DNA of 64,000 nucleotides, taken from Bacilli bacterium. GTDB lineage: Bacteria > Bacillota_I > Bacilli_A > RF39 > UBA660. The stretch spans positions 205,591 to 269,590 of the forward strand of contig JAFQQQ010000002.1 in NCBI GenBank assembly GCA_017410525.1, in the 5' to 3' direction. The translations under genes were made by a program, and so were the position numbers. Positions 1 to 64,000 of this stretch are shown here, piece by piece. How positions within the stretch are numbered: position 1 is the stretch's first letter; each line of letters opens with the position of its first letter. A model generated the notes under the pieces. It had not been told where the DNA came from and searched no databases. It worked only from the letters and a program-made list of their open reading frames with translations.

Positions 1-473
1 TATTCAATTAAATGATCCGCTTGAGCAACACCTGTATTAAATAGTAGGCTATTACCAAACATTTCTTCTTTTCTTGCTGTATATTTACCTTCGAGTAAGT
101 TTCCTGTAACTATTACATATTTAACTCCATTTTCAGCAAACTTCCTATACATATCATTTAATTTAGATATTTGTTCATATTTAGAACCGAATCTTAAATC
201 AGATATAACTCCAATTTTAGTATTAGAGTCTAAATCCTCGTCAATCTTATATGTATATTGTTTAGATAAATCGGGATTGTTATTTATTTTTATTTCAATC
301 TTATCTGATTTTTCATAAACTTTAACAATTATCTCTTGATCTTTTAGTTTTGAAATATATCCATATAAGGCGAAATCGCTTATTTCTAGTTCTTTACAAA
401 GATTTTCTACTGTAGAACCTTTTTCTAAAACATCTTTTAAATAATCTAATATTTCTTTTTCTGTTTTTGCCAT
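1..473 (-). CDS. CDS truncated by the window edge: N-terminal HTH-like region followed by a metallophosphoesterase-like region with degenerate motifs
   Basis: My reverse-complement translation from the ATG (CAT at 471-473) reads MAKTEKEILDYLKDVLEKGSTVENLCKELEISDFALYGYISKLKDQEIIVKVYEKSDK...IGVISDLRFGSKYEQ...YVIVTGNLLEGKY... and stays open to position 1. GGAGG (RC of 480-484) lies 6 nt upstream. ISDLRFGS and VTGNLLEG resemble calcineurin-type motifs I/II, but with H->R and D->N. Not in the supplied ORF track. Confidence 0.6.
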   Translation of the reverse strand, partial: MAKTEKEILDYLKDVLEKGSTVENLCKELEISDFALYGYISKLKDQEIIVKVYEKSDKIEIKINNNPDLSKQYTYKIDEDLDSNTKIGVISDLRFGSKYEQISKLNDMYRKFAENGVKYVIVTGNLLEGKYTARKEEMFGNSLLFNTGVAQADHLIE

Positions 474-676
474 AATTTACCTCCATAAAAAACAAAAAGA
501 GAACACAAAATCAAAAAGCGCTCTCTTTAAATGATAAATAGAATGATTTTAATATAAGATTTAGTTTATTCATGTTCTCACATCCTACTACTATTCTAAA
601 CTGATTATAACACTTCTCTAACTCATAAACAAGTCTTTTTTTGATTTTTTTTCATAATCTTTATTAGAGGTGAATT

Positions 677-1852
677 ATGAAAAAGATTTTAATGTGTTTT
701 ATTTGTTTATTTATGGTAATTCCTTTTGTTAATATGTATGCAGAAGAAGTTAAGGAAGAAAAAAGTAATGTGTTAGCTAAAAACGCTAAAAGTGCTATTT
801 TACTTGAAGAAAGTACAGGTGAAATACTTTATGAGTTTAATTCTCATGAGAAATTAGAGCCTGCAAGTATGACTAAGATGATGAGTTTATTACTTATAAT
901 GGAAGCTATAGAAAAAGATGTAATAAAGTGGGATCAAATCATAACAGTATCATCTAATGCTTCTGGTATGGGTGGAAGTCAAATACTTCTTGAAACTGGT
1001 GAAAAGATGAGTGTTGATGACTTAGTTAAAGGTGTTGCTATTGCTTCGGGTAATGATGCAGTAGTTGCTTTAGCGGAAGCAATTGCTGGAACAGAAGAAA
1101 ACTTTGTAAAAATGATGAATGATAAATTAGTTGAATTAGGACTTAAAGATAGTAATTTTAAAAATTGTCATGGATTAGATGAGGAAGGCCACTATTCAAG
1201 TGCTTATGATATGGCCCATATTGCTCGTGAACTTGTTAAACATGAAAAGATATTAGAATATTCTAGTATATATGAAACATATTTAAGGGAGGGTACAGAT
1301 AAAAAAATATGGTTAGTTAATACTAATAAATTAGTTAGATTTAAAAGCGGTGTAGATGGACTTAAAACTGGTTATACAGAAGGAGCAGGATTTTGTTTAA
1401 CTGCTACAATGAAACAAAATGATATGAGAGTTATCGCTACAGTAATGGGGGAACCTGATAGTCAGACAAGAAACAATGAAGTATCTTCTATGCTTGATTA
1501 TGCTTTTGCTCAAGTAGGAATAAAAAAGGTATTGTCAAAAAGTAGTGTGGTTGAAAAAATAAGTTTATCAAAATCTAAATTAGATGAAATAGAAATTGTT
1601 CCTGTTAAAGATGTTACAGTTTTATACAAAAAGGTAGAAGGAGAAATAACTCCTACATATGAAATAAAATTAGATGAAGTTAGTGTTCCTATAAAAAAAG
1701 GTGATGTAGTAGGAACTTTATATGTTATGAATAATGATGAAGTAATAAATGAAATAGATTTAACTGTTAAAGAAGATGTGGAAAAGTGTAATTTATTTGA
1801 ATTATACTGGAAATATTTAAAAAATATAATAGGTGGTAATATTAAGTTTTAA
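677..1852 (+). CDS. Serine-type D-Ala-D-Ala carboxypeptidase (peptidase S11, low-MW PBP)
   Basis: Signal peptide; SxxK (ASMTKMM), SGN (IASGNDA) and KTG (LKTGYT) motifs; RBS AGAGGTG upstream. Confidence 0.9.
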   Translation: MKKILMCFICLFMVIPFVNMYAEEVKEEKSNVLAKNAKSAILLEESTGEILYEFNSHEKLEPASMTKMMSLLLIMEAIEKDVIKWDQIITVSSNASGMGGSQILLETGEKMSVDDLVKGVAIASGNDAVVALAEAIAGTEENFVKMMNDKLVELGLKDSNFKNCHGLDEEGHYSSAYDMAHIARELVKHEKILEYSSIYETYLREGTDKKIWLVNTNKLVRFKSGVDGLKTGYTEGAGFCLTATMKQNDMRVIATVMGEPDSQTRNNEVSSMLDYAFAQVGIKKVLSKSSVVEKISLSKSKLDEIEIVPVKDVTVLYKKVEGEITPTYEIKLDEVSVPIKKGDVVGTLYVMNNDEVINEIDLTVKEDVEKCNLFELYWKYLKNIIGGNIKF

Positions 1853-1942
1853 GAGATGAGAATCTCTTTTAATTTTAAATGGCGAAATATTTACTTTTTT
1901 TTATATGAGTGATATAATCTTTATAAGAATAAGGAGGTATGT

Positions 1943-3559
1943 ATGAGAGAAGTATATATATTTGGACATAAAAAGCCTGATACAGATTCAGTAACTTCAG
2001 CTATAGCCTTATCTTATTTGAAAAATCAGATAGGTATTAAATCTAAACCTGTGGTATTAGGAGATATAAATAAAGAGACTCATTTTGTGTTAAAATATTT
2101 TAATATAGAAAAACCAGAATACTTAGAAGATGTTAAACTACAAATAAAAGATTTAAATTATTATAAAGATTGTTACGTAAGTAAGTTTGACTCGATTAGA
2201 AAAACATATGACTATATGGGAAGCAAAAATATTACGGGTGTTCCTATTGTAGATAATGAAAAAAAGTTTATAGGTCTTCTAACTTCTAAAATGATTGGTT
2301 CCGAATTAATAAATGGTAATTTTACTAAATTAAATACATCCTATGATAATATTTTGGATGTGCTTAAAGGGGAAGAAATTCTAAGATTTGATGACGAAAT
2401 AAGTGGTAATATATTAGCTGCTTCTTTTAGAAGTACAACTATTTTAAATACAGTAGAATTTAGAAAAGATACAATAATGATTATAGGAGATAGGCATAGC
2501 GTTATAGAAGCTGCGGTTAATAGTTATATAAAATTGTTAGTAATAGTAGGTAATTTAGAAATAAAAGAAGAACACTTATCTATTGCTAGACAAAATAAGG
2601 TAAATATTATAAGAACTCATTTTGATACATTTCATACAGCTAAATTGATAGGTTTATCTAATTATGTAGATAATTTACTTACTGATACTAGAACTATTAG
2701 TTTTAACGAAAATGATTACTATGATGATTTTAAAGATAAAAGTGTAAAATTAGGGCACAATAACTATCCAGTAATAGATGATAGTGGAATATGTTTAGGA
2801 CTTATAAGAATTACTGATATTAAAAATATGAATAGAAAACAAGTAATACTTGTAGATCATAATGAGGCTGTTCAAAGTATTGATGGGCTTGATGAAGCAG
2901 AAATATTAGAAATAATAGATCACCACAATATTAGTTCATTAACAACTAAGATGCCAATCAATTTTAGAAATATGACAGTAGGTAGTACTAATACAATTAT
3001 TTATTCGATATTTAATGAAAGTAATATAAATATTCCAAGTGACATTGCTGGTATTATGTTAAGTGGTATTATTTCTGATACATTAAAGTTTACTAGCCCA
3101 ACAACTACTGAATATGATAAATATGTAGCTTATAGACTTGCAGATATTGCTCAAATTAACATAGATGTATATTCTAATAAAATGTTTAAAGCGGGAACTG
3201 ATTTAAAGGGAAAAACAATTCAAGAAATTATTCAAGGGGATATGAAAATATATGAATCTAATAATGAAAGAATTGCTATATCACAAGTAATAACTTTAAA
3301 TTCAGAAGATATATTAGAAAAACGAGAAGAATATATTAAGAAAATAAATGAGATGAAAGAAAATAGAGGTTACGATATAATGGTAGTATGTGTAACTGAT
3401 ATAATTAAGGACGGTTCATATATATTCTTTGATGAATCAAGTAAAAGTGAGATCGCTAACGCGTTTGGATTTGAAGAAATAGAACAAGGTTATTTTTTCT
3501 CAAAATGTTTATCTAGAAAAAAACAATTAGCGCCCCTAATTATGAGTGTAGTAAAATAG
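1943..3559 (+). CDS. CBS-domain-containing family II (DHH/DHHA2) inorganic pyrophosphatase
   Basis: GHKKPDTDSV at the N-terminus, DHNE and DHH motifs, a long CBS-like insertion, and a C-terminal DHHA2-like region. 538 aa fits the CBS-PPase subfamily. Confidence 0.8.
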   Translation: MREVYIFGHKKPDTDSVTSAIALSYLKNQIGIKSKPVVLGDINKETHFVLKYFNIEKPEYLEDVKLQIKDLNYYKDCYVSKFDSIRKTYDYMGSKNITGVPIVDNEKKFIGLLTSKMIGSELINGNFTKLNTSYDNILDVLKGEEILRFDDEISGNILAASFRSTTILNTVEFRKDTIMIIGDRHSVIEAAVNSYIKLLVIVGNLEIKEEHLSIARQNKVNIIRTHFDTFHTAKLIGLSNYVDNLLTDTRTISFNENDYYDDFKDKSVKLGHNNYPVIDDSGICLGLIRITDIKNMNRKQVILVDHNEAVQSIDGLDEAEILEIIDHHNISSLTTKMPINFRNMTVGSTNTIIYSIFNESNINIPSDIAGIMLSGIISDTLKFTSPTTTEYDKYVAYRLADIAQINIDVYSNKMFKAGTDLKGKTIQEIIQGDMKIYESNNERIAISQVITLNSEDILEKREEYIKKINEMKENRGYDIMVVCVTDIIKDGSYIFFDESSKSEIANAFGFEEIEQGYFFSKCLSRKKQLAPLIMSVVK

Positions 3560-3641
3560 TGTTAAACCACTATTTTTTTCTATTTATCAATTGATATTAA
3601 CTCTTTTCTATGATAAAATTAATAAAGAATGAAGGTGTATT

Positions 3642-4163
3642 ATGGAAGTTTATGTACCAGATATTTATCAAGAAAATATATATAAATTAAATTATGAAAC
3701 TCTACTTTCTAGGGGGATTAAATGCTTGTTTTTTGATTTAGATAATACTATAGCTAAAGTTAAAGATACAATGCCTAAAGATGCTGTAAAAGAATTATTT
3801 GATAATTTAAAAAGAAAAGGTTTTAAAATACTTATTACTTCTAATAGTATTAAGGCTAGGGTAAAACCATTTGCAGAAGAATTGAAAGTAGATTATATAT
3901 CAAGTTGTAAGAAACCTAATATAGAAAAAATAGATGAGTTTATAAAAAATAGTAAATTTGGATTAGATGAGATAGCTATAATAGGGGACTCTATGATGGA
4001 TGATGTAGTATGTGGAAACACAATAGGTATAACTACTGTACTATTAGATCAAATGAGTAAAATGGAATTTCCTATTGCTCGTTTAAAAAGAATTAAAGAA
4101 AAAAGAATACAAAAAAAATTAAGAGATAAAAATCTGTTTACTAAAGGAAGATATTATGTCTAA
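3642..4163 (+). CDS. yqeG: YqeG-family HAD phosphatase
   Basis: FFDLDNTI (HAD motif I), ITSNS, GDSMMDD. Sits immediately upstream of yqeH, as in Bacillus. Confidence 0.8.
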   Translation: MEVYVPDIYQENIYKLNYETLLSRGIKCLFFDLDNTIAKVKDTMPKDAVKELFDNLKRKGFKILITSNSIKARVKPFAEELKVDYISSCKKPNIEKIDEFIKNSKFGLDEIAIIGDSMMDDVVCGNTIGITTVLLDQMSKMEFPIARLKRIKEKRIQKKLRDKNLFTKGRYYV

Positions 4164-5145
4164 ATGTATAGGTTGTGGAGTAAAATTACAAACTATAAAT
4201 AATAAGACTCTAGGTTATACTACTAATTTAGATAATAAATTATGTGAAAGATGTTTTAGAATAAGAAATTACAACGATTATAAATTTGTTATAAAAGATA
4301 ATACTGATTATATAAATATTTTAAAAGATATAAATAAGACTAATGATTTAGTAGTGCTTGTAGTAGATTTATTTAATATAAGTCAATATTTAAATGATAT
4401 ATCAAAATATATAGATAATAACGTCTTACTTGTATTAACTAAAAGAGATATATTACCTAAATCTTGTTATGATGAAAAGTTTAAACAATACTTTAAAAAT
4501 TATAATCTAAATATATTAGATACAGTAGTAGTAAGTAGTAATAAAAATTATAATTTAGATACACTTTATGAAAAAATAAATAGTTATAAAACAAGTAATA
4601 AAGTATATGTAGTGGGGTTTACTAATTCTGGCAAAAGTACTTTGATAAATAAAATAATTTATAATTATTCAAATAATGATATGGTTATAACTACTAGTAA
4701 TTTACCATCTACTACAATTGATTCTATAACTGTTAAAGTAAATGATGATTTAATTTTAATAGATACTCCAGGACTACTTGATGATGCAGATATAATTAAT
4801 TTTATAGATTCAAAAACTCTAAAAAGAATTATTCCAAATAGAGAAATAAAACCTATTACATATCAAATAAAAGATAAACAAACTATATTAATAGATGAAT
4901 TAGTTAGGTTAGATTTAATAGATAAAAATAATATGACTGTTTATATGTCTAATAATTTGGAAATAAAAAGATTATTTAAAGATACAAACGATTTAAAAAA
5001 TTTAAAAAAACATGAGTTAGATATAAGCGATGATAATGATGTGGTAATACAGGGGCTTGGATTTATAAAATTCACACATAAATCAAAAATAGTTTTATAT
5101 ACAAAGGAAAATGTTGCTGTTTATGTTAGAAAGAACTTAATATAA
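4156..5145 (+). CDS. yqeH: Ribosome-biogenesis GTPase YqeH (circularly permuted)
   Basis: Zinc ribbon CIGCG...CERCF. The G4-like TKRD precedes G1 GFTNSGKST and G3 DTPG. Overlaps yqeG by 8 nt. Confidence 0.85.
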   Translation: MSKCIGCGVKLQTINNKTLGYTTNLDNKLCERCFRIRNYNDYKFVIKDNTDYINILKDINKTNDLVVLVVDLFNISQYLNDISKYIDNNVLLVLTKRDILPKSCYDEKFKQYFKNYNLNILDTVVVSSNKNYNLDTLYEKINSYKTSNKVYVVGFTNSGKSTLINKIIYNYSNNDMVITTSNLPSTTIDSITVKVNDDLILIDTPGLLDDADIINFIDSKTLKRIIPNREIKPITYQIKDKQTILIDELVRLDLIDKNNMTVYMSNNLEIKRLFKDTNDLKNLKKHELDISDDNDVVIQGLGFIKFTHKSKIVLYTKENVAVYVRKNLI

Positions 5146-5154
5146 GGTGATAAT

Positions 5155-6000
5155 ATGAAAAATAAAACAGAAAAAAATAATAATTTATTTATAATAATTT
5201 TATTTGCTATTGTGTTAGTTTTAGTATTGTTTTTGCCTAAAATTTATGAGTTTATAGAAGCTGAGAAGTTACCTGAAGTAGAAAAAAAAGAAGAAAAAGA
5301 AGAAACGGAAGAAAAAATAGTAAATGAAGAAACATTGAAAAATATACATTTTCCAATAATGAGAAATAGCGTTTATGATTTTAATACGTATTATAGTTTA
5401 GATAAGTTTACTATTTCAAATATGTCTAATAATGATATATTATATAATGCTTTTATGGATATATATGAAGGCAATATGACAACGTCAAATATTACTGGCA
5501 GTTGTACATCAACACCAAAACAATTTAGTGTGGATTATCTAGAACTTAGAATTAAAAATATACTTGGTAAAAATGTAAAGTATAATTTAGAATCATTCTA
5601 TGTACCAGAAGATTCAACTAGTAACTATAAGGGAACTTGGGTTTATGATAGTATTAATGGTAGATTTATTTATAATGGTTTATGTTCTTATAAGGCAACC
5701 AATACTAAGTATTATAATTTAGAAGAATTAATAAGTGCTAAATACAAAGATAGCGATATTGTTGTAAATTATTATGTAGGATTTGCTAAAGTAGTAGATA
5801 ACAACTATGTAATTTATAGCGATGCTGGCATGACAAAAGAAATACATAATGGAACATTTACTTCTTTAGAAGATTTAAATAATATATTTAAATCAATTAA
5901 TAAAAACAATAAAAAAATATATAAATATGTATTTAAAAACACATTGTGTAGTTATAATGAATATTGTTTATATGAAGGAAAATGGGTAAATGAAGTTTAA
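5155..6000 (+). CDS. Membrane-anchored hypothetical protein
   Basis: N-terminal TM segment LFIIILFAIVLVLVLFLP, a Glu/Lys-rich linker, then a globular region. No family recognised. Confidence 0.6.
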   Translation: MKNKTEKNNNLFIIILFAIVLVLVLFLPKIYEFIEAEKLPEVEKKEEKEETEEKIVNEETLKNIHFPIMRNSVYDFNTYYSLDKFTISNMSNNDILYNAFMDIYEGNMTTSNITGSCTSTPKQFSVDYLELRIKNILGKNVKYNLESFYVPEDSTSNYKGTWVYDSINGRFIYNGLCSYKATNTKYYNLEELISAKYKDSDIVVNYYVGFAKVVDNNYVIYSDAGMTKEIHNGTFTSLEDLNNIFKSINKNNKKIYKYVFKNTLCSYNEYCLYEGKWVNEV

Positions 6001-6289
6001 TAATGATGGTTTTAATGAAAGAATGAATTATATTCATAATTCTAATGATTTAAATAAAATAAAAAACAATCCAAATAACTTTGATAATTCGTTTGCTAAA
6101 ATGAGAACAGAAGAAAGAAGAAATTTAGTGACTACAATTAATCATGATAAAGTATTAGTAACTGAGGAAGTTAGAGGTAATAAAGATAATTTCTTAATTA
6201 GAAATAACAATATAAATAGAATAAATGCAAAACCTAATATTAATAACCCAGTAAGTAATGCGTTAAATAGAAATATGTTTAAAAGATAG
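5990..6289 (+). CDS. Asn-rich hypothetical protein
   Basis: 99-aa ORF overlapping the upstream gene by 11 nt, followed by hairpin AAGATAG/CTATCTT plus a T-run at 6282-6306. Low complexity. Confidence 0.45.
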   Translation: MKFNNDGFNERMNYIHNSNDLNKIKNNPNNFDNSFAKMRTEERRNLVTTINHDKVLVTEEVRGNKDNFLIRNNNINRINAKPNINNPVSNALNRNMFKR

Positions 6290-6327
6290 GTTGCTATCTT
6301 TTTTATATAAAAATTTAATTTTATGTA

Positions 6328-6356
6328 TTGTAATTTAAAAAAAATTATAATATAAT
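6328..6356 (+). promoter_or_regulatory. Sigma-A-type promoter for the ABC-2 exporter operon
   Basis: TTGTAA (6328-6333), 17-nt spacer, TATAAT (6351-6356). Confidence 0.5.
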
Positions 6357-6507
6357 TAAGAAGACGTTTTGCAAAGAATCTACAATTTATTAAAAAACAA
6401 CTAGATGGCTACATTTAAAAATGTGGTTTTTTGTGTTATGTAAAAGAAAAGAAAGGAGAGTATGGATGATAAATTGTTGATTCTTTCTAGGAAGGAGTTG
6501 AATAAAA

Positions 6508-7488
6508 ATGTCATTCATCGAGGTTAAACATATAAATAAATCATTTAAGGTACCTATAAAGTCTAATGGAAGATTTGGCGCTTTAAAAACTTTCTTTAGT
6601 AGAAAATATAATTATATTAAAGCTATTAATGATATTTCGTTTTCTATTAAGAAAGGAGAAATAGTTGGTTACATTGGTCCAAATGGGGCAGGTAAGTCTA
6701 CAACAATAAAAATGTTATCTGGAATACTTGTGCCTGATAGTGGTAGTATTGTAATTGACAAAATGACACCTTGGAAGGATAGAAGAAAATATGTATCTAA
6801 AATAGGTGTTGTATTTGGCCAAAGAAGTCAATTATGGTGGGATATACCAGCTATTGATTCATTTAATTTGCTTAAAGATATTTATAAATTAGATGATAGG
6901 GAATATAAAAAAACATTAAATGAATTAATAGAGTTATTAAACTTAAAAGATATAATAAATATACCAGTAAGAAATTTAAGTTTAGGTAATAGAATGAAAT
7001 GCGAAATAGCGGCATCACTCATTCATAAGCCTAAAATACTATTTTTAGATGAACCTACTATAGGGTTAGATGCAATATCTAAAAAAACAGTTAGAGAATT
7101 TATAAAAAAGATAAATAGACAAAATAAAGTTACAGTAATATTAACGACTCATGATATGGCAGATATAGAAGCTCTAGCTAAAAGAATTATTTTAATTGGT
7201 AAAGGTAAATTATTATATGATGGATCACTTTCTAAATTAAAAAGAAAATATGATTATTTAAGAAAAATAACGGTAATAACTAAAGATAAAATAAAAATAG
7301 AAGAAGATTATATAATAGAAGAAAAAAATATTGACGGTGGAATTGAATTTATAATAGACATAAGAAAAATTGAAATAAATGATTTTATAAAACTAGTATC
7401 ATCTAAAATATCTATAAGTGATATTGATATAGATAGTGGTAATATTGATGAATTAATTGTTAAATTATATGAGGATTTTAAAATATGA
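6508..7488 (+). CDS. ABC transporter ATP-binding protein
   Basis: Walker A GPNGAGKST, signature LSLGNRMK, Walker B ILFLDEPT. Confidence 0.9.
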   Translation: MSFIEVKHINKSFKVPIKSNGRFGALKTFFSRKYNYIKAINDISFSIKKGEIVGYIGPNGAGKSTTIKMLSGILVPDSGSIVIDKMTPWKDRRKYVSKIGVVFGQRSQLWWDIPAIDSFNLLKDIYKLDDREYKKTLNELIELLNLKDIINIPVRNLSLGNRMKCEIAASLIHKPKILFLDEPTIGLDAISKKTVREFIKKINRQNKVTVILTTHDMADIEALAKRIILIGKGKLLYDGSLSKLKRKYDYLRKITVITKDKIKIEEDYIIEEKNIDGGIEFIIDIRKIEINDFIKLVSSKISISDIDIDSGNIDELIVKLYEDFKI

Positions 7489-8288
7489 AGTCTTATATAA
7501 CATATTTTAAATTAAAGTTTAAAACAGGACTTCAATATAGAGCTGCTGCTTTAGCAGGTATGGCTACTCAAGTATTCTTTGGATTTGTATATGTTTCAAT
7601 ATATATAGCATTCTATGAATCTGGTAGTGGTAATTTACCTATGGAATTAAATGAACTTGTAAGTTATGTTTGGATTAGCCAAAGTTTGTTAGCCCTTGTT
7701 TATATGTGGTATAAAGATAAAGAAATATTAAATATGATTAAGTCAGGTAACATTGCTTATGAATTATGTAGACCTCAAGATTTATATTTTATGTGGGCAA
7801 GTAAAATACTTGGAGAAAGACTTTCCAGTTGTGCTTTAAGATTTTTACCAGTAATTCTATTTGCTTTATTACTTCCAAGTCCATATAATTTAGATTTAAG
7901 TATTACATTACCTAGATTATTGTTATTTATGGTTGTAATGATATTATCAATTATACTTATGACAGTGCTTGTACTTTTATATCATGTAATTTGTTTAATT
8001 ACTTTAGATGACAAAGGTATAGTAAATATATTCATGGTGTTATCAGATATATTATCAGGCATGGCAATACCAATACCTTTCTTTCCAAGTTATCTTAAAA
8101 ACATATCTAATATATTACCATTTAGATATATAACTGATTTTCCATTTAGATTATATGTAGGAAATATTAGTATCAATGAAGGATTGTTTGGATTAGTAAT
8201 ACAAATCATATGGATAATAATACTTGTTATAATTGGTAGATTTATAACAAAAAAATCACTAAAGAAAGCAGTTATACAAGGTGGTTAA
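7485..8288 (+). CDS. ABC-2-type permease
   Basis: Polytopic membrane protein. ATGA overlap with the ATPase gene. Confidence 0.75.
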   Translation: MKSYITYFKLKFKTGLQYRAAALAGMATQVFFGFVYVSIYIAFYESGSGNLPMELNELVSYVWISQSLLALVYMWYKDKEILNMIKSGNIAYELCRPQDLYFMWASKILGERLSSCALRFLPVILFALLLPSPYNLDLSITLPRLLLFMVVMILSIILMTVLVLLYHVICLITLDDKGIVNIFMVLSDILSGMAIPIPFFPSYLKNISNILPFRYITDFPFRLYVGNISINEGLFGLVIQIIWIIILVIIGRFITKKSLKKAVIQGG

Positions 8289-8289
8289 T

Positions 8290-9066
8290 ATGGGATTATA
8301 TTTTAAATACTTTAAAATTCATTTTAAAAGTGAATTGCAATATAAACTATCTTTCATAATGTCATTTATAGCGCAATTCTTCGTATTCTTTGGTTATTAT
8401 TTTACAATTATTTGTTTATTTGATAAGTTCTCAAATATAAAAGGATTTACTCTCTATGAAGTGTTATTAACTTTTGGGATAATACAATTTGGATTTTCAT
8501 TTTGTGAGACATTTTTTAGAGGCATTGATCAATTTGATTATTTAATATTAAAAGGAAATTTTGATAGATTACTTTTAAGGCCTATAAATATTTTATTACA
8601 AGTGTTTTGTGAAGAAGTGAGTTTTATAAAATTATCTAGATTATTACAGTCTATTATAGTACTTATAATCGCAATAATAAAAATTGATGTAGTGTGGAAT
8701 ATAGAAAATATCATAACTTTAATATTTATGTTAATTAGTTCTATATTTATATTCCTAAGTATACTGATAATTACTGCTGCTTATTGCTTTTATACAGTAA
8801 AAGGCTTAGAAGTTAGAAATGTATTAACTTATGGATGTAGAGAGATGGCACAATATCCAATAGGTATATTTAGAAAAGGGTTTGTTATATTCTTTACTTG
8901 CATTGTACCTTTTGGATTTATAAATTATTATTCGCTTATGTTTATATTAGGTGATGTAACAAATAAATTATTAATAATTTCTCCTTTAATAACTCTTGTT
9001 TATTTAATACCAAGTGTTATAATATTTTATAAGGGTATGAAAAGATATTCTAGTGTAGGGAGTTGA
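8290..9066 (+). CDS. ABC-2-type permease (second subunit)
   Basis: Polytopic membrane protein. I prefer the ATG at 8290 (AAGGTGG RBS) over the track start at 8281. Confidence 0.75.
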   Translation: MGLYFKYFKIHFKSELQYKLSFIMSFIAQFFVFFGYYFTIICLFDKFSNIKGFTLYEVLLTFGIIQFGFSFCETFFRGIDQFDYLILKGNFDRLLLRPINILLQVFCEEVSFIKLSRLLQSIIVLIIAIIKIDVVWNIENIITLIFMLISSIFIFLSILIITAAYCFYTVKGLEVRNVLTYGCREMAQYPIGIFRKGFVIFFTCIVPFGFINYYSLMFILGDVTNKLLIISPLITLVYLIPSVIIFYKGMKRYSSVGS

Positions 9067-9070
9067 TAAA

Positions 9071-9568
9071 ATGGAATATTTAGATTTATATGATGAAAAA
9101 GGAAATTTAATTGGTGAAAAAATACTAAGAACTAAAGGTATGAAACCACAAGATGATAAATATATAAAAATAGTTCTAGTATTTATAAAAAATGATGAAA
9201 ATAAATTTTTAATGCAAAAAACATCAAAGGAAAAAGGTAGTGTTTGGGCAACTACTGGTGGACTTGTTTCGTCTGGATATACTCCAGATGAAACAGTCGT
9301 AAAAGAAATAGAGGAAGAATTAGGTTTAGTAATAGAATTTAAAGAGTTAAAACACATAGAAACAATAAAAAGAAAACATGTTTTTCAAGATACTTACTAT
9401 TTAGAAAAAAATATAAATATTGAAGATTTAAAAATTCAAGAAGAAGAAGTAGAATTCGTTAAATGGTTAAGTGTCGGTGAAATAAATGAATTAATAAAAA
9501 ATGGTGAATTTAGAGAGGGTAATATTCTTGCTTTCAATAATTTATTAGAAAAAGAAAAATTAATATAA
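9071..9568 (+). CDS. Nudix hydrolase
   Basis: Nudix-box-like GGLVSSGYTPDETVVKEIEEELGL. Confidence 0.75.
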   Translation: MEYLDLYDEKGNLIGEKILRTKGMKPQDDKYIKIVLVFIKNDENKFLMQKTSKEKGSVWATTGGLVSSGYTPDETVVKEIEEELGLVIEFKELKHIETIKRKHVFQDTYYLEKNINIEDLKIQEEEVEFVKWLSVGEINELIKNGEFREGNILAFNNLLEKEKLI

Positions 9569-9630
9569 AAAATTTTTCTTTTTTTATAGAAAATAGTATG
9601 CATTTATGATATAGTTTAAGTGGTGGTACT

Positions 9631-10149
9631 ATGTATATTATTTCTGATGATATAAAACTTTCAGTATTAGAAGATAAGGAAGAAAATTATAAGTTATTAG
9701 AAAAATGGTGTAATAGAGAAGAAATATATAAACATTTCGAGCAAAGAATTTTAAAATATGATGAAATAGTTAATAAATATAAACCAAGGTGTAATATAAA
9801 TGCAGAAGTTCCTGTTTATATGATATATTATAAAAATAAAAAGATAGGGATTATTCAATATAAAAATATAAAGTCCAATACTTATGAATTTGATATTTTT
9901 ATTGGTGAAGTCAATCTGCACAGTAAAGGTTTGGGAGAAAAAGTAATAAAACTTATAACTAATTATTTGATTGATAATAAAGGCGCCGAAACATTCTTGC
10001 TTTGTCCGTTAAAAGAAAACGAGAAGGCTATAAAATGTTATAAAAAATGTGGATATAAAATAGTGAAAGAATATAAAGATTTTAATACGATTGGTGAAGA
10101 GAAAGAATATGTTATGATGGAGTATAATTATGAAAACAATTCTTTATAA
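9631..10149 (+). CDS. GNAT N-acetyltransferase (resembles the AAC(6')-like subgroup)
   Basis: FIGEVNLHSKGLGEKV acetyl-CoA loop and a KCGYK tail. The subgroup assignment is from memory only. Confidence 0.6.
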   Translation: MYIISDDIKLSVLEDKEENYKLLEKWCNREEIYKHFEQRILKYDEIVNKYKPRCNINAEVPVYMIYYKNKKIGIIQYKNIKSNTYEFDIFIGEVNLHSKGLGEKVIKLITNYLIDNKGAETFLLCPLKENEKAIKCYKKCGYKIVKEYKDFNTIGEEKEYVMMEYNYENNSL

Positions 10150-10636
10150 TTATGATAATTTGAAAGAAGAAAATATAAATAGAACAACTAGAAGAGCAAA
10201 AGCACTTATAATTAATTCTCAGGATAAAATATTGTTTGCTCATTCAAAAAATAATTATTTTTTTGTAGGTGGTAGAGTAGAAGAAAATGAAACATTTGAT
10301 GAATGCATTGTTAGAGAAACAAAAGAGGAAACAGGAATAGATTTGCCTTTAGAAAAAAGAGAACCTTTTTTTACTATAACTTATATGAATAAGGATTATC
10401 CTAGCTTAGGTGTTAATACTAAATCAATTACTAATTACTATTTAGTTAAGTGTGATACTAAACCTGATTTAAATGAGATAACTTTAACAGAAGAAGAAAA
10501 AAATAATAATTTTAAATTAGTTTATATTCATAAAGATAAAGCACTTGAAGAATTAAATAATAATTTAGATAATTGTTCTAATAAAAATGTAGTTAGGGAT
10601 ACAATAGAAGTTATGAAAGAATATTTAAAAATATAA
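10130..10636 (+). CDS. Nudix hydrolase
   Basis: Canonical Nudix box GRVEENETFDECIVRETKEETGI. Confidence 0.8.
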   Translation: MKTILYNYDNLKEENINRTTRRAKALIINSQDKILFAHSKNNYFFVGGRVEENETFDECIVRETKEETGIDLPLEKREPFFTITYMNKDYPSLGVNTKSITNYYLVKCDTKPDLNEITLTEEEKNNNFKLVYIHKDKALEELNNNLDNCSNKNVVRDTIEVMKEYLKI

Positions 10637-10657
10637 TAAATTAATTCAGGAGGGTTT

Positions 10658-11158
10658 ATGAAAAAATATATAGATTGTGATGGTGTTATTTTTGATTCTG
10701 AAATTTGGTTATTTGATGATGAATATAGAAGTTTAAAAATTAAAGATGAATTTAATAAAATAAAATATATTCAAACTAAAGATTGGAATGAAATATTAAG
10801 AAAAAGCGGAATTATAAATGATGCAATTAATATTTTAAAAGAATTAAGAGATTTTGCTATTTTAACAAAAGTACATTCTATGGAAAATGAAGGAGTAGCT
10901 AAAATAAAATTGTTTAGAAGTCTAGATATCAAAAACGAAATAATACTTGTGCCATATACTTTGAAAAAAACAGATGTAGTAGATCCTTGTGGTAATATTT
11001 TAGTAGATGATACAGTTCATAATTTAGATGATTGGAAAGAAGAAGGTGGAATACCAATATTCTTTAATAAAGATAACTTAGATATAGATGGATGGGGAAA
11101 AGAAAATAAAAAATATCCTAAAATTAAAAGTTTAGATTATTTAAAAAAGATAAAATAG
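10658..11158 (+). CDS. HAD-superfamily 5'(3')-deoxyribonucleotidase-like protein
   Basis: YIDCDGVIFD (DxDxV motif I) at the N-terminus, VDD near the C-terminal part. Size is about 165 aa. Confidence 0.5.
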   Translation: MKKYIDCDGVIFDSEIWLFDDEYRSLKIKDEFNKIKYIQTKDWNEILRKSGIINDAINILKELRDFAILTKVHSMENEGVAKIKLFRSLDIKNEIILVPYTLKKTDVVDPCGNILVDDTVHNLDDWKEEGGIPIFFNKDNLDIDGWGKENKKYPKIKSLDYLKKIK

Positions 11159-11167
11159 GAGATAAAT

Positions 11168-11752
11168 ATGAAAATAGTTTTAGCGACAACATCAAAATTT
11201 AAAAATGAGATAATGGATACAGTAGGTATCAAACATTCTATGATTGAAAGTGATTTTAATGAAGATTTAGTTAGTGAAAAAAATGTATATGAATACGTAA
11301 AGAAATTAGCGCTAGGTAAAGCAAGTAGTGTTAAAGAAAAAGTAAATAATTCTATAATTATAGGTCTTGATACTATTAACTATGTAGATGGTATTATTCA
11401 AGAAAAACCTAAAGATTTAAATGATGCTAGAAAAAATATAGAAATGTGTAGAAATAAGACTACTAAAGTAATAACTGGTATATGTATTATTGATCAAAAA
11501 ACTAATGAAATAATAAATACATATGCAGAGACTAAAGTAACTTTAAGAGATATAGATGATATAGATATTGATTATTATATGGAAAATGAACCTAATATTA
11601 TGTATGCGTCTGGATTTATACTTGAAACTATATTATCTAATTTTATAGATAAAATAGAAGGTAGTTACTATAATATATTAGGAGTACCAGTTGAAATAAT
11701 ATATAAATATATTAATGATATGGGATATAATTTAAAGGATATGGAGGAATAA
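11168..11752 (+). CDS. maf: Maf-family nucleoside triphosphate pyrophosphatase
   Basis: MKIVLATTS...GLDTI...GSYYNILGVP pattern typical of Maf/YhdE. Confidence 0.8.
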   Translation: MKIVLATTSKFKNEIMDTVGIKHSMIESDFNEDLVSEKNVYEYVKKLALGKASSVKEKVNNSIIIGLDTINYVDGIIQEKPKDLNDARKNIEMCRNKTTKVITGICIIDQKTNEIINTYAETKVTLRDIDDIDIDYYMENEPNIMYASGFILETILSNFIDKIEGSYYNILGVPVEIIYKYINDMGYNLKDMEE

Positions 11753-11754
11753 TT

Positions 11755-12084
11755 GTGGAACAAATATATAATAAATTAGTTAGGGATAATATACCAGAAA
11801 TAATAGAATCTAACGGAGAAAAACCTATAATAAGTATATTAGATGATAATAGATATAAAGAAGAATTAGAGAAAAAGTTATATGAAGAATATTTAGAAGT
11901 AATAGATTCTAGTTATAGTAGTAGAATAGAAGAATTAGCTGATATGTTAGAAGTCATTAGTGCTCTTGCTAAATTAGAAGATAAGACTTTGGATGATGTA
12001 GTGGAAGTAGCTAAAGAGAAAGTAAAAAAAAGAGGAGCTTTTGATAAAAAAATATTTTTAGAGAAGGTTATAAGCGATAAATAG
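11755..12084 (+). CDS. MazG-like / phosphoribosyl-ATP-pyrophosphohydrolase-like NTP pyrophosphohydrolase
   Basis: YNKLVRDNIPEII start and EELADMLEV helix pair. GTG start with a GGAGG RBS. Confidence 0.65.
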   Translation: MEQIYNKLVRDNIPEIIESNGEKPIISILDDNRYKEELEKKLYEEYLEVIDSSYSSRIEELADMLEVISALAKLEDKTLDDVVEVAKEKVKKRGAFDKKIFLEKVISDK

Positions 12085-12173
12085 ATTTCTTTGAATGTAG
12101 AAATCTTTTTATAATAATTTGATTTTTAATTTAAACCATGATAGTATAATAGTCAATTTAAATGGGGGATATT

Positions 12174-13415
12174 ATGAATGAAAAATACTTAATTATTAAT
12201 GCTGGTAGTTCATCTTTAAAATTTTCTTTATATGAAATTCCAGAAGTAAAAGAAATTGTAAATGGTTGCGTAGAAAAAATAGGAAATGAAGATAGTTTTT
12301 ATACTTTAAAATATGACGATAAAAAAGAAGAAAAAGTAAAAGTAATTATGAATCATACTCAAGCTGTAGAAACTATGCTTTATGAGTTGTTAATAAATAA
12401 TTTTATAAGTGATGTTAATGAAATAAAAGGAGTAGGACATAGAGTACTACATGGTGGAGAAAAATATTTTGATTCAGTTGTAATTGACGATGAAGTTATA
12501 AACGATATAGTCGATTTAACTAAATTAGGGCCACTTCACCACCCAGGTAATTTATCAGGAATACTTGCTATGCAAAAAGCAATACCACATATACCACAAA
12601 TAGCTGTATTTGATACTTCTTTTCATCAAACAATAAATGAAGAAAATTATATATATCCTATACCATACTCTTGGTATAATGAAAATGGAGTAAGAAAATA
12701 TGGCTTTCATGGGACTAGTCATAAATATATTACGGAAACTATGCAACAATATTTAGATAAAAAAGATGTTAACTTAATAATTTGCCATATTGGTAGTGGA
12801 GCTAGTATGTCTGCAATAAAAAATGGTAAAAGCTGTGATACAACAATGGGTTTAACTCCACTAGATGGACTTATGATGGGTACTCGTTCAGGCTCTATTG
12901 ATCCATCAATTATTGAATATATTTGTAAAGAAAGAAATTTAACTGTATCTGAAGTTACTAATATTTTAAATAAAGAAAGCGGTTTAAAAGGAATAAGTGG
13001 CGTAAATGATTTCAGAGATGTAACAGCTTTAGCTAAACAAGGAAATCATAATGCAAAATTAGCTATAAAATTATTTGAAAAATCAATAGTTAAATATATC
13101 GCGCAATATTATTTTGAATTAAATGGTGATGTAGATGCTATTATATTTACTGCAGGTGTAGGAGAAAATATGTCCTACGTTAGAGAAGATATAGTTAATC
13201 TTATTTCAAAACCAATGGGTATAAAAATTAATAAAGAAATTAATGATAACATTGCTAAGTTTAAGCAATATCAAAGTGGTGTTATAACAACAGATGATTC
13301 TAAAATTAAAGTAATGGTTATACCTACTAATGAAGAATTAATGATATTAAAGGATACTGTTAGATTAACTAAAAAATCAAAAGATTTAAATAAAGAGAAA
13401 AAATTAACTAAATAA
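12174..13415 (+). CDS. ackA: Acetate kinase
   Basis: INAGSSSLKF, HRVLHGG, FDTSFH, GFHGTSH and GVGEN motifs. I prefer the ATG at 12174 (GGGGGA RBS) over 12162. Confidence 0.95.
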   Translation: MNEKYLIINAGSSSLKFSLYEIPEVKEIVNGCVEKIGNEDSFYTLKYDDKKEEKVKVIMNHTQAVETMLYELLINNFISDVNEIKGVGHRVLHGGEKYFDSVVIDDEVINDIVDLTKLGPLHHPGNLSGILAMQKAIPHIPQIAVFDTSFHQTINEENYIYPIPYSWYNENGVRKYGFHGTSHKYITETMQQYLDKKDVNLIICHIGSGASMSAIKNGKSCDTTMGLTPLDGLMMGTRSGSIDPSIIEYICKERNLTVSEVTNILNKESGLKGISGVNDFRDVTALAKQGNHNAKLAIKLFEKSIVKYIAQYYFELNGDVDAIIFTAGVGENMSYVREDIVNLISKPMGIKINKEINDNIAKFKQYQSGVITTDDSKIKVMVIPTNEELMILKDTVRLTKKSKDLNKEKKLTK

Positions 13416-13436
13416 TAATATTTTAAGGAGGGAGAT

Positions 13437-14075
13437 ATGAAAGTAATTGAGTTGGAAGAAAAATATATTTTAGAATATATAAAATATATGATTTCTAGTT
13501 TTAAAACAATACCTATAGAAATAAATAATGCTAAATATCATCATAATACAAGTTATTCTGATGTACCTTTGGTTTTAAAACAAGGTATTTTGTCGGTGTC
13601 AGAATTAAATAGATTAGGTATAAAAAAATATTCTCCTGAAATATTAAATTTATGGAGTGACATAGAGTCACATATTAATGGTATAGATTCAATATCATTA
13701 TCTGTAGTTGGTTTAAAAGATTTATATGTAGATGAATTTGAATATGATCCGTTTATACCAACAAAAGTAGATTTGAATATTTCAAGTGATATATCTACAC
13801 TAAGATCAAGTATACATTATGGAAATGAATTTTTATGTTATGAAAATATAGGAATTGATAAAATAAAATCAATTGATATAAGATTACTAGAATTAATTGA
13901 AAAAAGAAAAGATTTTACAATAAAAGATATAATAAATAAATATAATTGTTTAAAGGATGTTGCATTAGCAATTAAAGAAAATAACTTAGATATTCCTTTT
14001 AGAGAAATGTCTAATGATAATTGTGCATTAGATATAACTAAAGTGTCAGAGATGCCTAAATTAATTTTAAAATAA
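13437..14075 (+). CDS. Hypothetical protein
   Basis: 212-aa ORF with a GGAGGGAG RBS. Terminator CAAATGAAA/TTTCATTTG plus T-run lies just after the stop. No family recognised. Confidence 0.55.
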   Translation: MKVIELEEKYILEYIKYMISSFKTIPIEINNAKYHHNTSYSDVPLVLKQGILSVSELNRLGIKKYSPEILNLWSDIESHINGIDSISLSVVGLKDLYVDEFEYDPFIPTKVDLNISSDISTLRSSIHYGNEFLCYENIGIDKIKSIDIRLLELIEKRKDFTIKDIINKYNCLKDVALAIKENNLDIPFREMSNDNCALDITKVSEMPKLILK

Positions 14076-14147
14076 AGCAAATGAAAAAATTTCATTTGTT
14101 TTTTTAAAATATTTATATATAATAGAGATAGAAAAAAGGTGATTTAA

Positions 14148-14324
14148 ATGATATATATAGTAAGACATGGACAGACGGATTATAATGTAGAAGGTAGATA
14201 TGGTGGTAGGATAGGTGTAGAATTAAATATTAAAGGAATTGGGCAATCACATATCATTCATAATGAATTAAAGAATATAAAGTTTGATAATGAAAAACTA
14301 AAAGAATTACAAAAATATATATAA
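14148..14324 (+). pseudogene. Truncated histidine-phosphatase (PGAM/CobC-like) gene remnant
   Basis: My translation is MIYIVRHGQTDYNVEGRYGGRIGVELNIKGIGQSH..., which carries the RHG catalytic motif. It stops after 58 codons, whereas family members run about 190-210 aa. A start-less reading frame follows to 14503. Confidence 0.6.
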
Positions 14325-14522
14325 TAGTTCATGACAATATTGATTTTGACTCTTATTTTTCAAGTTATATATTATCTAAAATACTTCAAAGTTTAAACAC
14401 AAATGCTATTTTTACTATTTTTGATGATTATAATATTGGTGATGATGATAGAAAAATAATAGATGGTTATAAAAAAGAAAAAAATAGAATTAAACAAAAA
14501 TAGAAAAAAATGTAAAAAGGTG

Positions 14523-14551
14523 TTGACAAACAAAAAAAATTAGAGTATTAT
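14523..14551 (+). promoter_or_regulatory. Sigma-A-type promoter of the leader and RSH operon
   Basis: TTGACA (14523-14528), 17-nt spacer, TATTAT (14546-14551). Confidence 0.6.
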
Positions 14552-14593
14552 TTAATGTAATATTTTTATCTTTTTAGACAAAGGAGGAATATT

Positions 14594-14740
14594 ATGGTTA
14601 ATTGCTTTAACATAGAAAGATCAGTGATAAAATCAAAATCTAATGTTATTTGCAACAGCTTCTGCTGCAATACTTTAGTATGCTTTTCAATTCTTTCTTG
14701 TCTAAATGAAAAGATGAAAAGCGATATAGCAAAGTCTTAA
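14594..14740 (+). CDS. Small Cys-rich ORF (48 aa, 6 Cys) within the operon leader; either a RiPP-type precursor or an attenuation leader peptide
   Basis: My translation is MVNCFNIERSVIKSKSNVICNSFCCNTLVCFSILSCLNEKMKSDIAKS. A strong RBS AAAGGAGGAATATT precedes the ATG. The TAA stop (14738-14740) lies in the apical loop of the terminator hairpin. Below the size cutoff of the supplied track. Confidence 0.55.
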   Translation: MVNCFNIERSVIKSKSNVICNSFCCNTLVCFSILSCLNEKMKSDIAKS

Positions 14741-14772
14741 TGACTTTTCTTGTCGCCTTTCATCTTTTTTCT
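14709..14772 (+). terminator. Intrinsic terminator / attenuator between the leader ORF and the RSH gene
   Basis: Outer stem AAGATGAAAAGCGA (14711-14724) pairs with TCGCCTTTCATCTT (14753-14766): 13 bp plus 1 mismatch. Inner stem AAAGTC/GACTTT spans 14731-14747. A TTTTTTCTT run follows. The competing pairing is GCTTTTCA (14682-14689) with TGAAAAGC (14715-14722). Confidence 0.7.
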
Positions 14773-14803
14773 TATAAAAATATAAAAGGAAAAGGAGGGA
14801 TTT

Positions 14804-16237
14804 ATGATAACTATTGAAAAATTATTAAATCATGTAAATACTTATAATCCTGGAGAAGAAGAAATTATAAGAAAAGCTTATGAGTATGCTGATTATTTAC
14901 ATGGAAATCAAATTAGACAAAGTGGAGAACCATATATTACACATCCTTTGAATGTTGCTTATATTTTATCTGAAATGCATGCAGATAGAGATACAATATG
15001 TGCTGCACTCTTACACGATACTCTAGAAGATACAAATACAACTAAAGAAGAAATAGCTGATTTATTTAATAAAGAAATAGCTAACTTAGTAGACGGAGTA
15101 ACAAAGATAAGTAAAATGAATTTTTCTAGTAAAGCAGAACAAAATTTAGCAAACACAAGAAAAATCATAACAGGGCTTACAGAAGATGTAAGAATAATAA
15201 TAATAAAATTAGCCGATAGACTTCATAACATGAGAACTTTAGAATTTAAATCTGAATTTAAGCAAAAAGAAAATTCTTTAGAAACAATGGAAATATTTGT
15301 ACCGCTTGCTTATTATATAGGTGCTTATAGAATAAAAAGTGAGCTAGAAGATATATCTTTTAAATATTTAAAACCAGATAAATATAAAGAAATAGAACAT
15401 AGAATAAATAACTCTAGTATTGAAAATAATAATTGCTTAAATGAAATGTTATTGAATATAGAAGAAATATTAAATAATGAGTCAATACCACATGAAATAA
15501 AAGTTAGAACAAAAAATATATATGGAATATATAAAAGAATAGATAATGGAGAAAACAAAATAAGTGATATACACGATTTATTATCTTTAAAAATAATGGT
15601 AGATGATATAAAAAATTGTTATATAACACTAGGTCTTATACATGATAAATATCATCCAATAAATGGAAGATTTAAAGATTATATTTGTAATCCTAAAACA
15701 AATCTATATAAATCTTTACATTCTACAGTATTTGGGCCTAATGAAAAATTAGTACAAACACAAATAAGAACATTTGATATGGATAAAATAGCATCCTTTG
15801 GTTTAACAGCATATTGGGATATAAATAAAGGTGATGCAAGATATACTATGCAACAAGATTTAAGAGATAATTTTCAATTTTTTAAATCATTATCAGATAT
15901 AAATGTTATGTTTAAGGATAATCAAGATTTTGTATCTCAAATAAAGAATGAATTATTCGCAAATAAAATTTATGTGTATACTACTAACGGTAAAATAATA
16001 GAATTACCTAAAGGATCAAATATTATTGATTTAGCTTGTTATATGGACATAGAAAATGTATTAATAGGAGCTAAAGTAAATGATGAAATAGTTCCTATTG
16101 ATTATATTTTAAAAAATAAAGATAGGGTAATACCACTTATAGATGAATTATCTTATGGATATAGAGAAAGTTGGATAGAAAAAGCGAATACAGTTTATGC
16201 TAAAAAGAAAATAAAGGGGTTAATAGAGAGTAGGTAA
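14804..16237 (+). CDS. RelA/SpoT homologue: HD hydrolase + RelA/SpoT-type domain + TGS, lacking the usual C-terminal regulatory domains
   Basis: HD region: YITHPLNVA...LLHDTLEDT...ADRLHNMRT. Synthetase-like region: RTKNIYGIYKRI...RFKDYICNPKTNLYKSLHST...VQTQIRTFDM...ASFGLTAYW. TGS-like region: IYVYTTNGKIIELPKGSNIIDLACYM. It is 477 aa, against about 730 aa for typical long Rel proteins. Confidence 0.8.
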   Translation: MITIEKLLNHVNTYNPGEEEIIRKAYEYADYLHGNQIRQSGEPYITHPLNVAYILSEMHADRDTICAALLHDTLEDTNTTKEEIADLFNKEIANLVDGVTKISKMNFSSKAEQNLANTRKIITGLTEDVRIIIIKLADRLHNMRTLEFKSEFKQKENSLETMEIFVPLAYYIGAYRIKSELEDISFKYLKPDKYKEIEHRINNSSIENNNCLNEMLLNIEEILNNESIPHEIKVRTKNIYGIYKRIDNGENKISDIHDLLSLKIMVDDIKNCYITLGLIHDKYHPINGRFKDYICNPKTNLYKSLHSTVFGPNEKLVQTQIRTFDMDKIASFGLTAYWDINKGDARYTMQQDLRDNFQFFKSLSDINVMFKDNQDFVSQIKNELFANKIYVYTTNGKIIELPKGSNIIDLACYMDIENVLIGAKVNDEIVPIDYILKNKDRVIPLIDELSYGYRESWIEKANTVYAKKKIKGLIESR

Positions 16238-16240
16238 AAA

Positions 16241-17401
16241 ATGTTATTTAGATTAGTTGCAATTCGTTGTCATAAAAATATAATTTTCTGTGACAGTTTT
16301 AATGAAAACTTTGAAAAAATACAATTAGCAATTCCATCAGAACTTTTCAACTCATTAGGACTTAAAGTAGGTAGTGTAATTTCTACAAATTATCAAATTA
16401 CTAAAAATAAATATGGAAATGATTTGTATTTCATAAATGATGTACAAAATGTATCAAATCATAATAAAAATATATCTTTTAAATCTATAAATACAAAATT
16501 ATCATCCATGAATCAATCTAGTTTTATTAGTGCATTAAATGGTGGAGTTAATTTAAAATATTGGGAAATGAAACAAAAACTTTTAGAAGAAATTAGAAAA
16601 TTTTTAGTAAATAGAAGTTACATAGAAGTAAATACTTCATTGTTAATGGATAATAGAGGTACTAGTACTGTTAACCCTATGCAAGTAAATGGTAAATACT
16701 GTGGTAATAAATATTTAAAAATAACTCATGAATTAGAATTAAAAAAAATTTGTTATCTTACTTTAAAATCATTATTTGAGATAGGATATGTAACAAGAGA
16801 TGTATATTCTACTAGTAAATCTGCTAATCAATATTTAACATTTGAATTAGTTGCACCTATAGAAGATACATTAACAGCAGAAGAATTATATATTTATGTT
16901 TATGAGATTGCAATTAAGTTGGCTGAATCATATGGTATTTCTTATAATGAGATATTTAATAAAATAGAAACAGTGGATGTTTTAAAATTATATTTATCAA
17001 ATCATAAAAAGATTGATAAGAAAGAATTCCTTGAGTTTTATAAAAAACTATTAGAATTAGAAAAAAATATAATATATGTAAATGCGCCTACCAATACTCC
17101 TTTAGCGAAAGAATCAGAATACGGAATACCTTTAGAAACAAAATGGGCTATAGGAAATAGGGGTATAGGTCATGGATATTATGATCAAAATCAGTTATCG
17201 GTTATAGAAAATTTATTTGAATTACAAAAAGATGCACTAAAAGAAAAAGGGATAGATTCCAGTGTTGATAAAGAATACTTAATGACTTTAATGTATGCAG
17301 GTATAGATACAAAAAGTTTAAATATAGGGATTGATAGATTTATGTATAAATTTTTAGGTTTAGATCACGAAGAGAAAGCAATAAAAATATTAGGATTATA
17401 G
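16241..17401 (+). CDS. Divergent class IIb aminoacyl-tRNA-synthetase paralogue (Asp/Asn/Lys-RS-like: OB fold plus a compact catalytic core)
   Basis: N-terminal OB-fold-like pattern (LFRLVAIRCHKNIIFCDS...KIQLAI...GSVISTNYQI). Motif 1-like IRKFLVNRSYIEVNTSLL. Degenerate motif 2, GYVTRDVYSTSKSANQYLTFELVAP. Motif 3, LNIGIDRFMYKFLGL. Confidence 0.6.
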   Translation: MLFRLVAIRCHKNIIFCDSFNENFEKIQLAIPSELFNSLGLKVGSVISTNYQITKNKYGNDLYFINDVQNVSNHNKNISFKSINTKLSSMNQSSFISALNGGVNLKYWEMKQKLLEEIRKFLVNRSYIEVNTSLLMDNRGTSTVNPMQVNGKYCGNKYLKITHELELKKICYLTLKSLFEIGYVTRDVYSTSKSANQYLTFELVAPIEDTLTAEELYIYVYEIAIKLAESYGISYNEIFNKIETVDVLKLYLSNHKKIDKKEFLEFYKKLLELEKNIIYVNAPTNTPLAKESEYGIPLETKWAIGNRGIGHGYYDQNQLSVIENLFELQKDALKEKGIDSSVDKEYLMTLMYAGIDTKSLNIGIDRFMYKFLGLDHEEKAIKILGL

Positions 17402-17411
17402 AGGTGAACAA

Positions 17412-18671
17412 ATGAAAGAAGATAAAATATTATTTTTGTATCCGCCGACAGTTTATGCTAACCATAGTATGTTTAAGCATTTTACTTATTTTGGCGAAAC
17501 GATAGATGTTATAAGTAGATATTATAAAAATATAAAAGTTTTAGACTGTGCAGTTGAACAAATAGAACAAAAGATAATATTTAATAATTTTAAAGATAGT
17601 AATTTATTAGTAATGGAAATAGAACCTTATAACATAGATGTTGCACTATCTTTAGGAAAATTATATAAATCATTCAACAGTAAAGGAAAAATTATAGTAT
17701 ATGGTACTGCAATTACAATAATGCCCAATTATTTTATGAAACAACATTTATTTGATTATATAATTAATGATGGTAATTTTGCTGTTGGTATATTGGGGGT
17801 AATGAATGAAATTTTAAATACAGAATATCCTTATGAAGTTAAGAGTAAATATTATGAATTAATAAATGGTGAGTATATAATGAAGGGTGATAATTTTCAA
17901 CTTCCAATAAAAGATTGGGGTGTTGGATATAATAAATTATTACCATTAGAAAAATATAAATTTTATAATAATGGTATGTTTGAATTAACTGTTCAAACCG
18001 GTTGCCCTTTTAATTGTTCTTTTTGTTCTGAAAAAATATTATTTGATAAGTATTGTGGAACAAAATATAGAGATGTTGAAGATATTATTAAAATAATGAA
18101 AAATATTAATGACGATTTTAATGAAATATATTTTTCTGCTACAACAATGACAGCAAATAGAAAATGGACTGAAAATTTATGTACTAGATTAATTGAAGAA
18201 GGTAATAAAATGCCTTGGAGAACAGTTACTAGAATTGATTGTGTTGATGAAGAATTGTTAAAATTAATGAAAAAATCAGGATTAAAGAAAATTTGTTTTG
18301 GTGTTGAAACGTTTGATGATAAATTATTAGAAGAGATAAATAAAAAACAAAATGCAAATAATGTAATTAATATATTAAAATTATGCAATAAATTAGGTAT
18401 TAAAGCCAAAGCTTTACTTATGTTGGGTATACCAGGACAAACAGCAAAAAATGTTTTTGATACAGTGAAAATATTAAAAGATTTAAATGTGGAATATAGA
18501 TTTAAAGAATATTCTCCTATTCGTGAAGCACATATATTAGATTCTAAAAATTCTGATATCTCTGATATGATTCCTATTTTTAGTAGATATGAATATAGAA
18601 CAAGTAGTATTCCTGGAATAACTAGTGAAGAATATATGGAATTACTTTTTCCTACAGAATATGTGAGGTAG
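17412..18671 (+). CDS. Radical SAM enzyme with an N-terminal B12-binding-like domain (class B type)
   Basis: CPFNCSFC (CxxxCxxC) at about residue 198, preceded by a Rossmann-like ~150-aa domain (ILFLYPP...LLVMEIEP...IIVYGTA). Confidence 0.75.
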   Translation: MKEDKILFLYPPTVYANHSMFKHFTYFGETIDVISRYYKNIKVLDCAVEQIEQKIIFNNFKDSNLLVMEIEPYNIDVALSLGKLYKSFNSKGKIIVYGTAITIMPNYFMKQHLFDYIINDGNFAVGILGVMNEILNTEYPYEVKSKYYELINGEYIMKGDNFQLPIKDWGVGYNKLLPLEKYKFYNNGMFELTVQTGCPFNCSFCSEKILFDKYCGTKYRDVEDIIKIMKNINDDFNEIYFSATTMTANRKWTENLCTRLIEEGNKMPWRTVTRIDCVDEELLKLMKKSGLKKICFGVETFDDKLLEEINKKQNANNVINILKLCNKLGIKAKALLMLGIPGQTAKNVFDTVKILKDLNVEYRFKEYSPIREAHILDSKNSDISDMIPIFSRYEYRTSSIPGITSEEYMELLFPTEYVR

Positions 18672-18678
18672 ATTAGCA

Positions 18679-19707
18679 ATGATTGAACATTTAAAAAGTG
18701 GTTTGTCAATATCGACACATTTAGGTTGTGGATTAAAGTGCTCGTATTGTATTTTGTCAACCATGGACGGTTTTAATGAGGGCCCGGTATTACAAATTAA
18801 ACCCAAGGATTTAATATTTAAATTATTTAATGAATATGAATTTTATTGCAAAAATAAAACACCTTTAATGTTAAATAATAGAACAGATCCATTTTTACCA
18901 ACTGTAACACCGTATACTTTAGAAATTTTAGATTTATTAATTGAAAAGCAAGTCGAGTCTCCAATTATAATAATTTCAAAGTTTGCGCCGCCTACAGTTT
19001 TAAAAAAATATTTTTCTTTATTAAATATTTGTTACTTTTATTCTTATTCTGGTATAGATACTGATTTTAACTATAATAAACTTAAAAGTGATTTACAACT
19101 AATAAAAAATGTTGTTCCTAGGTCTTCTAGATTTCATTATTTTAGACCGATAATACCAGGAGTGAACGATGATTTTGAATTTATGAAAAAAATATTAAAT
19201 ATATTTAGTGAAAATGAATTTGATGCCACTGTAATTGCTGGATTTAGGGTAACTAATCTAAATAAACATTTAATAAAAAAGGAAACGATAGATGTTGAAA
19301 AAATTGATTATAATCATAAATTAGTAGATAGTAGTATATATGAAATAAATAAAATATTTAATGCCGAAAATTATCGTATATTTAGACATACTAGTTGTGC
19401 TATAGCAAACCATTTTAATTCTTTTAACAAATTAAATTATTTTTCAAAATGTGGTCATTGCTTTGAATCATGTCCTAACTATGACAACTGTTTAAATAAA
19501 AGAATAAATATTAAAGATATTTTAAAAGAACTTAAAGAAAAATTTGGTAATGAATATAATTTTAAAATTAAAGATAACAAAATTGAAATATTGTCTTTAT
19601 GTACTCAAGAATTAGTTGCTTATATAAAAAATGCTTATGGGTGTGAGATTATTGCAACCAATGTTAAATTATCAAAATCTGAAGAGGTGATTTTAGGTGA
19701 AAAATAA
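18679..19707 (+). CDS. Radical SAM enzyme (compact, with a C-terminal Cys cluster)
   Basis: GCGLKCSYC near the N-terminus. A later cluster, CAIANH...CGHCFESCPNYDNC, could hold an auxiliary Fe-S cluster. Confidence 0.65.
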   Translation: MIEHLKSGLSISTHLGCGLKCSYCILSTMDGFNEGPVLQIKPKDLIFKLFNEYEFYCKNKTPLMLNNRTDPFLPTVTPYTLEILDLLIEKQVESPIIIISKFAPPTVLKKYFSLLNICYFYSYSGIDTDFNYNKLKSDLQLIKNVVPRSSRFHYFRPIIPGVNDDFEFMKKILNIFSENEFDATVIAGFRVTNLNKHLIKKETIDVEKIDYNHKLVDSSIYEINKIFNAENYRIFRHTSCAIANHFNSFNKLNYFSKCGHCFESCPNYDNCLNKRINIKDILKELKEKFGNEYNFKIKDNKIEILSLCTQELVAYIKNAYGCEIIATNVKLSKSEEVILGEK

Positions 19708-20248
19708 TATTATAGTGGGATGCGATTTACATAATACTTTGTTATTAAGCAATGAAGCTTGGATAAAAGCATTTATAAGTCTTAATTCTAAATTGGATAT
19801 AAATGAAATTTCTAATTTTATATATAGTAAAAAATCAAGAAAAGAAATGGCTAGATTATATAATATTGATTATAATGTATTATTAAATACTTATCATAAA
19901 AATTGTATTCCTAATATAAAATTATTAAATTTTATTAAAGAACTTAAAGTTAAAGGGTTTCCTATTGTTTTAATTTCTTCATCAAGCGAAGAAAAAGTAA
20001 AAAAAGATTTAGAGAAACTAAAAGAATATATTTCTTTTGATAAAATTTATACAAAAGAAACATTTTCTAAAAGTGTTTCTAAAGATTGGGATATGGTTAT
20101 AAAAGAATATAGAGCAAAATTTATGGTATATATAGGAAATGACTATGATGAAGATATAATACATAATGATAAAGTAATATCTATTCTTTCAGGACATTTT
20201 TTTACAGAATTGAAAAAAAACGGTTTTTTAGAAGAAAGAGGTAAATAA
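19697..20248 (+). CDS. HAD-superfamily protein with variant motif I
   Basis: GCDLHNTL (DxH instead of DxD), LISSSS (motif II), GNDYDEDI (motif IV). GTG start overlaps the upstream gene by 11 nt. Confidence 0.55.
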   Translation: MKNNIIVGCDLHNTLLLSNEAWIKAFISLNSKLDINEISNFIYSKKSRKEMARLYNIDYNVLLNTYHKNCIPNIKLLNFIKELKVKGFPIVLISSSSEEKVKKDLEKLKEYISFDKIYTKETFSKSVSKDWDMVIKEYRAKFMVYIGNDYDEDIIHNDKVISILSGHFFTELKKNGFLEERGK

Positions 20249-20250
20249 AA

Positions 20251-21168
20251 ATGGAAATATATTTAAAAAAAGAAGATATAGAAAGTTATCTAATAAATCA
20301 GGAAGAAAATATAAAAAACATGATTGATAATTTAGATTCAAGTTGGCCACATTATAATGCAGTGAAAAAATTATTAGAAGAGACTATGTTAGAAATAAAA
20401 AGAAAAGATATACATTGTAATGCTGTTTTATCTTCTACTAAGCATGAACGAAAAATAGAAAAATATGTAAATTGGGTTGAGGTTTATAGACTAGCAAATT
20501 ATCATTTTTCAAAATATACTAGTAGTAATACTTCTTATAGTGAAGGATTGTTTTCAACATTACTTGCGTTAAATAGTATGTATATACATAATAAAAAAAT
20601 TAAGGATATTGGAATAATTGGTTGTGGTCCAGGAAGAAGCGTTTTAGATTTTTCTTTAGCTTATCCAGATGCCACTATTTATGGTTTAGATTATTCCTTA
20701 GTTTCCTTAGTTTTAGCAAGAAATATTGTTAGTACAAATAATAAAAATATTGAGATTATAAGAAGAGATGATGAAGTAGTATTAGATAAAGTTGAAAGCT
20801 TTAATAGGACAAATTGTAAATGGGGAATGTTTGATTTAACTAAATCTAATTTAAATGAAAAATTTGATATCGTAGTATGTTCAAATGTAATAAATTTAAT
20901 GCCTAATCATAAAGATGCTATAAATAAAATTTATGATATGATAAAACCTAATGGATATTTAATATATGCTGATTTAACTGGTTGGAGATTAGATAGAAAG
21001 AAAGAACAACAATTACTTTCTGATAAAAAAGCTATAAAAAATAGTTTTGAAAACGTAGGCTTTGAAACTATAGAATGTTTTGATGGTGGACCATATATAG
21101 AAAAAGAAAATAAAGATAATTTCACGTTTTATAAACAAACTTATTATATAGGAAGGAAGGTAAAATGA
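20251..21168 (+). CDS. Class I SAM-dependent methyltransferase
   Basis: IGIIGCGPGRSVLDF (motif I), GLDYS, VVCSNVINLM. Confidence 0.75.
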   Translation: MEIYLKKEDIESYLINQEENIKNMIDNLDSSWPHYNAVKKLLEETMLEIKRKDIHCNAVLSSTKHERKIEKYVNWVEVYRLANYHFSKYTSSNTSYSEGLFSTLLALNSMYIHNKKIKDIGIIGCGPGRSVLDFSLAYPDATIYGLDYSLVSLVLARNIVSTNNKNIEIIRRDDEVVLDKVESFNRTNCKWGMFDLTKSNLNEKFDIVVCSNVINLMPNHKDAINKIYDMIKPNGYLIYADLTGWRLDRKKEQQLLSDKKAIKNSFENVGFETIECFDGGPYIEKENKDNFTFYKQTYYIGRKVK

Positions 21169-21824
21169 AAAATATAATATTATTAAGTGGACCTGATAAA
21201 ACAAAATATTTTGCTAAGGAAATATCAAAAGAAATAAAAAATAACGTTACGCATCCAACAAATATGGTTGTAATACCGGCTGATCCAAATAATTATGAAA
21301 AAAATGATAAACAATTTAAAGGGAATGAAAGTGTAGTTGGAGTATTTAAAACATTTAAAAAAATATTTCCAGATATAAATATTGTTTTGTTAGATAATAG
21401 AGTAGATTCTACAAGTGGATTAAACAAGTTGAAGAAAGCAGATATTATTTATCTACTTGGTGGAAATCCTTTTATTCAATTAGAATACTTGCAAAAAAAT
21501 AATTATAGTGATACAATATGCAGCACAAATGCATTGGTTATGGGAGTTAGTGCTGGATCAATGAATTTAGCTGTTGATTCTTATTATTCTAAAGATGAGG
21601 ATTATCCAGAAAGTGTAATTTATAAAGGATTAGGAATTGTTGACATGACTATAGATCCACATTTTGATATTAACAATGAAGAACAGGTTAAAGAAATAAA
21701 AGTTAATTCAAAAGATAGAAAAATTATTGGTTTACCAAATGATTCAGCAATAATTGTTTCAAATAATAATATAAAATATATTGGTGATATTTATTTATTT
21801 GAAAATGGTGAATTAACTAATTAA
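21165..21824 (+). CDS. Peptidase S51 (dipeptidase E / cyanophycinase-like) family protein
   Basis: LLGGNPF, GVSAGSMN (nucleophile Ser context), DPHF. ATGA overlap with the methyltransferase gene. Confidence 0.6.
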   Translation: MKNIILLSGPDKTKYFAKEISKEIKNNVTHPTNMVVIPADPNNYEKNDKQFKGNESVVGVFKTFKKIFPDINIVLLDNRVDSTSGLNKLKKADIIYLLGGNPFIQLEYLQKNNYSDTICSTNALVMGVSAGSMNLAVDSYYSKDEDYPESVIYKGLGIVDMTIDPHFDINNEEQVKEIKVNSKDRKIIGLPNDSAIIVSNNNIKYIGDIYLFENGELTN

Positions 21825-21855
21825 TTAGTTAGTTTACAAGATAGGGGGAATTGGA

Positions 21856-23433
21856 ATGAATTGGGCATTAGAAGAAGCAAAAAAATTAGTTGAAAAGCAT
21901 CCTGAAAAGGAAGAATTTGTAATCGCATCGGGGGTTAGTCCATCTGGATTTATACACATAGGAAATTTTAGAGAAATCGTTACTACATTTTTTGTAGGTA
22001 AAGAATTAGAAAATTTAGGGAAAAAAGTTAGATTTATATTATCGTTTGATGATTTTGATAGATTTAGAAAAGTTCCTAAAGGAATGCCGGAAAGTTATAG
22101 TAAGTATATAGGAATGCCTTATACTAGTATACCTAGTCCATTTAGTGAAAATAAAACTTATGCTAAAGAAATGGAAGATATATTTGTAAGTGAATTAAAT
22201 AGACTAGGAATTAATCCTGAAACCATATCTCAAACAGAACAATATAAAAGTGGAAGATATGATGATAAAATTAAATTAGCTATGGAACAAAGAAAAAAAA
22301 TATTTGATATAATGGCTAATTATAAAACTCAAGAATTTACAGAAGAAGATAGAAATAATTATTATCCTATAAGTTTATATTGTGAAGAATGTGGTAAAGA
22401 TTCAACAACTATATTAAATTATAATGATGTAACAGGTGATGTAGAATATAAATGTACTTGTGGGCATCATCATATTCAAAATATAAATAAATGTGGTAAT
22501 ATAAAGTTACAATGGAAAATTGATTGGCCAATGAGATGGCAAAAAGAAGGGGTAATTTTTGAACCAGGTGGTAGAGATCATTCTGCAGAAAATGGAAGTT
22601 ATGCTGTATCAAAAGAAATATCTAAACGAATTTTTGAATATGAAGCACCATCCTATGTAGCCTATGATTTTATTGGTATTAAAGGCGCTAATGGTAAAAT
22701 GGCTTCATCAACAGGAAATGTTTTAACATTAACTGATTTATTAAGTGTTTATGATAAAAATATAATATTATGGTTTTATGCCAAAAATAGACCTAATCAT
22801 CAATTTAATATAGCGCTTGATGAAGATGTATTAAGATTCTATACAGAATATGATAGGATGGTAAAAGCATATTTTGAAGGTAAATTAGATGATAAAAATT
22901 CTAGTATTATATCATTAACAGGAGTAACTAGTGGGTATGTTAATAATCCTAATTTTGGATATATAGCAAACTTTTTACCGATGGTAAGTTATAAAGAAGA
23001 AGCACTTGCAAAATTATTAAGTAAAGAAAATATTGATTGTTCTACATTATATTTTAAAAATAGATTACTAAGAGCAACCAATTGGTTAGAAAAATATAAT
23101 AATAGTAAAATAAAAGTGTTAGATGAATTTAATCAAGAATATTATGAAACATTAAGTGATGAAGAAAAAGAATGGTTAGAAAAAACTTTAGTTGTTTTAC
23201 AAAATGAATATGAAACTACTCAGGATTTACAAACAGATTTATATGCTATTGTAAAAAATGGTATAGAAGATTCTAAAGAATTAAAAAATAAACAAAGAAG
23301 ATATTTTCAGATAATTTATAATTTAATTATAGGAAAAGATAATGGACCAAAAATGGGATTATTGCTATCTGCAATGGATTATGAAGTTGTAAAATCTAAA
23401 TTGCAAAAATCAAAAGAAAAAAAATTAAGATAA
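21856..23433 (+). CDS. lysK: Class I lysyl-tRNA synthetase (LysK-type)
   Basis: SGFIHIGNFREI (HIGN), GKMASSTGN (KMSKS-equivalent), Cys-rich insertion YCEECG...CTCGHHH. 525 aa. Confidence 0.8.
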   Translation: MNWALEEAKKLVEKHPEKEEFVIASGVSPSGFIHIGNFREIVTTFFVGKELENLGKKVRFILSFDDFDRFRKVPKGMPESYSKYIGMPYTSIPSPFSENKTYAKEMEDIFVSELNRLGINPETISQTEQYKSGRYDDKIKLAMEQRKKIFDIMANYKTQEFTEEDRNNYYPISLYCEECGKDSTTILNYNDVTGDVEYKCTCGHHHIQNINKCGNIKLQWKIDWPMRWQKEGVIFEPGGRDHSAENGSYAVSKEISKRIFEYEAPSYVAYDFIGIKGANGKMASSTGNVLTLTDLLSVYDKNIILWFYAKNRPNHQFNIALDEDVLRFYTEYDRMVKAYFEGKLDDKNSSIISLTGVTSGYVNNPNFGYIANFLPMVSYKEEALAKLLSKENIDCSTLYFKNRLLRATNWLEKYNNSKIKVLDEFNQEYYETLSDEEKEWLEKTLVVLQNEYETTQDLQTDLYAIVKNGIEDSKELKNKQRRYFQIIYNLIIGKDNGPKMGLLLSAMDYEVVKSKLQKSKEKKLR

Positions 23434-23456
23434 ACTAAATTTGTTTATCTTTTTTG
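23428..23456 (+). terminator. Intrinsic terminator closing the operon
   Basis: AGATAAAC (23428-23435) pairs with GTTTATCT (23443-23450), followed by TTTTT. Confidence 0.7.
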
Positions 23457-23514
23457 TGTTATAATAAGATTGTAGGGGATAAGTATAATGAAAAAAATTA
23501 TTTAAGGAGGAAAT

Positions 23515-23997
23515 ATGATAAGAGAAGCTTTAGAAAAAGATGCTGAGAGAATTGTATATATTAATGTAATGTCTTGGAAAAATACGTATAAACATATTTT
23601 TCCACAAGATTTTTTAGATAGTCTTAATCCTATGAGTATTGATAATATTGAAAAATGTAAGAAAAAAATAAATCAATATATAGTATATGAAGTTGATAAT
23701 AAGGTAGTAGGGTTTGCTAGATTTGGATTAAATAAGAAAAATTATGGTAATGAGTATGGAGAAATACATGCTTTATATTTAGATGATAATTATAAGGGAA
23801 TGAATATAGGAACTGAGCTTGTAAAGTATATATTTGAAAAATTGAAGTCAACATATAAATATGTCTTGATAAGTACTTTAGTTGAAAATAATGCTAATAC
23901 ATTTTATAAAAAATTAGGTGGAAAATTTATAGGTCAAAGTGAATTTGAATTAGAAGGTAAAAAATATTTAGAAAATGTATATGAATATGTTTTATAA
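23515..23997 (+). CDS. GNAT N-acetyltransferase
   Basis: ALYLDDNYKGMNIGTELV acetyl-CoA-binding loop. 160 aa. Confidence 0.75.
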   Translation: MIREALEKDAERIVYINVMSWKNTYKHIFPQDFLDSLNPMSIDNIEKCKKKINQYIVYEVDNKVVGFARFGLNKKNYGNEYGEIHALYLDDNYKGMNIGTELVKYIFEKLKSTYKYVLISTLVENNANTFYKKLGGKFIGQSEFELEGKKYLENVYEYVL

Positions 23998-24059
23998 TTG
24001 ATATAAAAATATATATAACTATAATAAGAAAGATTTCTATTTTTATAGAAATAAAAAAG

Positions 24060-24767
24060 GTGTTTATGAATAAATTTTTAAAAGATATAGAATTTGATAA
24101 TGAATATATAAATTCATGTATAACTAAAGTAGATAATAAATTAAAAGAATATATAAACAATAAAATATTACCTGAATATGATTTAAATGATGAAGGTCAT
24201 AATAAAAATCATATAGAGTTTGTTCTTAAAAGAGCGCTTGAACTAAGTAAAAATTATGATATAAATTACAATATTTTATATGTGTCTGTTAGTTTTCATG
24301 ATATTGCTTGTCATATAAATAGAGAAGAACATGAAGTTTTATCTGCTAATATAGCTTATAAAGATGAATTTTTAAATAAATTCTTTAATAAAGAAGAATT
24401 AACTATAATAAAAGAAGCAATAGAAGACCACAGGGCATCTTCAGATAAAATACCACGTAATATATATGGAAAAATATTATCTTCAGCTGATAGAAAAGTA
24501 GATATAAAAACATATTTGATTTCCTCTTTATTCTTTCAAGTAACAGATATTAGTAATTTAGATATGAATGAAGCAATAGAACAATCTTATAATCATGCTA
24601 TTAAAAAATTTGGTAAGAATGGGTATGCTACTAATAAGTTTTACGTAGATGACAAAAGATATAAAGAATTTCTTACAAACTTACAATATCTAATTGATAA
24701 TAAAGATGAGTTTTATAAATTAGCTGAAATAGTATTTAATGAAGTTAAAAGCAATAAAAAGAATTAA
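24060..24767 (+). CDS. HD-domain phosphohydrolase
   Basis: GHNKNHIEFV ... VSFHDIACH (H...HD). Terminator AGATAAAC/GTTTATCT at 24869-24889. Confidence 0.65.
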   Translation: MFMNKFLKDIEFDNEYINSCITKVDNKLKEYINNKILPEYDLNDEGHNKNHIEFVLKRALELSKNYDINYNILYVSVSFHDIACHINREEHEVLSANIAYKDEFLNKFFNKEELTIIKEAIEDHRASSDKIPRNIYGKILSSADRKVDIKTYLISSLFFQVTDISNLDMNEAIEQSYNHAIKKFGKNGYATNKFYVDDKRYKEFLTNLQYLIDNKDEFYKLAEIVFNEVKSNKKN

Positions 24768-25001
24768 ATTTGAAACATATATATTTTTTATACATAAAAA
24801 AGACTATTTCATACAAACATATTGATTTTTAACTAAAAAAATATATTATATAATTAAATATTTAATTTAGATAAACATTTAGTTTATCTTTTTTATTATT
24901 TTTTAACACATTTTTGTTGAAATGAGTTGTTGGAATGTGCTAAAATATATTTGTAATTAAAGATATGTTGCAGATTATTAAATCGATTGGGGGAAACGAT
25001 T

Positions 25002-26807
25002 ATGGAAAATAAAAAATTTGTTTTTGATAAGGAAGGCAGTAAAAAAATTACGGGATTTGCTTCTATAGATAAACCTTGGAATAGATTTTATAGAAAAGAA
25101 CCTATTAGAGAAATTAAGTTAAATCAAACTATTTATGATATGGTATTTGGTGAAAACATTAATAATATGGATGACGATGCTCTGGGATATTTAGGAGTTA
25201 GCTTAACTTTCAATCAATTAAAAGCTAAAGTTGACCAATTTGCAGATGCGTTACTTAAATCTGGTTTAAATAGCGGTGACGTAGTTTTAATGGGGGTTTC
25301 TAATTCTCCTGAATCTATCATAGCATTATTAGCATTAAATAAAATTGGTGTAGTTTCTAAGTGGTTTGATATTAGAGCAAGTGAAAAAGATATAGAAACA
25401 TATGCAAAATCAAGTAATTGTAATTATATGATTGCATTCGATATGTTAATACCTAAAATAGAAAAAACATTATCGAATGTGGATTTTAATAAAATAATAA
25501 TAATAAATCCAACAGATTCTTTACCAAAAATTAAACAAGAATTATATAAACTTCAATGTAAGAAAAATGGAACATATGTAAAAATGCCTTCGGATAAGAG
25601 ATTTGTTAGGTTTAATAATTTTATGAAATTAGGAAGCAATAATTCAAAATTAGAAAGTGTCCAATTTGATGCCACAAAACCTTCAATTATGATACAATCA
25701 AGTGGTACTACGGGTAAACCAAAAACTATAGTTCATTCTGATTCTTCTTGTGTTAATTGTACTCATAAAATGGCTTATACAGATTTACCGTTAGGTAGAG
25801 GTAAAAAGATGTTAGTAGCTTTACCGCCTTGGATTGCATATGGATTAGGTAATGCCATAATAATGCCTTTATCATATGGAACTAAGGTAGAACTTAGCCC
25901 TAATTTTGATCCTAATGCTGTATTAAAAAATATAGGTAAGTTTACTATTTCTTTTGCAGCTCCATTTCATTATCGTTATTTAAAAGAACATTTTTCAGAA
26001 TTAACTGAAAAGCAAAAAGAAGCTTTTAAAATGGTTGAATGCTTAGCGTCTGGTGGAGACAAAATGTCTATAGAAGAAAATAACGATTTTGAGAAGACCT
26101 TTGGCGTTGTACTTATAAATGGTTATGGTAACAATGAAGGTTGGGGGGTATTAACTGTAAATCCTACACTTCATAATAAATATGGTACAGTTGGTATACC
26201 TAAATTTGGCGATTTAGTAATCAGTTATGATACTGACAATGAAAAAGAAAATGCATATGGTGAGTGGGGAGAAATATGCTCATTAACTGATACTTCAATG
26301 TTGTATTACGAAGATAATTTAGAAGAAACTAAAAAAACTTTACAAACTCATCCAGATGGTAAAGTTTGGATACATACTGGAGATTTAGGTTTTATAGATG
26401 AAGATGGTTTTATTCATTTAGGTGGAAGAGCTAGACGAGTTATTGTAAGGCTAGGATTTAAAATATCTGCATATACAATAGAAGATAAATTATCTGAACA
26501 TCCAGCAGTAAAAGAATGTGTTGCGGTTTCTGTAAAAGATGCTGAAGAAGAACATGTTCCAATGGTATACATAATTTTAAAAGACGAGTATAAAGCATTA
26601 TCTGATACAATAGAAAATGATATATATGTAAAATTGTCACAAGAATTAAAAGAATATGAAATACCAAAATATTTTAGAATTGTTGATAGTTTACCATATA
26701 CTCAAAATGGTAAATATGATTTTGTTTCTTTAGAAAAATATGGTAACGAATATGTTGATAGTTTAGATTCAAACGATAAAATATTTAAAAAGAAAATAGG
26801 TGATTAA
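25002..26807 (+). CDS. AMP-dependent acyl-CoA/acyl-adenylate ligase (ANL superfamily)
   Basis: QSSGTTGKPK AMP-binding motif, GYGNNE, TGDLGFIDEDGF, and GK near the C-terminus. ATG at 25002 preferred (GGGGGAA RBS). Confidence 0.85.
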   Translation: MENKKFVFDKEGSKKITGFASIDKPWNRFYRKEPIREIKLNQTIYDMVFGENINNMDDDALGYLGVSLTFNQLKAKVDQFADALLKSGLNSGDVVLMGVSNSPESIIALLALNKIGVVSKWFDIRASEKDIETYAKSSNCNYMIAFDMLIPKIEKTLSNVDFNKIIIINPTDSLPKIKQELYKLQCKKNGTYVKMPSDKRFVRFNNFMKLGSNNSKLESVQFDATKPSIMIQSSGTTGKPKTIVHSDSSCVNCTHKMAYTDLPLGRGKKMLVALPPWIAYGLGNAIIMPLSYGTKVELSPNFDPNAVLKNIGKFTISFAAPFHYRYLKEHFSELTEKQKEAFKMVECLASGGDKMSIEENNDFEKTFGVVLINGYGNNEGWGVLTVNPTLHNKYGTVGIPKFGDLVISYDTDNEKENAYGEWGEICSLTDTSMLYYEDNLEETKKTLQTHPDGKVWIHTGDLGFIDEDGFIHLGGRARRVIVRLGFKISAYTIEDKLSEHPAVKECVAVSVKDAEEEHVPMVYIILKDEYKALSDTIENDIYVKLSQELKEYEIPKYFRIVDSLPYTQNGKYDFVSLEKYGNEYVDSLDSNDKIFKKKIGD

Positions 26808-26862
26808 ATCTATTTTCTTTTTTGTCGTTTTATGATATACTGAAATCATAGGAGGGTAAGAA

Positions 26863-29082
26863 ATGTTGTTTGGTAATATAAATAATACAATGCTATTTTC
26901 TTTGATTTCAGTTTTTTACATGATTTGCTTTGCAATTGGATTTTTTGCTCGTAAAAAAGTTAAATCTGTAGAATTAACGATATTTAAAGGTCTAATTTTA
27001 ACTAATTTAATTTCGTTGATAGTAGAAATATTATTAGTAATATTGATTTTAAATAATAGTAATTTTTTAAATATAATGTTAAGATTTTTTAATGTGTGTA
27101 TTTTTTCATATGTTTGGTTTTTCGGACTCTATAGTTATTTTGTTTTAAAAAGAAGTAAGGAACTTAATTCTAAAAGCTCTTTATTCGTTCTTTATTTAAT
27201 ATATTATTTTGTCTGTTGTATTGGAATGATGATTTCAAAAGTTGAATTGAATCCTGTAGATTTTATGCAATATTCAAAGGGGCCTAGTGTTCAAGTTTTA
27301 TTTATCGCAGTTGGAATGATTGTAATGGTAACAATTATGATGCTTTTAATAAATATAAAAAATATAAAGAAAATAAAATGCACTCCAATAATTATGTTCG
27401 TTTTGTTTATTGGTATAAATGCCATAATTCAATTTATATGGCCTCACATTTTATTGGCTAATTCTTTATTCAGTTTTGTTACATTTTTAATGTACTTTAC
27501 AATAGAAAATCCAGATATAAAGATGGTAAACCAATTAGAACTCGCTAAAGATCAAGCAGAAAAAGCAAACAATGCTAAAACTGATTTCTTAAGTAATATG
27601 TCTCATGAAATAAGAACTCCATTAAATGCTATAGTAGGATTTAGTCAATGTATAGAAAATGCTACTAACTTAGAAGAAGCAAAAGAAGATGCTAAAGATA
27701 TAGTAATGGCTTCTAATAACTTACTTGATATAGTAAATGGTATACTTGATATAAGTAAGATTGAAGCAGATAAGATGGAAATAGTTAATACTGAATATAA
27801 CCTAAAAGAAATATTAGATAATTTAGTAAAACTTATTATACCTAGAATAGGTGAAAAAGATATTGAATTAAAAACTCATTTTGCTGAAGATTTACCAGAG
27901 GTATTATATGGAGATAGTGGTAAAGTAAAACAAATTATTACTAATGTTTTAACTAATGCTGCTAAATATACTGAACAAGGTGAAATTAACTTTAAGGTTA
28001 ATTGTGTTAACGAAAAAGATAAATGCAGATTAGTTATATCTATAAGAGATACTGGTAGAGGTATTAAAACTGAACAAATAGATAAATTATTTAATAAGTT
28101 CCAAAGACTTGATGAAGACAAAAATACAACTACTGAAGGTACTGGACTTGGACTTGCTATTACTAAGAGACTTGTTGAAATGATGGGTGGTAAAATAGTA
28201 GTTCAAAGTGAATATGGAGAAGGTTCTACTTTTACAATTTATTTAACTCAAGAAATAAGAAATGGTTTATATAAAAAAGAAGAAGTTATAGAAGAAGAAA
28301 TAAGTTTTGATAGTAAAAAAGTATTATTAGTAGATGATAATAAATTAAATATTAAAGTAGGTACTAAAATATTAAGAGAATATAATCTAGATATAACACC
28401 TTGTGAAAGCGGATTTGAATGTATAAACAAAATAGAAAATGATAATAATTATGACATTATACTTTTGGATATTATGATGCCTAAAATGAGTGGTGTTGAA
28501 ACTTTAAAAAGATTAAAACAAATAGATGGTTTTGATACTCCTGTAATAGCACTTACAGCAGATGCTATTCAAGGCAGAGAAAATAAATATTTAGAAGTAG
28601 GATTTAGTGGTTATTTATCTAAACCTATTGAACATAGTGAACTAAAAAAGGTATTATCTAAATATTTAATAAGTGTTAAAAAAGAAGAAATTGAAATATT
28701 TGATGAAATCAAAAAAGATAAAAAAGATATTGATTATTTAAAAGAAAGTGGTATTGATGTAGATAGTAGTTTAGAACTTTTAGGAGATATGGAAACATAT
28801 AATGAAACTTTAAAAGATTTCTTAACTGAATGTGAAACAAGACTTCCTAAAATGAAAGAACACTTATCTAATAATGATTCAAATAATTATGCAATACTTA
28901 GCCATGCTTTAAAGAGTGATAGTAAATATTTAGGTTTTAAAAAACTTGCTGAACTATCTTTAGATCATGAATTAAAAGGTAAAGAAAATGATTTAGAATA
29001 TATTAAAGAAAATTCTAACGAACTTATGGATGAAGCAGAAAAAATAATAAATATTATTAAAAATTATTTAGGAGATGAATAA
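26863..29082 (+). CDS. Hybrid sensor histidine kinase (multi-TM sensor, HisKA, HATPase, REC, HPt)
   Basis: About 6-7 N-terminal TM helices. H-box [11 protein letters not shown] boxes ([20 protein letters not shown]). REC (LLVDDN...[11 protein letters not shown]...K). HPt-like [12 protein letters not shown]. Confidence 0.85.
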
Positions 29083-29461
29083 TATGGAAAAAGCAATTAT
29101 AGTAGCTGATGATTCTATGATAGTTAAAAATATCGTAGAAAAGGCAATTGATGATGAATATATGGTTTTAAAAGCATCAAATGGTAAAGAAGCAATAAAA
29201 CATATTACTGATAAAAAATATGAAATAATTGGAATGTTACTTGATTTAAATATGCCAGAAAGTGATGGATTTATGGTATTAAATTATTTCAAAAACAATA
29301 ATTTATTTAAAAAATATCCAATTGTTATAATATCTGGAGATGATACAAAAGAAACTATAGAAAAAGCTTTTACATACGATATAGTTGATATGCTTAATAA
29401 ACCATTTTCTAAAGATAATGTTAATAGTATGGTTAATAAAATTATTAATTTTAAAAGCTAA
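29075..29461 (+). CDS. Single-domain response regulator (CheY-like REC)
   Basis: [24 protein letters not shown]...NKP. Overlaps the kinase gene by 8 nt. Confidence 0.8.
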
Positions 29462-29592
29462 CTTAACTGAAAAAGTTAAGTTTTTTTATTTACTTAGAGT
29501 TGGATAAATGGTATAATTGTATTAGGGTAAAAGATAATTAATATTGTAATATTTTTTTATGTGGTAACAGTAAAAAAAGGAGAATGTTAATT

Positions 29593-30546
29593 ATGAAAAA
29601 TGAAATAATTTTATTTGAAAATCAAGATGTCAAACTTGATGTAAATATAAAAGATGACACAGTATGGTTAAATGCAAAGCAAATAGCTGAATTATTTGAT
29701 AGGGATTATAAAACAATTAGAAAACATATTAATAATGCATTGGAAGAAGAATTAAAAGATGAAGTGGTTGTCGCAAAATTTGCGAATACCACAAAACATG
29801 GTGCAATTAAAGAAAAAAACCAAACTCATATGGTAGATTATTACAATTTAGATGTAATAATATCAGTTGGTTATAGAGTTAAATCTAAAAATGGTATTAT
29901 ATTTAGAAAATGGGCAAATAAAATATTAAAAGAATATTTATTAAAGGGATATGTAGTAAATCAAAAAAGATTAGAATATTTAGAAAAAACTGTTAAGTTA
30001 ATAGATATAGCTAATAGGATTGATGATGAATTAGAAGGTAATGAAGCTAAAGAAATATTAAAAGTAATAGGGGATTATTCTAAAGCCTTAGATTTACTTG
30101 ATAATTATGATCATAAAGATATTACAAAAGTTAAAGGTAGTATTAGTGATAAAAAGATAACTTACAAAGAATGTATAGAAATAATAAATAAATTAAGATT
30201 TAATAGTGATAGTAAGTTATTTGCGCTAGAAAGAGATAAGGGATTAGAATCTATAATAGGTGATATTTATCAAACATTTGATAAAAAAGATGTATATAAA
30301 AGTATTGAAGAAAAGGCTTGTAATTTTCTTTATATGATTATTAAAAACCATGTATTTATAGATGGTAATAAAAGAATAGGTGCGACATTATTTATATATT
30401 TCTTACAATTTTATAATATTTTATATAAGAATGGTAAACAAGTAATAGATAATAATACATTAGTTGCTTTAACACTCCTAATTGCACAATCTAATCCAAA
30501 AGAGAAAGAATTAATAATAGATTTAGTTATGAATTTCTTGGAATAA
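29593..30546 (+). CDS. RhuM-family N-terminal domain fused to a Doc-type Fic domain
   Basis: N-terminus VWLNAKQIAELF...YYNLDVIISVGYRVKS...FRKWANKILKEYLLKGY matches the RhuM signature. C-terminus carries HVFIDGNKRIGA (Doc variant HxFxDGNKR). ATG at 29593 preferred (AAAGGAGA RBS). Confidence 0.8.
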   Translation: MKNEIILFENQDVKLDVNIKDDTVWLNAKQIAELFDRDYKTIRKHINNALEEELKDEVVVAKFANTTKHGAIKEKNQTHMVDYYNLDVIISVGYRVKSKNGIIFRKWANKILKEYLLKGYVVNQKRLEYLEKTVKLIDIANRIDDELEGNEAKEILKVIGDYSKALDLLDNYDHKDITKVKGSISDKKITYKECIEIINKLRFNSDSKLFALERDKGLESIIGDIYQTFDKKDVYKSIEEKACNFLYMIIKNHVFIDGNKRIGATLFIYFLQFYNILYKNGKQVIDNNTLVALTLLIAQSNPKEKELIIDLVMNFLE

Positions 30547-30552
30547 ATAATA

Positions 30553-30585
30553 AATAGTATTTTGCATTTTTGGCAAAATACTATT
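30553..30585. terminator. Bidirectional terminator between convergent genes
   Basis: Perfect 13-bp stem AATAGTATTTTGC / GCAAAATACTATT with a 7-nt loop, and T/A runs on both sides. Confidence 0.7.
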
Positions 30586-30841
30586 TTAATTTACTCTTTA
30601 AAAAATCTTCAAATACTAAAAGACCATAATGTTTATTATAATAATTAGGAAATTCGTTTAAATGAGCAAGTGCGATTTTAGCTGTTTTAACTAAATCATT
30701 ATTAGTAACATTAGTGTCTATATTTTGAAGTCCATGCTCTAATTCTACATTTATACCTCTTTTAAAATCTTCAAAAGGAAATTTAGAAAAATTTACATTT
30801 AAATATCTTGCTACTCTTAAAATATCATTATCACTAATCAT
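30581..30841 (-). CDS. Small hypothetical protein (ELEHG motif)
   Basis: 86-aa ORF, one of only four minus-strand genes I accept in the window. Contains the GINVELEHG motif. Family not firmly recognised. Confidence 0.55.
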   Translation of the reverse strand: MISDNDILRVARYLNVNFSKFPFEDFKRGINVELEHGLQNIDTNVTNNDLVKTAKIALAHLNEFPNYYNKHYGLLVFEDFLKSKLK

Positions 30842-30910
30842 ATCATCACCTCTATAATTATATTGAATAAATTGAGTATTTATGTTATTATATTCGAAGG
30901 AAGTGATTGT

Positions 30911-32335
30911 ATGAGTTTACCAAATTTAAAAGAGGCTAAAATTAGAACTAATAAAGAAATAAAAATAATAAGAGATGAATATAAAGTTCCCGAAAACATG
31001 AAAACTATAGGTAAAAATAAAAAATATTTTTTAAAAACTTATGGTTGTCAAATGAATGTACATGATAGTGAAAATATAAAAGCTATTTTAGAAGATATGA
31101 GTTTTGAAGAAACTGTTCAAATGGAAGATGCTGATATAATAATTCTTAATACTTGTGCAATAAGAGAAAATGCTCATAATAAGATGTTTGGATTTTTAGG
31201 AAGAGTAAAACATTTAAAACAAAATAAAAAAGATATAATATGTGGTATATGTGGATGTATGGCACAAGAAGAAACTGTAGTAGATGATTTAAAAAACAAA
31301 TATAAATGGGTTGACATAGTATTTGGAACTCATAATATACATAAATTACCTGAAATATTAGAAGAGTCTATAAATAAACAAAAACAAGAAGTAGAAGTAT
31401 TTAGTATTGAAGGTGATGTGTATGAAGGAATACCTGTGAAAAGGGATTCTTTGGTAAAAGCTTGGGTAAATATTCAATATGGTTGTGATAAGTTTTGTAC
31501 TTATTGTATAGTTCCTTATACAAGAGGTAAACAAAGAAGTAGACTTCCTATTGATATAATAAATGAAGTAAAACAATTAGTTAAAGATGGTTACAAAGAA
31601 GTAACTTTACTTGGACAAAATGTTAATGCTTATGGTAAAGATTTAGATATGGATTATACTATGAGTGATTTATTAGAAGAAACTGCTAAAACTGGAATAG
31701 AAAGAGTTAGATTTGTAACTAGCCACCCATGGGATTTTGATGATAAAATGATAGATGTAATAGCTAAATACGATAATATAATGCCTTATATTCATTTACC
31801 TTTGCAATCAGGTAGTGATAGAATATTAAAACTTATGGGAAGACGCTATACAAAAGAAAAGTATTTAGAACTGTTTAATAAAATTAAAAACAGAGTTCCA
31901 AACTGCTCAATAACTACAGATATAATAGTTGCTTTCCCAGGAGAAACAGAAGAAGATTTTAAAGATACATTGGATGTAGTGAACAAATGTAAGTATGATT
32001 CAGCATTCACATTTATTTATTCACCTAGAGTTGGTACTCCAGCTGCTCTTATGAAAAATGATTTAACTGAAGAAGAAAAAAATAGAAGACTATATGAACT
32101 AAATGAAGTAGTAAATAAATATGCGAATGAAGCTAATCAAAAATACCTGGGAAAAGTAGTAAAAGTATTATTAGAAACTCCTAGTGAAAAAGAAGGAAGA
32201 CTTATGGGATATACTGATACTATGAAGTTAGTGAATGTAGAGGCTGATTGTAGTTATCTAGGGAAAATAGTAGATGTAGAAATAATAGACGTTAAAACGT
32301 GGAGTTTAGATGGTAAATTGATTGAAAAAGTATAA
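30911..32335 (+). CDS. miaB: tRNA-i6A37 methylthiotransferase MiaB
   Basis: FLKTYGCQMNVHDSE, the radical-SAM CDKFCTYC motif, and a C-terminal TRAM-like domain. ATG at 30911 preferred (AAGGAAGTGA RBS). Confidence 0.9.
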   Translation: MSLPNLKEAKIRTNKEIKIIRDEYKVPENMKTIGKNKKYFLKTYGCQMNVHDSENIKAILEDMSFEETVQMEDADIIILNTCAIRENAHNKMFGFLGRVKHLKQNKKDIICGICGCMAQEETVVDDLKNKYKWVDIVFGTHNIHKLPEILEESINKQKQEVEVFSIEGDVYEGIPVKRDSLVKAWVNIQYGCDKFCTYCIVPYTRGKQRSRLPIDIINEVKQLVKDGYKEVTLLGQNVNAYGKDLDMDYTMSDLLEETAKTGIERVRFVTSHPWDFDDKMIDVIAKYDNIMPYIHLPLQSGSDRILKLMGRRYTKEKYLELFNKIKNRVPNCSITTDIIVAFPGETEEDFKDTLDVVNKCKYDSAFTFIYSPRVGTPAALMKNDLTEEEKNRRLYELNEVVNKYANEANQKYLGKVVKVLLETPSEKEGRLMGYTDTMKLVNVEADCSYLGKIVDVEIIDVKTWSLDGKLIEKV

Positions 32336-32388
32336 AAAACTATACTTTTTTTAATTTTTTGTGATATAATTTAAATATAATAAAGGAG

Positions 32389-33663
32389 ATGATAGTTGTG
32401 ATATGTAAGAAATGTGGAGCTAATATAGAAGATAATTGTAAGTTTTGCGGAGTATGTGGAGAAAAAGTAGAAGAACTTGTACAAGAACAAAATGTTCAAT
32501 CTGAAAGTATAGTAGAAGAAACGCCAATGGTTGTTCCTTTAATTCAACCAGAGACAGAATCTTTAGAACAAACTGCAATTGTTGAACCAATAGTGCCAGA
32601 AGTTAATATTGAAACAAATGAAAACGTTATTCCAGTAGTAGAACATTCTTTAGAACAAACAGCAGTAGTAGAACCCGTTACACCAGAAACAAATGTTAAT
32701 GAAGTAGTGTCTACACCTGAAGTTAATACTGTACCGGTTACTAACAGAGAGTTGAAGAAAAAAAATAATTCTTGGATTTTTGTAGTGTTAGGAGTATTAT
32801 TAGGATTAATTGCACTTGCTTTGATATATTTTGCTTATTATAAATCATCTAATAGTTCTGTAAGAGTACTTGAAAAGGCTTTAGGTAATTTGGCATTTAA
32901 AGCAGAAAATAGTGGTACTATAGATGCAAAATTATTAATTCAAAGTAATACAGAAGATGCTATGAACTTATCTGCTACTATAAAATATGCTAAACAAGGT
33001 GATGATAATTATAACTTTAATTTAACATTAAATAAATCTATGTTCTTTGATGAAATGAATATATATGCATCAATTTTAGATGAAAGGGTAACTTTATTTG
33101 TTAATTCAAGTTTAATAGATATGTTAGGATTTACTTCAGCAACTCCTTCTATGTGGGTATATATGACTACCACAGAACAGGAATTAGAAATGCAAACTGG
33201 AACTGAAATAGATGAATTAGATGATATAGATTTAAGTGATATTTTAGATGAAAAACATTTTAAACTAATTGGAGAACAAAACAATTTAAATCATTATCAA
33301 TTAGTTATAGATAATGAACTAGTAAATAGAATTAAAACTGAAGCATACAAAGAAGAAGATTTAAAAAGTTTTGGTGATAGTTTAAGTGAATTAACAGAAA
33401 CTTATTATGTAGATTTCTATATTAATAATTCTAATGAATTAGTTAAAATATCTATGGATTTAACAAATTCTTTAAATGATGAATCAATAAAGAGTGCAGT
33501 TATAAGTTTTGAATTCAATAACTTTGGTAGTACTTTAGTACAAATACCTACAGAAGCCCAAAATTCTATTATTGATTTAGAAACTTATATGACGACTTAT
33601 GCTATACAAGATGATGCATATATTGATACATCATTAAATCAGGATTACACATATGAATATTAA
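32389..33663 (+). CDS. Zinc-ribbon membrane-anchored protein
   Basis: CKKCGANIEDNCKFCGVCG zinc ribbon, a repetitive E/V/P-rich linker, one TM (WIFVVLGVLLGLIALALIYF), and a large extracytoplasmic domain. Confidence 0.6.
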   Translation: MIVVICKKCGANIEDNCKFCGVCGEKVEELVQEQNVQSESIVEETPMVVPLIQPETESLEQTAIVEPIVPEVNIETNENVIPVVEHSLEQTAVVEPVTPETNVNEVVSTPEVNTVPVTNRELKKKNNSWIFVVLGVLLGLIALALIYFAYYKSSNSSVRVLEKALGNLAFKAENSGTIDAKLLIQSNTEDAMNLSATIKYAKQGDDNYNFNLTLNKSMFFDEMNIYASILDERVTLFVNSSLIDMLGFTSATPSMWVYMTTTEQELEMQTGTEIDELDDIDLSDILDEKHFKLIGEQNNLNHYQLVIDNELVNRIKTEAYKEEDLKSFGDSLSELTETYYVDFYINNSNELVKISMDLTNSLNDESIKSAVISFEFNNFGSTLVQIPTEAQNSIIDLETYMTTYAIQDDAYIDTSLNQDYTYEY

Positions 33664-33734
33664 AAGTAGTTTTTACTGCTTTTTTTGTGCATTTTTACTA
33701 AACTCTTTCATATATTAAATTGAGGAGTGATTAT

Positions 33735-34265
33735 ATGTCATTATATAAGGAGATAGTTACTAAAGCTGTTATTGGTAAAGGTAAAAAATATTTTAAAGAC
33801 AATTATAGTATTTCTATAGAAAATACTCCAACTACAATACTTGGGTGTTGGGTAATAAATCATAAGTTTAAAGGGTATAAAACAAACGAAAAAATAGGTG
33901 TTAGCGGATCATATGATGTAAATATTTGGTATTCATATGAAAATGATTCTAAAACTGCTGTTGTAAATAAAAATATATCATATAATGATTTATTTAATGT
34001 CAGATTAAAAGAAAATGCAGATCTATCAAATGATACAGATATAATTGTTAGAACGCTTAAACAACCTAATTGTTCTGGAGTAAATATAAATGGTAAGAAC
34101 ATTACTTTTGATATAGAAAAAGAATTAGGTGTAGAAGTAGTAGGAGAAACTAAGGTAAAAATAGCTATTGAAGAAGATGAAGAACCATGGGATGAAATAG
34201 AGGATGAATTAAGTGATAAAGATTTAGAAGAAATAGATAAAGTAAAAGATGATTTTATAAAATAG
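33735..34265 (+). CDS. cotE: Outer spore coat morphogenetic protein CotE
   Basis: YKEIVTKAVIGKGKKYF...ILGCWVINHKF...DVNIWYSYEN...LKQPNC...VVGETKV plus an acidic tail. This aligns by eye with B. subtilis CotE. The miaB-cotE neighbourhood is also as in Bacillus. Confidence 0.8.
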   Translation: MSLYKEIVTKAVIGKGKKYFKDNYSISIENTPTTILGCWVINHKFKGYKTNEKIGVSGSYDVNIWYSYENDSKTAVVNKNISYNDLFNVRLKENADLSNDTDIIVRTLKQPNCSGVNINGKNITFDIEKELGVEVVGETKVKIAIEEDEEPWDEIEDELSDKDLEEIDKVKDDFIK

Positions 34266-34318
34266 TACTATTGTACTTTTTTTCTTTTTTTGGTAATATA
34301 TATTCTGTTGGTGATTTT

Positions 34319-34801
34319 ATGATAAACAAATTAGGACTAAATGAAGAAAGAATGTTATCAGTAGAGAAAATAATAGTAAATACAAAATTAAATTTATTAG
34401 ATGAAGAATTTCTTTTTAATAATGATATTTTTAGCTTAGAATATATAAGACAAATGCACATATTTTTGTTTGGTGATTTATATTATGAAAGGGATTTGAC
34501 TTTTAGAGAATTATCAAATGAAGAAATAAAGTATATAGAAGTTTTACTTAATTCAATTAAACAAATATGTATAAATAAGTATGATTGTGTAGAAATACTC
34601 TTAGAAACATTAGTAAGGCTTTGGGAATTGCAAATATTTAAAGACGGAAATACTAGAACTCTTTTAGGATACTTATCTATATTAAATAAGGCATTTATTT
34701 TAAATTTAGACATAGATTTGAATAAAGAAATAAAAAGTAGAGCTAGTGAATTATATGTCAAAAACCTTGTTAACCAAAAACAGTTGACAAAATCAAAATA
34801 A
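34319..34801 (+). CDS. Fic-domain-like protein with a degenerate active-site motif
   Basis: LQIFKDGNTRTLLGYL occupies the position of HxFx(D/E)GNGRxxR, with His->Gln and the final Arg->Leu. ATG at 34319 preferred over 34271. Confidence 0.55.
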   Translation: MINKLGLNEERMLSVEKIIVNTKLNLLDEEFLFNNDIFSLEYIRQMHIFLFGDLYYERDLTFRELSNEEIKYIEVLLNSIKQICINKYDCVEILLETLVRLWELQIFKDGNTRTLLGYLSILNKAFILNLDIDLNKEIKSRASELYVKNLVNQKQLTKSK

Positions 34802-34837
34802 TTTGTTAATATTATATATAGTGAATGGAGGTGCTTT

Positions 34838-35125
34838 ATGGCAGTTAAAATGAGATTAAAAAGAATGGGAGCTAAAAAAAGACCTTTTTACCGTATCGTA
34901 GTTGCTGATTCAAGATTCCCAAGAGATGGAAGATTTATTGAAGAAGTTGGATACTATAATCCAGTTGAAAATCCAGCGCTTGTAAAAGTGGATAAAGAAT
35001 TAGCTATGAAATGGTTAAATAATGGTGCAACTCCTACAGATACAGTTAGAGATATCTTAAGTAAAGAAGGAATATTAAAAGAATTCCACGAAGCTAAAAT
35101 GGCTAGTAAGAAAGCTGGTAAATAA
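34838..35125 (+). CDS. rpsP: 30S ribosomal protein S16
   Basis: [26 protein letters not shown]...GYYNP. Confidence 0.95.
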
Positions 35126-35127
35126 TT

Positions 35128-35370
35128 ATGGAATTAATTAATTTAACAGAATATTTAGTTAGTGAATTACTACCTAATGTAGAAGGTATAAGTGTTAAGC
35201 AAATAGAATCTGAAACTGATACAGTTATTCAAGTTTTAGTTCCAAATGAATGTATGAGTTTAGTAATTGGTAAAGGTGGAAGTATTGCTAATTCAATTCG
35301 TACAATAGTACAAGCTAGTGCTTATGTTAAAAAAATGGGTAGAGTAAGAATCAATATAGATTCATTATAA
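35128..35370 (+). CDS. KH-domain RNA-binding protein (YlqC family)
   Basis: VIGKGGSIANSIRTIV (GxxG KH motif), immediately downstream of rpsP. Confidence 0.8.
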   Translation: MELINLTEYLVSELLPNVEGISVKQIESETDTVIQVLVPNECMSLVIGKGGSIANSIRTIVQASAYVKKMGRVRINIDSL

Positions 35371-35452
35371 AGTTGGAGTAATCCAATTTTTTTTATTTTT
35401 TAGTTGTAATAACTTCTTTAATATATTATAATTATATATAGGATGTGATTAT

Positions 35453-36253
35453 ATGAAACAAAGAGTAATAAGTGCTACAGTAGCATTTGCGATCTTTATA
35501 CCAATTTTTATTATAGGAAAATTACCTTTTAATTTAGCGTTTTATGTTTTAACTCTTCTTGGCTTAAAAGAGTTTATGAAAGTTAAAGAAAAAGAAAAAA
35601 AATTTCCTGACTTTATAAGACTTATTGCATACCTTTTAATAACACTTCTTTATTTTGGATGTACTTTAGATGGTAATATGGACTTTAGTTTTGATTATAG
35701 AATGGTTGCTGGACTTTTCTTGAGCTTATTGATGCCGGTAGTTTTATATCACAATGAAAAAGTATATAATATAAAGGATGCATTTTATTTGTTAGGTGGT
35801 GTATTTTTCTTAGGTTTTTCTATGTCTTTATTTTCAATGTATAGAGCCAAAGGTTTAGATTTAATAATATTCTTATTTATGATAACTATAATTACTGATT
35901 CATTTGCTTATTTTGGTGGAAGATTAGTAGGGAAAAATAAATTGTTAGAAGTTATTTCTCCTAAGAAAACTTGGGAGGGGACCATTATAGGTAGTTTAGT
36001 AGGTACTTTTGTTTGTACAGTTTATTATTTAACCGTAATAAATCCTGATGTATCCGTGTTTGCCATTTCTATTGTCGTACTATTCTTGAGTTTAATAGGT
36101 CAATTTGGTGATTTATTCTTTTCAGCAATAAAAAGAAAATATAATGTAAAAGATTTTTCTAATATTATGCCAGGACACGGTGGAGTATTAGATAGATTGG
36201 ATAGTATTATATTTGTGATGTTAGCTTTCACATTCTTTGTAAATATTTTATAA
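35453..36253 (+). CDS. cdsA: Phosphatidate cytidylyltransferase
   Basis: Polytopic protein with the C-terminal signature SAIKRKYNVKDFSNIMPGHGGVLDRLDS. Confidence 0.9.
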   Translation: MKQRVISATVAFAIFIPIFIIGKLPFNLAFYVLTLLGLKEFMKVKEKEKKFPDFIRLIAYLLITLLYFGCTLDGNMDFSFDYRMVAGLFLSLLMPVVLYHNEKVYNIKDAFYLLGGVFFLGFSMSLFSMYRAKGLDLIIFLFMITIITDSFAYFGGRLVGKNKLLEVISPKKTWEGTIIGSLVGTFVCTVYYLTVINPDVSVFAISIVVLFLSLIGQFGDLFFSAIKRKYNVKDFSNIMPGHGGVLDRLDSIIFVMLAFTFFVNIL

Positions 36254-36266
36254 AAGGTGATTATTA

Positions 36267-37529
36267 ATGATGACAATTATATATTTTATTTTAATACTTG
36301 GAGTAACTGTTTTTATACATGAATTAGGTCATTTTGTGTTTGCTAAAAGGTACGGAGTTCATGTATATGAATTTTCTATAGGAATGGGTCCAAAATTGTT
36401 TAAGTTTAACAGAAAAAATGATGAAACAAATTATTGTATTCGTCTTTTTCCTATAGGTGGATTTGTTCAAATGGCAGGGGAAGAAGTTGAAGAAGATAAA
36501 AGTATACCTATAGAAAAGAGTTTAAGATCTAAAACTGCTTTTCAAAGATTTATGATTATGGTTGCAGGTGTAATGATGAATTTTATACTTGCTTTTGTAC
36601 TTTTATTTTTCTTAGGTTTATTTAATGATGCAAGTGTTAATAATGTTTATATAGATGGTAGTACAATTCCTAATTTAAACAATAATGACAAGATTGTAGA
36701 AGTAGATGGACACTTTGTAAATAATTACGATAAACTTGCTTTAGAATTAACTATAGCTGCTAAAAAAGATTTCAATATGGTTGTAGAAGATCCTAAAGGT
36801 AACGAAAAAGAAGTTAATGTTCATCCAATTGCTTTAGGTAAAAATGGTTTACCACATAAAAAAGATTTTGGATTTGAAGTAAATAATATAGAGATATCTA
36901 AAAGCAGTTTAAAAGAAGTAAGTGTTGGTGATACTATTGTTTCAGTTAATGGAATAAAAATAACTAACAATTTAGAACTTTTAAATGAATTGGATAAAGC
37001 AAAAGGTGAAATACTATTAACTTTAAAAGATAAAAATAATAAAGAGCGAAATGTTAAAGTAACAGTAAACGAAAATAAAGATGATGAACTATTAGGATAT
37101 AGTTATGGATTCTATATAACAGGAGAAAGAGTTAAAGGTTTATTTGGAGCGCTTAAGTATGCTTGTTTAAAATTCTTTAGTACAGTAGAACAAATGGTAT
37201 TTACAGTATTCTATTTAATTACTGGAGATATTAGTTTAAATATGTTATCAGGACCTGTTGGAATATTTAGTGTAGTAGGAGATGCAGGTAAAGCAGGATT
37301 TAGTAGTGTAATATCACTTCTATCACTAATCTGTATAAATGTAGGTTTTATTAACTTTTTACCACTCCCAGCTTTTGATGGCGGACACATATTATTTATT
37401 ATAATAGAAAAAATAAAAGGTAGTAGAGTTAATCCTAAAGTAGAAAATACAATACATAATATAGGGTTTATATTACTTATGATACTTATGGTTCTTGTAA
37501 CTTATAACGATATAATTAGAATATTTTAA
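36267..37529 (+). CDS. rseP: Site-2 zinc metalloprotease RseP/RasP
   Basis: HELGHF, PDZ-like middle region, and LPLPAFDGG near the C-terminus. Confidence 0.9.
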   Translation: MMTIIYFILILGVTVFIHELGHFVFAKRYGVHVYEFSIGMGPKLFKFNRKNDETNYCIRLFPIGGFVQMAGEEVEEDKSIPIEKSLRSKTAFQRFMIMVAGVMMNFILAFVLLFFLGLFNDASVNNVYIDGSTIPNLNNNDKIVEVDGHFVNNYDKLALELTIAAKKDFNMVVEDPKGNEKEVNVHPIALGKNGLPHKKDFGFEVNNIEISKSSLKEVSVGDTIVSVNGIKITNNLELLNELDKAKGEILLTLKDKNNKERNVKVTVNENKDDELLGYSYGFYITGERVKGLFGALKYACLKFFSTVEQMVFTVFYLITGDISLNMLSGPVGIFSVVGDAGKAGFSSVISLLSLICINVGFINFLPLPAFDGGHILFIIIEKIKGSRVNPKVENTIHNIGFILLMILMVLVTYNDIIRIF

Positions 37530-37538
37530 GGTGATTTT

Positions 37539-38438
37539 ATGTTAAAAGTAGAAAATGTAACAAAATATTATGGGGACTTTAAGGCAGTTGATAAACTGTC
37601 TTTTGAAGTAAATAAAGGAGAAATATTTGGACTTCTAGGAGTTAATGGAGCAGGTAAAACTACAACATTTAGAATGATTATGGGATTACTTGATAAAAAT
37701 GAGGGAAGTATTACTTTAGATGATAAAGAAATTGATTATTCAGTTACTGATGATATAGGTTTTTTAACTGAAGAAAGAAGTTTACTTACAAAACTTACAG
37801 TAAAAGAACAAGCAATCTATTTTGGTACTTTAAAAGGTATGAGTGATGAATCTATAATAGAAAGGCTTGATTATCTATTAAAAAAGTTTGGCATAGAAGA
37901 ATATAAAAATAAAAAGATAAAAGAATTATCTAAGGGTAATCAACAAAAAATACAATTTATAACAGCTATTCTAAACTCTCCAAAATTACTCATATTGGAT
38001 GAACCTTTCGCAGGGCTTGATCCATTTAATATTGAACTATTTAAAGAAGAAATATTAAACTTATCTAAAAAAGGGAGTATTATAATTTTCTCTTCTCATA
38101 GAATGGAACACGTAGAATTATTTTGTAAAAAATTAGCGGTCCTTGTAAATGGTAAAGCTGTATTATCAGGTAATATTAAAGATATTAAAGAAAGTTATAT
38201 GAAAAAGAATATCTTTATAAAGGGAGATGTTGAAATAGATAAGTTAAAGAATGTTAAAGGTGTTGAAGAAGTAATAGAACATTCACAAGAGTATGAAGTA
38301 AAAATATCGAGTAAAGAAGCAATACAAAATGTATTTAAATATATAAGCAAGTGTTTTAATGTGACTAAGTTTGTTGTAGAAGAACCAAGTCTAAATGAAA
38401 TATTTATTTCTAAAGTAGGTGAGTCATATGAGAAGTAA
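37539..38438 (+). CDS. ABC transporter ATP-binding protein (NatA-like)
   Basis: GVNGAGKTT, LSKGNQQK, LLILDEPF. Confidence 0.9.
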   Translation: MLKVENVTKYYGDFKAVDKLSFEVNKGEIFGLLGVNGAGKTTTFRMIMGLLDKNEGSITLDDKEIDYSVTDDIGFLTEERSLLTKLTVKEQAIYFGTLKGMSDESIIERLDYLLKKFGIEEYKNKKIKELSKGNQQKIQFITAILNSPKLLILDEPFAGLDPFNIELFKEEILNLSKKGSIIIFSSHRMEHVELFCKKLAVLVNGKAVLSGNIKDIKESYMKKNIFIKGDVEIDKLKNVKGVEEVIEHSQEYEVKISSKEAIQNVFKYISKCFNVTKFVVEEPSLNEIFISKVGESYEK

Positions 38439-39753
38439 ATTAAATTTTTTAATCAATGTTAGCCTGAAGAAAAAGATAAAATCAAAATGGTTCTTAGTTG
38501 CCAATATTGTTATAGGTTTACTTATAGTAGGACTTATAAATCTTGATAGTATAATTACTAAATTTGGTGGAGATTTTAGTGATTCTACTAAAATTTATAT
38601 ATCAGATGAAACAACTGTTATCGCACCTACATTTGAAGAAGCGCTTAATCTTTATGTAACTAATTTATATGGCATGGAAGAGTCTAAATATGAAGTAGAA
38701 ATAACAGATAAAAAATCTAATGAGATGCAGGAAACAATAAAAGACGAAGAAAATAAATCGTTGTTGATAGAAATCTATTATGATGAAAATAATGATATAA
38801 AAGCAAAATTAATTTCTTTGTCAACACTTGATACTTATGATTATCAAATTATAAGCGGTGCTTTAAATACAACAACTAGTATGTATACATTAAGTTCAAT
38901 AGGACTTACAGAAGAACAATACAATAAAATATTAAAAGGCATTGAAATAGATAGGGTTATATTGGATGAATCCATAAAAACAGAAGATGAAAATATGGAA
39001 ATGATAGTAACTACTGTATTTCCTATTATTATCTTACCATTCTTTATGTTAACTATATTCTTAATACAATTTATAGGAACTGAAGTAAACGATGAAAAAT
39101 CTACTAAGAGTATGGAAATAATAATATCTAATGTATCCCCTAAAACTCATTTTGCTTCAAAAATAATTGCTAATAATTTATTTATATTGATGCAAGTAGT
39201 ATTGATGATAATATATGCTATGGTAGGCATTGGAATAAGAAAGGTAATAGGTGGAGACAATATAATAAATGGTATAGGGACAGAAGTATCTAATATGTTT
39301 AATATGATATTGAATGGATCGTTAGGAGAAAAGTTAGTACCAATAATAATATTTACAATTATACTAATGATACTTACATTTATTGCATATTCACTTCTTG
39401 CGGGAATACTTGCATCTATGACAACTAATGCAGAAGATTATCAGCAAGTACAAGGACCTATGGTTATAATACTACTTATAGGTTATTACTTATCAATGAT
39501 AGCAGGTATGTTTGAAGGCTCTGTGCTTATTAAAATATTATCGTTTTTCCCATTTGTTTCGGCTATTCTTTCGCCGTCATTACTTGTAATGGGACAAATA
39601 GGAGTAGTTGAGATAATCATTTCTACAATAATAATGATAATAACAAACTATTTATTAATTAAATATGGTATTAGAATATACAAAGTGGGTATTTTAAATT
39701 ATTCATCTACTGGTATGTGGAAGAAAATGTTTAAGTCATTAAGAAACAAATAA
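38428..39753 (+). CDS. ABC-2 permease (NatB-like)
   Basis: An N-terminal TM, a large extracytoplasmic loop, then about 5 TM helices. ATG at 38428 preferred (AGGTGA RBS). Confidence 0.75.
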   Translation: MRSKLNFLINVSLKKKIKSKWFLVANIVIGLLIVGLINLDSIITKFGGDFSDSTKIYISDETTVIAPTFEEALNLYVTNLYGMEESKYEVEITDKKSNEMQETIKDEENKSLLIEIYYDENNDIKAKLISLSTLDTYDYQIISGALNTTTSMYTLSSIGLTEEQYNKILKGIEIDRVILDESIKTEDENMEMIVTTVFPIIILPFFMLTIFLIQFIGTEVNDEKSTKSMEIIISNVSPKTHFASKIIANNLFILMQVVLMIIYAMVGIGIRKVIGGDNIINGIGTEVSNMFNMILNGSLGEKLVPIIIFTIILMILTFIAYSLLAGILASMTTNAEDYQQVQGPMVIILLIGYYLSMIAGMFEGSVLIKILSFFPFVSAILSPSLLVMGQIGVVEIIISTIIMIITNYLLIKYGIRIYKVGILNYSSTGMWKKMFKSLRNK

Positions 39754-39822
39754 TTGTTTCTTTTTTATTGAAATCTTGGTATAATTAATTGGAAGGCGAG
39801 CGCTAAATCAGCTGTTTTTTAG

Positions 39823-39861
39823 TACTTTTTTCAAAAAAATAAAAATTTTTTGAAAAAAGTA
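39823..39861. repeat. Perfect 16-bp-stem A/T-rich palindrome upstream of the tRNA promoter
   Basis: TACTTTTTTCAAAAAA (39823-39838) pairs with TTTTTTGAAAAAAGTA (39846-39861); 7-nt loop. Confidence 0.8.
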
Positions 39862-39862
39862 T

Positions 39863-39890
39863 TGTCAAAATACGAAAATTAGGATATACT
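39863..39890 (+). promoter_or_regulatory. Promoter of the tRNA-Ile/tRNA-Glu pair
   Basis: TTGTCA (39863-39868), 16-nt spacer, TATACT (39885-39890), about 22 nt before the tRNA 5' end. Confidence 0.55.
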
Positions 39891-39912
39891 TATATAGTCA
39901 TATCTTTTTGAT

Positions 39913-39989
<77 letters not shown>

Positions 39990-40003
39990 TCTTATTAAAA
40001 TAT

Positions 40004-40080
40004 GGCCGGTTGGTGAAGCGGCTTAACACACATGCCTTTCACGCATGCATTCACGGGTCCGAATCCCGTACCGGTCACCA
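40004..40080 (+). tRNA. tRNA-Glu (anticodon UUC)
   Basis: Acceptor GGCCGGT/ACCGGTC, anticodon stem CATGC/GCATG with loop CTTTCAC, T-arm GGGTCCGAATCCC, CCA encoded. Confidence 0.9.
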
Positions 40081-40090
40081 TATGTTAATT

Positions 40091-40119
40091 AACCCTTGAT
40101 TTTCAAGGGTTTTTATTTT
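40091..40119 (+). terminator. Terminator after tRNA-Glu
   Basis: AACCCTTGA TTT TCAAGGGTT followed by TTTATTTT. Confidence 0.7.
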
Positions 40120-40254
40120 GTCGTTTGAGTTTTGGTCTTGTTTTTGGTCTTGTAACTCGTTTTTTTTTTGAACTTTTTTATTTCCTTTTGTCAATATAAA
40201 ATAAAAAACGAAAAAAACATTGAAAAAAAGATCAAAAATATAGAAGTTTTTAAA

Positions 40255-40351
40255 TGGTGACCGGTAAGAAACCCGGACCCACTTATAGCTATAGTGAATA
40301 CCTGCGTGAGTGTGTGTTAAGATTTGATAAAATAAATTGACCTCTCGCTTA
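40255..40351 (-). repeat. Inverted, internally deleted, decayed copy of the tRNA-Ile(3' half)/tRNA-Glu pair (copy 1)
   Basis: The reverse complement reads TAAGCGAGAGGTC...CTTAACACACACTCACGCAGGTATTCAC...GGGTCCGGGTTTCTTACCGGTCACCA. This aligns block by block with 39949-40080 (TAAGCGTGAGGTC...CTTAACACACATGCCTTTCACGCATGCATTCACGGGTCCGAATCCCGTACCGGTCACCA). Confidence 0.75.
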
Positions 40352-40418
40352 TTTAAAAAAAGTTGATATTTTTTTCTTTTGTGATATAATATAAGAAATT
40401 TTTGTAGGGGGATAATTT

Positions 40419-40700
40419 ATGAAAGAAATCACGTTTTATAGAACATATAGTTATGGTGGTATGGAAGGTAGAAACAAAGAAGTGAGAAATTTTGAAACAG
40501 TAGAGTTAGCTGTTCAAGATGCTCTTAAAGATACTTGGAATGACCAATTTAAATTATATAAAGTAAAAATGATATTTGATGGAAAAATAACAGAAGAAGA
40601 AAAGTACATAGAACCTTTAGTGTGTGGTAGAGATTTAATTTCTGATAATCCATTGAATAAATTAAATTTAGAATCTTTAACTAAACCAAAAAGAAAATAG
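40419..40700 (+). CDS. Hypothetical protein (island ORF)
   Basis: 93-aa ORF with a GGGGGA RBS and an upstream TTGATA...TATAAT promoter. No family recognised. Confidence 0.5.
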   Translation: MKEITFYRTYSYGGMEGRNKEVRNFETVELAVQDALKDTWNDQFKLYKVKMIFDGKITEEEKYIEPLVCGRDLISDNPLNKLNLESLTKPKRK

Positions 40701-40784
40701 TGTTGTATCTTGATTTTTAGATTTTATTTAGTAGTTAACGTTTGTCAAAAAATTTTTAAAAAAACATAAAAAGGAGTTTCTGTA

Positions 40785-41345
40785 ATGAAAGAAAAATTAT
40801 TTAATACAAGTGATGGTATAAAATATAAATTCTCAAGATTTTATATTATTAAAAATAATTATTTATTTAGTACTAGTAATGCTAATTTAGGTCATAATTT
40901 AAAAACTTGTTGTTGTATAAAAAAGTTAGGTTCAAATGTTCGTCCTAAAATTTATTTAGATATAAAAAAGGATAATAAGATAATCATGAAAAACAAACTT
41001 ATAGGTGATTACCAAGCATTAATGGATTTTATAGTGGAACACCAGAATGATTTTATATTTATAAAAGGTTTTAGTAGAGCTAGTATGGCTGAATTTATAG
41101 CAATGCTTAATATCAAAAAGCAGATGAATATTAAACCTGTAAAATTTAAAAATAAAATATTAGAGGCACAATACGAAAGACATTTACTAACAAAAGAACA
41201 ACGCATTGAAGAATTAAATAAAAAATTAGAAAATGGCGCAGAAGTTGATAGTGCTGAGCAATATATGAAAATTACCAATTCAGTATTTGGTATAAATAGA
41301 TATAAGTCTAGACAAAAAATTATACAATTAAGAAAAAATAGTTAG
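40785..41345 (+). CDS. Hypothetical protein (island ORF)
   Basis: 186-aa ORF with an AAAGGAG RBS and a lysine-rich C-terminal helical region. No family recognised. Confidence 0.5.
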   Translation: MKEKLFNTSDGIKYKFSRFYIIKNNYLFSTSNANLGHNLKTCCCIKKLGSNVRPKIYLDIKKDNKIIMKNKLIGDYQALMDFIVEHQNDFIFIKGFSRASMAEFIAMLNIKKQMNIKPVKFKNKILEAQYERHLLTKEQRIEELNKKLENGAEVDSAEQYMKITNSVFGINRYKSRQKIIQLRKNS

Positions 41346-41541
41346 GCTAAATAACTATTTTTTGTTTTAGTCTTATTTTGGTCTTGTGGTTTGGTCTTGT
41401 AAATGGTTACTATTTGTTAAAATTATCAAAATAAACAGTAACAAAAAATGATAAAACAGTAACACGAAATCCCTTTGTTTTTAAGGCAATATGGCATTAG
41501 CCCTTTATTTTCAATAATTTTCTAAAAATAGAAGTTCACAT

Positions 41542-41558
41542 TCCCGTACCGGTCACCA
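41542..41558 (+). repeat. Direct repeat of the tRNA-Glu 3' end (candidate attR-type scar)
   Basis: TCCCGTACCGGTCACCA is identical to 40064-40080. The flanks are also related (TTCAC before; TATGTTAATTA versus TTTATGAATTA after). Confidence 0.8.
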
Positions 41559-41605
41559 TTTATGAATTAGAAACCATTTTATATGGTTTTTTTCTTTATA
41601 TAATT

Positions 41606-41709
41606 GTGAACGCATTGCGTGGTGTGAGTGATTAAGCCTTATATGGTTTTGAGTAAGTATTAATACTAAAATAACTGAATGGAATGAACCTGAATAGACC
41701 TCTCGCTTA
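41606..41709 (-). repeat. Inverted decayed copy of tRNA-Ile 3' half plus tRNA-Glu 5' part (copy 2)
   Basis: The reverse complement reads TAAGCGAGAGGTCTATTCAGGTTCATTCCATTCAG...GGCTTAATCACTCACACCACGCAATGCGTTCAC. The genuine sequence is TAAGCGTGAGGTCGATGGTTCAAGTCCATTCAG...GGCTTAACACACATGCCTTTCACGCATGCATTCAC. It shares the T->A change with copy 1. Confidence 0.7.
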
Positions 41710-41771
41710 AATTAATAATTTATGTTATAATTAAATTGTCATATAAATGATAAGTTGTAAGGAGGAAATAC

Positions 41772-42419
41772 ATGAATAATACTATAGTAACATATGAAAC
41801 ATTCCATGGAAGTGCGAAGAAGATAGCTAATATAATTTCTGATAAATTAAATTGCAAATGTATTAATATAGATACACCTTTTGAAGCTGAAGATTTAAAA
41901 GAAATAGATAATATAATATTAGTATTTAACTTTAGAGGGCCATATACTGCTCAATTAACTAAATTATATTTAAATAGAGTTAAAGAACAGTTAAAAAATA
42001 AAAATGTAATTTTAGTAGGTGAAGGATTATTTTCAGAAAAAGAATTCCCTGTAGTAGCAGATGAAATATACAAAAATAACCCATCAAAAACATTTAACAA
42101 ATTTTTTGTTAATGGACAATTAAGAATGGAAACATTATTTCCAGAAGAAAGAGCTCTACTTAAAAAGTTTAGTGAAATAACTGGTATGGAAATAAAAGAT
42201 ATGGGAGAACTTGATTTGAAGAAAGCAGAAGAAGTTGCTAATGAAATTGAAAGATTGATTGAAACGGATGAATTTAAGACTCCAATAGAAAATGAAACAA
42301 ATGAAAATCAAGGAACAAAGTGGGTTTGTCCAGTATGTGGGTATATCCACTATGGAGATAATCCACCAGAAAAATGTCCTTTGTGTGGAGTACCTAAAGA
42401 ACTTTTTAGAAAAGAATAA
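41772..42419 (+). CDS. Flavodoxin-like domain protein with a C-terminal rubredoxin-type zinc/iron ribbon
   Basis: N-terminus IVTYETFHGSAKKIA (flavodoxin-like). C-terminus WVCPVCGYIHYGDNPPEKCPLCG (CxxC...CxxC rubredoxin knuckles). Confidence 0.6.
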   Translation: MNNTIVTYETFHGSAKKIANIISDKLNCKCINIDTPFEAEDLKEIDNIILVFNFRGPYTAQLTKLYLNRVKEQLKNKNVILVGEGLFSEKEFPVVADEIYKNNPSKTFNKFFVNGQLRMETLFPEERALLKKFSEITGMEIKDMGELDLKKAEEVANEIERLIETDEFKTPIENETNENQGTKWVCPVCGYIHYGDNPPEKCPLCGVPKELFRKE

Positions 42420-42471
42420 AAAAAGTTTGAATAATTAAAATATAAGTAGTATAATTTAATTATTCTTTTAT

Positions 42472-42546
42472 TGCCCCATAGCCAAGCGGTAAGGCAGTGG
42501 ACTCTGACTCCAATATGCGAAAGTTCGAATCTTTCTGGGGCAACCA
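42472..42546 (+). tRNA. tRNA-Gln (anticodon CUG)
   Basis: TGCCCCATAGCCAAGCGGTAAGGCAGTGGACTCTGACTCCAAT...TGGGGCAACCA. The anticodon loop is CTCTGAC. Confidence 0.9.
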
Positions 42547-42549
42547 AGT

Positions 42550-42636
42550 GCAAGAATGGCGGAATTGGTAGACGCACTACTTTGAGGGGGTAGTGACTAT
42601 ATGGTCGTGGGAGTTCAAGTCTCCTTTCTTGTACCA
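42550..42636 (+). tRNA. tRNA-Leu (anticodon GAG), long variable arm
   Basis: GCAAGAATGGCGGAATTGGTAGACGC..., anticodon loop TTGAGGG, variable arm GTGACTATATGGTCGT, T-arm GGGAGTTCAAGTCTCC, CCA encoded. Confidence 0.85.
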
Positions 42637-42638
42637 AT

Positions 42639-42712
42639 GCTGATTTAGTTTAGTGGTAAAACAAAAGCATGGTAAGCTTTAGAGGACTGTTCAATTCAGT
42701 CATTCAGCACCA
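42639..42712 (+). tRNA. tRNA-Thr (anticodon GGU)
   Basis: GCTGATTTAGTTTAGTGGTAAAAC..., anticodon stem AAGC/GCTT with loop ATGGTAA, T-arm GACTGTTCAATTCAGTC, CCA encoded. One T-T mismatch in the acceptor stem. Confidence 0.75.
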
Positions 42713-42717
42713 CTTTT

Positions 42718-42791
42718 GGGAAACTTGCTCAATTGGTTAGAGCGCTTGCTTGACGTGCAAGAGATCAAGGGTTCGAGTCCTATGTTTCTCA
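42718..42791 (+). tRNA. tRNA-Val (anticodon GAC), CCA not encoded
   Basis: GGGAAACTTGCTCAATTGGTTAGAGCG, anticodon stem CTTGC/GCAAG with loop TTGACGT, T-arm AGGGTTCGAGTCCT. The 3' end is ...GTTTCTCA followed by CTA. Confidence 0.8.
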
Positions 42792-42815
42792 CTATTATTT
42801 TTAACCCTTAAACAC

Positions 42816-42844
42816 TTGTTACAAAATATTAGGTATGTTATAAT
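42816..42844 (+). promoter_or_regulatory. Promoter of the P-type ATPase gene
   Basis: TTGTTA (42816-42821), 17-nt spacer, TATAAT (42839-42844). Confidence 0.55.
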
Positions 42845-42946
42845 TATTATAGATAAGAAGTAGTTAACATACCACACAATTAATGGTTTAATTAATGAGA
42901 CTTATCTACTACAGTAGTAAGTCTTTTTATTTTAGAGGTGATTAAA

Positions 42947-45583
42947 ATGTTTTATAATAAAGATATAAAAGAAATAGAAAAAGAATTAAATACAAGCATA
43001 GATGGTTTAACAGAAAATGAAGTAAAAAAGAGGATAGAAAAATATGGTAAAAATATATTACCTAAAAATAAAAAAGATAGTATATTAAAATTATTTTTTA
43101 ATGAACTTAAAGATCCTATTATATTACTTTTGATAGTTGCTATAATTGTTTCTATAATTGCCGGAGAGGTAATAGATGCGCTTGCGATATTTTTTATAGT
43201 TCTTATTGATTTAATTATGGGAACATATCAAGAAAATAAAGCAAATAACACAGCAGAAGCATTAGAAAATCTAGTTAAGCAAGAAGTTAAAGTAATAAGA
43301 AATGGTGAAATAGTAAAAGTTGCATCAGAAGAACTTACAATAGGGGATATAGTTATACTTGAATCGGGAGATAAAATATCTGCTGATATGAGAATTATAG
43401 AAGCGCATAACTTAATGGTTGATGAAGCAATTTTAACTGGTGAAAGTGTTCAAGTAAATAAGAATGGTGAAATTGTTAACATAAGTAATGCTCAAATAAC
43501 TGAACAAGATAATATGTTATTTTCTGGTACTAGTGTAGTTAAAGGTAGAGCTAAAGCAATAGTTGTTTCCATAGGCCTTTCTACTGAAATTGGTAAAATA
43601 GCTAGAAGTATAAATGAAACCAAAGAAGAAAAATCCCCTTTAACAATAAGAGTAGAAAAATTTTCAAAACAAATAAGTGTTTTAGTATTGGTAATAGCTA
43701 TAGTTATAACATTCTTGCTCATTTCAAAAGGAGAAAAACCTGATGCTATATTCTTATCTGTTGTTGCACTTGCAGTGTCTGCTATGCCAGAAGGACTTCC
43801 TTTAGCACTCACAATGGCTCTTACAATAGCTTCAAATAAAATGGCGAAGAAAAATGTAATAGTAAGAAAATTAAAATCAGTAGAATCACTTGGAAGTTGT
43901 ACTGTAATCGCTAGTGATAAAACAGGTACTCTTACAGTAAATGAACAAACTGCAAAAAAAATATTATTACCTAATAATACAGAATACAAAATAGAAGGAA
44001 TTGGTTATAGTACAAAAGGAAAAGTGTTAGGAGATAATATAGAATTTGCTAAAGAAATAGGTTTGCTTGGAACCATTAACAATGAAGCAATTATGACCGA
44101 TGAAAAAATTGTGGGAGATTCTATAGATGTAGCATTCTTGGTAATGGGTAAAAAATTAAATGTAGATACAAAAAATATAAATACTTTAGAAATAATTGCG
44201 TATGAATCAGAAAATAAATATTCAGCAGTTTTCTATGAGTTAGATAATGAAATTTATTGTACTGTTAAAGGTTCATTAGAAGTTGTTAAAAAATTTTGTA
44301 ATAATATAAATTTAATTGATCAAAAAACAACTTCAAACGTACTTGATGAACAAAATGAAATGCTTGCGCGTAATGGTTATAGAGTAATCGCGCTCGCTAA
44401 TGGTAAAATTCATAAGAAAGATAAATATAGTGAAAAAGATATTAAAAATTTAACTTTTATGGGAATGGTAGGTTTTATTGATCCTATAAGAAAAGAGGTA
44501 GTTGATTCTATTGATGAATGTAGAACAGCAGGTATAAAAGTTTTAATGATTACAGGAGATCATCCGTTAACTGCTTTTTCAATTGCTAAAGAATTAAAAT
44601 TAACTGAAGAGTTTTATGATGTAACAACTGGAATAGAAGTAGATGAATATTTTAAAAAAGGAGAAAAAGAATTTGATGAATATGTAAAATCAAAATGTAT
44701 ATTTACAAGAGTTACCCCTTTACAAAAATTAGAAATAGTTGAATCATTAAAAAGACAAGGTGAGTTTGTTGCTGTTACAGGTGATGGAGTAAACGATGCT
44801 CCTGCGCTCAAAGCTGCTAATATAGGTATTGCTATGGGTAGTGGGACTGATATAGCTAGAGAAACAGCAAACATGATAGTAATTGATGATAATTTTAAAT
44901 CGATAGTTGCAGGTGTTAAAGAAGGTAGAATTGCTTATGCTAATATTAGGAAGATAATTTTATTCTTAATTTCTTGCGGCCTTGCTGAAGTATTGTTCTT
45001 CTGTTTATCAATTATATTTGATTTACCAATGCCTTTAGTTGCTATTCAACTTTTATGGCTTAATGTAGTAACAGATGGTATACAAGATTTTGCTTTATCT
45101 TTTGAAAGAGCAGAAGAAGGAATAATGAATGAAAAACCAAGAAATCCTAAAGAACCTTTATTTGATAAAAGTTTATTCGATGGTATTATGCTTTCAGGTT
45201 TAACTATAGGTTTGGTAGTGTTTGCAGTATGGTTCTATTTAATAAGGGTTATTAAAATTGATATAGATACCTCAAGAGGATATATAATGGCTTTGATGGT
45301 ATTTATTCAAAATATACATGTATTTAATTGTAGAAGTGAAAAACAATCCGCTTTAAAAGTGCCAATAAAGAAAAATAAATTAATATTATATGGAGTAATA
45401 TTCTCAATATTTTTACAAATTATAGTTATGGAAGTTCCTATATTATCAAGCTTCTTGAAAACAACTTCAATACCTGTTCTAAATCTAATAGTATTACTTA
45501 TAATGGCCACAATAGTTTTAATAGTATTAGAACTATATAAAAAAATAAAATATAATAAGAAAAATCTAATTAAAGAAAATTAG
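42947..45583 (+). CDS. P-type cation-transporting ATPase (Ca2+-ATPase-like, P2 type)
   Basis: TGES, DKTGTLT, MITGDHP and GDGVNDAPALK motifs, about 10 TM helices. ATG at 42947 preferred (AGAGGTGA RBS). Confidence 0.9.
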   Translation: MFYNKDIKEIEKELNTSIDGLTENEVKKRIEKYGKNILPKNKKDSILKLFFNELKDPIILLLIVAIIVSIIAGEVIDALAIFFIVLIDLIMGTYQENKANNTAEALENLVKQEVKVIRNGEIVKVASEELTIGDIVILESGDKISADMRIIEAHNLMVDEAILTGESVQVNKNGEIVNISNAQITEQDNMLFSGTSVVKGRAKAIVVSIGLSTEIGKIARSINETKEEKSPLTIRVEKFSKQISVLVLVIAIVITFLLISKGEKPDAIFLSVVALAVSAMPEGLPLALTMALTIASNKMAKKNVIVRKLKSVESLGSCTVIASDKTGTLTVNEQTAKKILLPNNTEYKIEGIGYSTKGKVLGDNIEFAKEIGLLGTINNEAIMTDEKIVGDSIDVAFLVMGKKLNVDTKNINTLEIIAYESENKYSAVFYELDNEIYCTVKGSLEVVKKFCNNINLIDQKTTSNVLDEQNEMLARNGYRVIALANGKIHKKDKYSEKDIKNLTFMGMVGFIDPIRKEVVDSIDECRTAGIKVLMITGDHPLTAFSIAKELKLTEEFYDVTTGIEVDEYFKKGEKEFDEYVKSKCIFTRVTPLQKLEIVESLKRQGEFVAVTGDGVNDAPALKAANIGIAMGSGTDIARETANMIVIDDNFKSIVAGVKEGRIAYANIRKIILFLISCGLAEVLFFCLSIIFDLPMPLVAIQLLWLNVVTDGIQDFALSFERAEEGIMNEKPRNPKEPLFDKSLFDGIMLSGLTIGLVVFAVWFYLIRVIKIDIDTSRGYIMALMVFIQNIHVFNCRSEKQSALKVPIKKNKLILYGVIFSIFLQIIVMEVPILSSFLKTTSIPVLNLIVLLIMATIVLIVLELYKKIKYNKKNLIKEN

Positions 45584-45636
45584 ATTTTTTTGTATAAAAA
45601 GAAAAAAATGAATCAATATATAATTGGAGGGATTTT

Positions 45637-46074
45637 ATGAGTAAAAATAATGAAGAAGTAAACGTATTAGATGAATTAAATAAAGGTGCTTGTATGGGTA
45701 GAGATGCCATTCACTTTATAATGGATAAAGTAGAAGATGAAAATTTAAAAAAAGAATTAGATAGACAATATAGAGAATACAAAGAAATAAGTGAAGAAAT
45801 AAATAAAATATATCCTGAATATAGTGAAGACGAACCACATAAAACAAGTGCTATGAATAAGATGATGACTTGGTACGGAATTGAAATGAAAACTTTGATG
45901 GATTCTAGTACTTCTAAAATTGCAGAACTTTTAATGCAAGGAACTAATATGGGAATTATTGAAGGTAGAAGACTTTTAAATGATAAAAATACTGATGAAG
46001 AAATAAATAAATTAGTAGAAAAATATGTACAAGTACAAGAAACTGCTGTAGAAAAATTAAAACCATTTTTATAA
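45637..46074 (+). CDS. Hypothetical helical-bundle protein
   Basis: 145-aa all-helical-looking sequence. It may belong to a ferritin-like/four-helix-bundle DUF; not confidently recognised. Confidence 0.5.
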   Translation: MSKNNEEVNVLDELNKGACMGRDAIHFIMDKVEDENLKKELDRQYREYKEISEEINKIYPEYSEDEPHKTSAMNKMMTWYGIEMKTLMDSSTSKIAELLMQGTNMGIIEGRRLLNDKNTDEEINKLVEKYVQVQETAVEKLKPFL

Positions 46075-46126
46075 TAAGCAATGCTTATTATTTTTTGTTT
46101 GAATATAATTAAAAGGGAGTGATTTA

Positions 46127-47071
46127 ATGGATTATAAATATTATTATTCAAATAATAACGGTAAAGACGATTACGGATTAAAATATGTTGATGAGTGTGG
46201 TAATGGATTAAAGTGTACTGAGTATAAAATACAATATCCACCACAGTGTCAATGTGAACAACCTGGTATGGAGTATATGATGCATCCAAGGCCTGTATTT
46301 GATAACCCTAATTATATAGGTTCTGGTAAATTAAAAGATAAAGTTGCAATCATAACAGGTGGAGATTCTGGTATTGGTAGAGCAGTTGCTATTGCTTATG
46401 TAAAAGAAGGAGCTAAAGTTGTATTACCTTATTTAAATGAACATATAGATGCTAATGAAACTAAACAATATATAGATTCTTTAGGTGGTACTTGTATACT
46501 TATGCCTGGGGATATTAAAGATCCTAACTTTTGTGACTACATAGTTGAAGAAGCAATGAAAAATTTTGGTAAGATAGATATACTTGTAAATAATGCAGGG
46601 GTTCAATTTCAAACAAAGAGTTTGCTTGATATAAGTGATGAACAATTTGATGTAACTATGAAAATAAATATGTATTCTATATTTTATTTAACTAAAAGAG
46701 CACTAAAATACATGCATCCTGGAGCATCTATAATAAATGTTAGTTCAGTAACAACTTTCTATGGTGAACCAGAACTAATAGACTATGTAACTAGTAAAGG
46801 TGCTATAATAGGATTTACTAGGGCACTTTCAACAAACTTAGCAGACAAAAATATAAGAGTAAATGCAGTTGCTCCTGGATACTTTTGGACTGCACTTCAA
46901 CCTGCTTGCTGGGAAGCAGAAAAGATTCCAACGCTAGGTGCAGATGCTCCTATGAAAAGAGCAGGTGAAACATTTGAAATAGCACCTTTATTTGTATATC
47001 TTGCAAGTAGTGATTCTTCATATGTTACAGGACAAACAATGCATATAAATGGCGGACTATATAAAGGATAA
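46127..47071 (+). CDS. Short-chain dehydrogenase/reductase (general-stress YhxC/YdaD-like)
   Basis: ITGGDSGIGRA (TGxxxGxG), NNAG, YVTSK (YxxxK), and the N-terminal extension typical of this SDR subgroup. Confidence 0.8.
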   Translation: MDYKYYYSNNNGKDDYGLKYVDECGNGLKCTEYKIQYPPQCQCEQPGMEYMMHPRPVFDNPNYIGSGKLKDKVAIITGGDSGIGRAVAIAYVKEGAKVVLPYLNEHIDANETKQYIDSLGGTCILMPGDIKDPNFCDYIVEEAMKNFGKIDILVNNAGVQFQTKSLLDISDEQFDVTMKINMYSIFYLTKRALKYMHPGASIINVSSVTTFYGEPELIDYVTSKGAIIGFTRALSTNLADKNIRVNAVAPGYFWTALQPACWEAEKIPTLGADAPMKRAGETFEIAPLFVYLASSDSSYVTGQTMHINGGLYKG

Positions 47072-47127
47072 AAAAGTTGTATAACTTTTTTTCTTTTTGC
47101 TCAATATAAAAAAGAAAGGAGATAGTT

Positions 47128-47352
47128 ATGCAAGAAACTTATAATGCAGTACCAAATATTGTTAGTTCAAAAGATTTAGATTATTTAAGTGATATGTTTA
47201 ATTGGAATTATGGTGCTTATAAAAGTAGTTTGAATGCTTCTAATTCAGTTATGGATGAAAATTTGAGTAATCTATTATTAAAAGCATCTAATATATTTCA
47301 TAGTAATATGAGTAAAGTATTAAATATGATTATGGGAGGTAACAATGAATAA
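47128..47352 (+). CDS. Small spore-coat-associated-like protein
   Basis: 74-aa ORF paired and overlapping (8 nt) with the CotF-like gene. Assignment is by context only. Confidence 0.45.
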   Translation: MQETYNAVPNIVSSKDLDYLSDMFNWNYGAYKSSLNASNSVMDENLSNLLLKASNIFHSNMSKVLNMIMGGNNE

Positions 47353-47659
47353 TAGTATTAGTAATCCTAAAACAGAAGTACCTAAAGGAACAAGTATAAA
47401 TGATAAAGATTATATGAATTCATTACTTGGTACTTTAAAAGAAATGGTTAAAAATTATGCAGTTGCTTTAACAGAAGTAAGTAATGAAACTCTATATAAA
47501 GAATTTAAAAATATGTTTGATGAATATACAAATTTACAAAGAGAAGTTTATGAAGTAATGTTTAGAAAAGGTTGGTACACAATAGAGGTAGCAGAACAAC
47601 AAAAATTAGATAATAAACACCAAATACTAAATCAAGAGTTTATGGATTTACAAAGTTAA
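47345..47659 (+). CDS. Spore coat protein F-like (Coat_F domain)
   Basis: DKDYMNSLLGTLKEMVKNYAVALTEVSNETLY...REVYEVMFRKGWY fits the CotF/YraD pattern. Confidence 0.65.
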   Translation: MNNSISNPKTEVPKGTSINDKDYMNSLLGTLKEMVKNYAVALTEVSNETLYKEFKNMFDEYTNLQREVYEVMFRKGWYTIEVAEQQKLDNKHQILNQEFMDLQS

Positions 47660-47721
47660 AGACTTATGTCTTTTTTTGTATACATAAAAATATTATGTTA
47701 ATACTAATATTGGTGATATGT

Positions 47722-49170
47722 ATGAGTATATGGAATAAGAAAGAAATAAAAAGAGATATACAAAGATTAAATAAAGATATAGAAGTAGATATATTAATTA
47801 TAGGTGCTGGTATTACCGGAATGACTACCGCATACTTTCTGAAAGATAAAAATATATGTGTAGTAGACGCCAATAGGATAGGTCATGGGGTAACTTTAAA
47901 TACAACAGCTAAAATAAATTATTTTCAAGAGAGAGTGTATACAAAAATAAAAAATATTAGAGATGAGAAATCAGCTAAAAAATATCTGAAATCTCAAATA
48001 AGCGCTATTAAAGATATAAAAGAAATAATAGAAAAAGAAAATATAAATTGTGATTTTAAAATGGTAGATTCGTATGTATTTAGTAATAAAGAAAGTGAAA
48101 CACAACCATTAAAAAAAGAAATAGAATTTTTAAAAGAAAATAATATACAAGTAAAACAAAAAGAATTGCCTAATAAAATAACTCAGTACTTATCTTACTG
48201 TGTAAGTGATACATATATTTTCAATCCTATAAAGTACTTAGAAGGAATTTATAAAATATTAAAAGAAAAAAATATAAATATATTTGAAGAAACTAAAATA
48301 TTAAAAATAAAAAAGAAAGATGATTATTATATTTGTTATAGTAATAAATATAAAATAAAGACTAAAAAAGTAATACTTGCTTGTCATTATCCTTATTTTA
48401 TATTACCATTTTTACTACCTTTAAGGTCTCATATAGAAAAATCTTATATAGTTATTAGTAGAGTTAAGAAAGATTTGAATTTTACTTGTATAAGTTCATC
48501 TAGTCCGACTTATTCTTGTAGATTTTATAATGATGGAGATAATATATATCAAATATCTTTAGCAGAATCCCATAATACAAGTATCAAACAAAATGATGAA
48601 TATCACTTTAAAAGAGTTAAAGAAATATTTAATTTGAAAGAGAGTGATATAGTAATAACTTATTCTAATGTAGATATAATGACTCCGGATCATATGCCTT
48701 ATATAGGTAGATTAAAAGATAATATTTATATAGCGTGTGGTTATAATACATGGGGTATGACTAATGGGGTACTAGCTGCTAGAATACTGAGTGATATGAT
48801 ACTAAATAAAGAAAATGAATATGTAGAAGTGTTTAATCCTAATAGAATAAATATTGCTAATATAGTAGATTTACCTAACATAATATTTAGTCAAACAAAA
48901 TCATTCTTTGGGCCTAAATTAGTAAAAAACAAATCATGGTATAACGGTAATATAACCTTTATAAATAAAGAAGGCAAAAGTTTAGCTGTATACAAAGATG
49001 AAAAAGGAAATAATCACATTATACATAATAAATGTCCGCATTTTGGATGTAGTTTAATTTTTAATGAAGAAGAAAAAACTTGGGATTGTCCTTGTCATTC
49101 ATCTAGGTTTGATATAGATGGTAGATGCATTAAAGGACCAAGTAATTATGATATCTCTTATAAAGAATAA
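47722..49170 (+). CDS. FAD-dependent oxidoreductase with a C-terminal Rieske [2Fe-2S] domain
   Basis: VDILIIGAGITGMTTA (GxGxxG dinucleotide fold). C-terminus CPHFGC...CPCHSSRF (Rieske CxH...CxxH). ATG at 47722 preferred. Confidence 0.75.
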   Translation: MSIWNKKEIKRDIQRLNKDIEVDILIIGAGITGMTTAYFLKDKNICVVDANRIGHGVTLNTTAKINYFQERVYTKIKNIRDEKSAKKYLKSQISAIKDIKEIIEKENINCDFKMVDSYVFSNKESETQPLKKEIEFLKENNIQVKQKELPNKITQYLSYCVSDTYIFNPIKYLEGIYKILKEKNINIFEETKILKIKKKDDYYICYSNKYKIKTKKVILACHYPYFILPFLLPLRSHIEKSYIVISRVKKDLNFTCISSSSPTYSCRFYNDGDNIYQISLAESHNTSIKQNDEYHFKRVKEIFNLKESDIVITYSNVDIMTPDHMPYIGRLKDNIYIACGYNTWGMTNGVLAARILSDMILNKENEYVEVFNPNRINIANIVDLPNIIFSQTKSFFGPKLVKNKSWYNGNITFINKEGKSLAVYKDEKGNNHIIHNKCPHFGCSLIFNEEEKTWDCPCHSSRFDIDGRCIKGPSNYDISYKE

Positions 49171-49233
49171 ATACAAAGTATTTATTTTTTTATTTTGGTG
49201 TAGTATAATTTATATAGAAAGTAGAGTGGTTTA

Positions 49234-50241
49234 ATGAAAATATTAGTTACAGGTGGTACAGGTTATATTGGTAGTCATACTTGTGTTGAATTATTAGATG
49301 CAGGATATGAAATAGTAGTTATTGATAATTTATCTAATTCCAAAATAGAAGTAGTAGATAAAATAAAAGAAATAACAGGTAAAGAATTTAAATTTTATGA
49401 AGGAGATTGCTGTGATAAAAATATTTTAACTAAAATATTTGAAGAAAACGAAATATCTGCAGTAATACATTTTGCAGGTTTTAAAGCAGTAGGAGAATCT
49501 GTATTAAAACCTTTAAAATATTATAGAAATAATTTGGATTCAACAATAACTTTATTAGAAGTAATGAGTGAATATAGTATTAAAAAAATCGCATTCTCAT
49601 CAAGTGCTACAGTATATGGCAAACCGGAAACATTACCAATCAAAGAAGATTTCCCACTATCAACAACTAATCCTTATGGAACAACTAAGTTGATGATAGA
49701 AGATATACTTAGAGATTTGTATGTATCAGATAATGAATGGAGTATAGCTATACTTAGATACTTTAATCCAATAGGGGCTCATAAGTCAGGACTTATAGGA
49801 GAAAATCCTAATGATATTCCAAATAATTTAATGCCATATATAGTTAAAGTAGCGACACATGAACTTGAGTGTCTTAGTGTATTTGGAAATGACTATGATA
49901 CAAAAGATGGCACAGGTGTAAGAGACTATATTCATGTAGTAGATCTTGCTAAAGGACATATTAAAGCGTTAGAAAAAGTATTAAAAGATAAAGGTGTAGA
50001 TGCATATAACTTAGGTACAGGTAATGGATATAGTGTTTTAGAAATCGTTAATACATTTATGGATGTAAATAAGATAGATGTTAACTATAAAATAACAGAT
50101 AGAAGACCTGGAGACATAGATGCCTGTTATGCAGATCCAACTTATGCTAAAGAGAAACTTAATTGGGAAGCAAATCTAGGAATTGAAGAAATGTGTGAAG
50201 ATGCATATAACTTTGTTAAAAAATTTAAAGAAGACAAATAG
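49234..50241 (+). CDS. galE: UDP-glucose 4-epimerase
   Basis: MKILVTGGTGYIGSH, SSSATVYG, YGTTK (YxxxK), RPGD. Confidence 0.92.
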   Translation: MKILVTGGTGYIGSHTCVELLDAGYEIVVIDNLSNSKIEVVDKIKEITGKEFKFYEGDCCDKNILTKIFEENEISAVIHFAGFKAVGESVLKPLKYYRNNLDSTITLLEVMSEYSIKKIAFSSSATVYGKPETLPIKEDFPLSTTNPYGTTKLMIEDILRDLYVSDNEWSIAILRYFNPIGAHKSGLIGENPNDIPNNLMPYIVKVATHELECLSVFGNDYDTKDGTGVRDYIHVVDLAKGHIKALEKVLKDKGVDAYNLGTGNGYSVLEIVNTFMDVNKIDVNYKITDRRPGDIDACYADPTYAKEKLNWEANLGIEEMCEDAYNFVKKFKEDK

Positions 50242-50309
50242 TCTTCTTTTTGTTTAAAAAATATTTTCTTTTTAAATAAAGTGTGTTATAATTAATTAGT
50301 AATGAATCT

Positions 50310-50385
50310 GTCTCCTTAGCTCAGTTGGTAGAGCAACTGACTCTTAATCAGTGGGTCTAGGGTTCGAATCCCTAAGGGGACACCA
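50310..50385 (+). tRNA. tRNA-Lys (anticodon CUU)
   Basis: GTCTCCTTAGCTCAGTTGGTAGAGCAACTGACTCTTAATCAGTGGGTCTAGGGTTCGAATCCCTAAGGGGACACCA. A terminator follows at about 50396-50432. Confidence 0.92.
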
Positions 50386-50457
50386 TTGGATATTAAAGAT
50401 TCTTGGTTTAGATTCAAGAATCTTTTTATTATAATTTTGGATTAAAGAGGGATGATT

Positions 50458-50808
50458 ATGAAAAAGAAAGGTTTTACATTAGTTGAATTACTTGCTGTTT
50501 TAGTTATTTTATCTATTTTATCAATTATTGCTACAGTTACGGTTAGTTCTATATTAAATGATTCTAAAAGTTCACTTTCTGATAGGCAAAAAAGAAATAT
50601 AGAAAATGCTGCAGAAACTTATTATTTAAAAGAAGGCATGAACTCTAATGATATGTGTATTAGTGTTGAAGAACTAATAGAAAAAGGATACATTGATAGT
50701 GTTACTGTAAAAGATCCACAGGACAGGAAAGAAATGACTGGATATGTAAAAATAACTTATGCTTCAAATCAATATTCATATAAATATCAAGAAATTTCTT
50801 GTGAATAA
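50458..50808 (+). CDS. Type IV pilin / pseudopilin-like protein (prepilin-type N-terminal methylation motif)
   Basis: KKGFTLVELLAVLVILSIL: the G/F cleavage-methylation site with Glu at +5. Confidence 0.75.
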   Translation: MKKKGFTLVELLAVLVILSILSIIATVTVSSILNDSKSSLSDRQKRNIENAAETYYLKEGMNSNDMCISVEELIEKGYIDSVTVKDPQDRKEMTGYVKITYASNQYSYKYQEISCE

Positions 50809-50850
50809 AAATTAAAAATCTTCTCACAATATTAGTGGGAGGATTTTTTT

Positions 50851-51291
50851 ATGGAAAAAAAAGAATATAAAAAGATAGTAGATAAATATACTCCAGATGA
50901 ACCTAGATTTAGAAATGCATTGATTGCTTTTATAATAGGTGGATTTATGGGAGTGTTAGGTAATTTTTTAGTAGACTTTTATTCATCAACATTTGATTTA
51001 TCTAGTAAGGATGCTAGTGTATTTATGATTATTACTTTGGTTTTTTTAGGATGTTTTCTAACTTGTTTAGGATTTTTTGATAAATGGGTAGGGTTTGCTA
51101 AATGTGGACTTATTATACCTATAACAGGATTTGCACATGCTATGATGAGTGCAGCTTTAGAATATAGAAAAGAAGGTTTGGTAACGGGGATAGGTTCTAA
51201 TATGTTTAAACTTGCTGGTTCGGTAATTATATTTGGCGTTGTTTCAGCATACATATTTGGGCTTTTAAGATTACTTGTAATAGGAGGTTAA
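50851..51291 (+). CDS. spoVAC: Stage V sporulation protein AC
   Basis: YTPDEPRFRNALIAFIIGGFMGVLGNF and 4 TM helices, with spoVAD/AEb directly downstream. Confidence 0.88.
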   Translation: MEKKEYKKIVDKYTPDEPRFRNALIAFIIGGFMGVLGNFLVDFYSSTFDLSSKDASVFMIITLVFLGCFLTCLGFFDKWVGFAKCGLIIPITGFAHAMMSAALEYRKEGLVTGIGSNMFKLAGSVIIFGVVSAYIFGLLRLLVIGG

Positions 51292-51292
51292 T

Positions 51293-52282
51293 ATGACTTT
51301 TAAATATAATAATGTATATATAAATGAAACTAGTACAGTAGTTGGACCCTATGAAGCAAAAGGGCCTTTTTCTAAACTTTATGATAAGTGTTATAAAGAT
51401 TTTTATTTTAACGAAAAGACATGGGAACAAGCAGAAACTAAATTAATACAAGAAAGTGTAGAAATATTATTAAAAAAATCAAATAGGAAAAATAGTAAAA
51501 TTGATGTACATATTGGTGGTGACTTATTAAATCAAATAGTTGCGACTAATTATGCATCTGCTATAATAGGTATACCTTTAATAGGTATATATTCGGCGTG
51601 TGCAACGAGTAACTTAAGTTTATTACTTGCTAGTAATATGATAGAAGCAAATCAAATACAGAATGCTATAGTAACTGCATCCTCTCATAACAATAGTGCA
51701 GAAAAGCAATATAGAAACCCAGTAGAATATGGTGGGCCTAAAAAAGAATATTCAACATTTACAACTACAGGATGTGCTGCTTGTTATTTATCTAATGAAG
51801 AGTCAAAAATAAAAGTAGAGTCCGCAACCCTAGGCACAGTGGTTGATATGGGAATAACTGATGTATTTAATATGGGAGCAGTTATGGCTCCAGCAGCTGC
51901 TAAAGTAATAAATGACCATTTAAAAGATACTGGTAGAAAAATAGAATATTATGATTTAATACTTACTGGTGATTTAGGAGTAGTAGGTAAAATGATTTTA
52001 AAAGATTATATGAAACAGGAATATAATATTACTTTAAAAAATTATGATGATTCTGCTTGTATGATATTTGATATGGATACACAACCGGTTTATATGGGTG
52101 GTAGTGGAGTATCTTGTTTACCACTTGTTGCTTATACACACGTACTTAATAAAATGAAAAAAGGTGAGTTAAAGAAAGTTTTATTAGTTGCTACAGGTGC
52201 TTTAATGAATCCTACTATGTGTAATCAGCACTTATCTATACCTAGTATTGCTCATGCAATTAGTTTGGAGGCGGTTAAATGA
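51293..52282 (+). CDS. spoVAD: Stage V sporulation protein AD
   Basis: STVVGPYEAKGPF, a thiolase-like fold (YSACATS), 329 aa. Confidence 0.88.
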   Translation: MTFKYNNVYINETSTVVGPYEAKGPFSKLYDKCYKDFYFNEKTWEQAETKLIQESVEILLKKSNRKNSKIDVHIGGDLLNQIVATNYASAIIGIPLIGIYSACATSNLSLLLASNMIEANQIQNAIVTASSHNNSAEKQYRNPVEYGGPKKEYSTFTTTGCAACYLSNEESKIKVESATLGTVVDMGITDVFNMGAVMAPAAAKVINDHLKDTGRKIEYYDLILTGDLGVVGKMILKDYMKQEYNITLKNYDDSACMIFDMDTQPVYMGGSGVSCLPLVAYTHVLNKMKKGELKKVLLVATGALMNPTMCNQHLSIPSIAHAISLEAVK

Positions 52283-52629
52283 TACATTTTAATGCTTTTG
52301 TTTTTTGTGGTATAGTTTGTTTAATAGGACAAATAATACTTGACAATACTAAACTTACTCCTGGGCACATTACAACTATATTTGTAATAGTAGGAGCATT
52401 CTTAGATGTATTTAATATTTATGATAAATTTGTGCTTTGGGCAGGTGGTGGAGCTTTAGTACCAATAACTTCTTTCGGTCATTTACTTATACATGGTGCA
52501 ATGGATACTGTAAATAATTATGGTGTAATGGGATTATTTATGGGGATGTTTGATTTAACGTCTTCTGGAATAGTCGCTGCTATTATATTTTCGTTTGTTT
52601 TATCTTTAATTTTTCAACCTAGAGATTAA
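52279..52629 (+). CDS. spoVAE: Stage V sporulation protein AE (AEb-type)
   Basis: 116-aa, 3-4 TM, FVFCGIVCLIGQIILD. ATGA overlap with spoVAD. Confidence 0.85.
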   Translation: MIHFNAFVFCGIVCLIGQIILDNTKLTPGHITTIFVIVGAFLDVFNIYDKFVLWAGGGALVPITSFGHLLIHGAMDTVNNYGVMGLFMGMFDLTSSGIVAAIIFSFVLSLIFQPRD

Positions 52630-52720
52630 ATTTGTGTAAACTTAAAAATAATTTTTCAGAACTTATTGAAATTATAAAAAATATATGTTATAATTTGGTC
52701 ATAAAATAGGAGGTATGTTT

Positions 52721-52861
52721 ATGGCTAAAAGGGGTAGACCTTCAAATAAAGTTATAGCGAAAAGAAAAGTTGCTAAATCTAAAAGTGAATTATCACTATT
52801 AGTAGGAATTTTCTTCGTAGTTTTACTTTTAATACTAGGTTATTTCTTTTTAATTAAATAG
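52721..52861 (+). CDS. Small membrane protein (46 aa), not in the supplied track
   Basis: My translation is MAKRGRPSNKVIAKRKVAKSKSELSLLVGIFFVVLLLILGYFFLIK. RBS is TAGGAGGT. It has a basic N-terminus and one TM. Confidence 0.55.
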   Translation: MAKRGRPSNKVIAKRKVAKSKSELSLLVGIFFVVLLLILGYFFLIK

Positions 52862-53006
52862 AGTTATCTCTATTTTTTTTATTTAATTTTCATAAAAGAA
52901 AAAAGTGTTAAGTTTTTGTGTAAAAATATTGTAAATTTTACCAAAAATACTTGTTTTCGCTTTTTTTATTATGTATAATAAATTTGTATGTTAAAAGGAG
53001 GATTTT

Positions 53007-55640
53007 ATGACAAAATATGTTTATGCCTTTAAAGAAGGTAACAAAGACATGCGAAATTTGTTAGGTGGTAAAGGTGCTAACCTTGCTGAAATGACAGGTA
53101 TTGGACTTCCTGTTCCACAAGGATTTACTGTTACTACTGAAGCATGTATTAAGTATTATGATGATGGAGAAGATATATCTCAAGAAATCAAAGATGAAAT
53201 TTTAAGTCACTTAGAAGGACTTGAAAAAGAATCTGGAAAAAAATTTGGAGATATGGAAAATCCGTTATTAGTATCTGTTAGAAGTGGTGCTAGAGCATCT
53301 ATGCCAGGTATGATGGATACAGTTTTAAACTTAGGTTTGAATGATGAAGTTGCAAAAGGATTTGCTAAAGCTACAAACAATGCAAGATTTGTATACGATA
53401 GTTATAGAAGATTTATTCAAATGTTTGCTGATGTAGTTATGGGATTCCCAAAAAGTTCATTTGAAAGAAAATTTGATGCAATTAAAGAAGAAAAAAACGT
53501 TAAATTTGATACTGAATTAAGTGCTGAAGATTTAATGGAAGTTGTTGAAATTTACAAAAATGAATACAAAAATCATGCTGGTGTAGATTTTCCACAAGAT
53601 CCAAAAGATCAATTATTAGAAGCTGTAAAAGCTGTATTTAGAAGTTGGAATAATGATAGAGCAATCACTTATCGTAGATTAAATGATATTCCATCTAGTT
53701 GGGGAACTGCTGTTAACGTTCAAGAAATGGTTTATGGTAACCGTGGAGATGATTGTGGTACAGGTGTTGCATTTACAAGAAATCCAGCAACTGGAGAAAA
53801 GAAATTATACGGTGAATATTTAATGAATGCTCAAGGAGAAGATGTTGTTGCTGGTATTCGTACACCTCAAACAATTGATACTCTAAAAGAAGTTATGCCT
53901 GATTGCTATGATCAATTTGTAAAAATTTGTAATATTCTTGAAAATCATTACAAAGATATGCAAGATATGGAATTTACTATTGAAAACGGAAAACTTTTCA
54001 TGTTACAAACTCGTAATGGAAAAAGAACTGCTCAAGCTGCTTTAAAAATAGCTGTTGATTTAGTAAATGAAGGAATGATTTCTAAAGAAGAAGCTATTCT
54101 AAAAGTTGAACCAAAACAATTAGATCAATTATTACATCCAAACTTTGATGCTGCAAGCTTAAAGGCCGCTAAAGTAGTTGCAAAAGGTTTAGCTGCTTCT
54201 CCAGGAGCTGCAACTGGTAAAATTTACTTTACTGCAGAAGATGTTATGGAAGCTGCTAAACAAGGTGAAAAAGATATATTATTAGTTAGACTTGAAACTA
54301 GTCCAGAAGATATCGAAGGTATGAATATCGCTCACGGTATTTTAACTATCCGTGGTGGTATGACTAGCCATGCTGCAGTTGTTGCTCGTGGTATGGGTAC
54401 TTGCTGTGTATCTGGATGTGGTGAACTTGTAATAGATGAAGAAGCTAAAACTGTTAAAACAGTTGATGGTAAAGTATACAAAGAAGGAGACTGGATGAGC
54501 TTAGATGGTTCAACTGGTAATGTATACGGTGAACAAGTTAAAACTGTTGAACCAGAAATAAGCGGAGACTTTGAAACATTTATGGGATGGGCTGATAGTG
54601 TTAGAAGACTTAAAGTTAGAACTAATGCTGATTCACCAAGAGATGCAATTCAAGCTCGTAAATTTGGTGCTGAAGGTATAGGTCTATGCCGTACAGAACA
54701 CATGTTCTTTGAAGAAGAAAGAATTTTCAACTTCCGTAGAATGATTGCTGCTGATTCAGTAGAAATGAGAGAAGAAGCTTTAGAAAAAATCTTACCATAT
54801 CAAAGAAAAGATTTTGAAGGATTATTTGAAGCTATGGAAGGAGATCCTGTTGTAATTCGTTACTTAGATCCACCTTTACATGAATTCTTACCTCATACAG
54901 ATGCTGAAATTAAAGCTTTAGCTGAAAGTTTAGGAATGAGTTTTGAAGCATTAAAAAATCGTGTTGAATCATTAAAAGAATTCAATCCAATGATGGGACA
55001 TAGAGGATGTAGATTAGCTGTTACATATCCAGAAATAGCTAAAATGCAAACAAGAGCCGTTATTGAAGCTGCAATCAATGTAAATAAAAAAGGTATGAAC
55101 ATAATTCCTGAAATAATGATCCCACTTGTTGGAGATATTAATGAATTAAAATATGTTAAAAAAGTAGTTTGTGAAACTGCAGATGCTATAATTGCTGAAG
55201 CTGGGGTTGAACTTACTTACCATGTTGGAACAATGATAGAAATTCCAAGAGCTGCTGTTACAGCAGATGAAATAGCTAAAGAAGCTGAATTCTTCTCATT
55301 CGGAACTAATGACTTAACTCAAATGACATATGGTTTCTCAAGAGATGATGCTGCTAAATTCTTAAATGAATACTATACAAAAGGAATTTTTGAAAATGAT
55401 CCATTCGCTAAGTTAGATCAAAACGGTGTAGGTAAACTTGTTGAAATGGCTGCTAAACTTGGTAAATCAACTCGTCCTGATATCCATATGGGTATTTGTG
55501 GAGAACACGGTGGAGAACCAAGCAGTGTTGAATTCTGTCATAAGGTAGGACTTGACTATGTATCTTGTAGCCCATTCAGAGTACCTCTAGCTAGACTTGC
55601 TGCTGCACAAGCCTCTATCAAAGAAGGGATGAATAAGTAA
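53007..55640 (+). CDS. ppdK: Pyruvate, phosphate dikinase
   Basis: GGKGANLAEM, the phospho-His motif GGMTSHAAVVARGMG, GLCRTEHMF, FFSFGTNDLTQ. 877 aa. Noticeably less AT-rich codon usage than its neighbours. Confidence 0.97.
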   Translation: MTKYVYAFKEGNKDMRNLLGGKGANLAEMTGIGLPVPQGFTVTTEACIKYYDDGEDISQEIKDEILSHLEGLEKESGKKFGDMENPLLVSVRSGARASMPGMMDTVLNLGLNDEVAKGFAKATNNARFVYDSYRRFIQMFADVVMGFPKSSFERKFDAIKEEKNVKFDTELSAEDLMEVVEIYKNEYKNHAGVDFPQDPKDQLLEAVKAVFRSWNNDRAITYRRLNDIPSSWGTAVNVQEMVYGNRGDDCGTGVAFTRNPATGEKKLYGEYLMNAQGEDVVAGIRTPQTIDTLKEVMPDCYDQFVKICNILENHYKDMQDMEFTIENGKLFMLQTRNGKRTAQAALKIAVDLVNEGMISKEEAILKVEPKQLDQLLHPNFDAASLKAAKVVAKGLAASPGAATGKIYFTAEDVMEAAKQGEKDILLVRLETSPEDIEGMNIAHGILTIRGGMTSHAAVVARGMGTCCVSGCGELVIDEEAKTVKTVDGKVYKEGDWMSLDGSTGNVYGEQVKTVEPEISGDFETFMGWADSVRRLKVRTNADSPRDAIQARKFGAEGIGLCRTEHMFFEEERIFNFRRMIAADSVEMREEALEKILPYQRKDFEGLFEAMEGDPVVIRYLDPPLHEFLPHTDAEIKALAESLGMSFEALKNRVESLKEFNPMMGHRGCRLAVTYPEIAKMQTRAVIEAAINVNKKGMNIIPEIMIPLVGDINELKYVKKVVCETADAIIAEAGVELTYHVGTMIEIPRAAVTADEIAKEAEFFSFGTNDLTQMTYGFSRDDAAKFLNEYYTKGIFENDPFAKLDQNGVGKLVEMAAKLGKSTRPDIHMGICGEHGGEPSSVEFCHKVGLDYVSCSPFRVPLARLAAAQASIKEGMNK

Positions 55641-55763
55641 TTTAAAACGAAAATCGTTTTAATACCAATAAATATAAGGAATTAATATTGTAAAGATGTA
55701 TAATTCCTTGTAATTACAAATGTTCTTATAGGACAAATAAAAGTAAAAATATACAAAATATTA

Positions 55764-55806
55764 AAGACTAAGATGACTTATAGTTGCAAATCTTAGTCTT
55801 TTTTGT
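55764..55806 (+). terminator. Strong intrinsic terminator about 125 nt downstream of ppdK
   Basis: AAGACTAAGAT (55764-55774) pairs with ATCTTAGTCTT (55790-55800), followed by TTTTGT. Confidence 0.7.
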
Positions 55807-55839
55807 GCTTTGTGCGACAAGAATTTGGAGGTATTAAAA

Positions 55840-56301
55840 ATGCGATTATTGTACACTAAACCAGAATTAAAAGATTTATCCCAAGGATCAAGAATAGCGT
55901 TTGTCAGACAATTTAGATTGATGACACAAGATGAAGTATCGGATAAATTAGGATTAACAGGTGAATGTAAAAGAAGAACAATGACAAGATATGAGAAGGG
56001 AGAAAGAAATCCAAAAGATGATAGAACTTATGAATTATCTAAAATATTAAAAGTTAATTACAATGCAATAAAAAAATATGATTTCAAAGATCAATCAGAT
56101 ATACTTTATACTTTAATGTGGTTAGAAGAGTTGCTTCCTCGTTACCAAATAGATTTATCGAGAATACCAAGCATTAATGATGATAATATCATTAAATTTA
56201 AAGAATTCATCAATGAATGGGAAGAAATGAGGACAAAAAGATTTAAAAGAGAAATTTCTTACGAGCAATATGTTGAATGGAAGTTAAATTTAGAGGTGTA
56301 G
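55840..56301 (+). CDS. XRE-type HTH domain protein
   Basis: IAFVRQFRLMTQDEVSDKLGL...MTRYEKGERNP. ATG at 55840 preferred (GGAGGT RBS). Confidence 0.65.
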   Translation: MRLLYTKPELKDLSQGSRIAFVRQFRLMTQDEVSDKLGLTGECKRRTMTRYEKGERNPKDDRTYELSKILKVNYNAIKKYDFKDQSDILYTLMWLEELLPRYQIDLSRIPSINDDNIIKFKEFINEWEEMRTKRFKREISYEQYVEWKLNLEV

Positions 56302-56305
56302 TAGT

Positions 56306-57166
56306 ATGTTAGAAAAAATAGATTTGTTAAAAATTGATGGTTTTAAAAATCATCCTTATAAAGTTAATGATGATGAATCTTTAAAAGAACTTGCAAGTAG
56401 TATTAAAGAAAATGGATTGCTGAATCCTTTAATAGTAAGATTAAAGTCAAATGGTAGATATGAACTAATATCAGGACATAGAAGAAAAAAAGCAATGGAG
56501 TCAATAGGAATATCAGAAGCGGAAGTATATGTAAAAAAATTGTCTGACGAAGAAGCTACGATAGAAATGGTTGATTCTAATATGTACAGAGAAAAAGTTT
56601 TACCATCAGAAAAAGCGTTTGCATATAAAATGAAATTAGAAGCATTAAAGCATCAAGGTAAATCTTTGTCCCCTAAGGGAACTAAATCTCATACGGTAGA
56701 TGAAATAGATGATACAAAAACTCAAATTTATAGATATGTAAGATTGACTTATTTAATCCCAGAATTATTACAATTAGTTGATGATACTGTTTTAAAGGAC
56801 AAAAGAGCAGTTTTAACGATGGGTTTAAAACCAGCGGTAGAATTATCATATTTAACAAAAGAAGAGCAAAAATTGGTATATATGGGGATTACATACGAGG
56901 ATTTAACTCCAAGTCATGCTCAAACAATAGAAATAAGAAAATTAAGTAAATCAAAAAAATTGGATTTTAATAGTTTAGAAGATATTTTATGTCAAAAAAA
57001 AGGAAATCAAAACGATCAAATATCATTTAATAAAGATAAAATAGAATCGGTTTTACCAACAGAATTATTGAAAAGAGATAAAAGATATATTGAACGATAT
57101 ATAATAAAAGCAATTATAGAGTATAAAAAAATGAAAATTGTTGAAGAAGATGAATTGGATTTTTAA
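56306..57166 (+). CDS. ParB/Srx-fold N-terminal domain protein (ParB-like nuclease family)
   Basis: NPLIVRLKSNGRYELISGHRRKKAM (ParB box GxRR) followed by a helical C-terminus. Confidence 0.75.
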   Translation: MLEKIDLLKIDGFKNHPYKVNDDESLKELASSIKENGLLNPLIVRLKSNGRYELISGHRRKKAMESIGISEAEVYVKKLSDEEATIEMVDSNMYREKVLPSEKAFAYKMKLEALKHQGKSLSPKGTKSHTVDEIDDTKTQIYRYVRLTYLIPELLQLVDDTVLKDKRAVLTMGLKPAVELSYLTKEEQKLVYMGITYEDLTPSHAQTIEIRKLSKSKKLDFNSLEDILCQKKGNQNDQISFNKDKIESVLPTELLKRDKRYIERYIIKAIIEYKKMKIVEEDELDF

Positions 57167-57190
57167 ATAAAGTAAAGAAAGGGTGATAAT

Positions 57191-58015
57191 ATGGTTTTTA
57201 AGGTGGAAAAAAATAAGAATTATACAGTAATGAGTAATTACCATTTGAGAGATAAAAACTTATCTTTGAAAGCAAAAGGCTTATTATCATTTATGCTTAG
57301 TTTACCAGATGATTGGGATTACTCATTAAATGGTTTATGTTCTATATGTAAAGAATCTGAAGGAGCAATAAAAAGTACATTAAAAGAGTTAAAAGATAAT
57401 GGATATTTGGTTATAGAAAAAGTACGAGGGGAAAAGGGATATTTTGAATATAACTATATTATTTATGAACATCCATATACATTAGAAAAGGAGAAAAACA
57501 ATCCAGAGGGTAAAAATCCACCTGTGGATTATCCAATGGTGGAAAATCATACCCAAATAAATACTAATGAACAAAGTATTAAAGAACAAATAGATAGAAT
57601 AGATAAAACCATAAATGAAGATGAGGAAAAAATTTCTTCATCTTTTTCTTTAGAAGAACATCACGCTATAACTAAAGATTTAGTTGAAAGAGAATATTTA
57701 GCAGAAGATGATGTAGAACTATACAAGTATGATAAATTTTTTAAGGAAATTTTAAAAAAACAAAAATTTACTGATGTAATTTCTATAACTCACTATATTA
57801 TTTCTAGTGTTAAAAGTCGGCATTTTATAGATGAGTTTGATAATAAGATAGAGAATAAATTTGGATATTTAAAAACATCAATTGAAAATAATATTGAAAT
57901 GTTTAAAAGACGTGAAATAGAATGGGATGATGAATTAGGATGGTTTAGGGAAGTGGATAACGATGATAAAGAATTAGATTCTTTTTATGACGATTTTGAT
58001 TATGAAATAACATAA
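57191..58015 (+). CDS. Replication-initiator-like winged-helix protein (HTH_36/RepA_N-like N-terminus)
   Basis: YTVMSNYHLRDKNLSLKAKGLLSFMLSLPDDWDYSLNGL...LKELKDNGYLVIEKVR matches the pattern common in element-borne Rep/DnaD-like proteins. The family name is from memory. Confidence 0.6.
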   Translation: MVFKVEKNKNYTVMSNYHLRDKNLSLKAKGLLSFMLSLPDDWDYSLNGLCSICKESEGAIKSTLKELKDNGYLVIEKVRGEKGYFEYNYIIYEHPYTLEKEKNNPEGKNPPVDYPMVENHTQINTNEQSIKEQIDRIDKTINEDEEKISSSFSLEEHHAITKDLVEREYLAEDDVELYKYDKFFKEILKKQKFTDVISITHYIISSVKSRHFIDEFDNKIENKFGYLKTSIENNIEMFKRREIEWDDELGWFREVDNDDKELDSFYDDFDYEIT

Positions 58016-58046
58016 AAAAAGACTAAAATCAGTCTTTAGGAATATG

Positions 58047-58445
58047 TTACTTCTCAATCAATTTTTCGGCAAAACTATGTAGCATTTCAAGGTTTATATC
58101 GCTTAAATTTTTTGCGATTTCAAATATGCTATATAAATTTGAATTTTTTCTGATAATGATGGCATCAACATTTTTTAAGTCATCTTCAGAAAATGTACTT
58201 CCAGTCTGGTTAAATATAGCTTCTTTTAATTGAAAAGAATCTCTAAAACCTAAACCTTTACTAATTTTTTTTAATGTTATACTGCTTATGTTACCGCTAT
58301 GCTTTTTAGACTCTAAATCATTAATTACCATTCTTGAAATTTCGCATTTATCTGCAAATTCTCTAGCACTCATCGTTGGATGAAATGATTTACGATAATT
58401 ATTAATGTAAGAGCCAAGTGCATCTACAAATGCTTTGTCTTCCAT
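58047..58445 (-). CDS. XRE-family HTH regulator (divergent from the downstream + strand genes)
   Basis: MSAREFADKCEISRMVINDLESKK HTH. A minus-strand gene facing a 436-bp divergent control region. Confidence 0.65.
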   Translation of the reverse strand: MEDKAFVDALGSYINNYRKSFHPTMSAREFADKCEISRMVINDLESKKHSGNISSITLKKISKGLGFRDSFQLKEAIFNQTGSTFSEDDLKNVDAIIIRKNSNLYSIFEIAKNLSDINLEMLHSFAEKLIEK

Positions 58446-58687
58446 ATCCTATCGCCTTTCTTTTGTTCTTTTACTACATTACCATTTTACACTTTTTTTG
58501 AATTTTTGTCCACATAACGCTATGAAATTCATTTTTAAAAAATTAAATTATGAAAATGGACATTTTTAATATTATTTGTTATGATAATAATGTAGTAAAT
58601 AGTCTTTAAAAAAATATGGGAGGATAGAAATGTTTAAATCAAAACTTGTGATGCTTTCATTTCTGACCAAAGAAAGGAGGAGCAAGA

Positions 58688-58855
58688 TTGCAAGAGCAAG
58701 AAGGTTCTAATGTTGTTAAAAGCATCAAGATTGAAGTGATAAGTGGGGAAAAAAAAGGTGTAAACTTATTAACGCAGTTTAGTGAGGTAGAAACAATTAG
58801 AATATTAAAGCAGTGTCTTATATCGTTAGAAAGGGAGGCATCACAAAACCAGTAG
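58688..58855 (+). CDS. Possible small ORF (55 aa, TTG start)
   Basis: My translation is MQEQEGSNVVKSIKIEVISGEKKGVNLLTQFSEVETIRILKQCLISLEREASQNQ, with RBS AAAGGAGGAGCAAGA. A competing 26-codon ATG ORF (58630-58710, RBS GGGAGGA) overlaps it. Confidence 0.35.
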   Translation: MQEQEGSNVVKSIKIEVISGEKKGVNLLTQFSEVETIRILKQCLISLEREASQNQ

Positions 58856-58881
58856 TACCGATTAAGGAAGGAAAATGATAT

Positions 58882-59193
58882 ATGACTAAAGAAAGTAATG
58901 AAGTAGTATCAGAAGTAAATGCAGTAATTAGTAGTATTAGAAGTAAGGTTCAACAAGAAGAAAAAATTACAGTAGATGAAATTGATAATTTATCTACTAC
59001 TGTTAATCAACTAATCACTGATTATAGAACAGTATTAAATGACTATCTTGTAATGAACTCTTTAGCAGTAAAACATGATAAGTTTTTAGAAGTAATTGGT
59101 ATTATAGAATTTGCTTCTGCAAATGATGTTAGAATTTTAGATCAAACAATTAAATCCTTAGAAAAGGTTGTTAAAACAATAAAGCAGAGGTAA
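58882..59193 (+). CDS. Hypothetical helical protein
   Basis: 103-aa ORF with RBS AAGGAAGGAA. Terminator ACTGTGTGGA/TCTACACAGT plus T-run at about 59203-59238. Confidence 0.55.
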   Translation: MTKESNEVVSEVNAVISSIRSKVQQEEKITVDEIDNLSTTVNQLITDYRTVLNDYLVMNSLAVKHDKFLEVIGIIEFASANDVRILDQTIKSLEKVVKTIKQR

Positions 59194-59282
59194 ATAAAAT
59201 ATACTGTGTGGAAAAAAATTCTACACAGTTTTATTTTTGGATATTGACATTTATAAAAAAATAATGTATCCTTTTATTGTAA

Positions 59283-59302
59283 GTGGCAGTTCAAACTGAC
59301 AC
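59283..59302. repeat. Palindrome-containing site, left member of an inverted pair
   Basis: GTGGCAGTTCAAACTGACAC matches the reverse complement of 59520-59539 at 18 of 20 positions. It is embedded in a 10-bp outer inverted repeat, CTTTTATTGT (59271-59280) / ACAATAAAAG (59301-59310). Confidence 0.75.
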
Positions 59303-59519
59303 AATAAAAGAAGGAGGGGATTGAAAAATTTGTAATAGGAGAGAGGTATAGAGTTTTTAATGAAGTATCCGAAAATCATGGAAACTATCTCACAATTATC
59401 AACATAAATAAAGACTTAATATATTATTTATTTGATGGTAGCGATCAGGTTCAATGTTTTTCAAGTAGTAGTGAATTTGCAGTTGACCTTATTAAGTTGG
59501 TCTAATTTTTTTAAAATAA

Positions 59520-59539
59520 CTGTCAGTTTGAACTGACAC
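59520..59539. repeat. Palindrome-containing site, right member, just upstream of the 59553 ORF RBS
   Basis: CTGTCAGTTTGAACTGACAC. The core GTCAGTTTGAACTGAC is a perfect 16-bp palindrome. Confidence 0.75.
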
Positions 59540-59552
59540 GAAAGGAACTACG

Positions 59553-59813
59553 ATGAAAAAAATTAAGAAAGAAAGATCAGTACCAAAATGGGTTTTACGA
59601 AATCTACGATTGTATGGGAATTGTTGTTGTGGATACGATTTAATAAAAAAATATGGTGAAAAGAAATTATTAGAAAAATTAGTTAAATTTGGATTTGAAT
59701 GTAGTTTAAGAGTTGTACCAGATCCAGATGCAAGAACAAGAAGAAAAATGAAATATCCACCATCAGCTTACTATATTTTAGAAGTTGATAAGGTACTGAT
59801 TACTAACAAATAA
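59553..59813 (+). CDS. Hypothetical 86-aa protein in the antitoxin position upstream of MazF
   Basis: MKKIKKERSVPKWVLRNLRLYGNCCCGYDLIKKYGEKKLLEKLVKFGFECSLRVVPDPDARTRRKMKY... Its stop TAA (59811-59813) abuts the MazF TTG start. I can see no AbrB/RHH/MazE-like pattern. Confidence 0.55.
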   Translation: MKKIKKERSVPKWVLRNLRLYGNCCCGYDLIKKYGEKKLLEKLVKFGFECSLRVVPDPDARTRRKMKYPPSAYYILEVDKVLITNK

Positions 59814-60194
59814 TTGTTTTTATCAGTAAAGAAAGGTGAAGTTTATTTAATCGATTTGAAGGATACATATTCAAATGTCCAATGTGGGAAAAGACCTTGT
59901 TTAGTCATTCAAAACGATTATGGTAATGAATATTCACCGACAACAATAGTAGTTCCCATTACAACAAAAATTAAGAAGACTTATATGCCTGTTCATGTAG
60001 TTATTGAAAAGGGAAGTTATTCTAATAAGGATCGAGAAATGGTTTTATGTGAATGTATCTTAACAGTATCAAAAGATCAAATAATTAATCATTTAAGAAC
60101 TTTTGATGAAGATACGATGCAGAAAATTGATAAGGCTTTAGAAGTATCATTAGGAATTGGCGTGAAAGGGAGGAATCAAAAATTAAAAAGTTAA
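59814..60194 (+). CDS. mazF: MazF/PemK-family endoribonuclease toxin
   Basis: KKGEVYLIDLKDTYSNVQCGKRPCLVIQNDYGNEYSPTTIVVPITT matches the PemK signature. The TTG start is translationally coupled to the upstream ORF. Confidence 0.8.
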   Translation: MFLSVKKGEVYLIDLKDTYSNVQCGKRPCLVIQNDYGNEYSPTTIVVPITTKIKKTYMPVHVVIEKGSYSNKDREMVLCECILTVSKDQIINHLRTFDEDTMQKIDKALEVSLGIGVKGRNQKLKS

Positions 60195-60265
60195 AAGAGA
60201 CGTATAATGATATTTTTAGTAAAGGTATTGAAAATTATTGGAAGTCTGAAGGTTGTAATAGTAGG

Positions 60266-60832
60266 ATGCAAAAATACTTTAAATTTGCAAACTTACTAGA
60301 TAGTATTAATGTAGTTTTAAAATATATAATGATTATTTGTCTTAATATTATTGCAACAATGACAATTTTTAAACTATCTTCAGGAATTTATTTGACAGAA
60401 ATGGTTAAAGAAACAACAACTTTAACTGTAATGGATATTATTTTTCAACAAGGAGGCTTTATAGTTATTGGTTGTTTATATTTTGTTTTAGGGTTAAGAT
60501 ACGGAAAACGAAATAAAGACAGTTTTGGTAAGATAATGTATAAAGTTTTATATGGTATGCCAATGTATTATTTAATATATCTAAATATGTGTTTGATGGA
60601 TGGTTTAACAGGAATAATGATATTCTTAATTCTTTATTTAATTATTGTTAATATAAACTTTTTAATAAGTAAAAGAATAAAAGAGTTATATAATGTTGCA
60701 ACAGGTAATATTGGAACAGAAGAATATGAAAAAGAATTAGAAGAAGTAGATGTAGTATTTACAAAACAAGAAGTTGAAAATAAGGATAATAAAAAAGGAA
60801 GAGGAGATAAAAAATATGCAAGGAAGCGTTAA
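60266..60832 (+). CDS. Hypothetical membrane protein (about 4 TM) with a charged C-terminal tail
   Basis: Hydrophobic segments [42 protein letters not shown] and [18 protein letters not shown]. No family recognised. Confidence 0.5.
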
Positions 60833-61037
60833 ATGGTTTAGTGATAAATTAGGATATGGATTTATTGTTTGTGAAGATTTAGATGAGGAAGTATTTGTTC
60901 ATTTTAGCGAAATACAAATGGATGGATATAAGTCTTTAAAAGAAGGAGATATTGTAAGTTTTGATTATGACACAGAAGTTGGAAAAGCTAAAAATGTCAA
61001 TGTTATCAAAAATGAAAAGTTAGAAACTTCTAAGTAG
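60816..61037 (+). CDS. csp: Cold-shock protein (CspA family)
   Basis: [50 protein letters not shown] (RNP1-like KGYGFI, RNP2-like VFVHF). ATG at 60816 preferred (GGAAGAGGAG RBS). Confidence 0.85.
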
Positions 61038-61507
61038 TGAATTTTATTGGTGCAGTAGTGCATTATTCCGTTGACTGTGTAGATGAATCTAAAACAGCAG
61101 AAAACGGAAGAGAAATTTGTAGTCAGTATAGACCACTTGTAGAAAAAAGAATTAAAAGATTATTAGCAACACCAATGAACTCTGCAAGTATTGTACTTTT
61201 TACATCTGGAAATAGAAGTAAAAATTCTTTTGAAGAAAAACTAATACAAAGAGTTGCTTGGAATGATGATCAGATAACTAATTTTATGAATAACATTTTG
61301 TTATTAGAACAATATGATAAAATGGCAGGTTTATATTTGAAACTTAAATATATTTATGATAAAACTGATAAACAAATTGCAAAAAAAATGAAAGTAACAG
61401 ATAGAACTTTAAGAACTTATAAAACAAGGGCGTATTTTCAAATTGCAGTGTGGTCTAATAAAGTTGAATATATTTATAACAAAACTTTTCATTTTAATAT
61501 TGATTGA
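61037..61507 (+). CDS. Sigma-70 region-4-like HTH protein (element-type sigma/regulator)
   Basis: C-terminus KTDKQIAKKMKVTDRTLRTYKTRAYFQIA resembles a sigma region 4.2 HTH. GTG start abuts the csp stop. Confidence 0.5.
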   Translation: MNFIGAVVHYSVDCVDESKTAENGREICSQYRPLVEKRIKRLLATPMNSASIVLFTSGNRSKNSFEEKLIQRVAWNDDQITNFMNNILLLEQYDKMAGLYLKLKYIYDKTDKQIAKKMKVTDRTLRTYKTRAYFQIAVWSNKVEYIYNKTFHFNID

Positions 61508-61563
61508 TATATTTGATGTGGAAATATCCACATCCTGCTACATACAAAGGAGTTGAATATTTT

Positions 61564-62712
61564 ATGAAAAAAAGAAATATTTTAATTATTAGTGCATTAA
61601 TAGTAGTATTAGTATCTATTGGTATATATTTATTTATACAACATACAAATAAAATAACTTTAAAGGAATCTAATTTTATTTTTGAACTTGGGGATAAAGT
61701 TCCTTTTGAAGTTGAATATTATTTAAAAGATAAGGATAAAGATAAAATATCAAATTCAAAAATAAGATTTGAAAATGATGCAATGTTTGATACTTCAAAC
61801 AATGAAATTAGAACAATAGATTCAAAGTTTTTAGATGTTGGAAAATATAAAATGTATATTGAGTATAAGGATACTAAGTATCACTTTAATATTAAAGTGA
61901 AAGATACAACAGCACCTAATTTTATTGATTTTATGGATGAAATTATATTAGAACAAAATGCTGTAAATGTAGATTTGTTAAAATATTATGAAGCATCTGA
62001 TTTAAGTAGTTTAACGATAAGCATTGAAAGTGATTATGATATTGAAAAAACTGGTGAATATAAAGCAATAATTAAATCTAAAGATGTTTATGATAATATA
62101 GTTACAAAAGATGCAACAATTAAAGTAATTTCTTATGATGATTTAAAAAATACAGAAGTAACGAAATGCTTAGATGGTACAATATTTAAAAGTGAAAAAA
62201 GAATTGAATCAGAAAAGAAAAAAATAGAAACTAATCAATCTAGTTCTAATAATAATACAACCCCTAAAATAGAAATAGTTGATAATAACAACAATAGTAA
62301 TAATTCAAAGAATGAATCAAATAACAATAGTTCTAGTTCATCATCTAATAATACTCCAACTATTGTTAATGCTACATATAGAACAGATATTTCAAATGAA
62401 ATAGTAAATAAGATAAATGAATATCGTAAAAATAATGGTCAAACTGTGTTACCTGTAACTTCTGAAGCACAAGCTGAAGCTGACAGGAGAGCAAAGGAAA
62501 TTGTATCAAATCCTACTCATGAAGGTTCTTCTTATGGTTTTGGGGAAAATATAGGTGGAGGAGGAATTGGTACTGATTTCTTCACATTATGGAAAGAAAG
62601 TTTTTCCCACAATAACGCAATGTTAAGAGAGCAAAATACAGCAATAGCAGTAAGTATATATCAATATAATAATCAATGGTATGCAGTTGCTGTTTTTAGA
62701 ATGAATTATTAA
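61564..62712 (+). CDS. Membrane-anchored secreted protein with a C-terminal CAP/SCP (YkwD-like) domain
   Basis: N-terminal TM (ILIISALIVVLVSIGIYLFI), a middle beta-rich region, an Asn/Ser low-complexity linker, then YRKNNG...AEADRRAKEI...HEGS...GENIG...WKESFSHNNAML. ATG at 61564 preferred (AAGGAG RBS). Confidence 0.7.
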   Translation: MKKRNILIISALIVVLVSIGIYLFIQHTNKITLKESNFIFELGDKVPFEVEYYLKDKDKDKISNSKIRFENDAMFDTSNNEIRTIDSKFLDVGKYKMYIEYKDTKYHFNIKVKDTTAPNFIDFMDEIILEQNAVNVDLLKYYEASDLSSLTISIESDYDIEKTGEYKAIIKSKDVYDNIVTKDATIKVISYDDLKNTEVTKCLDGTIFKSEKRIESEKKKIETNQSSSNNNTTPKIEIVDNNNNSNNSKNESNNNSSSSSSNNTPTIVNATYRTDISNEIVNKINEYRKNNGQTVLPVTSEAQAEADRRAKEIVSNPTHEGSSYGFGENIGGGGIGTDFFTLWKESFSHNNAMLREQNTAIAVSIYQYNNQWYAVAVFRMNY

Positions 62713-62747
62713 AATTTCTCAATATGGGAAATTTTTTTATGCAAGAA

Positions 62748-62769
62748 ATTATGTGGAATTCCACATAAT
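62748..62769. repeat. Perfect 22-bp palindrome ATTATGTGGAATTCCACATAAT
   Basis: Read directly and self-complementary over 62748-62769. Half-site TTATGTGGAA recurs at 62792-62806 and, inverted, at 62844-62858. Confidence 0.85.
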
Positions 62770-62791
62770 ATTTTTTATGTAGAACTTTTAG

Positions 62792-62858
62792 TTATGTGGA
62801 ACTTTTATAAAAAACATCTTGTAATTAAGGCGTTTCTATTATAAAAAGTTCCACATAA
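62792..62858. repeat. 15-bp perfect inverted repeat pair TTATGTGGAACTTTT / AAAAGTTCCACATAA, 37 bp apart, abutting the recombinase gene 3' end
   Basis: 62792-62806 and 62844-62858 are exact reverse complements. Confidence 0.85.
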
Positions 62859-62865
62859 TTTTTTT

Positions 62866-63867
62866 CTATTTCATATTATTTTTCAACCAACTATCTAAAT
62901 TGTCTTTTTTAGTATTACTATATTTACTTTTAGTGTTTATCGTTTCTGAATTTCTAAGAATTTCTTGTCTTTGCTTTTTCGAATCTGGAGTTGCATATAT
63001 CTCTGTTGATGTTATTGAACTATGACCTAGAAATTCTTTAACATATAAAAGCGGAGTTCCATTATTATACAAATGTGTTGCTTTGGTATGTCTAAAACTA
63101 TGAGGATGATAATTTCCATTGAATTTATCTGGATATATTAAATTTAATTTTAAAACTATTTTTTTAATCATTTTATTAATACTATATCTTGAATATTTTT
63201 TCTTATAATTAGAATAAAATAAATAATCATCTCCATAGTTAATATAAAATTCTTTTAAATATTTATTGATTAACTTTACTAATTCTTGACTGATAGGTAC
63301 AATTCTAGTTTTATTACCTTTGCCATATAAAGTAATACTTGCATTATCAGATAAATTTAAGTCATCTAATTTAATATTTATTAATTCAGTTACTCTTGCC
63401 CCTGTTTCATAAAGTACACATATCATCGTTAATTTTTTTAAATCTTTGATACTGTTTAAATAATTTATCATTGTTTTTATTTCATTTTCTGTAAAATATG
63501 ATATCATTTTATTAGGAACCTTTTTATTCTTAATACTAAGAATTTGAGAACAAGATCCAAATAAATCAGGTTCGTTTATTTGGACATACTTGTAAAATGA
63601 TTTTATACAAGCAAGTCTTTGGTTCCTAGTTTGTATTGAAACAGTTCTATCTGTTTCTAACCAATCTAGAAATTGGATTATTACTTCCTTAGTAATTGAT
63701 TCAATTTCTATTTTATTTGGTTTAATATTTTTTTCTTTATTCATAAATTCTAACAACAAATAAAATGTAGTTGAATATGATGATTTAGTGTTCATTGAAT
63801 AATTACATTCACCAATTAAATAACTTGTAAGAAATTCTTGAACTAATTTACTAAATCTATTAGTCAC
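62866..63867 (-). CDS. Tyrosine site-specific recombinase (XerC/D / phage-integrase family)
   Basis: SAM-like N-terminal domain. ETGARVTEL (catalytic Arg context), HSFRHTKATHL (HxxR), LGHSSITSTEIYA (catalytic Tyr). GTG start. Confidence 0.85.
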   Translation of the reverse strand: MTNRFSKLVQEFLTSYLIGECNYSMNTKSSYSTTFYLLLEFMNKEKNIKPNKIEIESITKEVIIQFLDWLETDRTVSIQTRNQRLACIKSFYKYVQINEPDLFGSCSQILSIKNKKVPNKMISYFTENEIKTMINYLNSIKDLKKLTMICVLYETGARVTELINIKLDDLNLSDNASITLYGKGNKTRIVPISQELVKLINKYLKEFYINYGDDYLFYSNYKKKYSRYSINKMIKKIVLKLNLIYPDKFNGNYHPHSFRHTKATHLYNNGTPLLYVKEFLGHSSITSTEIYATPDSKKQRQEILRNSETINTKSKYSNTKKDNLDSWLKNNMK

Positions 63868-64000
63868 CTAAATCACCCCCTCATATAAACTTTTAGAAAA
63901 AGTATCATTAGCATCGATAATTTTATTTTTATTATAATCAGTAAAATGAAGATAGTATTCTGTTTCATGAATACTTTTATGTCCCATATATTTATAAAGA
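63868..64000 (-). CDS. C-terminal end of a second tyrosine recombinase (5' part beyond the window)
   Basis: My reverse-complement translation is ...LYKYMGHKSIHETEYYLHFTDYNKNKIIDANDTFSKSLYEGVI*. It shows the LGH...T..YxH catalytic-Tyr motif. The TAG stop (63868-63870) abuts the GTG of the downstream recombinase. Confidence 0.7.
   Translation of the reverse strand, partial: LYKYMGHKSIHETEYYLHFTDYNKNKIIDANDTFSKSLYEGVI

Follow-up and report, generated by a model that had tools for sequence, protein, structure and literature searches.

Inverted tRNA-Ile/tRNA-Glu fragments beside a live tRNA operon of uncultured gut Bacilli as probable fossils of recombination

A live tRNA-Ile/tRNA-Glu operon in the genome of a Bacilli bacterium is accompanied by what look like damaged copies of itself on the opposite strand, raising the question of what these fragments are and how they came to lie there. 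The operon sits on the plus strand of the stretch analysed here, 64 kb of contig JAFQQQ010000002.1 (the window), in a region of 25–28% G+C. It consists of tRNA-Ile (GAT) at 39913–39989, called by ARAGORN and scored at 71.9 bits by the Rfam tRNA model, and tRNA-Glu (TTC) at 40004–40080, found by both ARAGORN and Rfam. Its promoter, TTGTCA-17-TATACT (39862–39890, plus strand), is near-invariant across all relatives. The −35 hexamer is abutted by the right arm of a perfect 16-nt palindrome (39823–39861; arms 39823–39838 and 39846–39861, 100% complementary), which is also conserved in relatives. A hairpin followed by a T-run was read from the plus strand at 41571–41589; it is the native operon terminator in relatives with an empty site, standing directly 3′ of tRNA-Glu in L006, L382, L391, and L394. 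The relatives compared are contigs of uncultured gut Bacilli (L004, L006, L008, L382, L384, L390, L391, L394, L397, and L398). As references for divergence we used RseP, a membrane protease encoded upstream of the locus, and the neighbouring gene CdsA (35453–36253).

A preliminary description of this DNA had reported two inverted, decayed copies of the tRNA pair, and formal alignment bears this out. Copy 1 (40254–40351, minus strand) contains the 3′ half of a pseudo-tRNA-Ile from the anticodon loop onwards, followed by a pseudo-tRNA-Glu that runs through its 3′ end; an internal deletion has removed the region from the Ile T-arm to the Glu D-arm. Copy 2 (41606–41709, minus strand) likewise begins in the tRNA-Ile anticodon loop and continues through a spacer into a pseudo-tRNA-Glu up to TTCAC, lacking the Ile acceptor 3′ strand, the Glu T-arm, and the Glu 3′ end. 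Against the live pair (39913–40080), copy 1 gives a local alignment score of 46 (500 shuffles: mean 15.5, SD 2.1, maximum 27) and copy 2 a score of 37 (shuffles: mean 16.6, SD 2.4, maximum 28). All of the shared and copy-specific blocks named earlier are present: TAAGCG(A)GAGGTC and CTTAAC..CACGC..TTCAC are common to both copies, the Ile T-arm and spacer occur in copy 2 only, and GGGTCCG..TACCGGTCACCAT occurs in copy 1 only. The word GACCTCTCGCTTA is found exactly twice, and once more in the live gene with one mismatch, against a chance expectation of 0.29. A chance or low-complexity resemblance might be suspected from the base composition and from the shortness of the individual blocks. We regard that reading as already refuted, given that the scores lie 9–14 SD above those of shuffled sequence, that G+C-rich 12- and 13-mers expected 0.01–0.29 times in the window are each seen three times, and that the fragments keep their positions in at least eight related contigs.

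Neither copy is a tRNA gene. ARAGORN calls seven tRNAs in the 64-kb window and none within 40254–40351 or 41606–41709, Rfam returns no tRNA or other family for either copy at E≤10, and no cloverleaf was found (fold z-scores −2.0 and −0.4). A functional tRNA is recognised by a gene finder or covariance model and has a complete acceptor stem and four arms; neither copy shows these features. We also looked for comparable fragments of the other tRNAs in the window and found none. Both copies carry the T-to-A change that had been taken as a sign that they are closer to each other than to the live genes. The change itself is real, but in the 46 columns shared, copy 1 matches the live gene better (identity 0.78) than it matches copy 2 (0.72). 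Because the resulting GCGAG is the live tRNA-Ile allele in L394, the shared base is not a mark of decay, and it makes poor evidence that the two copies descend from one decayed ancestor; the copy 2 homologues of L391 and L397 retain T.

As had also been described, a promoter and a gene follow just downstream of each copy. Copy 1 precedes promoter P1 (TTGATA-16-TATAAT with a TG, 40363–40390, plus strand), which agrees with the consensus at 11 of 12 positions and serves the two cargo genes described below. Copy 2 precedes promoter P2, read from the sequence as an extended −10 element, TGTTATAAT (41723–41731, plus strand), and a gene for a Flavodoxin_5 and rubredoxin-like fusion protein (41772–42419, plus strand). 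The gene in this place is variable cargo: some relatives have the flavodoxin, and others a restriction-enzyme-like ORF, of 253 residues in L391 and L394 and, as an aligning ORF, of 247 residues in L397. On the minus strand no convincing promoter candidate reads into either copy. The earlier suggestion of antisense tRNA-like transcripts finds no support in promoter, fold, or RNA family match.

The history of copy 1 is tied to a 1,478-bp insertion (designated E; 40082–41559, plus strand) in the 3′ end of the live tRNA-Glu. A third fragment, additional to the two of the preliminary description, reveals its boundaries: the last 18 nt of the tRNA-Glu unit are copied in direct orientation at 41542–41559 (TCCCGTACCGGTCACCAT, the attR core). 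The matching left repeat (attL core, 40064–40081, plus strand) comprises the last 17 nt of tRNA-Glu and the next base. The two cores are identical at 18 of 18 positions, and the similarity extends over 28 nt at 89%; the attR core of L008 differs by one mismatch. In L006 and L382 the site is precisely empty, ...GGTCACCAT (also given as ...CCGGTCACCAT) being joined to TTATGAATTAGAAACC with nothing between, and in L384 the gene spacing equals that of the empty-site relatives. The insertion is thus absent from three close relatives. L008 has an insertion with conserved ends and different cargo (arms 84–90% conserved, cargo unrelated), and left ends of the same type, with copy 1 and other cargo, occur in L390 and L398. 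Copy 1 orthologues with the identical internal deletion lie in the insertions of L004, L008, and L390, while L398 holds a more decayed fragment. Copy 1 is therefore a passenger on a mini-island in tRNA-Glu, being part of its left arm.

Both arms of the insertion are rich in short repeats. The left end carries a terminator hairpin (40091–40111, plus strand) conserved in L004, L008, L390, and L398. Two TTGGTCTTGT repeats follow in the left arm (40132–40153, plus strand), and two more lie in the right arm (41378–41400, plus strand) beside a degenerate copy at 41363–41376. These are candidate arm-type recombinase-binding sites, a role suggested by their distribution: all four exact copies in the 64-kb window fall within the two arms, in one orientation. 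Their number in the right arm varies between relatives, L004 having one more, and L390 contains four copies of AGTCTTGTAA. Two direct repeats containing AAACAGTAAC (41433–41470, plus strand) are identical in the window, L004, and L008. The arms can also be described as marked by GGTCTTGTAA repeats, the AAACAGTAAC pair, and the tRNA-Glu core.

Between the arms lie two small cargo ORFs and no recombinase gene. ORF93 (40419–40700, plus strand, 93 residues) and ORF186 (40785–41345, plus strand, 186 residues) are, with an 89-residue antisense ORF overlapping ORF186, the only ORFs of at least 50 residues in the insertion. Pfam, PADLOC, NCBIfam, and PHROGs assign neither a function nor a recombinase domain to ORF93 or ORF186; ORF93 has one marginal PHROG match and no Pfam, PADLOC, or NCBIfam family. 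ORF186 belongs with 32 homologous clusters, all metagenomic and none with a functional name (two are called ‘hypothetical protein’). One homologue, in L027, lies inside a canonical tRNA-Ser island made up of tRNA-Ser, an integrase, and then a displaced 60-nt tRNA-Ser fragment; another, in L024, stands alone. The L027 integrase matched no ORF of the window in a phmmer search. The sole recombinase gene in the window by Pfam is Xer-like (62866–63867), 21 kb away and with no link to the locus. In viral contigs the arm-repeat pattern had no matches, and two 14-mers from the fragment end had 120 and 110 chance matches, none of them locus-like when re-screened by BLAST. A metagenome scan with the AAACAGTAAC repeat pair gave, among the matches listed, unrelated sequences only. 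Neither a full-length relative of the insertion nor a circular or attP form was found in the viral and metagenome collections scanned.

Copy 2 has a different history, which emerged from a fourth fragment. An inverted 5′ half of tRNA-Ile, reaching from the D-loop to the anticodon loop, lies on the minus strand at 39794–39814, to the left of the live operon. Its reverse complement is CAGCTGATTTAGCGCTCGCCT, compared with CAGCTGGTTAGAGCGCACGCCT in the live gene. The alignment score is 22 (shuffles: mean 11.2, SD 1.8); the best of 1000 shuffles tied at 22 and none exceeded it. The fragment occupies an equal position in L006, L008, L391, and L394, and the opposite side and strand in L397; the promoter and the 5′ acceptor strand that would have belonged to it are deleted. 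It is the missing partner of copy 2: at the level of sequence, the two are established as parts of a second tRNA-Ile/tRNA-Glu operon on the opposite strand, which is interrupted within the anticodon loop of tRNA-Ile and whose pieces are permuted around its live counterpart. The order along the module is pseudo-5′ half, palindrome, live promoter, live tRNA-Ile, live tRNA-Glu, hairpin, pseudo-tRNA-Glu, and pseudo-tRNA-Ile 3′ half, so that both cut ends point outward. The palindrome is the symmetry centre between the pseudo-5′ half and the live promoter, and the terminator hairpin that between live tRNA-Glu and copy 2. A compensatory change in the window, between CTCGC in the pseudo-5′ half and GCGAG in the 3′ half was considered and dropped, as L006 and L008 have CACAC with GCGAG.

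The module of approximately 0.45 kb exists in two orientations. In L397 (ERZ27302875) it lies the other way round between the same flanking genes: positions 6295–6774 of L394 align with the reverse complement of 6293–6765 of L397 (420/503 identical), while the end of RseP and the downstream gene align forward. The live tRNAs of L397 are accordingly on the minus strand and copy 2 is on the other strand; elsewhere copy 2 is present in L004, L006, L008, L382, L391, and L394. The two orientations belong to different lineages, L397 on one side and L391, L394, and the window on the other. The inverted state is known from this single contig; P0093, the closest relative by RseP, has a contig that stops 33 nt past that gene and does not reach the locus. 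No invertase gene adjoins the module; on one side lies RseP or an ABC transporter, and the other is occupied by cargo genes. The repeats at its ends are short, imperfect, and inverted (approximately 9 nt), a by-product of the self-complementary anticodon stem and the adjacent AT-rich flank. Candidate target-site duplications, AT-rich 7-nt repeats close to the two ends (AATTAAT in the window and TTTTATA in L397), were rejected: their offsets vary, and such words are common at 25% G+C.

These observations divide the earlier proposal that a tRNA-containing module was duplicated and inverted at the locus. The module is indeed inverted in L397. The copies do not stem from one local duplication, because copy 1 is an insertion passenger and copy 2 belongs to a much older, chromosomal split pseudo-operon, one that is shared with relatives of only 70–78% RseP identity. 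The associated idea of recombinase-mediated events at att-like sites provides the best explanation for the boundaries, namely the 3′ end of tRNA-Glu and the anticodon loop of tRNA-Ile. We conclude that copies 1 and 2 are probably non-functional fossils of recombination at a tRNA-anchored gene-exchange hotspot, which they entered by two different routes. We infer that the insertion is a decayed or non-autonomous integrative element of the CIME type, placed by a tyrosine integrase with the 3′ end of tRNA-Glu as its target; an excised circle would carry the junction ...AAATAGAAGTTCACAT-TCCCGTACCGGTCACCAT-ATGTTAATTAACCC.... The anticodon loop is a classical crossover site of tRNA-targeting tyrosine integrases, and the split module would correspond to an inverted dimer of the operon, closed on itself and then opened at one of its anticodon loops, a topology expected from circular DNA that integrates through a site inside its own gene. 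The cut second copy would have been dead thereafter and eroded by deletions, losing its promoter, the acceptor strand of Ile, part of the anticodon arm of Glu, and the 3′ end of Glu. Copy 1 may be the insertion family's counterpart of copy 2; the two share a layout of tRNA-Glu end, hairpin, inverted pseudo-pair, promoter, and variable gene. At present the copies would act as junction DNA alone, beside the promoters of exchangeable accessory genes. Among the window ORFs, phmmer and Pfam searches identified no integrase acting on the tRNA-Glu 3′ end or the tRNA-Ile anticodon loop site. A circle of approximately 0.45 kb made of two tRNA operons alone has no known precedent, which counts against this route to the inverted dimer.

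Could the same arrangement have arisen without a site-specific recombinase? Fold-back or template switching during replication, at the 16-nt palindrome and at the terminator hairpin, might have made inverted duplications on both sides, with the tRNA-Ile anticodon stem-loop, itself a hairpin, as the switch-back point. Both symmetry centres are true palindromes, and no recombinase is nearby; moreover, copy 1 has a palindromic junction between its T-arm piece and the remainder, and L004 and L390 have a 14-nt piece in opposite orientations, which is typical of template switching. We nevertheless consider this origin unlikely: separate fold-back events on the two sides would have had to halt, independently, within one and the same 7-nt loop, a module present in both orientations between fixed flanks is not a fold-back product, and the neighbouring insertion indicates that site-specific integration has been active at the same operon. 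Still further down the scale, and very improbable in our judgement, is integration of the insertion family as folded single-stranded DNA, in the manner of CTX phage and integron cassettes, with the direct and inverted tRNA-Glu 3′ ends forming a hairpin site. The two ends lie 172 nt apart in inverted orientation and pair in a single-strand fold (z = −4.4), and CTX phage offers a precedent (PMC3442271), but any inverted repeat yields such a fold. In L004 the inverted end has decayed, and L008 and L390 either lack it or have it flipped; no rolling-circle or filamentous-phage genes are present.

The conservation of the fragments raises the question whether they have a function instead, as promoter-upstream or insulator DNA, as an RNA stem formed with the upstream tRNAs that blocks read-through or triggers processing, or as antisense tRNA-like RNAs. 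The word GACCTCTCGCTTA stands at the −35/UP position of both P1 and P2, and the live tRNA-Glu end and copy 1 form the single-strand pairing just described. Copy 2 keeps its own derived bases across relatives with near-saturated synonymous sites: between the window and L394 it is 0.85 identical, compared with approximately 0.55 at the fourfold sites of RseP and CdsA. Because this similarity exceeds that of neutral sites, pure neutral decay is insufficient without lateral block spread or constraint. In close relatives, on the other hand, the body of copy 2 is the least conserved local segment (81–86%, compared with 88–100% for the promoter segment 41697–41771 and 91–96% for the terminator) and changes at least as fast as fourfold sites (86% vs 90% identity in L006). 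In the Glu 3′ part of copy 1, 10 of 27 positions distinguish the window from L004, while the adjoining promoter is identical. In L397 the downstream gene is in place but adjoins the opposite end of the module, which means that its promoter can do without the fragment; nor is there a tRNA-like fold, an RNA family match, or a strong minus-strand promoter. Lateral exchange offers another source of the excess similarity. L004 has an RseP only 66% identical in protein sequence, yet from tRNA-Ile to tRNA-Leu it is 96–99.6% identical in nucleotide sequence, which proves lateral spread of the block to or from L004; such spread can account for the similarity of copy 2. A function for the fragments thus appears improbable. 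We give about the same small weight to a bolder form of the recombination reading, in which the module is, or was until recently, a self-contained mobile or invertible cassette, an inverted-dimer minicircle of the tRNA operon that recombines via its tRNA-Ile anticodon loop. If this were true, the live operon would be placed in either orientation, a junction would arise for swapping the flavodoxin, the restriction-enzyme-like ORF, ORF93, and ORF186, and the pseudo-halves would stay more alike than neutral sites as recombination sites still in service.

The preferred reading, fossils of recombination, can be compared with known systems. Circularly permuted tRNA genes reportedly occur in the red alga Cyanidioschyzon, with the 3′ half upstream of the 5′ half on the same strand, as in L397. 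Those genes are functional and have a short linker and processing motifs, whereas the halves here are decayed, lack a promoter, and are separated by approximately 400 nt that contain live genes. Displaced tRNA fragments are established marks of island ends (Williams 2002; Islander, PMC4383910). The direct repeat at 41542–41559 is exactly such a mark: it copies the 3′ terminus of tRNA-Glu, beginning at the end of the T-loop and including CCA and one further base, at the far end of an insertion that relatives lack. The inverted fragments, too, are bounded at the two sublocations classically used by integrases, namely the anticodon loop and the T-loop/3′ end. A canonical island, however, leaves a direct 3′ fragment only, whereas copies 1 and 2 run opposite to the intact genes and span two genes, and copy 2 has its 5′ half on the opposite side of the operon. 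The insertion resembles, in sequence organisation, a mini-island of the CIME type (defined in PMC5704250): both att repeats and the repeat-bearing arms are retained, integration and transfer genes are gone, and it sits at a tRNA 3′ end, where accretion is expected. It differs in being very small and in having cargo that varies between relatives while the arms are conserved; no related autonomous element was found, and its mobilization is putative.

Integration through a site in an element's own gene, as with SSV-type integrases, leaves two outward-facing pseudogene halves (PMC7253208). The split module has the same topology: one gene is divided into halves that share an orientation and stand at the two ends of the segment, their cut ends facing outward, and L397 is its mirror image. 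Here, however, the split gene is tRNA-Ile and not an integrase, the segment is not a virus or plasmid and, apart from the later insertion, holds the live tRNA operon only, and the hosts are bacteria, not hyperthermophilic archaea. Integrases can also catalyse inversions between att and non-att sites, tRNA genes included (PMC5495485), and tRNA fragments may reach the opposite strand after inversion (PMC9897764). The Thermococcus inversions of this kind likewise have tRNA-derived breakpoints and leave intact and partial copies on opposite strands. They span tens to hundreds of kilobases, whereas the inverted unit here measures approximately 0.45 kb and its partial copies bracket an intact operon.

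Annotators can treat inverted tRNA look-alikes beside intact tRNA genes as traces of past recombination events, in this case a precise mini-island in tRNA-Glu and, earlier, a cut in the anticodon loop of tRNA-Ile. The locus is a hotspot at which a tRNA-flanked block has been exchanged between members of a scarcely known group, uncultured gut Bacilli, whose RseP proteins are only 66% identical, and promoter-plus-gene units are swapped at the fragment boundaries. Standard islands leave no footprint of this kind, in which an operon is split and permuted around a live one and the whole module occurs in both orientations. Should an active recombination system lie behind it, this would be a new way to move or flip a tRNA operon; if not, it is an ordinary fossil, well documented.

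Two minus-strand segments, copy 1 (40254–40351) and copy 2 (41606–41709), had been described as resembling the live pair tRNA-Ile(GAT) (39913–39989, plus strand) and tRNA-Glu(TTC) (40004–40080, plus strand). This resemblance is borne out: their minus-strand local alignment scores to the live pair are 46 and 37, against about 16 ± 2 for shuffled controls (maxima 27 and 28), and every shared block listed in the preliminary description is recovered in MAFFT alignments. Within the 64 kb, GACCTCTCGCTTA occurs three times (0.29 expected; the live-gene occurrence carries one mismatch) and TACCGGTCACCA three times (0.01 expected). Neither copy is recognized as a tRNA by ARAGORN or Rfam, and neither folds into a cloverleaf, as had been stated. 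Both begin at one and the same point within the tRNA-Ile anticodon loop. Copy 1 retains the Glu 3′ end and has lost the stretch from the Ile T-arm through the Glu D-arm; copy 2 retains the Ile T-arm, the spacer and the 5′ part of Glu, and lacks the Ile acceptor 3′ strand and all Glu sequence beyond TTCAC. Williams is said to have described the anticodon loop, in 2002, as a preferred crossover site of one integrase class.

The window has a G+C content of about 25% and carries nearly all genes on the plus strand. Upstream of the tRNA pair lies RseP, a membrane protease gene (36267–37529), and between RseP and the tRNA module is an ABC-2 transporter gene pair (37539–39753). Downstream are two small ORFs (93 and 186 aa), a flavodoxin-rubredoxin fusion gene, a P-type ATPase and a tRNA cluster, Gln(CTG)-Leu(GAG)-Thr(GGT)-Val(GAC), at 42472–42792; ARAGORN and Rfam agree on all of these tRNAs and on the live pair. 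The only sources of identical or related contigs are animal-gut metagenomes and MAGs labelled Bacilli or Clostridia bacterium. Further along, 56306–63867 holds genes of mobile-element type and is probably another integrated element, with ParB_N (56306–57166), HTH_36 (57191–58015), HTH_3 (58047–58445, minus strand), a MazF/PemK toxin (59814–60194) and a Xer-like tyrosine recombinase (62866–63867, minus strand; Pfam Phage_integrase 7e-39, under the NCBIfam XerC and XerD cut-offs).

Copy 1 lies inside an insertion. A repeat finder detects two direct 28-nt copies, 89% identical to each other; the 18 nt with which they open, TCCCGTACCGGTCACCAT, correspond to the tRNA-Glu end and lie at 40064–40081 and 41542–41559. 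In two relatives, L006 (flavodoxin gene 98% identical to the window's) and L382 (RseP 95% identical), TTATGAATTAGAAACC directly follows tRNA-Glu; in the window it comes after 41559. L384 has the spacing of these empty sites. Thus, 40082–41559 is a 1,478-bp insertion, with the tRNA 3′ end directly repeated over 18 nt at its boundaries. In the Islander account, such a repeat is the usual mark left by a tyrosine integrase that targets tRNA genes, and the window insertion shows a footprint of this type (PMC4383910). Its first feature is a terminator hairpin (40091–40111), followed by two TTGGTCTTGT repeats, copy 1, promoter P1, ORF93 (40419), ORF186 (40785), two or three more TTGGTCTTGT repeats, two AAACAGTAAC repeats and the right-hand core. 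The four exact copies of TTGGTCTTGT in the window are all confined to the two insertion arms and point the same way, and the repeats resemble attP arm-type binding sites after integration, making them candidate sites.

The cargo of this insertion varies. In L008, arms 84–90% identical to the window's enclose two unrelated ORFs of 144 and 262 aa; L390 and L398 have the same left arm with their own decayed copy 1, followed by yet other cargo. The variable part starts immediately beyond GACCTCTCGCTTA(T), the anticodon-loop end of copy 1. The homologues of ORF186 are accessory genes. L027 has one within a canonical 9.9-kb island, in which tRNA-Ser is followed by an integrase and finally by a displaced tRNA-Ser fragment of 60 nt; in L024 another stands alone. 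We found no recombinase inside the insertion, and no autonomous relative of it in the collections searched. Cis-mobilizable elements (CIMEs) are defined as having retained att sites and lost integration genes; with its att repeats and no recombinase, the insertion therefore fits this definition (PMC5704250). Copy 1 is carried as a passenger by a CIME-like mini-island that occupies tRNA-Glu, and this island-end portion of the finding is textbook.

Copy 2 has a different setting. In a ladder of relatives gathered with RseP as the anchor, it follows the tRNA-Glu terminator hairpin throughout, down to L391 and L394 (RseP 73–78% identical), where the next gene is a 253-aa restriction-enzyme-like ORF and not flavodoxin. 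L397, with RseP 70% identical, has its live tRNA-Glu and tRNA-Ile in minus orientation when RseP is read forward; its copy-2 homologue adjoins RseP and reads in the plus direction, and beyond the live promoter is AGCTGGTTAGACCACGCGCCT, a tRNA-Ile 5′ half terminating in the anticodon loop. L394 6295–6774 matches the reverse complement of L397 6293–6765 at 420 of 503 positions, while the flanks, with the RseP end on one side and the downstream gene on the other, match in forward orientation. A tRNA-Ile 5′ half is also present in the window (39794–39814, minus strand; score 22 against 11.2 ± 1.8 for shuffles, the best of 1000 tying at 22) and in L006, L008, L391 and L394. It lies just to the left of a perfect 16-nt palindrome (39823–39838 and 39846–39861), the right arm of which abuts the live promoter. 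With copy 2 after the hairpin, the module therefore reads as pseudo 5′ half (minus), palindrome, live promoter, tRNA-Ile, tRNA-Glu, hairpin, and pseudo tRNA-Glu with the pseudo tRNA-Ile 3′ half (minus), the pseudo halves bracketing the live operon. In the window, this order is broken by the later insertion after the live tRNA-Glu.

Copy 2 belongs to an older pseudo-operon, split and permuted, and at least one lineage has the module in inverted form. In outline the second operon is whole; it wraps, circularly permuted, around its live counterpart and is cut in the Ile anticodon loop with both cut ends outward. No single inversion can rejoin the two pseudo halves; formally, the arrangement is described most simply as a closed inverted operon dimer opened at one anticodon loop. 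SSV-type integrases split their own ORF when the circle integrates via a site within its own gene, and the split operon has this topology (PMC7253208). In Thermococcus, integrase-catalysed inversions involve tRNA genes, and partial tRNA copies occur on the opposite strand (PMC5495485, PMC9897764). The 0.2-kb operon could have become an inverted dimer by the action of a recombinase, via hairpin-capped intermediates, or by switching of templates at the two palindromes. As a variant, the permuted split operon is unusual.

How are the two copies related? The preliminary description took a shared T-to-A change to mean that the copies are closer to each other than to the live genes. L394 carries the changed form, GCGAG, as its live tRNA-Ile allele, and the copy-2 homologues of L391 and L397 do not have it; it is therefore no shared decay mutation. 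Nor does copy 1 resemble copy 2 more than it resembles the live genes: in the 46 columns that every sequence has, copy 1 and copy 2 agree at 0.63–0.83, and copy 1 and the live genes at 0.78–0.85. One internal deletion is common to every copy-1 homologue, and the copy-2 homologues all have in common derived bases of their own. Both copies have the anticodon-loop endpoint, have lost the Ile acceptor 3′ strand and have a 4–5-nt gap in the Glu anticodon arm, and both occupy the same slot in a layout of tRNA-Glu end, hairpin, inverted pseudo-pair, promoter and variable gene. We infer from these features that copy 1 is the counterpart of copy 2 in the insertion family; if so, the insertion would resemble the region downstream of tRNA-Glu in another lineage, mobilised as an island. 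The earlier idea of a recombinase and att-like sites was a good intuition; the single history of duplication and inversion proposed for both copies gives way to a CIME-like passenger and an older split pseudo-operon. Within the pseudo tRNA-Glu T-arm, a stretch of 14 nt, TAAGTGGGTCCGAA, runs one way in copy 1 of the window and its L004 homologue and the other way in the homologues of L390 and L008 (L004 ~2975–3005 compared with L390 10908–10931). The break of this micro-inversion is at the TTCAC|GGG junction, which holds a small palindromic filler in the window and L004.

Several comparisons concern exchange at this locus. RseP of L004 is 66% identical to the window's in protein and 73% in DNA, whereas the block from tRNA-Ile to tRNA-Leu is 96–99.6% identical in DNA (L004 1223–5359, window 36267–42636). 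On this comparison, exchange of the tRNA-flanked block, including the insertion, between divergent lineages can be regarded as proven. In more distant relatives, the flavodoxin-rubredoxin gene lies just 3′ of tRNA-Ala/Ile (L017 248–763; L018 5636–6001) or tRNA-His (L007 1497–1705). Behind tRNA-Ile in L017, its last 14–16 nt recur twice in direct orientation (473–488, 578–591). Both are att remnants in tandem, and so the flavodoxin-rubredoxin gene seems to be carried about as cargo of islands. The ABC-2 pair, present in the window, L382, L390 and L398 and absent from L004, L391, L394 and L397, is another presence/absence polymorphism adjoining the module. The tRNA cluster at 42472–42792 consists of Gln and Leu only in L004, L008, L391 and L394, of Gln, Leu and Thr in L006, and of Gln and Thr(CGT) in L397; the tRNA-Val of L382 sits 2.7 kb further on, beyond extra genes. 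This variation therefore marks a second variable boundary to the right of the flavodoxin gene. Many metagenome contigs (L383, L385, L386, L389, L392 and L393) end within or just past tRNA-Ile or tRNA-Glu, as expected if assembly graphs branch there through strain variation at the hotspot or extra tRNA-Ile copies at other genomic sites. In L398, the promoter after the copy-1 homologue is followed by a G+C-richer, structured-looking leader (GTGCGCCCAGACAAGGG...GCAGTAGCGAGTCTTGTGC; 8985–9089) and then the contig end; this could be a riboswitch or other leader RNA.

Whether the fragments function can be judged from their conservation. The body of copy 2 is the least conserved local segment among close relatives (81–86% identical), compared with 91–96% for the terminator, 88–100% for the promoter segment (P2, ahead of the flavodoxin gene at 41772) and 90% for flavodoxin fourfold sites (L006). 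Between the window and L004, 10 of the 27 positions in the Glu 3′ part of copy 1 are different, while the neighbouring promoter and ORFs are 99.6% identical. In L397, the opposite end of the module faces the unmoved downstream gene, and the fragment end is therefore not essential to that gene's promoter. Together, these observations favour neutral relics. Antisense tRNA-like transcripts had been considered conceivable; the sequences of copies 1 and 2 yield no positive evidence for such RNAs. In single-strand folds, the live Glu end pairs with copy 1 (z = −4.4), as any inverted repeat would, and the partner is decayed in L004. Simple decay does not fit the distant relatives, where copy 2 is too alike: its similarity between the window and L394 is 0.85, against about 0.55 at fourfold sites of RseP and the neighbouring CdsA (35453–36253). 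Lateral spread of the tRNA-flanked block can explain this excess, and the fragments may keep a residual role as recombination sites.

Follow-up and report, generated by a model that had tools for sequence, protein, structure and literature searches.

Genes downstream of ppdK

The window, which is the whole stretch of 64,000 nucleotides that was analysed, ends in a block of accessory genes located downstream of ppdK. The GC content is 0.22-0.29, and the block has the same composition as its flanks. Its left module, of approximately 10 kb, encodes four XRE-type proteins, one ArpU-like protein, a ParB-like protein, a replication-initiator-like winged-helix protein and a MazF toxin pair, and further holds a cold-shock protein, a secreted CAP protein and six ORFans. 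The gene series from HTH to CAP that an earlier note on this DNA had listed is real, every gene being found where that note had placed it.

The first gene encodes an XRE/HTH_19 regulator of 153 aa (55840-56301, + strand; Pfam HTH_19 2.4e-7), also called as a gene in L019 and at other loci, and has an alternative TTG start at 55810. It is followed by the gene of a 286-aa ParB-like (ParB_N) protein (56306-57166, +; ParB_N 5.9e-17, phrog_4715 4.6e-38, TIGR00180 86.5 bits) with a GHRR motif (...LISGHRRKKA), whose relatives (40-48% identity) are found in ICE-like contexts, and by that of a 274-aa winged-helix replication-initiator-like protein (57191-58015, +; HTH_36 3.4e-9, phrog_4707/428/186). 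The latter shares 44% identity with the N-terminal region of DUF6017 proteins adjoining VirD4 genes in Enterococcus plasmids, and 43% with a phage replication initiator. A divergent gene (58047-58445, −) encodes an XRE-type repressor-like protein of 132 aa (HTH_3 1.9e-5), and a promoter scan, which gives consensus matches only, detected a promoter-like divergent pair at 58484-58512 (−) and 58557-58585 (+).

Two small ORFs of 55 and 103 aa (58688-59193, +), present in all copies of the block, gave no matches in family searches (Pfam, PHROG). A putative toxin-antitoxin pair (59553-60194, +) consists of an 86-aa ORF, a putative antitoxin in view of its position, which abuts a PemK/MazF toxin gene (59814-60194; PemK_toxin 5e-26). 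The genes of a 188-aa hydrophobic protein and of a cold-shock protein (60266-61037, +; cold-shock: 73 aa, 60816-61037, CSD 3.9e-23) precede that of a 156-aa ArpU-like/sigma-region-4-like transcription activator (61037-61507, +; phrog_248 3.8e-10). From its profile matches, this protein fits better with ArpU-type phage activators than with sigma region 4, to which the match (Sigma70_r4_2) is weak and below cut-off (E = 0.002), although the match to TIGR01637 (27.8 bits) is also under its cut-off of 43.1. The last gene of the series encodes a secreted or membrane-anchored CAP-domain protein of 382 aa (61564-62712, +; CAP 4e-7) with an N-terminal hydrophobic segment; it ends in a terminator hairpin (~62713-62740) and is split in some copies of the block.

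Insertion at the 3' end of ppdK

The block belongs to an integrative element of the ICE/IME/genomic-island kind, hereafter element 1, which extends from position 55613 to beyond the window. Its left junction (55612|55613) directly follows a 14-nt integration core, GCTGCTGCACAAGC (55599-55612, +), located inside the 3' end of ppdK at the codons for AAAQA. This core, with the consensus GCTGCTGC(A/T)CAAGC, is also conserved in ppdK genes without the element. The element supplies a new ppdK 3' end of nine codons (55613-55640, +), encoding ...SIKEGMNK* in place of the native ...VVKENQ*, and the sequence of this tail is identical in all element-bearing contigs regardless of the ppdK allele. The non-coding leader that follows (55641-55839, +) gave no Rfam match and contains a hairpin and T-run (55765-55804) similar to the native ppdK terminator.

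An empty site was found in a host contig (L122) that is 99.92% identical to positions 43007-55612 of the window and diverges from 55613 onwards. Across the junction, this contig reads ...CAAGC|TGTAGTTAAAGAAAATCAATAA and continues with host genes (238 aa, 262 aa, Smr and PriA) instead of the block, and the PpdK protein P0002 equals that of the window apart from the tail. Two other contigs (L113 and L114; ppdK 92% identical at the nucleotide level) are colinear with the window to 55642 and also lack the block, which is thus absent from some relatives. Conversely, the module is 97-100% identical in at least eight host backgrounds whose ppdK genes are only 70-94% identical, the switch in identity always occurring at the same core, and two host types each turned up in two samples. 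In GCA_045545595.1, the same site is occupied by a diverged copy whose 18 genes are in the same order. These results bear out the earlier view of the block as mobile DNA. No description of the ppdK 3' end as an integration target was found in the literature searched.

The right part of the block lies beyond the window, as had been supposed. A terminator marks the sharp right end of the conserved module, at the same nucleotide in all copies, and at least five different continuations follow, which would be strain-variable cargo; in hosts other than that of the window, they could instead be host flanks. The continuation in the host of the window is a type I restriction-modification system (hsdRMS), and since these genes follow the block here, yet are not found downstream of ppdK in the empty host, they are part of the inserted DNA. 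No conjugation or relaxase gene is present in the visible part, in agreement with the earlier note, and neither an integrase or recombinase of element 1 nor relaxase, conjugation or packaging genes, nor a second copy of the core (attR), were seen in approximately 15 kb of inserted DNA. The comparison with relatives proposed earlier gave the empty site and the boundary at the ppdK core. No circular form or attP of element 1 was observed.

It is conceivable that the ~10-kb module is the whole of element 1, moved by a host or helper enzyme or by one of its ORFans acting as a novel recombinase, with host sequence or later independent insertions making up the variable DNA on its right. The common end nucleotide with its unrelated continuations, the six ORFs without a family match, and the ordinary-looking genes (DAGK, AI-2E transporter) located 34 nt after the module in GCA_045545595.1 would fit such an arrangement. 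However, a simple insertion into ppdK should leave the core and the native tail (TGTAGTTAAAG...) at the right end, where neither is present, and hsdRMS, found after the module here and not beside ppdK in the empty strain, would have to have been inserted separately at the same point. We consider this combined explanation unlikely.

A spread of the block by homologous recombination of a chromosomal segment that is not self-mobile, with ppdK as the left homology arm, appears very improbable. Although no integrase was seen, the left end has a ppdK-like tail and a ppdK-terminator-like hairpin, and the region downstream of ppdK is variable in all lineages, such exchanges would scatter the crossovers and leave donor-type stretches of ppdK, none of which was seen, whereas the switch occurs at the same 14-nt core in eight backgrounds with ppdK differing by 6-29%. 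An identity of 70-77% is also very low for such exchange.

Element 1 resembles Firmicutes ICEs and IMEs starting with ParA/ParB and a DUF6017/HTH_36 protein (Tn1549-like elements, Clostridial ICEs) in its ParB-like gene (40-43%) and HTH_36 gene (44% to DUF6017) near one end, its MazF-type toxin, its fixed site in a conserved gene and its variable cargo, but differs in that ParA is lacking and VirD4, VirB4, a relaxase and an integrase were not seen in the ~15 kb reached. Prophage remnants and phage-inducible chromosomal islands share with it a divergent XRE switch, a phage-type replication initiator, an ArpU-like activator and a small size; unlike them, it shows no integrase, terminase, capsid or packaging genes, and its ArpU match is below the cut-off. 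No DNA match was found among 50,697 phage records.

A recombinase-in-trio element within element 1

The recombinase genes on the opposite strand belong to a second element, a recombinase-in-trio (RIT) element of 3,184 bp inserted in a spacer between convergent terminators within element 1. The window contains 1,256 bp of it (62745-64000, −), whereas the full element would span 62745-65928 (L001 2546-5729); two contigs, L020 and L024, break off precisely at 62744. The proteins encoded by its genes ritA, ritB and ritC measure 327, 316 and 333 aa, and in all three the catalytic set is complete. The ritC gene (62866-63867, −; Phage_integrase 7e-39) starts with the GTG at 63867 directly after the TAG of ritB (63870-63868), so that the abutment described earlier is real; the recombinases are nevertheless three and not two in number, ritA lying to the right of ritB, outside the window, and overlapping it by 11 nt. 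RitC has a complete R-K-H-R-H-Y set with 42 residues after the Tyr, and the visible C-terminus of RitB (63868-64000, −) contains a tyrosine-recombinase motif (...LYKYMGHKSIHETEYYLH...). Each Rit protein reciprocally best matches its counterpart in pHG1 and R. albus; RitC scores 191-203 bits with RitC and at most 69 with RitA or RitB. Seventy-five plasmid trios, including that of pHG1, are colinear with this one.

The ends are built on a repeated 11-nt motif, TTATGT(A/G)GAAC. At the ritC end, a perfect 20-nt palindrome, TTATGTGGAA|TTCCACATAA (62749-62768; motifs m1 and m2), which is missing from the empty site, lies outside the terminal inverted repeat of ~107 nt, whose ritC-side arm was located by repeat search at 62773-62880. 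This arm holds motifs m3 (62775-62785) and m4 (62792-62802) and an inverted inner motif (62848-62858). The motif occurs three times versus 0.11 expected, and the motif geometry (0/14/26/43/~102 nt) is kept in relatives.

Fourteen copies of element 1 without the RIT provide its exact empty site. It lies in the spacer separating the terminators of two convergent genes, that of CAP and the one after it (157 aa). The hexamer AATAAA occurs once there, while the RIT is flanked by AAGAAA at its left junction (62743-62748) and by AATAAA at the other, outside the window. The RIT ends carry dif-like sites flanked by 6-nt direct repeats that are perfect or have one mismatch, and the same end and hexamer pattern was found in five relatives, including a distant Ruminococcus RIT; two R. 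albus insertions show the same motif geometry with AATCTC repeats. The flanking hexamers match at five or six of six positions in seven insertions, a true empty site being available for one RIT insertion only. In AT-rich terminator spacers, chance matches between A-rich hexamers are easily obtained, and AAAAAA/AAAAAA accounts for two of the seven pairs. In this RIT copy, the internal spacer (TATTTT) does not match the outer hexamers. No RIT circle junction was observed.

The earlier note had taken the tandem recombinases for the integrase module of a single integrative or mobilisable element. They do lie inside accessory DNA near its visible end, and modules of several recombinases are known from Tn554 and from GInt/SE elements. 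This reading is hardly tenable, being contradicted by the trio's own ~107-nt inverted repeats and by the 14 RIT-free block copies, which are 97-100% identical, come from several hosts and leave the spacer between the CAP and 157-aa genes uninterrupted. In addition, the block-host junction in ppdK is 7 kb away and has no sequence in common with the RIT ends, and the trio is found by itself on contigs of ~3 kb and in other, unrelated contexts, none of the 14 related trios from other MAGs having flanks in common with the window. That the recombinases are housekeeping Xer proteins, or an invertase set controlling the nearby type I restriction-modification system, can be dismissed, even with XerA, XerC and XerD as best NCBIfam matches and an inverted hsdS fragment ~6 kb away in L027, as this idea is contradicted by the presence/absence polymorphism. 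Strains with hsdRMS exist without these genes, the Xer scores are about half of the curated cut-offs (167 vs 335; 164 vs 330), the host has a separate Xer-like gene elsewhere (L122 21802), and the trio pairs one to one with RitA, RitB and RitC.

The earlier mention of recombinase-in-trio elements was correct, and a Tn554-like nature was not upheld. The Tn554 family of Staphylococcus also has several tyrosine recombinases, moves without a classical target duplication and takes junction nucleotides with it (PMC10214605), but has two recombinases (one long) and TnpC, resistance genes as cargo and no terminal inverted repeats, as opposed to the three short RitA/B/C orthologues, long inverted repeats and lack of cargo seen here. 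GInt/SE elements of Gammaproteobacteria share three recombinase-like genes and site-specific insertion, but depend on a fourth gene and carry cargo of tens of kb, whereas this RIT has three genes only. The closest relatives are the RITs of Cupriavidus metallidurans CH34 and C. necator pHG1, with three adjacent tyrosine-recombinase genes in the order A-B-C (Van Houdt 2009, 2012; Ricker 2013). Terminal inverted repeats and a palindrome at one end, reported for RITs (PMC3414803), are also found here, the TTATGT motif is common to the pHG1 RIT ends, and the size is similar (~3.2 kb vs ~3.5 kb). Differences are a RitA of 327 aa versus 403-420 aa, with ~90 N-terminal residues missing, inverted repeats of ~107 nt versus 28-34 bp in the archetype, gene junctions that abut (B/C) or overlap by 11 nt (A/B) versus 4-8 nt, and a host from an uncultured gut Bacilli lineage.

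Probable nesting of two mobile elements

Matching empty sites were recovered for both elements alike, and we regard it as probable (roughly 80%) that the region consists of two nested mobile elements, the integrative element 1 in ppdK and the RIT inside element 1. Both are known kinds of mobile DNA. Element 1 would excise and integrate by site-specific recombination, with a recombinase encoded in its right part; as in Clostridial ICEs beginning with ParA/ParB, this may be an integrase of the serine or the tyrosine type. The ParB and Rep proteins would maintain or replicate the excised form, and transfer would need conjugation genes further to the right or a helper.

For the RIT, the three catalytically complete Xer-like recombinases would bind the 11-nt motif, and the joined ends would form a dif-like core, GTTCTACATAA-AAGAAA-TTATGTGGAAT, in which two inverted arms flank a 6-bp centre. 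Strand exchange at this centre with a matching target hexamer (AATAAA here, 5/6) would lead to insertion, with the hexamer left at either end. The RIT motif TTATGTNNAAC is similar to the XerD arm of dif sites (TTATGTTAAAT in E. coli, TTATGTAAACT in B. subtilis). Like dif/Xer sites and IMEX, the RIT has inverted arms 6 bp apart and a Xer-like RitC; unlike them, it encodes its own recombinases, is not at a chromosomal dif and has extra direct and inverted motif copies. The end architecture of RITs may already have been described in part by Ricker et al. 2013.

The block forms the left arm of a genomic island that spreads horizontally among uncultured gut Bacilli and whose insertion site is always in the last codons of ppdK. 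To our knowledge, RIT movement has never been reproduced experimentally, and the RIT junctions described here are useful for this reason.

Insertion of the block at the 3′ end of ppdK

The window has a low GC content (about 0.22-0.33) and carries nearly all of its genes on the plus strand; spoVAC/AD/AE and ppdK (53007-55640) lie upstream of the block, which begins at 55613 and runs past the window end. A putative "sister lineage" of 89-92% identity (contigs L022 and L025) was rejected on its identity profile, which was 77% in ppdK and ~100% in the block. The switch lay near the ppdK stop and was placed by alignment at a 14-nt core (55599-55612), GCTGCTGC(A/T)CAAGC, followed in all element-bearing contigs by CTCTATCAAAGAAGGGATGAATAAGTAA. 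The block, at 97-100% identity, was found in at least eight ppdK backgrounds that are 71-94% identical to each other in their last 370 nt; two of these backgrounds were each recovered from two samples.

The earlier note had suggested comparison with relatives for an empty site, and this comparison was successful. One protein in the list of PpdK homologues equalled the window PpdK except for its tail (...AVVKENQ, 875 aa). Its contig, L122, lacks the block and is otherwise 99.92% identical to window 43007-55612; past 55612, it continues with the native ppdK tail, a terminator and host genes (encoding proteins of 238 aa and 262 aa, a hydrolase, Smr, and PriA). This contig represents the unoccupied site of the same host. 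The block was likewise missing from a more distant relative whose upstream synteny is the same, and in GCA_045545595.1 the site is occupied by a diverged copy (80-90% nucleotide identity) comprising the same 18 genes. The site-specific insertion, empty site, and horizontal spread that characterize integrative elements were thus all observed here. The early idea that the block is a decaying, fixed remnant was dropped.

In several host lineages, a Xer-like recombinase and a thymidine kinase precede ppdK, replacing the spoVA operon (L022, 537-2046; L118, 752-2650; L043, 5134-7033). Judging from the sequences compared, synteny is poorly conserved on both sides of ppdK in this clade.

Every gene of the series listed in the earlier note is present: an HTH_19 regulator, a ParB_N protein with a GHRR motif, an HTH_36 protein matching phage replication initiators, a divergently oriented XRE regulator, small ORFs, a PemK/MazF gene abutted by an 86-aa ORF, a 188-aa hydrophobic protein, a cold-shock protein, a 156-aa regulator, and a CAP-domain protein. 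The 156-aa product, previously described as sigma-region-4-like, fits ArpU-type activators better, the match being below the curated cut-off. PHROG matches of the block comprised regulators, ParB, and the replication initiator only. No phage DNA match to the block was found, and 55641-64000 gave no megablast match in phage and plasmid collections; nor was there any match in an Rfam search of 55600-64000 at a permissive threshold, in Pfam for the 157-, 180- and 237-aa proteins, or by tblastn of the 237-aa protein against phages. PADLOC returned only generic HTH matches for the ORFans and the toxin pair, and no Rep-like protein was found in a scan of viral contigs. Packaging genes, structural genes and a phage integrase were not found in the block, which sets it apart from prophages and satellites. 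The exact-protein look-up of the CAP protein gave no match because this protein differs between strains. Split ParB-like and CAP genes were seen in some copies of the block (L033, 1183-2044 and 6446-7594; L035, 6663-7756), and both genes therefore appear dispensable for persistence.

The non-coding leader (55641-55839) contains two hairpins, plus a hairpin with a T-run (55765-55804) that is similar to the native terminator of ppdK in hosts without the element; an ancestral terminator may have been captured here. A divergent promoter-like pair at 58484-58585 (minus strand, TGGACA-17-TAAAAT; plus strand, TGGACA-17-TATGAT with TG), recognized by consensus matches only, separates the XRE gene from the small ORFs, and its layout resembles that of a lysogeny-type switch.

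Extent and right side of the integrative element

All copies of the conserved module, which forms the left part of the element, share one end point to the nucleotide: it lies ~10.0 kb from the core, just behind the terminator of a 75-aa gene. At least five different continuations follow. The continuation in this host is hsdR-hsdM-hsdS; since these genes do not adjoin ppdK in the empty strain L122, they are part of the inserted DNA. The left junction, attL, was found. No second core (≤2 mismatches) was detected within ~15 kb to the right in any right-hand locus, the right end lying beyond reach, and no displaced ppdK tail occurred in the sequence reached on that side. The two ends of the conserved module, compared for att-like direct repeats, shared only a trivial 19-nt AT-rich match, and a scan of viral contigs for the predicted attR sequence found none. 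This right end would read as a second GCTGCTGCNCAAGC followed by TGTAGTTAAAGAAAATCAATAA, and the circle junction would consist of the right end, the core, and CTCTATCAAAG...

In the visible part of the element, neither the conserved module nor hsdRMS contained an integrase or recombinase. In agreement with the earlier note, which had seen no conjugation or relaxase genes, VirB4, a coupling protein, and a relaxase or oriT were found neither in the window nor in contigs L027 to L036. The integrase, and transfer genes if there are any, would be encoded further to the right. The ParB-like protein has its closest relatives (40-48%) in ICE-like regions, which begin with them (ParA-ParB-SpaA adhesin-TnpV-SNF2); two of these relatives directly follow ppdK in other Firmicutes. 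The Rep-like protein resembles DUF6017 proteins adjoining VirD4 genes as well as phage replication initiators. From these resemblances, we infer that 55613-62744 is the left arm of an ICE/IME-type element, with regulatory and maintenance functions.

In more distant Firmicutes loci (L072, 5919-15178; L077, 32-10247, IMG/VR; L125, Monoglobus), ppdK is directly followed by ParA and ParB, the latter 42% identical to the window protein, and then either by a SpaA adhesin or by phage-like genes with a 460-aa integrase. No direct repeats were found around these elements in L072 and L077. Elements bearing ParB may have targeted the 3′ region of ppdK repeatedly. Comparison of L030 (7025-8444) with L027 (14587-14618) revealed a two-gene DUF4230 cassette between the conserved module and hsdR, bounded by a repeated terminator-like sequence of ~32 nt, which suggests cassette exchange at a hot spot. 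L027, a 311-kb scaffold, ends downstream of hsdR-hsdM in an inverted hsdS fragment (19052-19699, minus strand) that may be a phase-variable specificity locus breaking the assembly.

A recombinase-in-trio transposon nested in the block

Metagenomic contigs extending beyond the window end, found by exact-protein look-up, contained three tandem recombinase genes on one strand in the order ritA-ritB-ritC (L001, 2683-3666, 3656-4606, and 4607-5608, encoding 327, 316, and 333 aa), of which ritC and the 3′ end of ritB fall inside the window. This order was kept in 14 relatives. Two abutting recombinase genes had been described before: the GTG of the 333-aa minus-strand recombinase does come directly after the TAG of the upstream gene, whose product has the recombinase motif LGH...Y in its last residues, but the set comprises three genes, the third beyond the window end. 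The A and B genes overlap by 11 nt and the B and C genes abut (TAG/GTG); the three genes are thus tightly coupled, with lengths other than the 4-8 bp overlaps reported for RIT elements.

In 14 other contigs, the block was free of these genes, and the next gene (157 aa) came directly after the CAP gene. Without the insertion, the site reads ...TTTTTTTATGCAATAAAAAAATCAATCC..., and with it ...ATGCAA[GAAATTATGTGGAATTCC ... GTTCTACATAAAA]TAAAAAAATC..., the inserted DNA being 3,184 bp long (62745 to virtual 65928). Two long contigs end precisely at 62744, and both alleles occurred within one sample, ERZ28653904 (L003, occupied; L019, empty). These exact occupied and empty alleles constitute a natural polymorphism in which the RIT moves as a unit; in sequencing reads, the empty-site junction would appear as ...TTTTTTTATGCAATAAAAAAATC... 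Related trios (70-98% amino acid identity) were present in 14 other gut MAGs, many on stand-alone contigs of ~3 kb, and none shared flanks with the block. Given the RIT-free copies and the unshared flanks, the RIT is not the integrase module of the block. The earlier picture of a mobile element extending past the window thus stands, without the tandem recombinases as its own module. A metagenome scan for the exact RIT tip returned only one further, diverged RIT (L117). In L012 (CALVQY010000008.1, 8070-14631), two different trios adjoin each other, with only ~25 nt separating the ritC tip of the first from the palindrome of the second. Sequences like their own sites may be targets of RITs.

Each protein of the trio had as its clear best match its own counterpart on C. 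necator pHG1 and an R. albus plasmid, with BLASTP scores of 132-137 (A-A), 103-108 (B-B), and 191-203 bits (C-C) against at most 69 bits for cross-pairs, and 75 plasmid trios matched the concatenated trio colinearly. The catalytic R-K-H-R-H-Y set aligned in all three proteins with a XerD guide sequence. RitC has 42 residues after the catalytic Tyr (40-43 in reference RitC, 19 in XerD), and this tail aligns with pHG1 RitC to its end; the RitC family is described as having an extra C-terminal helix. RitA has 173 residues before the first catalytic Arg, compared with 251-264 in reference RitA and 147-160 in single-domain proteins, and its alignment to pHG1 RitA begins at residue 91 of the latter. 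Two successive core-binding domains are described for the RitA family (Smyshlyaev 2021); in contrast, the RitA of this trio, ~90 residues shorter at its N-terminus, probably has one. The trio is a RIT element, with the gene order, family membership, tight gene coupling, catalytic residues, end repeats and movement as a unit that define the class, but probably with a single-domain RitA.

Of the two families named in the earlier note, recombinase-in-trio was therefore the right one. Tn554 relatives also carry adjacent recombinases; however, they encode TnpA, a long TnpB recombinase and TnpC and have no terminal inverted repeats, whereas the trio consists of recombinases of 316-333 aa within 107-nt inverted repeats, and a TnpC-like gene was not found. 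Housekeeping XerC/XerD were rejected, as NCBIfam scores were about half the curated equivalog cut-offs (XerC, 167 vs. 335 bits; XerD, 164 vs. 330) and the genes are absent from 14 copies of the block and from L122. A GInt/SE-like identity was also rejected.

RIT ends and a proposed mode of movement

Inverted repeats of ~107 nt flank the trio (L001, 2546-2652 and 5594-5701), with a palindrome near one end (window 62749-62768). From the ritC-side tip inwards, the order is the hexamer AAGAAA, the motifs m1 (TTATGTGGAA) and m2 (TTCCACATAA), which together form a perfect palindrome, 6 nt (TATTTT), m3 (TTATGTAGAAC), 6 nt, m4 (TTATGTGGAAC), and, after about 45 nt, an inverted motif adjoining the ritC stop. 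The ritA side has the same order from m3 inwards. The layout of m2-6 nt-m3 is that of a dif-type core, with inverted arms starting TTAT... around a 6-bp centre; the hypothetical junction of joined tips, GTTCTACATAA-AAGAAA-TTATGTGGAAT, would have this layout as well. The motif occurred three times in the window (0.11 expected), at the RIT end only. Offsets of 0/14/26/43/~102 were unchanged in relatives with an altered motif (GTTAAG, GTCTAAC, GTAGAAA) and in the distant R. albus RIT, whose motif is TAATGTAAAG and whose proteins are 30-35% identical. The pHG1 RIT shares TTATGT motifs and an end palindrome with the window RIT, which agrees with the brief literature description of an end palindrome and terminal inverted repeats (PMC3414803). 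Three lineages had the palindrome at the ritC end, whereas three others had it on the ritA side.

Just beyond the outermost motifs, the hexamers of the two ends form direct repeats: AAGAAA/AATAAA in the window RIT, whose empty site has a single AATAAA, AAAAGA/AAAATA in L008, ATTAAA/ATTTAA in L016, AAAAAA/AAAAAA in both L012 and L013, and AATCTC/AATCTC and AATCTC/AATCTT in R. albus copies 1 and 2. The RITs of R. albus 7 on pRUMAL02 (L123) and pRUMAL01 (L124) are at the same position in two diverged copies of a DDE-transposase-like gene, and in the pRUMAL01 copy the gene for RitA is fragmented. In their inverted repeats, most of the related RITs (L006, L007, L008, L012, L016) have an 8-9-bp hairpin and an inward T-run, the hairpin lying between outer and inner motifs with compensatory changes between lineages; this may be an insulating terminator, and the window RIT has no clear hairpin at that place.

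A tentative reading, to which we give a probability of about 0.4, is that RITs move as circles recombining through dif-like cores, with a hexamer-matched target and a palindrome that supplies two alternative cores. Two inverted arms would surround a 6-bp centre, one formed by the outermost 11-nt motif of an end and the other by one arm of the palindrome, giving a predicted circle junction ...GTTCTACATAA-AA(G/T)AAA-TTATGTGGAATTCCACATAA... Integration would require a target hexamer matching the centre at 5 or 6 of 6 positions, and hexamer pairs with one mismatch would reflect heteroduplex resolution. We infer strand exchange across this 6-bp overlap, between the circle-junction core and the matching hexamer; A-rich hexamers match easily, however, a single true empty site was available, and no circle was observed. 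If there are two alternative cores, this would explain the position of the palindrome, which is found on the ritC side in some lineages but on the ritA side in close relatives. Under the same circle reading, the compact RitA of this gut lineage, with its probable single core-binding domain, would be a minimal version of the RIT system.

The RIT and the ppdK element both belong to known kinds of system. For RITs, a 2023 comparison of tyrosine-recombinase transposons (PMC10214605) gives target specificity, empty site, and movement mode as "not tested", and mobility, target choice, and empty sites were likewise untested in the literature surveyed (Ricker et al. 2013 lying outside it); the junction data are therefore of some value. 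The locus provides an exact natural empty/occupied RIT pair and, with its relatives, a site geometry that is conserved and a junction rule of 6 nt, both testable with metagenomic reads or in vitro. If true, the proposed movement would for the first time provide a concrete mechanism and a target rule, open to testing, for transposons of a class whose movement has never been reproduced. The ppdK element shows clearly that a ~10-kb module was exchanged very recently between uncultured, spore-forming gut Bacilli of at least eight species-level lineages. Its target gene is kept intact by an element-borne tail, and the element offers a useful marker and a possible vector for these not-yet-culturable organisms.

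Follow-up and report, generated by a model that had tools for sequence, protein, structure and literature searches.

Immediately upstream of a MazF gene on an integrated mobile element of gut bacteria lies the gene for a small protein of 86 amino acids, here called A86. We give about even weight to the view that A86 represents a new antitoxin family for an EndoA-like MazF, the two genes then forming a type II toxin-antitoxin-like pair carried by the element, and to all other readings together. A86 belongs to a family that has not been linked to toxins before. The host element, itself undescribed, is an integrated mobile element of ~8 kb from uncultured gut Bacilli and Erysipelotrichales-like bacteria, and it is common in human and ruminant gut metagenomes. 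The window, that is the whole stretch of DNA analysed, comprises 64 kb; 57 related loci made up the comparison set, both genes were detected in 49 of them, and 40 junction sequences were compared.

Results

The MazF gene and its junction with A86

The features of the locus are as follows.

59203..59229, plus strand: terminator-like hairpin with an 11-bp stem and a T-run behind it, 3' of the preceding 103-aa ORF
59244..59272, plus strand: promoter-like TTGACA-17-TATCCT, consensus scan, 10/12 matches
59284..59301, no strand assigned: inverted repeat O1, TGGCAGTT-CA-AACTGACA, one mismatch to the O2 pattern
59320..59507, plus strand: up61, conserved 61-aa ORF, ATT start after the Shine-Dalgarno sequence GAAGGAGG
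59521..59538, no strand assigned: inverted repeat O2, TGTCAGTT-TG-AACTGACA, 8-bp arms around a 2-bp non-palindromic centre
59541..59546, plus strand: A86 Shine-Dalgarno-like AAAGGA, 6 nt 5' of the ATG, read from the sequence
59553..59813, plus strand: A86 ORF, 86 aa, ATG at 59553, TAA at 59811-59813
59814..60194, plus strand: PemK/MazF ORF, 126 aa, TTG start abutting the A86 TAA
60182..60832, plus strand: multi-pass membrane protein gene, probable ATT start at 60182 after the Shine-Dalgarno sequence GGGAGG

The 126-aa ORF had been called MazF-like on sight, and database searches agree: it matches Pfam PF02452 with E=5e-26 over profile positions 1-108 of 109, matches PHROG 1936 ('MazF-like growth inhibitor') as well, and shares ~45% identity with the structures of S. 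aureus MazF and B. subtilis EndoA/YdcE (E ~1e-24). Judged by these matches, it is a PemK/MazF-family endoribonuclease toxin of the EndoA/NdoA-like clade. An Arg (in GKRPC) and a Thr (in PITT) align with the catalytic residues R25 and T48 of EndoA (EndoA numbering), and both are kept in the window and in 26/26 distinct copies. Since the PemK domain is full-length and the catalytic Arg and Thr are retained, an inhibitor is to be expected for this MazF. The protein is basic (pI 8.85), and its Cys29 and Cys79 are element-specific. A PemK/MazF domain, catalytic residues and a small coupled partner upstream are among the marks of type II pairs of the MazEF/PemIK kind, and the locus has these three.

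According to the first-pass annotation, mazF has neither an ATG nor a Shine-Dalgarno sequence of its own, and its TTG directly follows the stop codon of the 86-aa ORF. Both statements hold. The TTG begins at 59814, right behind the TAA, and the first in-frame ATG is codon 58; the sole purine-rich stretch 5' of mazF, AAGGT, lies ~20 nt before the TTG, too distant to act as a Shine-Dalgarno sequence. In related loci, AGGA or AGGAG is kept at the position of the A86 Shine-Dalgarno. In 40/40 junctions compared, A86 adjoins mazF with stop and start codons abutting or overlapping, the forms being TAA followed at once by TTG, ATGA/TTGA, ATG at -7 or -10, and TGAtATG. The hierarchy of start codons, AUG with a Shine-Dalgarno for A86 and UUG without one for MazF, fits production of the partner in excess of the toxin. 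Further overlapped pairs occur along the operon (MazF/membrane protein, CSD/sigma-like, sigma-like/CAP). Because overlap or abutment is thus the rule in this operon, coupling of A86 to mazF is not specific evidence for a toxin-antitoxin pair.

A86 sequence, family and predicted fold

A86 contains both motifs described for it earlier, GNCCCGYD and DPDARTRRKMKYPP, and is indeed basic (pI 9.83). The signature of its family reads P-x-W-[VI]-x-x-N-L-x-x-Y-G-N-C ... K-K-Y-G ... G-[YF]-x-C ... K-Y-P-x-x-A-x-Y-I-L-E; a broad alignment of the family offered no stretch conserved enough for a pattern search. The initial impression that the protein is not of MazE/AbrB, RHH or Phd type was borne out by all searches. 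A86 alone found no match in Pfam, NCBIfam, PHROGs or PADLOC, 33 members of the family compared with Pfam revealed no known antitoxin family, the family profile hit none of the PDB sequences at E < 0.05, and hhalign gave a probability of 0.09% for a match to EndoAI, which partners the characterised MazF nearest to this one. On these grounds A86 is ruled out as an antitoxin known by sequence. In a partner fold test, A86 displayed no AbrB/SpoVT, RHH, Phd/YefM or HTH-Xre antitoxin DNA-binding fold.

The AlphaFold (AF2) model of A86 (pLDDT 78.6) is compact and has no long disordered C-terminal tail. Helices are predicted at residues 12-21, 28-34 and 36-45, strands at 23-26, 48-55 and 73-81, and a loop at 56-72. 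This order (H-E-H-H-E-loop-E) equals that of a winged helix, H1-S1-H2-H3-S2-wing-S3, a likeness in the order of secondary structure only: the model has no significant structural neighbour and superposes significantly on none of the known winged helices. Conservation throughout the family, chromosomal members included, is high in the third predicted helix, the one that would serve for recognition. Cys26 and Cys50 are invariant in the MazF-linked clade and Cys24 occurs in 24/25 copies; the chromosomal clade carries a fourth Cys, and other members of the family have lost the cysteines. Peculiar to the MazF-linked clade are a long basic loop (RTRRKMKYPP), a short C-terminal extension and Cys24/26/50. 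A86 and MazF are both basic, and the compact A86 is unlike the acidic, RNA-mimicking tails of MazE and EndoAI, which counts against an antitoxin.

Distribution of A86 and MazF

Wherever both genes were detected, A86 is the gene immediately 5' of MazF (49/49 loci). Identity falls to 38% for A86 and 41% for MazF among the linked loci, and in several comparisons A86 diverges faster than MazF (38% vs 55% in L058, 44% vs 58% in L041). Faster divergence of the partner than of the toxin is usual for antitoxins. All MazF-linked A86 genes, found in gut Bacillota MAGs, reside in one syntenic family of integrated elements with the gene order Rep ... up61-A86-MazF-membrane-CSD-sigma-like-CAP. As a single element family holds every one of them, the link between A86 and MazF probably is a single evolutionary association that arose once, and it may represent one ancestral arrangement rather than repeated selection for pairing. 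Inside the window, no convincing att direct repeats were seen.

Relatives of A86 at 33-43% identity are single-copy core chromosomal genes of Dubosiella, Faecalicoccus and relatives (Erysipelotrichaceae). These genes occur without MazF, in the context ldh-htrA-(Lys/Ala-rich protein)-X-icd-gltA-acn, and their products are free-standing, with four Cys and an acidic tail. Further members of the family lie in phage or mobile-element regions where MazF is absent. Other proteins carry the A86 domain as a C-terminal fusion to Rha and XRE DNA-binding domains, an architecture that would suit a module for regulation or oligomerisation no less than one that binds a toxin. Scans of viral contigs with A86, MazF and three distant relatives returned nothing, or one phage locus without MazF, and neither INPHARED phages nor PLSDB plasmids contained a tblastn match to A86. 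On Bacillota plasmids, it is not unusual to find MazF preceded by a partner that lacks annotation. The chromosomal and phage relatives without MazF, the Rha and XRE fusions and the generic overlap of genes in the operon count against an antitoxin.

up61 and the downstream membrane protein gene

The up61 gene was missed by the ORF listing because of its ATT start. Its product is an acidic protein (pI 4.6), conserved to the same degree as A86. The gene was detected in 43/49 MazF-linked loci; it is absent from L048-L051 and L060, and falls outside the truncated L071. The five loci that lack it keep A86-MazF with an ATGA overlap although up61 is gone, which leaves A86 as the sole upstream candidate there. 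The predicted fold of up61 is a small SH3/Tudor-like barrel, with four of five AF2 models of low confidence; the structures that it resembles most are not antitoxins but Tudor-like domains, namely those of TraI, UvrD, PcrA and CarD. The data do not support up61 as a hidden MazE/AbrB or RHH antitoxin, given that it has no Pfam match, has the SH3/Tudor-like model and is missing in one subclade. In none of the neighbouring small ORFs was a canonical antitoxin domain (AbrB, RHH, Phd, XRE-type partner) found.

For the membrane protein, the ORF listing gives ATG 60266 as the start, and the frame is open 5' of it. The N-terminus read from the ATT, IKKLKETYNDIF, aligns with MKKLKQFY of L049 and L060, where the ATG overlaps the mazF stop codon. 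The alignment indicates that the gene probably starts at ATT 60182 and overlaps the final 13 nt of mazF.

Inverted repeats and the promoter region

Hairpins equivalent to the terminator-like one are conserved in distant copies of the element, and it is at this hairpin that the upstream transcription unit probably ends. The promoter-like site behind it is a candidate promoter of the up61-A86-mazF operon, found by pattern match only, such sites being no more frequent in the region than shuffling predicts. The operon is situated downstream of a cI/Cro-like divergent switch, which has the XRE repressor at 58047-58445 on the minus strand and a 55-aa protein in the Cro position. O1 lies just 3' of the promoter-like -10 and just 5' of the up61 ribosome-binding site; O2 lies between the up61 stop codon and the A86 Shine-Dalgarno, ending 2 nt before AAAGGA and 14 nt before the ATG.

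A perfect 16-bp palindrome had been noted before the A86 ribosome-binding site. The repeat and its place are correct, but it is not a continuous 16-mer: O2 is built as 8+2+8. Perfect 8+8 repeats with a loop of at most 4 nt number 43 in the window (26% G+C), so that an 8+8 repeat alone is weak evidence. O1 and O2 are the only two matches to the pattern in 64 kb, where 0.29 are expected, and they co-vary from locus to locus, 10 related loci carrying the locus-specific sequence in the O1-equivalent copy as well. The presence of a second copy and the co-variation between loci make the repeat more than a chance occurrence, and co-variation of the copies suggests a putative operator. In the clade with A86 at least 58% identical, the position of O2 is conserved and its arms differ between loci; in more distant clades, where A86-MazF remains coupled, the O2 repeat is absent. 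Several loci possess a third copy in the promoter region of the divergent XRE repressor, and L001, L003, L012 and L036 have perfect 20-bp loopless palindromes, which are typical of binding sites for dimeric proteins. The putative operator of the L003 type reads GTTTCCAAATATTTGGAAAC. A comparison of operator classes with the pairwise identity of element proteins (A86, XRE, up61, sigma-like and others) is confounded by phylogeny.

Discussion

The nearest known systems are EndoAI-EndoA (ndoAI-ndoA, the MazE-MazF of Bacillota; the canonical pair of B. thuringiensis is annotated EndoAI-NdoA) and S. aureus MazEF. Their toxins belong to the same clade as the window MazF, and they too have a small gene in the same orientation immediately 5' of the toxin. 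In contrast to EndoAI, to which it is unrelated by hhalign (0.09%), A86 has no RHH or MazE Pfam match, is basic instead of acidic, and has a predicted structure that is compact and lacks a long tail to wrap around the toxin. A PemK-fold toxin, an upstream partner and a palindrome near the promoter and ribosome-binding site are also shared with MazE-MazF of E. coli, PemI-PemK and Kis-Kid. These canonical systems are autoregulated via palindromic operators, and MazE, PemI and Kis combine an N-terminal AbrB/SpoVT swapped-hairpin DNA-binding domain with a disordered acidic C-terminus (PMC4803016). A86 has neither of the two.

MrpC of Myxococcus xanthus is a CRP-family factor with a winged helix, to which A86 is not expected to be related in sequence. 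This transcription factor, unrelated to MazE, neutralises MazF-mx (PMC4803016). The mrpC gene encodes a large global regulator and lies 4.44 Mb from mazF-mx, whereas A86 has 86 aa and is encoded directly upstream of, and coupled to, its MazF. The XF1863 family, small and uncharacterised, came to notice as a neighbour of MazF, and Makarova, Wolf and Koonin suggested in 2009 that it is a new family of antitoxins; its members come from Proteobacteria, Chlorobi and Bacteroidetes, and their predicted structure is RHH-like, strand-helix-helix (PMC2701414). A86 differs in taxonomic range and predicted secondary structure: it comes from gut Bacillota MAGs and has the predicted order helix-strand-helix-helix-strand-strand. 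XF1863 and MrpC are precedents for non-MazE partners of MazF (PMC2701414, PMC4803016) and speak for A86 as another. With omega-epsilon-zeta and paaR2-paaA2-parE2 the locus has in common a third small conserved gene in the unit, up61, and operator-like repeats; unlike in these systems, the gene order would be atypical and up61 is dispensable in one subclade.

We propose the following mechanism for A86 as antitoxin. Transcription would run from 59244-59272 through up61, A86, mazF and the downstream genes, and A86 would be translated from its own Shine-Dalgarno and AUG. Since mazF has no Shine-Dalgarno and its UUG abuts the A86 stop codon, it would be made mainly by ribosomes just finishing A86, keeping the toxin at or below the level of its partner. 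A86 would bind the MazF dimer and block RNA cleavage. Upon loss of the element or a change in its expression, a less stable A86 would free MazF, causing growth arrest, which would serve maintenance of the element or abortive infection. O1 and O2 (18 bp) would act as operators for an element-encoded DNA-binding protein that sets expression of the operon; candidates for it are A86, alone or together with MazF, and the XRE repressor. The gene order, the geometry of the coupled codons, the family of MazF with its catalytic residues kept, the lack of a known antitoxin domain and the duplicated, co-varying repeats are observed; we infer that A86 binds MazF directly and neutralises it, how stable the two are relative to each other, which protein occupies the operators and what the pair does for its host element.

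A competitor that we consider unlikely, yet more serious than the others, makes A86 a nucleic-acid-binding regulator of the element operon, possibly recognising O1/O2, and not an inhibitor of MazF. MazF would then be silenced mainly through transcriptional repression by the divergent XRE-type repressor and, upon induction of the element, would act as an effector that inhibits growth or aborts infection, in the manner of the phage morons named 'MazF-like growth inhibitor'. Members of the A86 family without MazF in chromosomes and phage regions agree with this, as do the fusions to Rha and XRE regulators, the locus-specific operator-like repeats directly before the up61 and A86 ribosome-binding sites, the position of the operon 3' of the cI/Cro-like switch, the generic nature of gene coupling in it and the annotation of phage MazF homologues (PHROG 1936) as stand-alone growth inhibitors. 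Against it, leaky expression of an EndoA-like MazF that keeps its catalytic residues would be hazardous with no inhibitor at hand, and O2 is missing in clades that still have A86-MazF coupling. Moreover, the predicted third helix is conserved family-wide while operators differ by locus, which argues against this helix setting operator specificity. That up61 is the MazF-neutralising antitoxin or a necessary co-factor and A86 the DNA-binding regulator, a three-component logic analogous to omega-epsilon-zeta or paaR-paaA-parE, appears distinctly improbable: loci L048-L051 and L060 do without up61, A86 separates it from mazF and a 45-nt spacer separates it from A86, and its barrel is of a generic kind, in models mostly of low confidence, whose Tudor-like neighbours in TraI, UvrD, PcrA and CarD are not antitoxins. 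The acidity of up61 (pI 4.6), its conservation equal to that of A86, its place in the same predicted transcription unit as A86-mazF between O1 and O2, and the greater resemblance of A86 to a DNA binder than to an RNA-mimicking inhibitor speak for such a module.

The repeats themselves might be RNA hairpins instead of DNA operators, serving as mRNA 5'/3' stabilisers or processing sites that flank up61 and set the relative amounts of up61 and A86-MazF message. The predicted transcript does contain both copies, each immediately 5' of a ribosome-binding site, and pairing is kept while the arm sequence changes among loci. The two copies are predicted to form weak hairpins (-6.3 and -7.9 kcal/mol; relative to shuffles, z = -1.15 and -1.79), no Rfam family matches, the copies within a locus share the sequence itself beyond mere ability to pair, the palindromes of L001, L003, L012 and L036 are perfect over 20 bp and loopless, and the third copy of several loci stands in a divergent promoter region that is not transcribed. 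We therefore regard RNA hairpins as very unlikely, a judgement on the palindrome alone and separate from those on the proteins. More speculatively, and with little expectation that it will prove right, the A86 domain could be a new cysteine-bearing small fold, a transferable module used for control in Bacillota and in the mobile elements they carry, and recruited here as gatekeeper of MazF. It would sense a redox, metal or phage-derived signal via CxC...C, possibly together with MazF Cys29/Cys79, and release MazF; alternatively, it might bind DNA through a new fold, with a specificity that evolves rapidly in step with the 18-20-bp operators.

The gain from A86 as an antitoxin would be incremental, because unannotated partners of MazF are no exception on Bacillota plasmids and reports of new antitoxin families appear regularly. 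As the A86 family is absent from Pfam, NCBIfam, PHROGs and PADLOC, current finders of toxin-antitoxin and defence systems would score the window MazF as an orphan. The putative co-varying operators offer a ready handle on regulation of the element. If A86 neutralises MazF, a toxin family that ranks among the best studied would gain a structurally new family of antitoxins: compact, basic proteins that carry conserved cysteines and lack the AbrB, RHH and Phd folds. It would then also imply a different mode of blocking an EndoA-like RNase.

Conserved pairing of MazF with an upstream protein

The reading frames concerned are:

59320-59507, + strand: up61, conserved acidic 61-aa ORF, ATT start after GAAGGAGG (strong Shine-Dalgarno, SD)
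59553-59813, + strand: A86, 86 codons from ATG 59553 to TAA 59813, candidate partner of MazF
59814-60194, + strand: mazF, 126 codons, opening with the TTG right after the A86 TAA
60182, + strand: probable ATT start of the membrane-protein gene, SD GGGAGG at 60167-60172 (listed ATG 60266)

The A86-MazF gene pair is genuine and conserved, and has so far gone unannotated. The mazF product matches the PemK/MazF domain in Pfam over its full length (PF02452, E=5e-26, profile positions 1-108 of 109) as well as PHROG 1936, "MazF-like growth inhibitor", and its nearest solved structures are S. aureus MazF and B. subtilis EndoA/YdcE (E ~1e-24, roughly 45% identity). The Arg and Thr aligned with EndoA R25 and T48, which are catalytic residues, are conserved, and all toxin-side features of the MazEF kind were found. 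A Cys directly follows the catalytic Arg-Pro (RPC) in 26/26 MazF copies of the element family (Cys29 in the window, 59898-59900) and another lies in LCE in 25 of the 26 (Cys79, 60048-60050), at positions occupied by Val and Leu in B. subtilis EndoA. In A86, Cys26 and Cys50 occur in 25/25 copies and Cys24 in 24/25. In both proteins the cysteines may be substitutions within the protein core, or else may form a redox or metal site that the two share.

The first-pass annotation described a mazF gene whose TTG abuts the TAA of the 86-aa ORF and which has no ATG or SD of its own. The ORF reading bears this out, the earliest in-frame ATG being codon 58 and no SD lying at usable spacing 5' of the TTG. 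The motifs it quoted from A86 are likewise present, as is the basic character of the protein (pI 9.83 vs 8.85 for MazF).

In each of the 40 junction sequences compared, the start of mazF either overlaps the stop of A86 or directly abuts it, in several forms: TAA|TTG in the window clade, a 4-nt overlap (ATGA or TTGA), an ATG 7 or 10 nt inside A86, or TGAtATG. It is therefore the geometry of the junction and not its sequence that is conserved, which fits termination-reinitiation. Overlaps are nevertheless usual along this operon: the membrane-protein gene shares its first bases with the end of mazF (ATGA in L049 and L060; in the window, probably through the ATT at 60182), and the cold-shock/sigma-like and sigma-like/CAP gene pairs overlap too. 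Coupling is thus compatible with a toxin-antitoxin pair without being specific to one.

Homologues of the membrane-protein gene carry ATT, ATA or ATC at the start codon, with ATG in L048 and L060. The same three codons stand at the up61 start in most copies, homologues having a Met start at or beside the window's ATT codon; up61 was missed by the ORF listing because it starts with ATT. Rare AUU-type starts thus flank A86-MazF on both sides across the element family, and could render translation of both flanking genes IF3-sensitive. By tblastn, up61 (pI 4.6) lies 5' of A86 in 43/49 MazF-linked loci; a subclade (L048-L051 and L060) lacks it and keeps A86-MazF. It had no match in Pfam. AlphaFold2 predicts a small SH3/Tudor-like barrel (best model pLDDT 78.6, the other four 46-63).

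Inverted repeats upstream of the pair

In the DNA upstream of A86 we found:

59203-59229: terminator-like hairpin, 5' of the promoter-like site
59244-59272: promoter-like TTGACA-17-TATCCT (pattern match)
59284-59301: repeat copy O1, TGGCAGTT-CA-AACTGACA, just 3' of the promoter-like site
59521-59538: repeat copy O2, TGTCAGTT-TG-AACTGACA, 14 nt 5' of the A86 ATG

O2 is the perfect 16-bp palindrome reported earlier. The repeat does exist in front of A86; it is not continuous, consisting of 8-bp arms around a 2-bp centre. O1 and O2 are the sole two matches to the pattern in 64 kb, against 0.29 expected. Ten related loci hold both copies, about 233-242 bp apart and sharing a sequence specific to the locus (L001, GTGTCAGTTATAACTGACAC; L003, GTTTCCAAATATTTGGAAAC; L012, AAGTCTAATATATTAGACTT; L036, TTTTCCAATATATTGGAAAA), and in several loci a degenerate third copy lies in the XRE/early divergent region.

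As for the palindrome itself, the repeats might act as RNA hairpins, which we regard as improbable: the predicted hairpins are weak (z of -1.15 and -1.79), no Rfam family was matched, several loci have 20-bp palindromes without a loop, and copies within a locus are identical. These traits point rather to DNA, as an operator bound by a dimeric protein that the element encodes. Identity matrices for the candidate binders (A86, XRE, up61 and others) all follow phylogeny. The repeat 5' of A86 is absent in clades with A86 identity below ~55%. The distant copy L052 has none before A86 and carries, upstream of up61, two copies of another palindrome with the same TGTC half-site start (TGTCTAC-N4-GTAGACA; 3623-3640 and 3732-3749), so that operator layout varies between clades.

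Distribution of the A86 family

A word-seeded search of 5.8 billion proteins returned only 13 clusters resembling A86, a profile search of 1.84 billion cluster representatives 59 at E<=1e-3, and a second profile search 68 clusters, none with a Pfam domain and the few named ones being "hypothetical protein". No homologues were found in annotated phage and plasmid collections. We collected 57 loci, 16 by exact-protein look-ups and a reference-genome scan and 41 by a metagenome scan.

The family occurs in three contexts. One is a syntenic element common to 49/57 loci, with the gene order Rep(HTH_36), XRE repressor (opposite strand), two small ORFs, up61, A86, MazF, membrane protein, cold-shock protein, sigma-like activator and CAP-domain protein. 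A survey of how often the family precedes MazF had been proposed; A86 lies directly 5' of MazF in 49/49 of these loci, where identity to the window goes as low as 38% for A86 and 41% for MazF. They come from ruminant and human gut MAGs of uncultured "Bacilli" or "Clostridia". Of the other eight, L055 and L072 are on truncated contigs that end before the MazF position, and the rest, within L061-L070, have no MazF.

The second context comprises relatives at 33-43% identity, single conserved core genes of Erysipelotrichaceae (Dubosiella, Faecalicoccus, Absicoccus and relatives; L017-L028, L030-L032, L069). They stand as X in ldh-htrA-[Lys/Ala-rich 390-510-aa protein]-X-icd-gltA-acn, where MazF is absent; in their products four Cys are conserved (QCL, NCAC, YPCE) and the C-terminal tail is acidic. 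The third consists of phage or mobile-element members and fusions: one member in an integrase-bearing region without MazF, one behind a Cys-rich N-terminus in a phage contig (L074 2719-3156), and four proteins with the domain C-terminal to Phage_pRha (P0031, P0037), an XRE-type HTH (P0047) or an extension without Pfam match (P0057). That the A86 domain forms the C-terminal part of larger Rha, XRE and Cys-rich proteins suggests a module for regulation or interaction that can be transferred.

The host element

The pair lies within a ~8-kb island (window about 55800-63900) next to chromosomal spoVAD and ppdK:

Left part: HTH protein, ParB_N protein, HTH_36 replication-initiator-like protein, divergent XRE repressor, small ORFs
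Right part: up61-A86-MazF, membrane protein, cold-shock protein, sigma/activator-like protein (PHROG 248), CAP-domain protein
62866-63867, - strand: tyrosine recombinase

The same gene order is found again in dozens of contigs from human and ruminant gut metagenomes (L001-L016, L033-L073), and the island DNA had no close match in the INPHARED phage and PLSDB plasmid collections. It may be a satellite, an integrative element or a defective prophage. In L001 an IS66-family transposase (1829-3403) sits between a 103-aa ORF and up61, with both operator copies and A86-MazF intact. One copy, 97-100% identical, lies on a 3.9-kb contig (L004, JAGBBT010000027.1) binned in a 'Treponema sp.' MAG, every other copy coming from a Bacilli or Clostridia MAG. 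Misbinning of so short a contig is the probable cause, the alternative being that the element crossed between phyla.

Comparison with known antitoxins

A86 had no match in Pfam, NCBIfam, PHROGs or PADLOC, its family profile hit no PDB sequence at E below 0.05, and hhalign gave a probability of 0.09% against EndoAI, canonical partner of the closest characterised MazF. Pfam searches of 33 diverse members yielded nothing recurrent. None of these tests identified A86 as a known antitoxin, in line with the earlier view that it shows none of the MazE/AbrB, RHH or Phd patterns, and no known antitoxin fold was found in it. The AlphaFold2 model (mean pLDDT 78.6), which drew on 12 homologues, comprises helix 12-21, strand 23-26, helices 28-34 and 36-45, and strands 48-55 and 73-81, with a basic loop of lower confidence at 56-72; in this prediction the order of elements is that of a winged helix.

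Discussion

Non-canonical MazF partners have precedent. Makarova et al. counted AbrB (107), RHH (81) and the uncharacterised XF1863 family (29) among MazF neighbours (PMC2701414), and the transcription factor MrpC was reported to neutralise the solitary MazF-mx (PMC4803016). On annotated Bacillota plasmids, MazF genes after "hypothetical" proteins unrelated to A86 are readily found.

The best-supported reading, which we hold about as likely as not, is that A86 neutralises MazF and represents a new type of antitoxin, drawn from a small domain family with other roles elsewhere. An apparently active EndoA-like MazF would require an inhibitor, and A86 is its invariant upstream neighbour through deep divergence, as well as the sole upstream candidate where up61 is missing. 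It also diverges faster than MazF in several comparisons, and the start hierarchy (AUG with SD, then coupled UUG) would favour partner excess. The novel family put forward in the first-pass annotation stands on these points and is weakened by others: the link to MazF probably has a single origin, close coupling is shared by genes throughout the operon, and members exist without MazF. A86 is, moreover, basic and compact. It could instead be solely a regulator or nucleic-acid binder, with MazF under transcriptional control and acting as an effector at induction time, which we consider rather unlikely. A three-component system with up61 as inhibitor appears improbable.

From the comparative evidence, the pair most likely represents a novel version of the type II MazF system, carried by a gut mobile element that has yet to be described. 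If A86 neutralises MazF, a classic toxin would gain an antitoxin of new fold, an incremental advance for the field.
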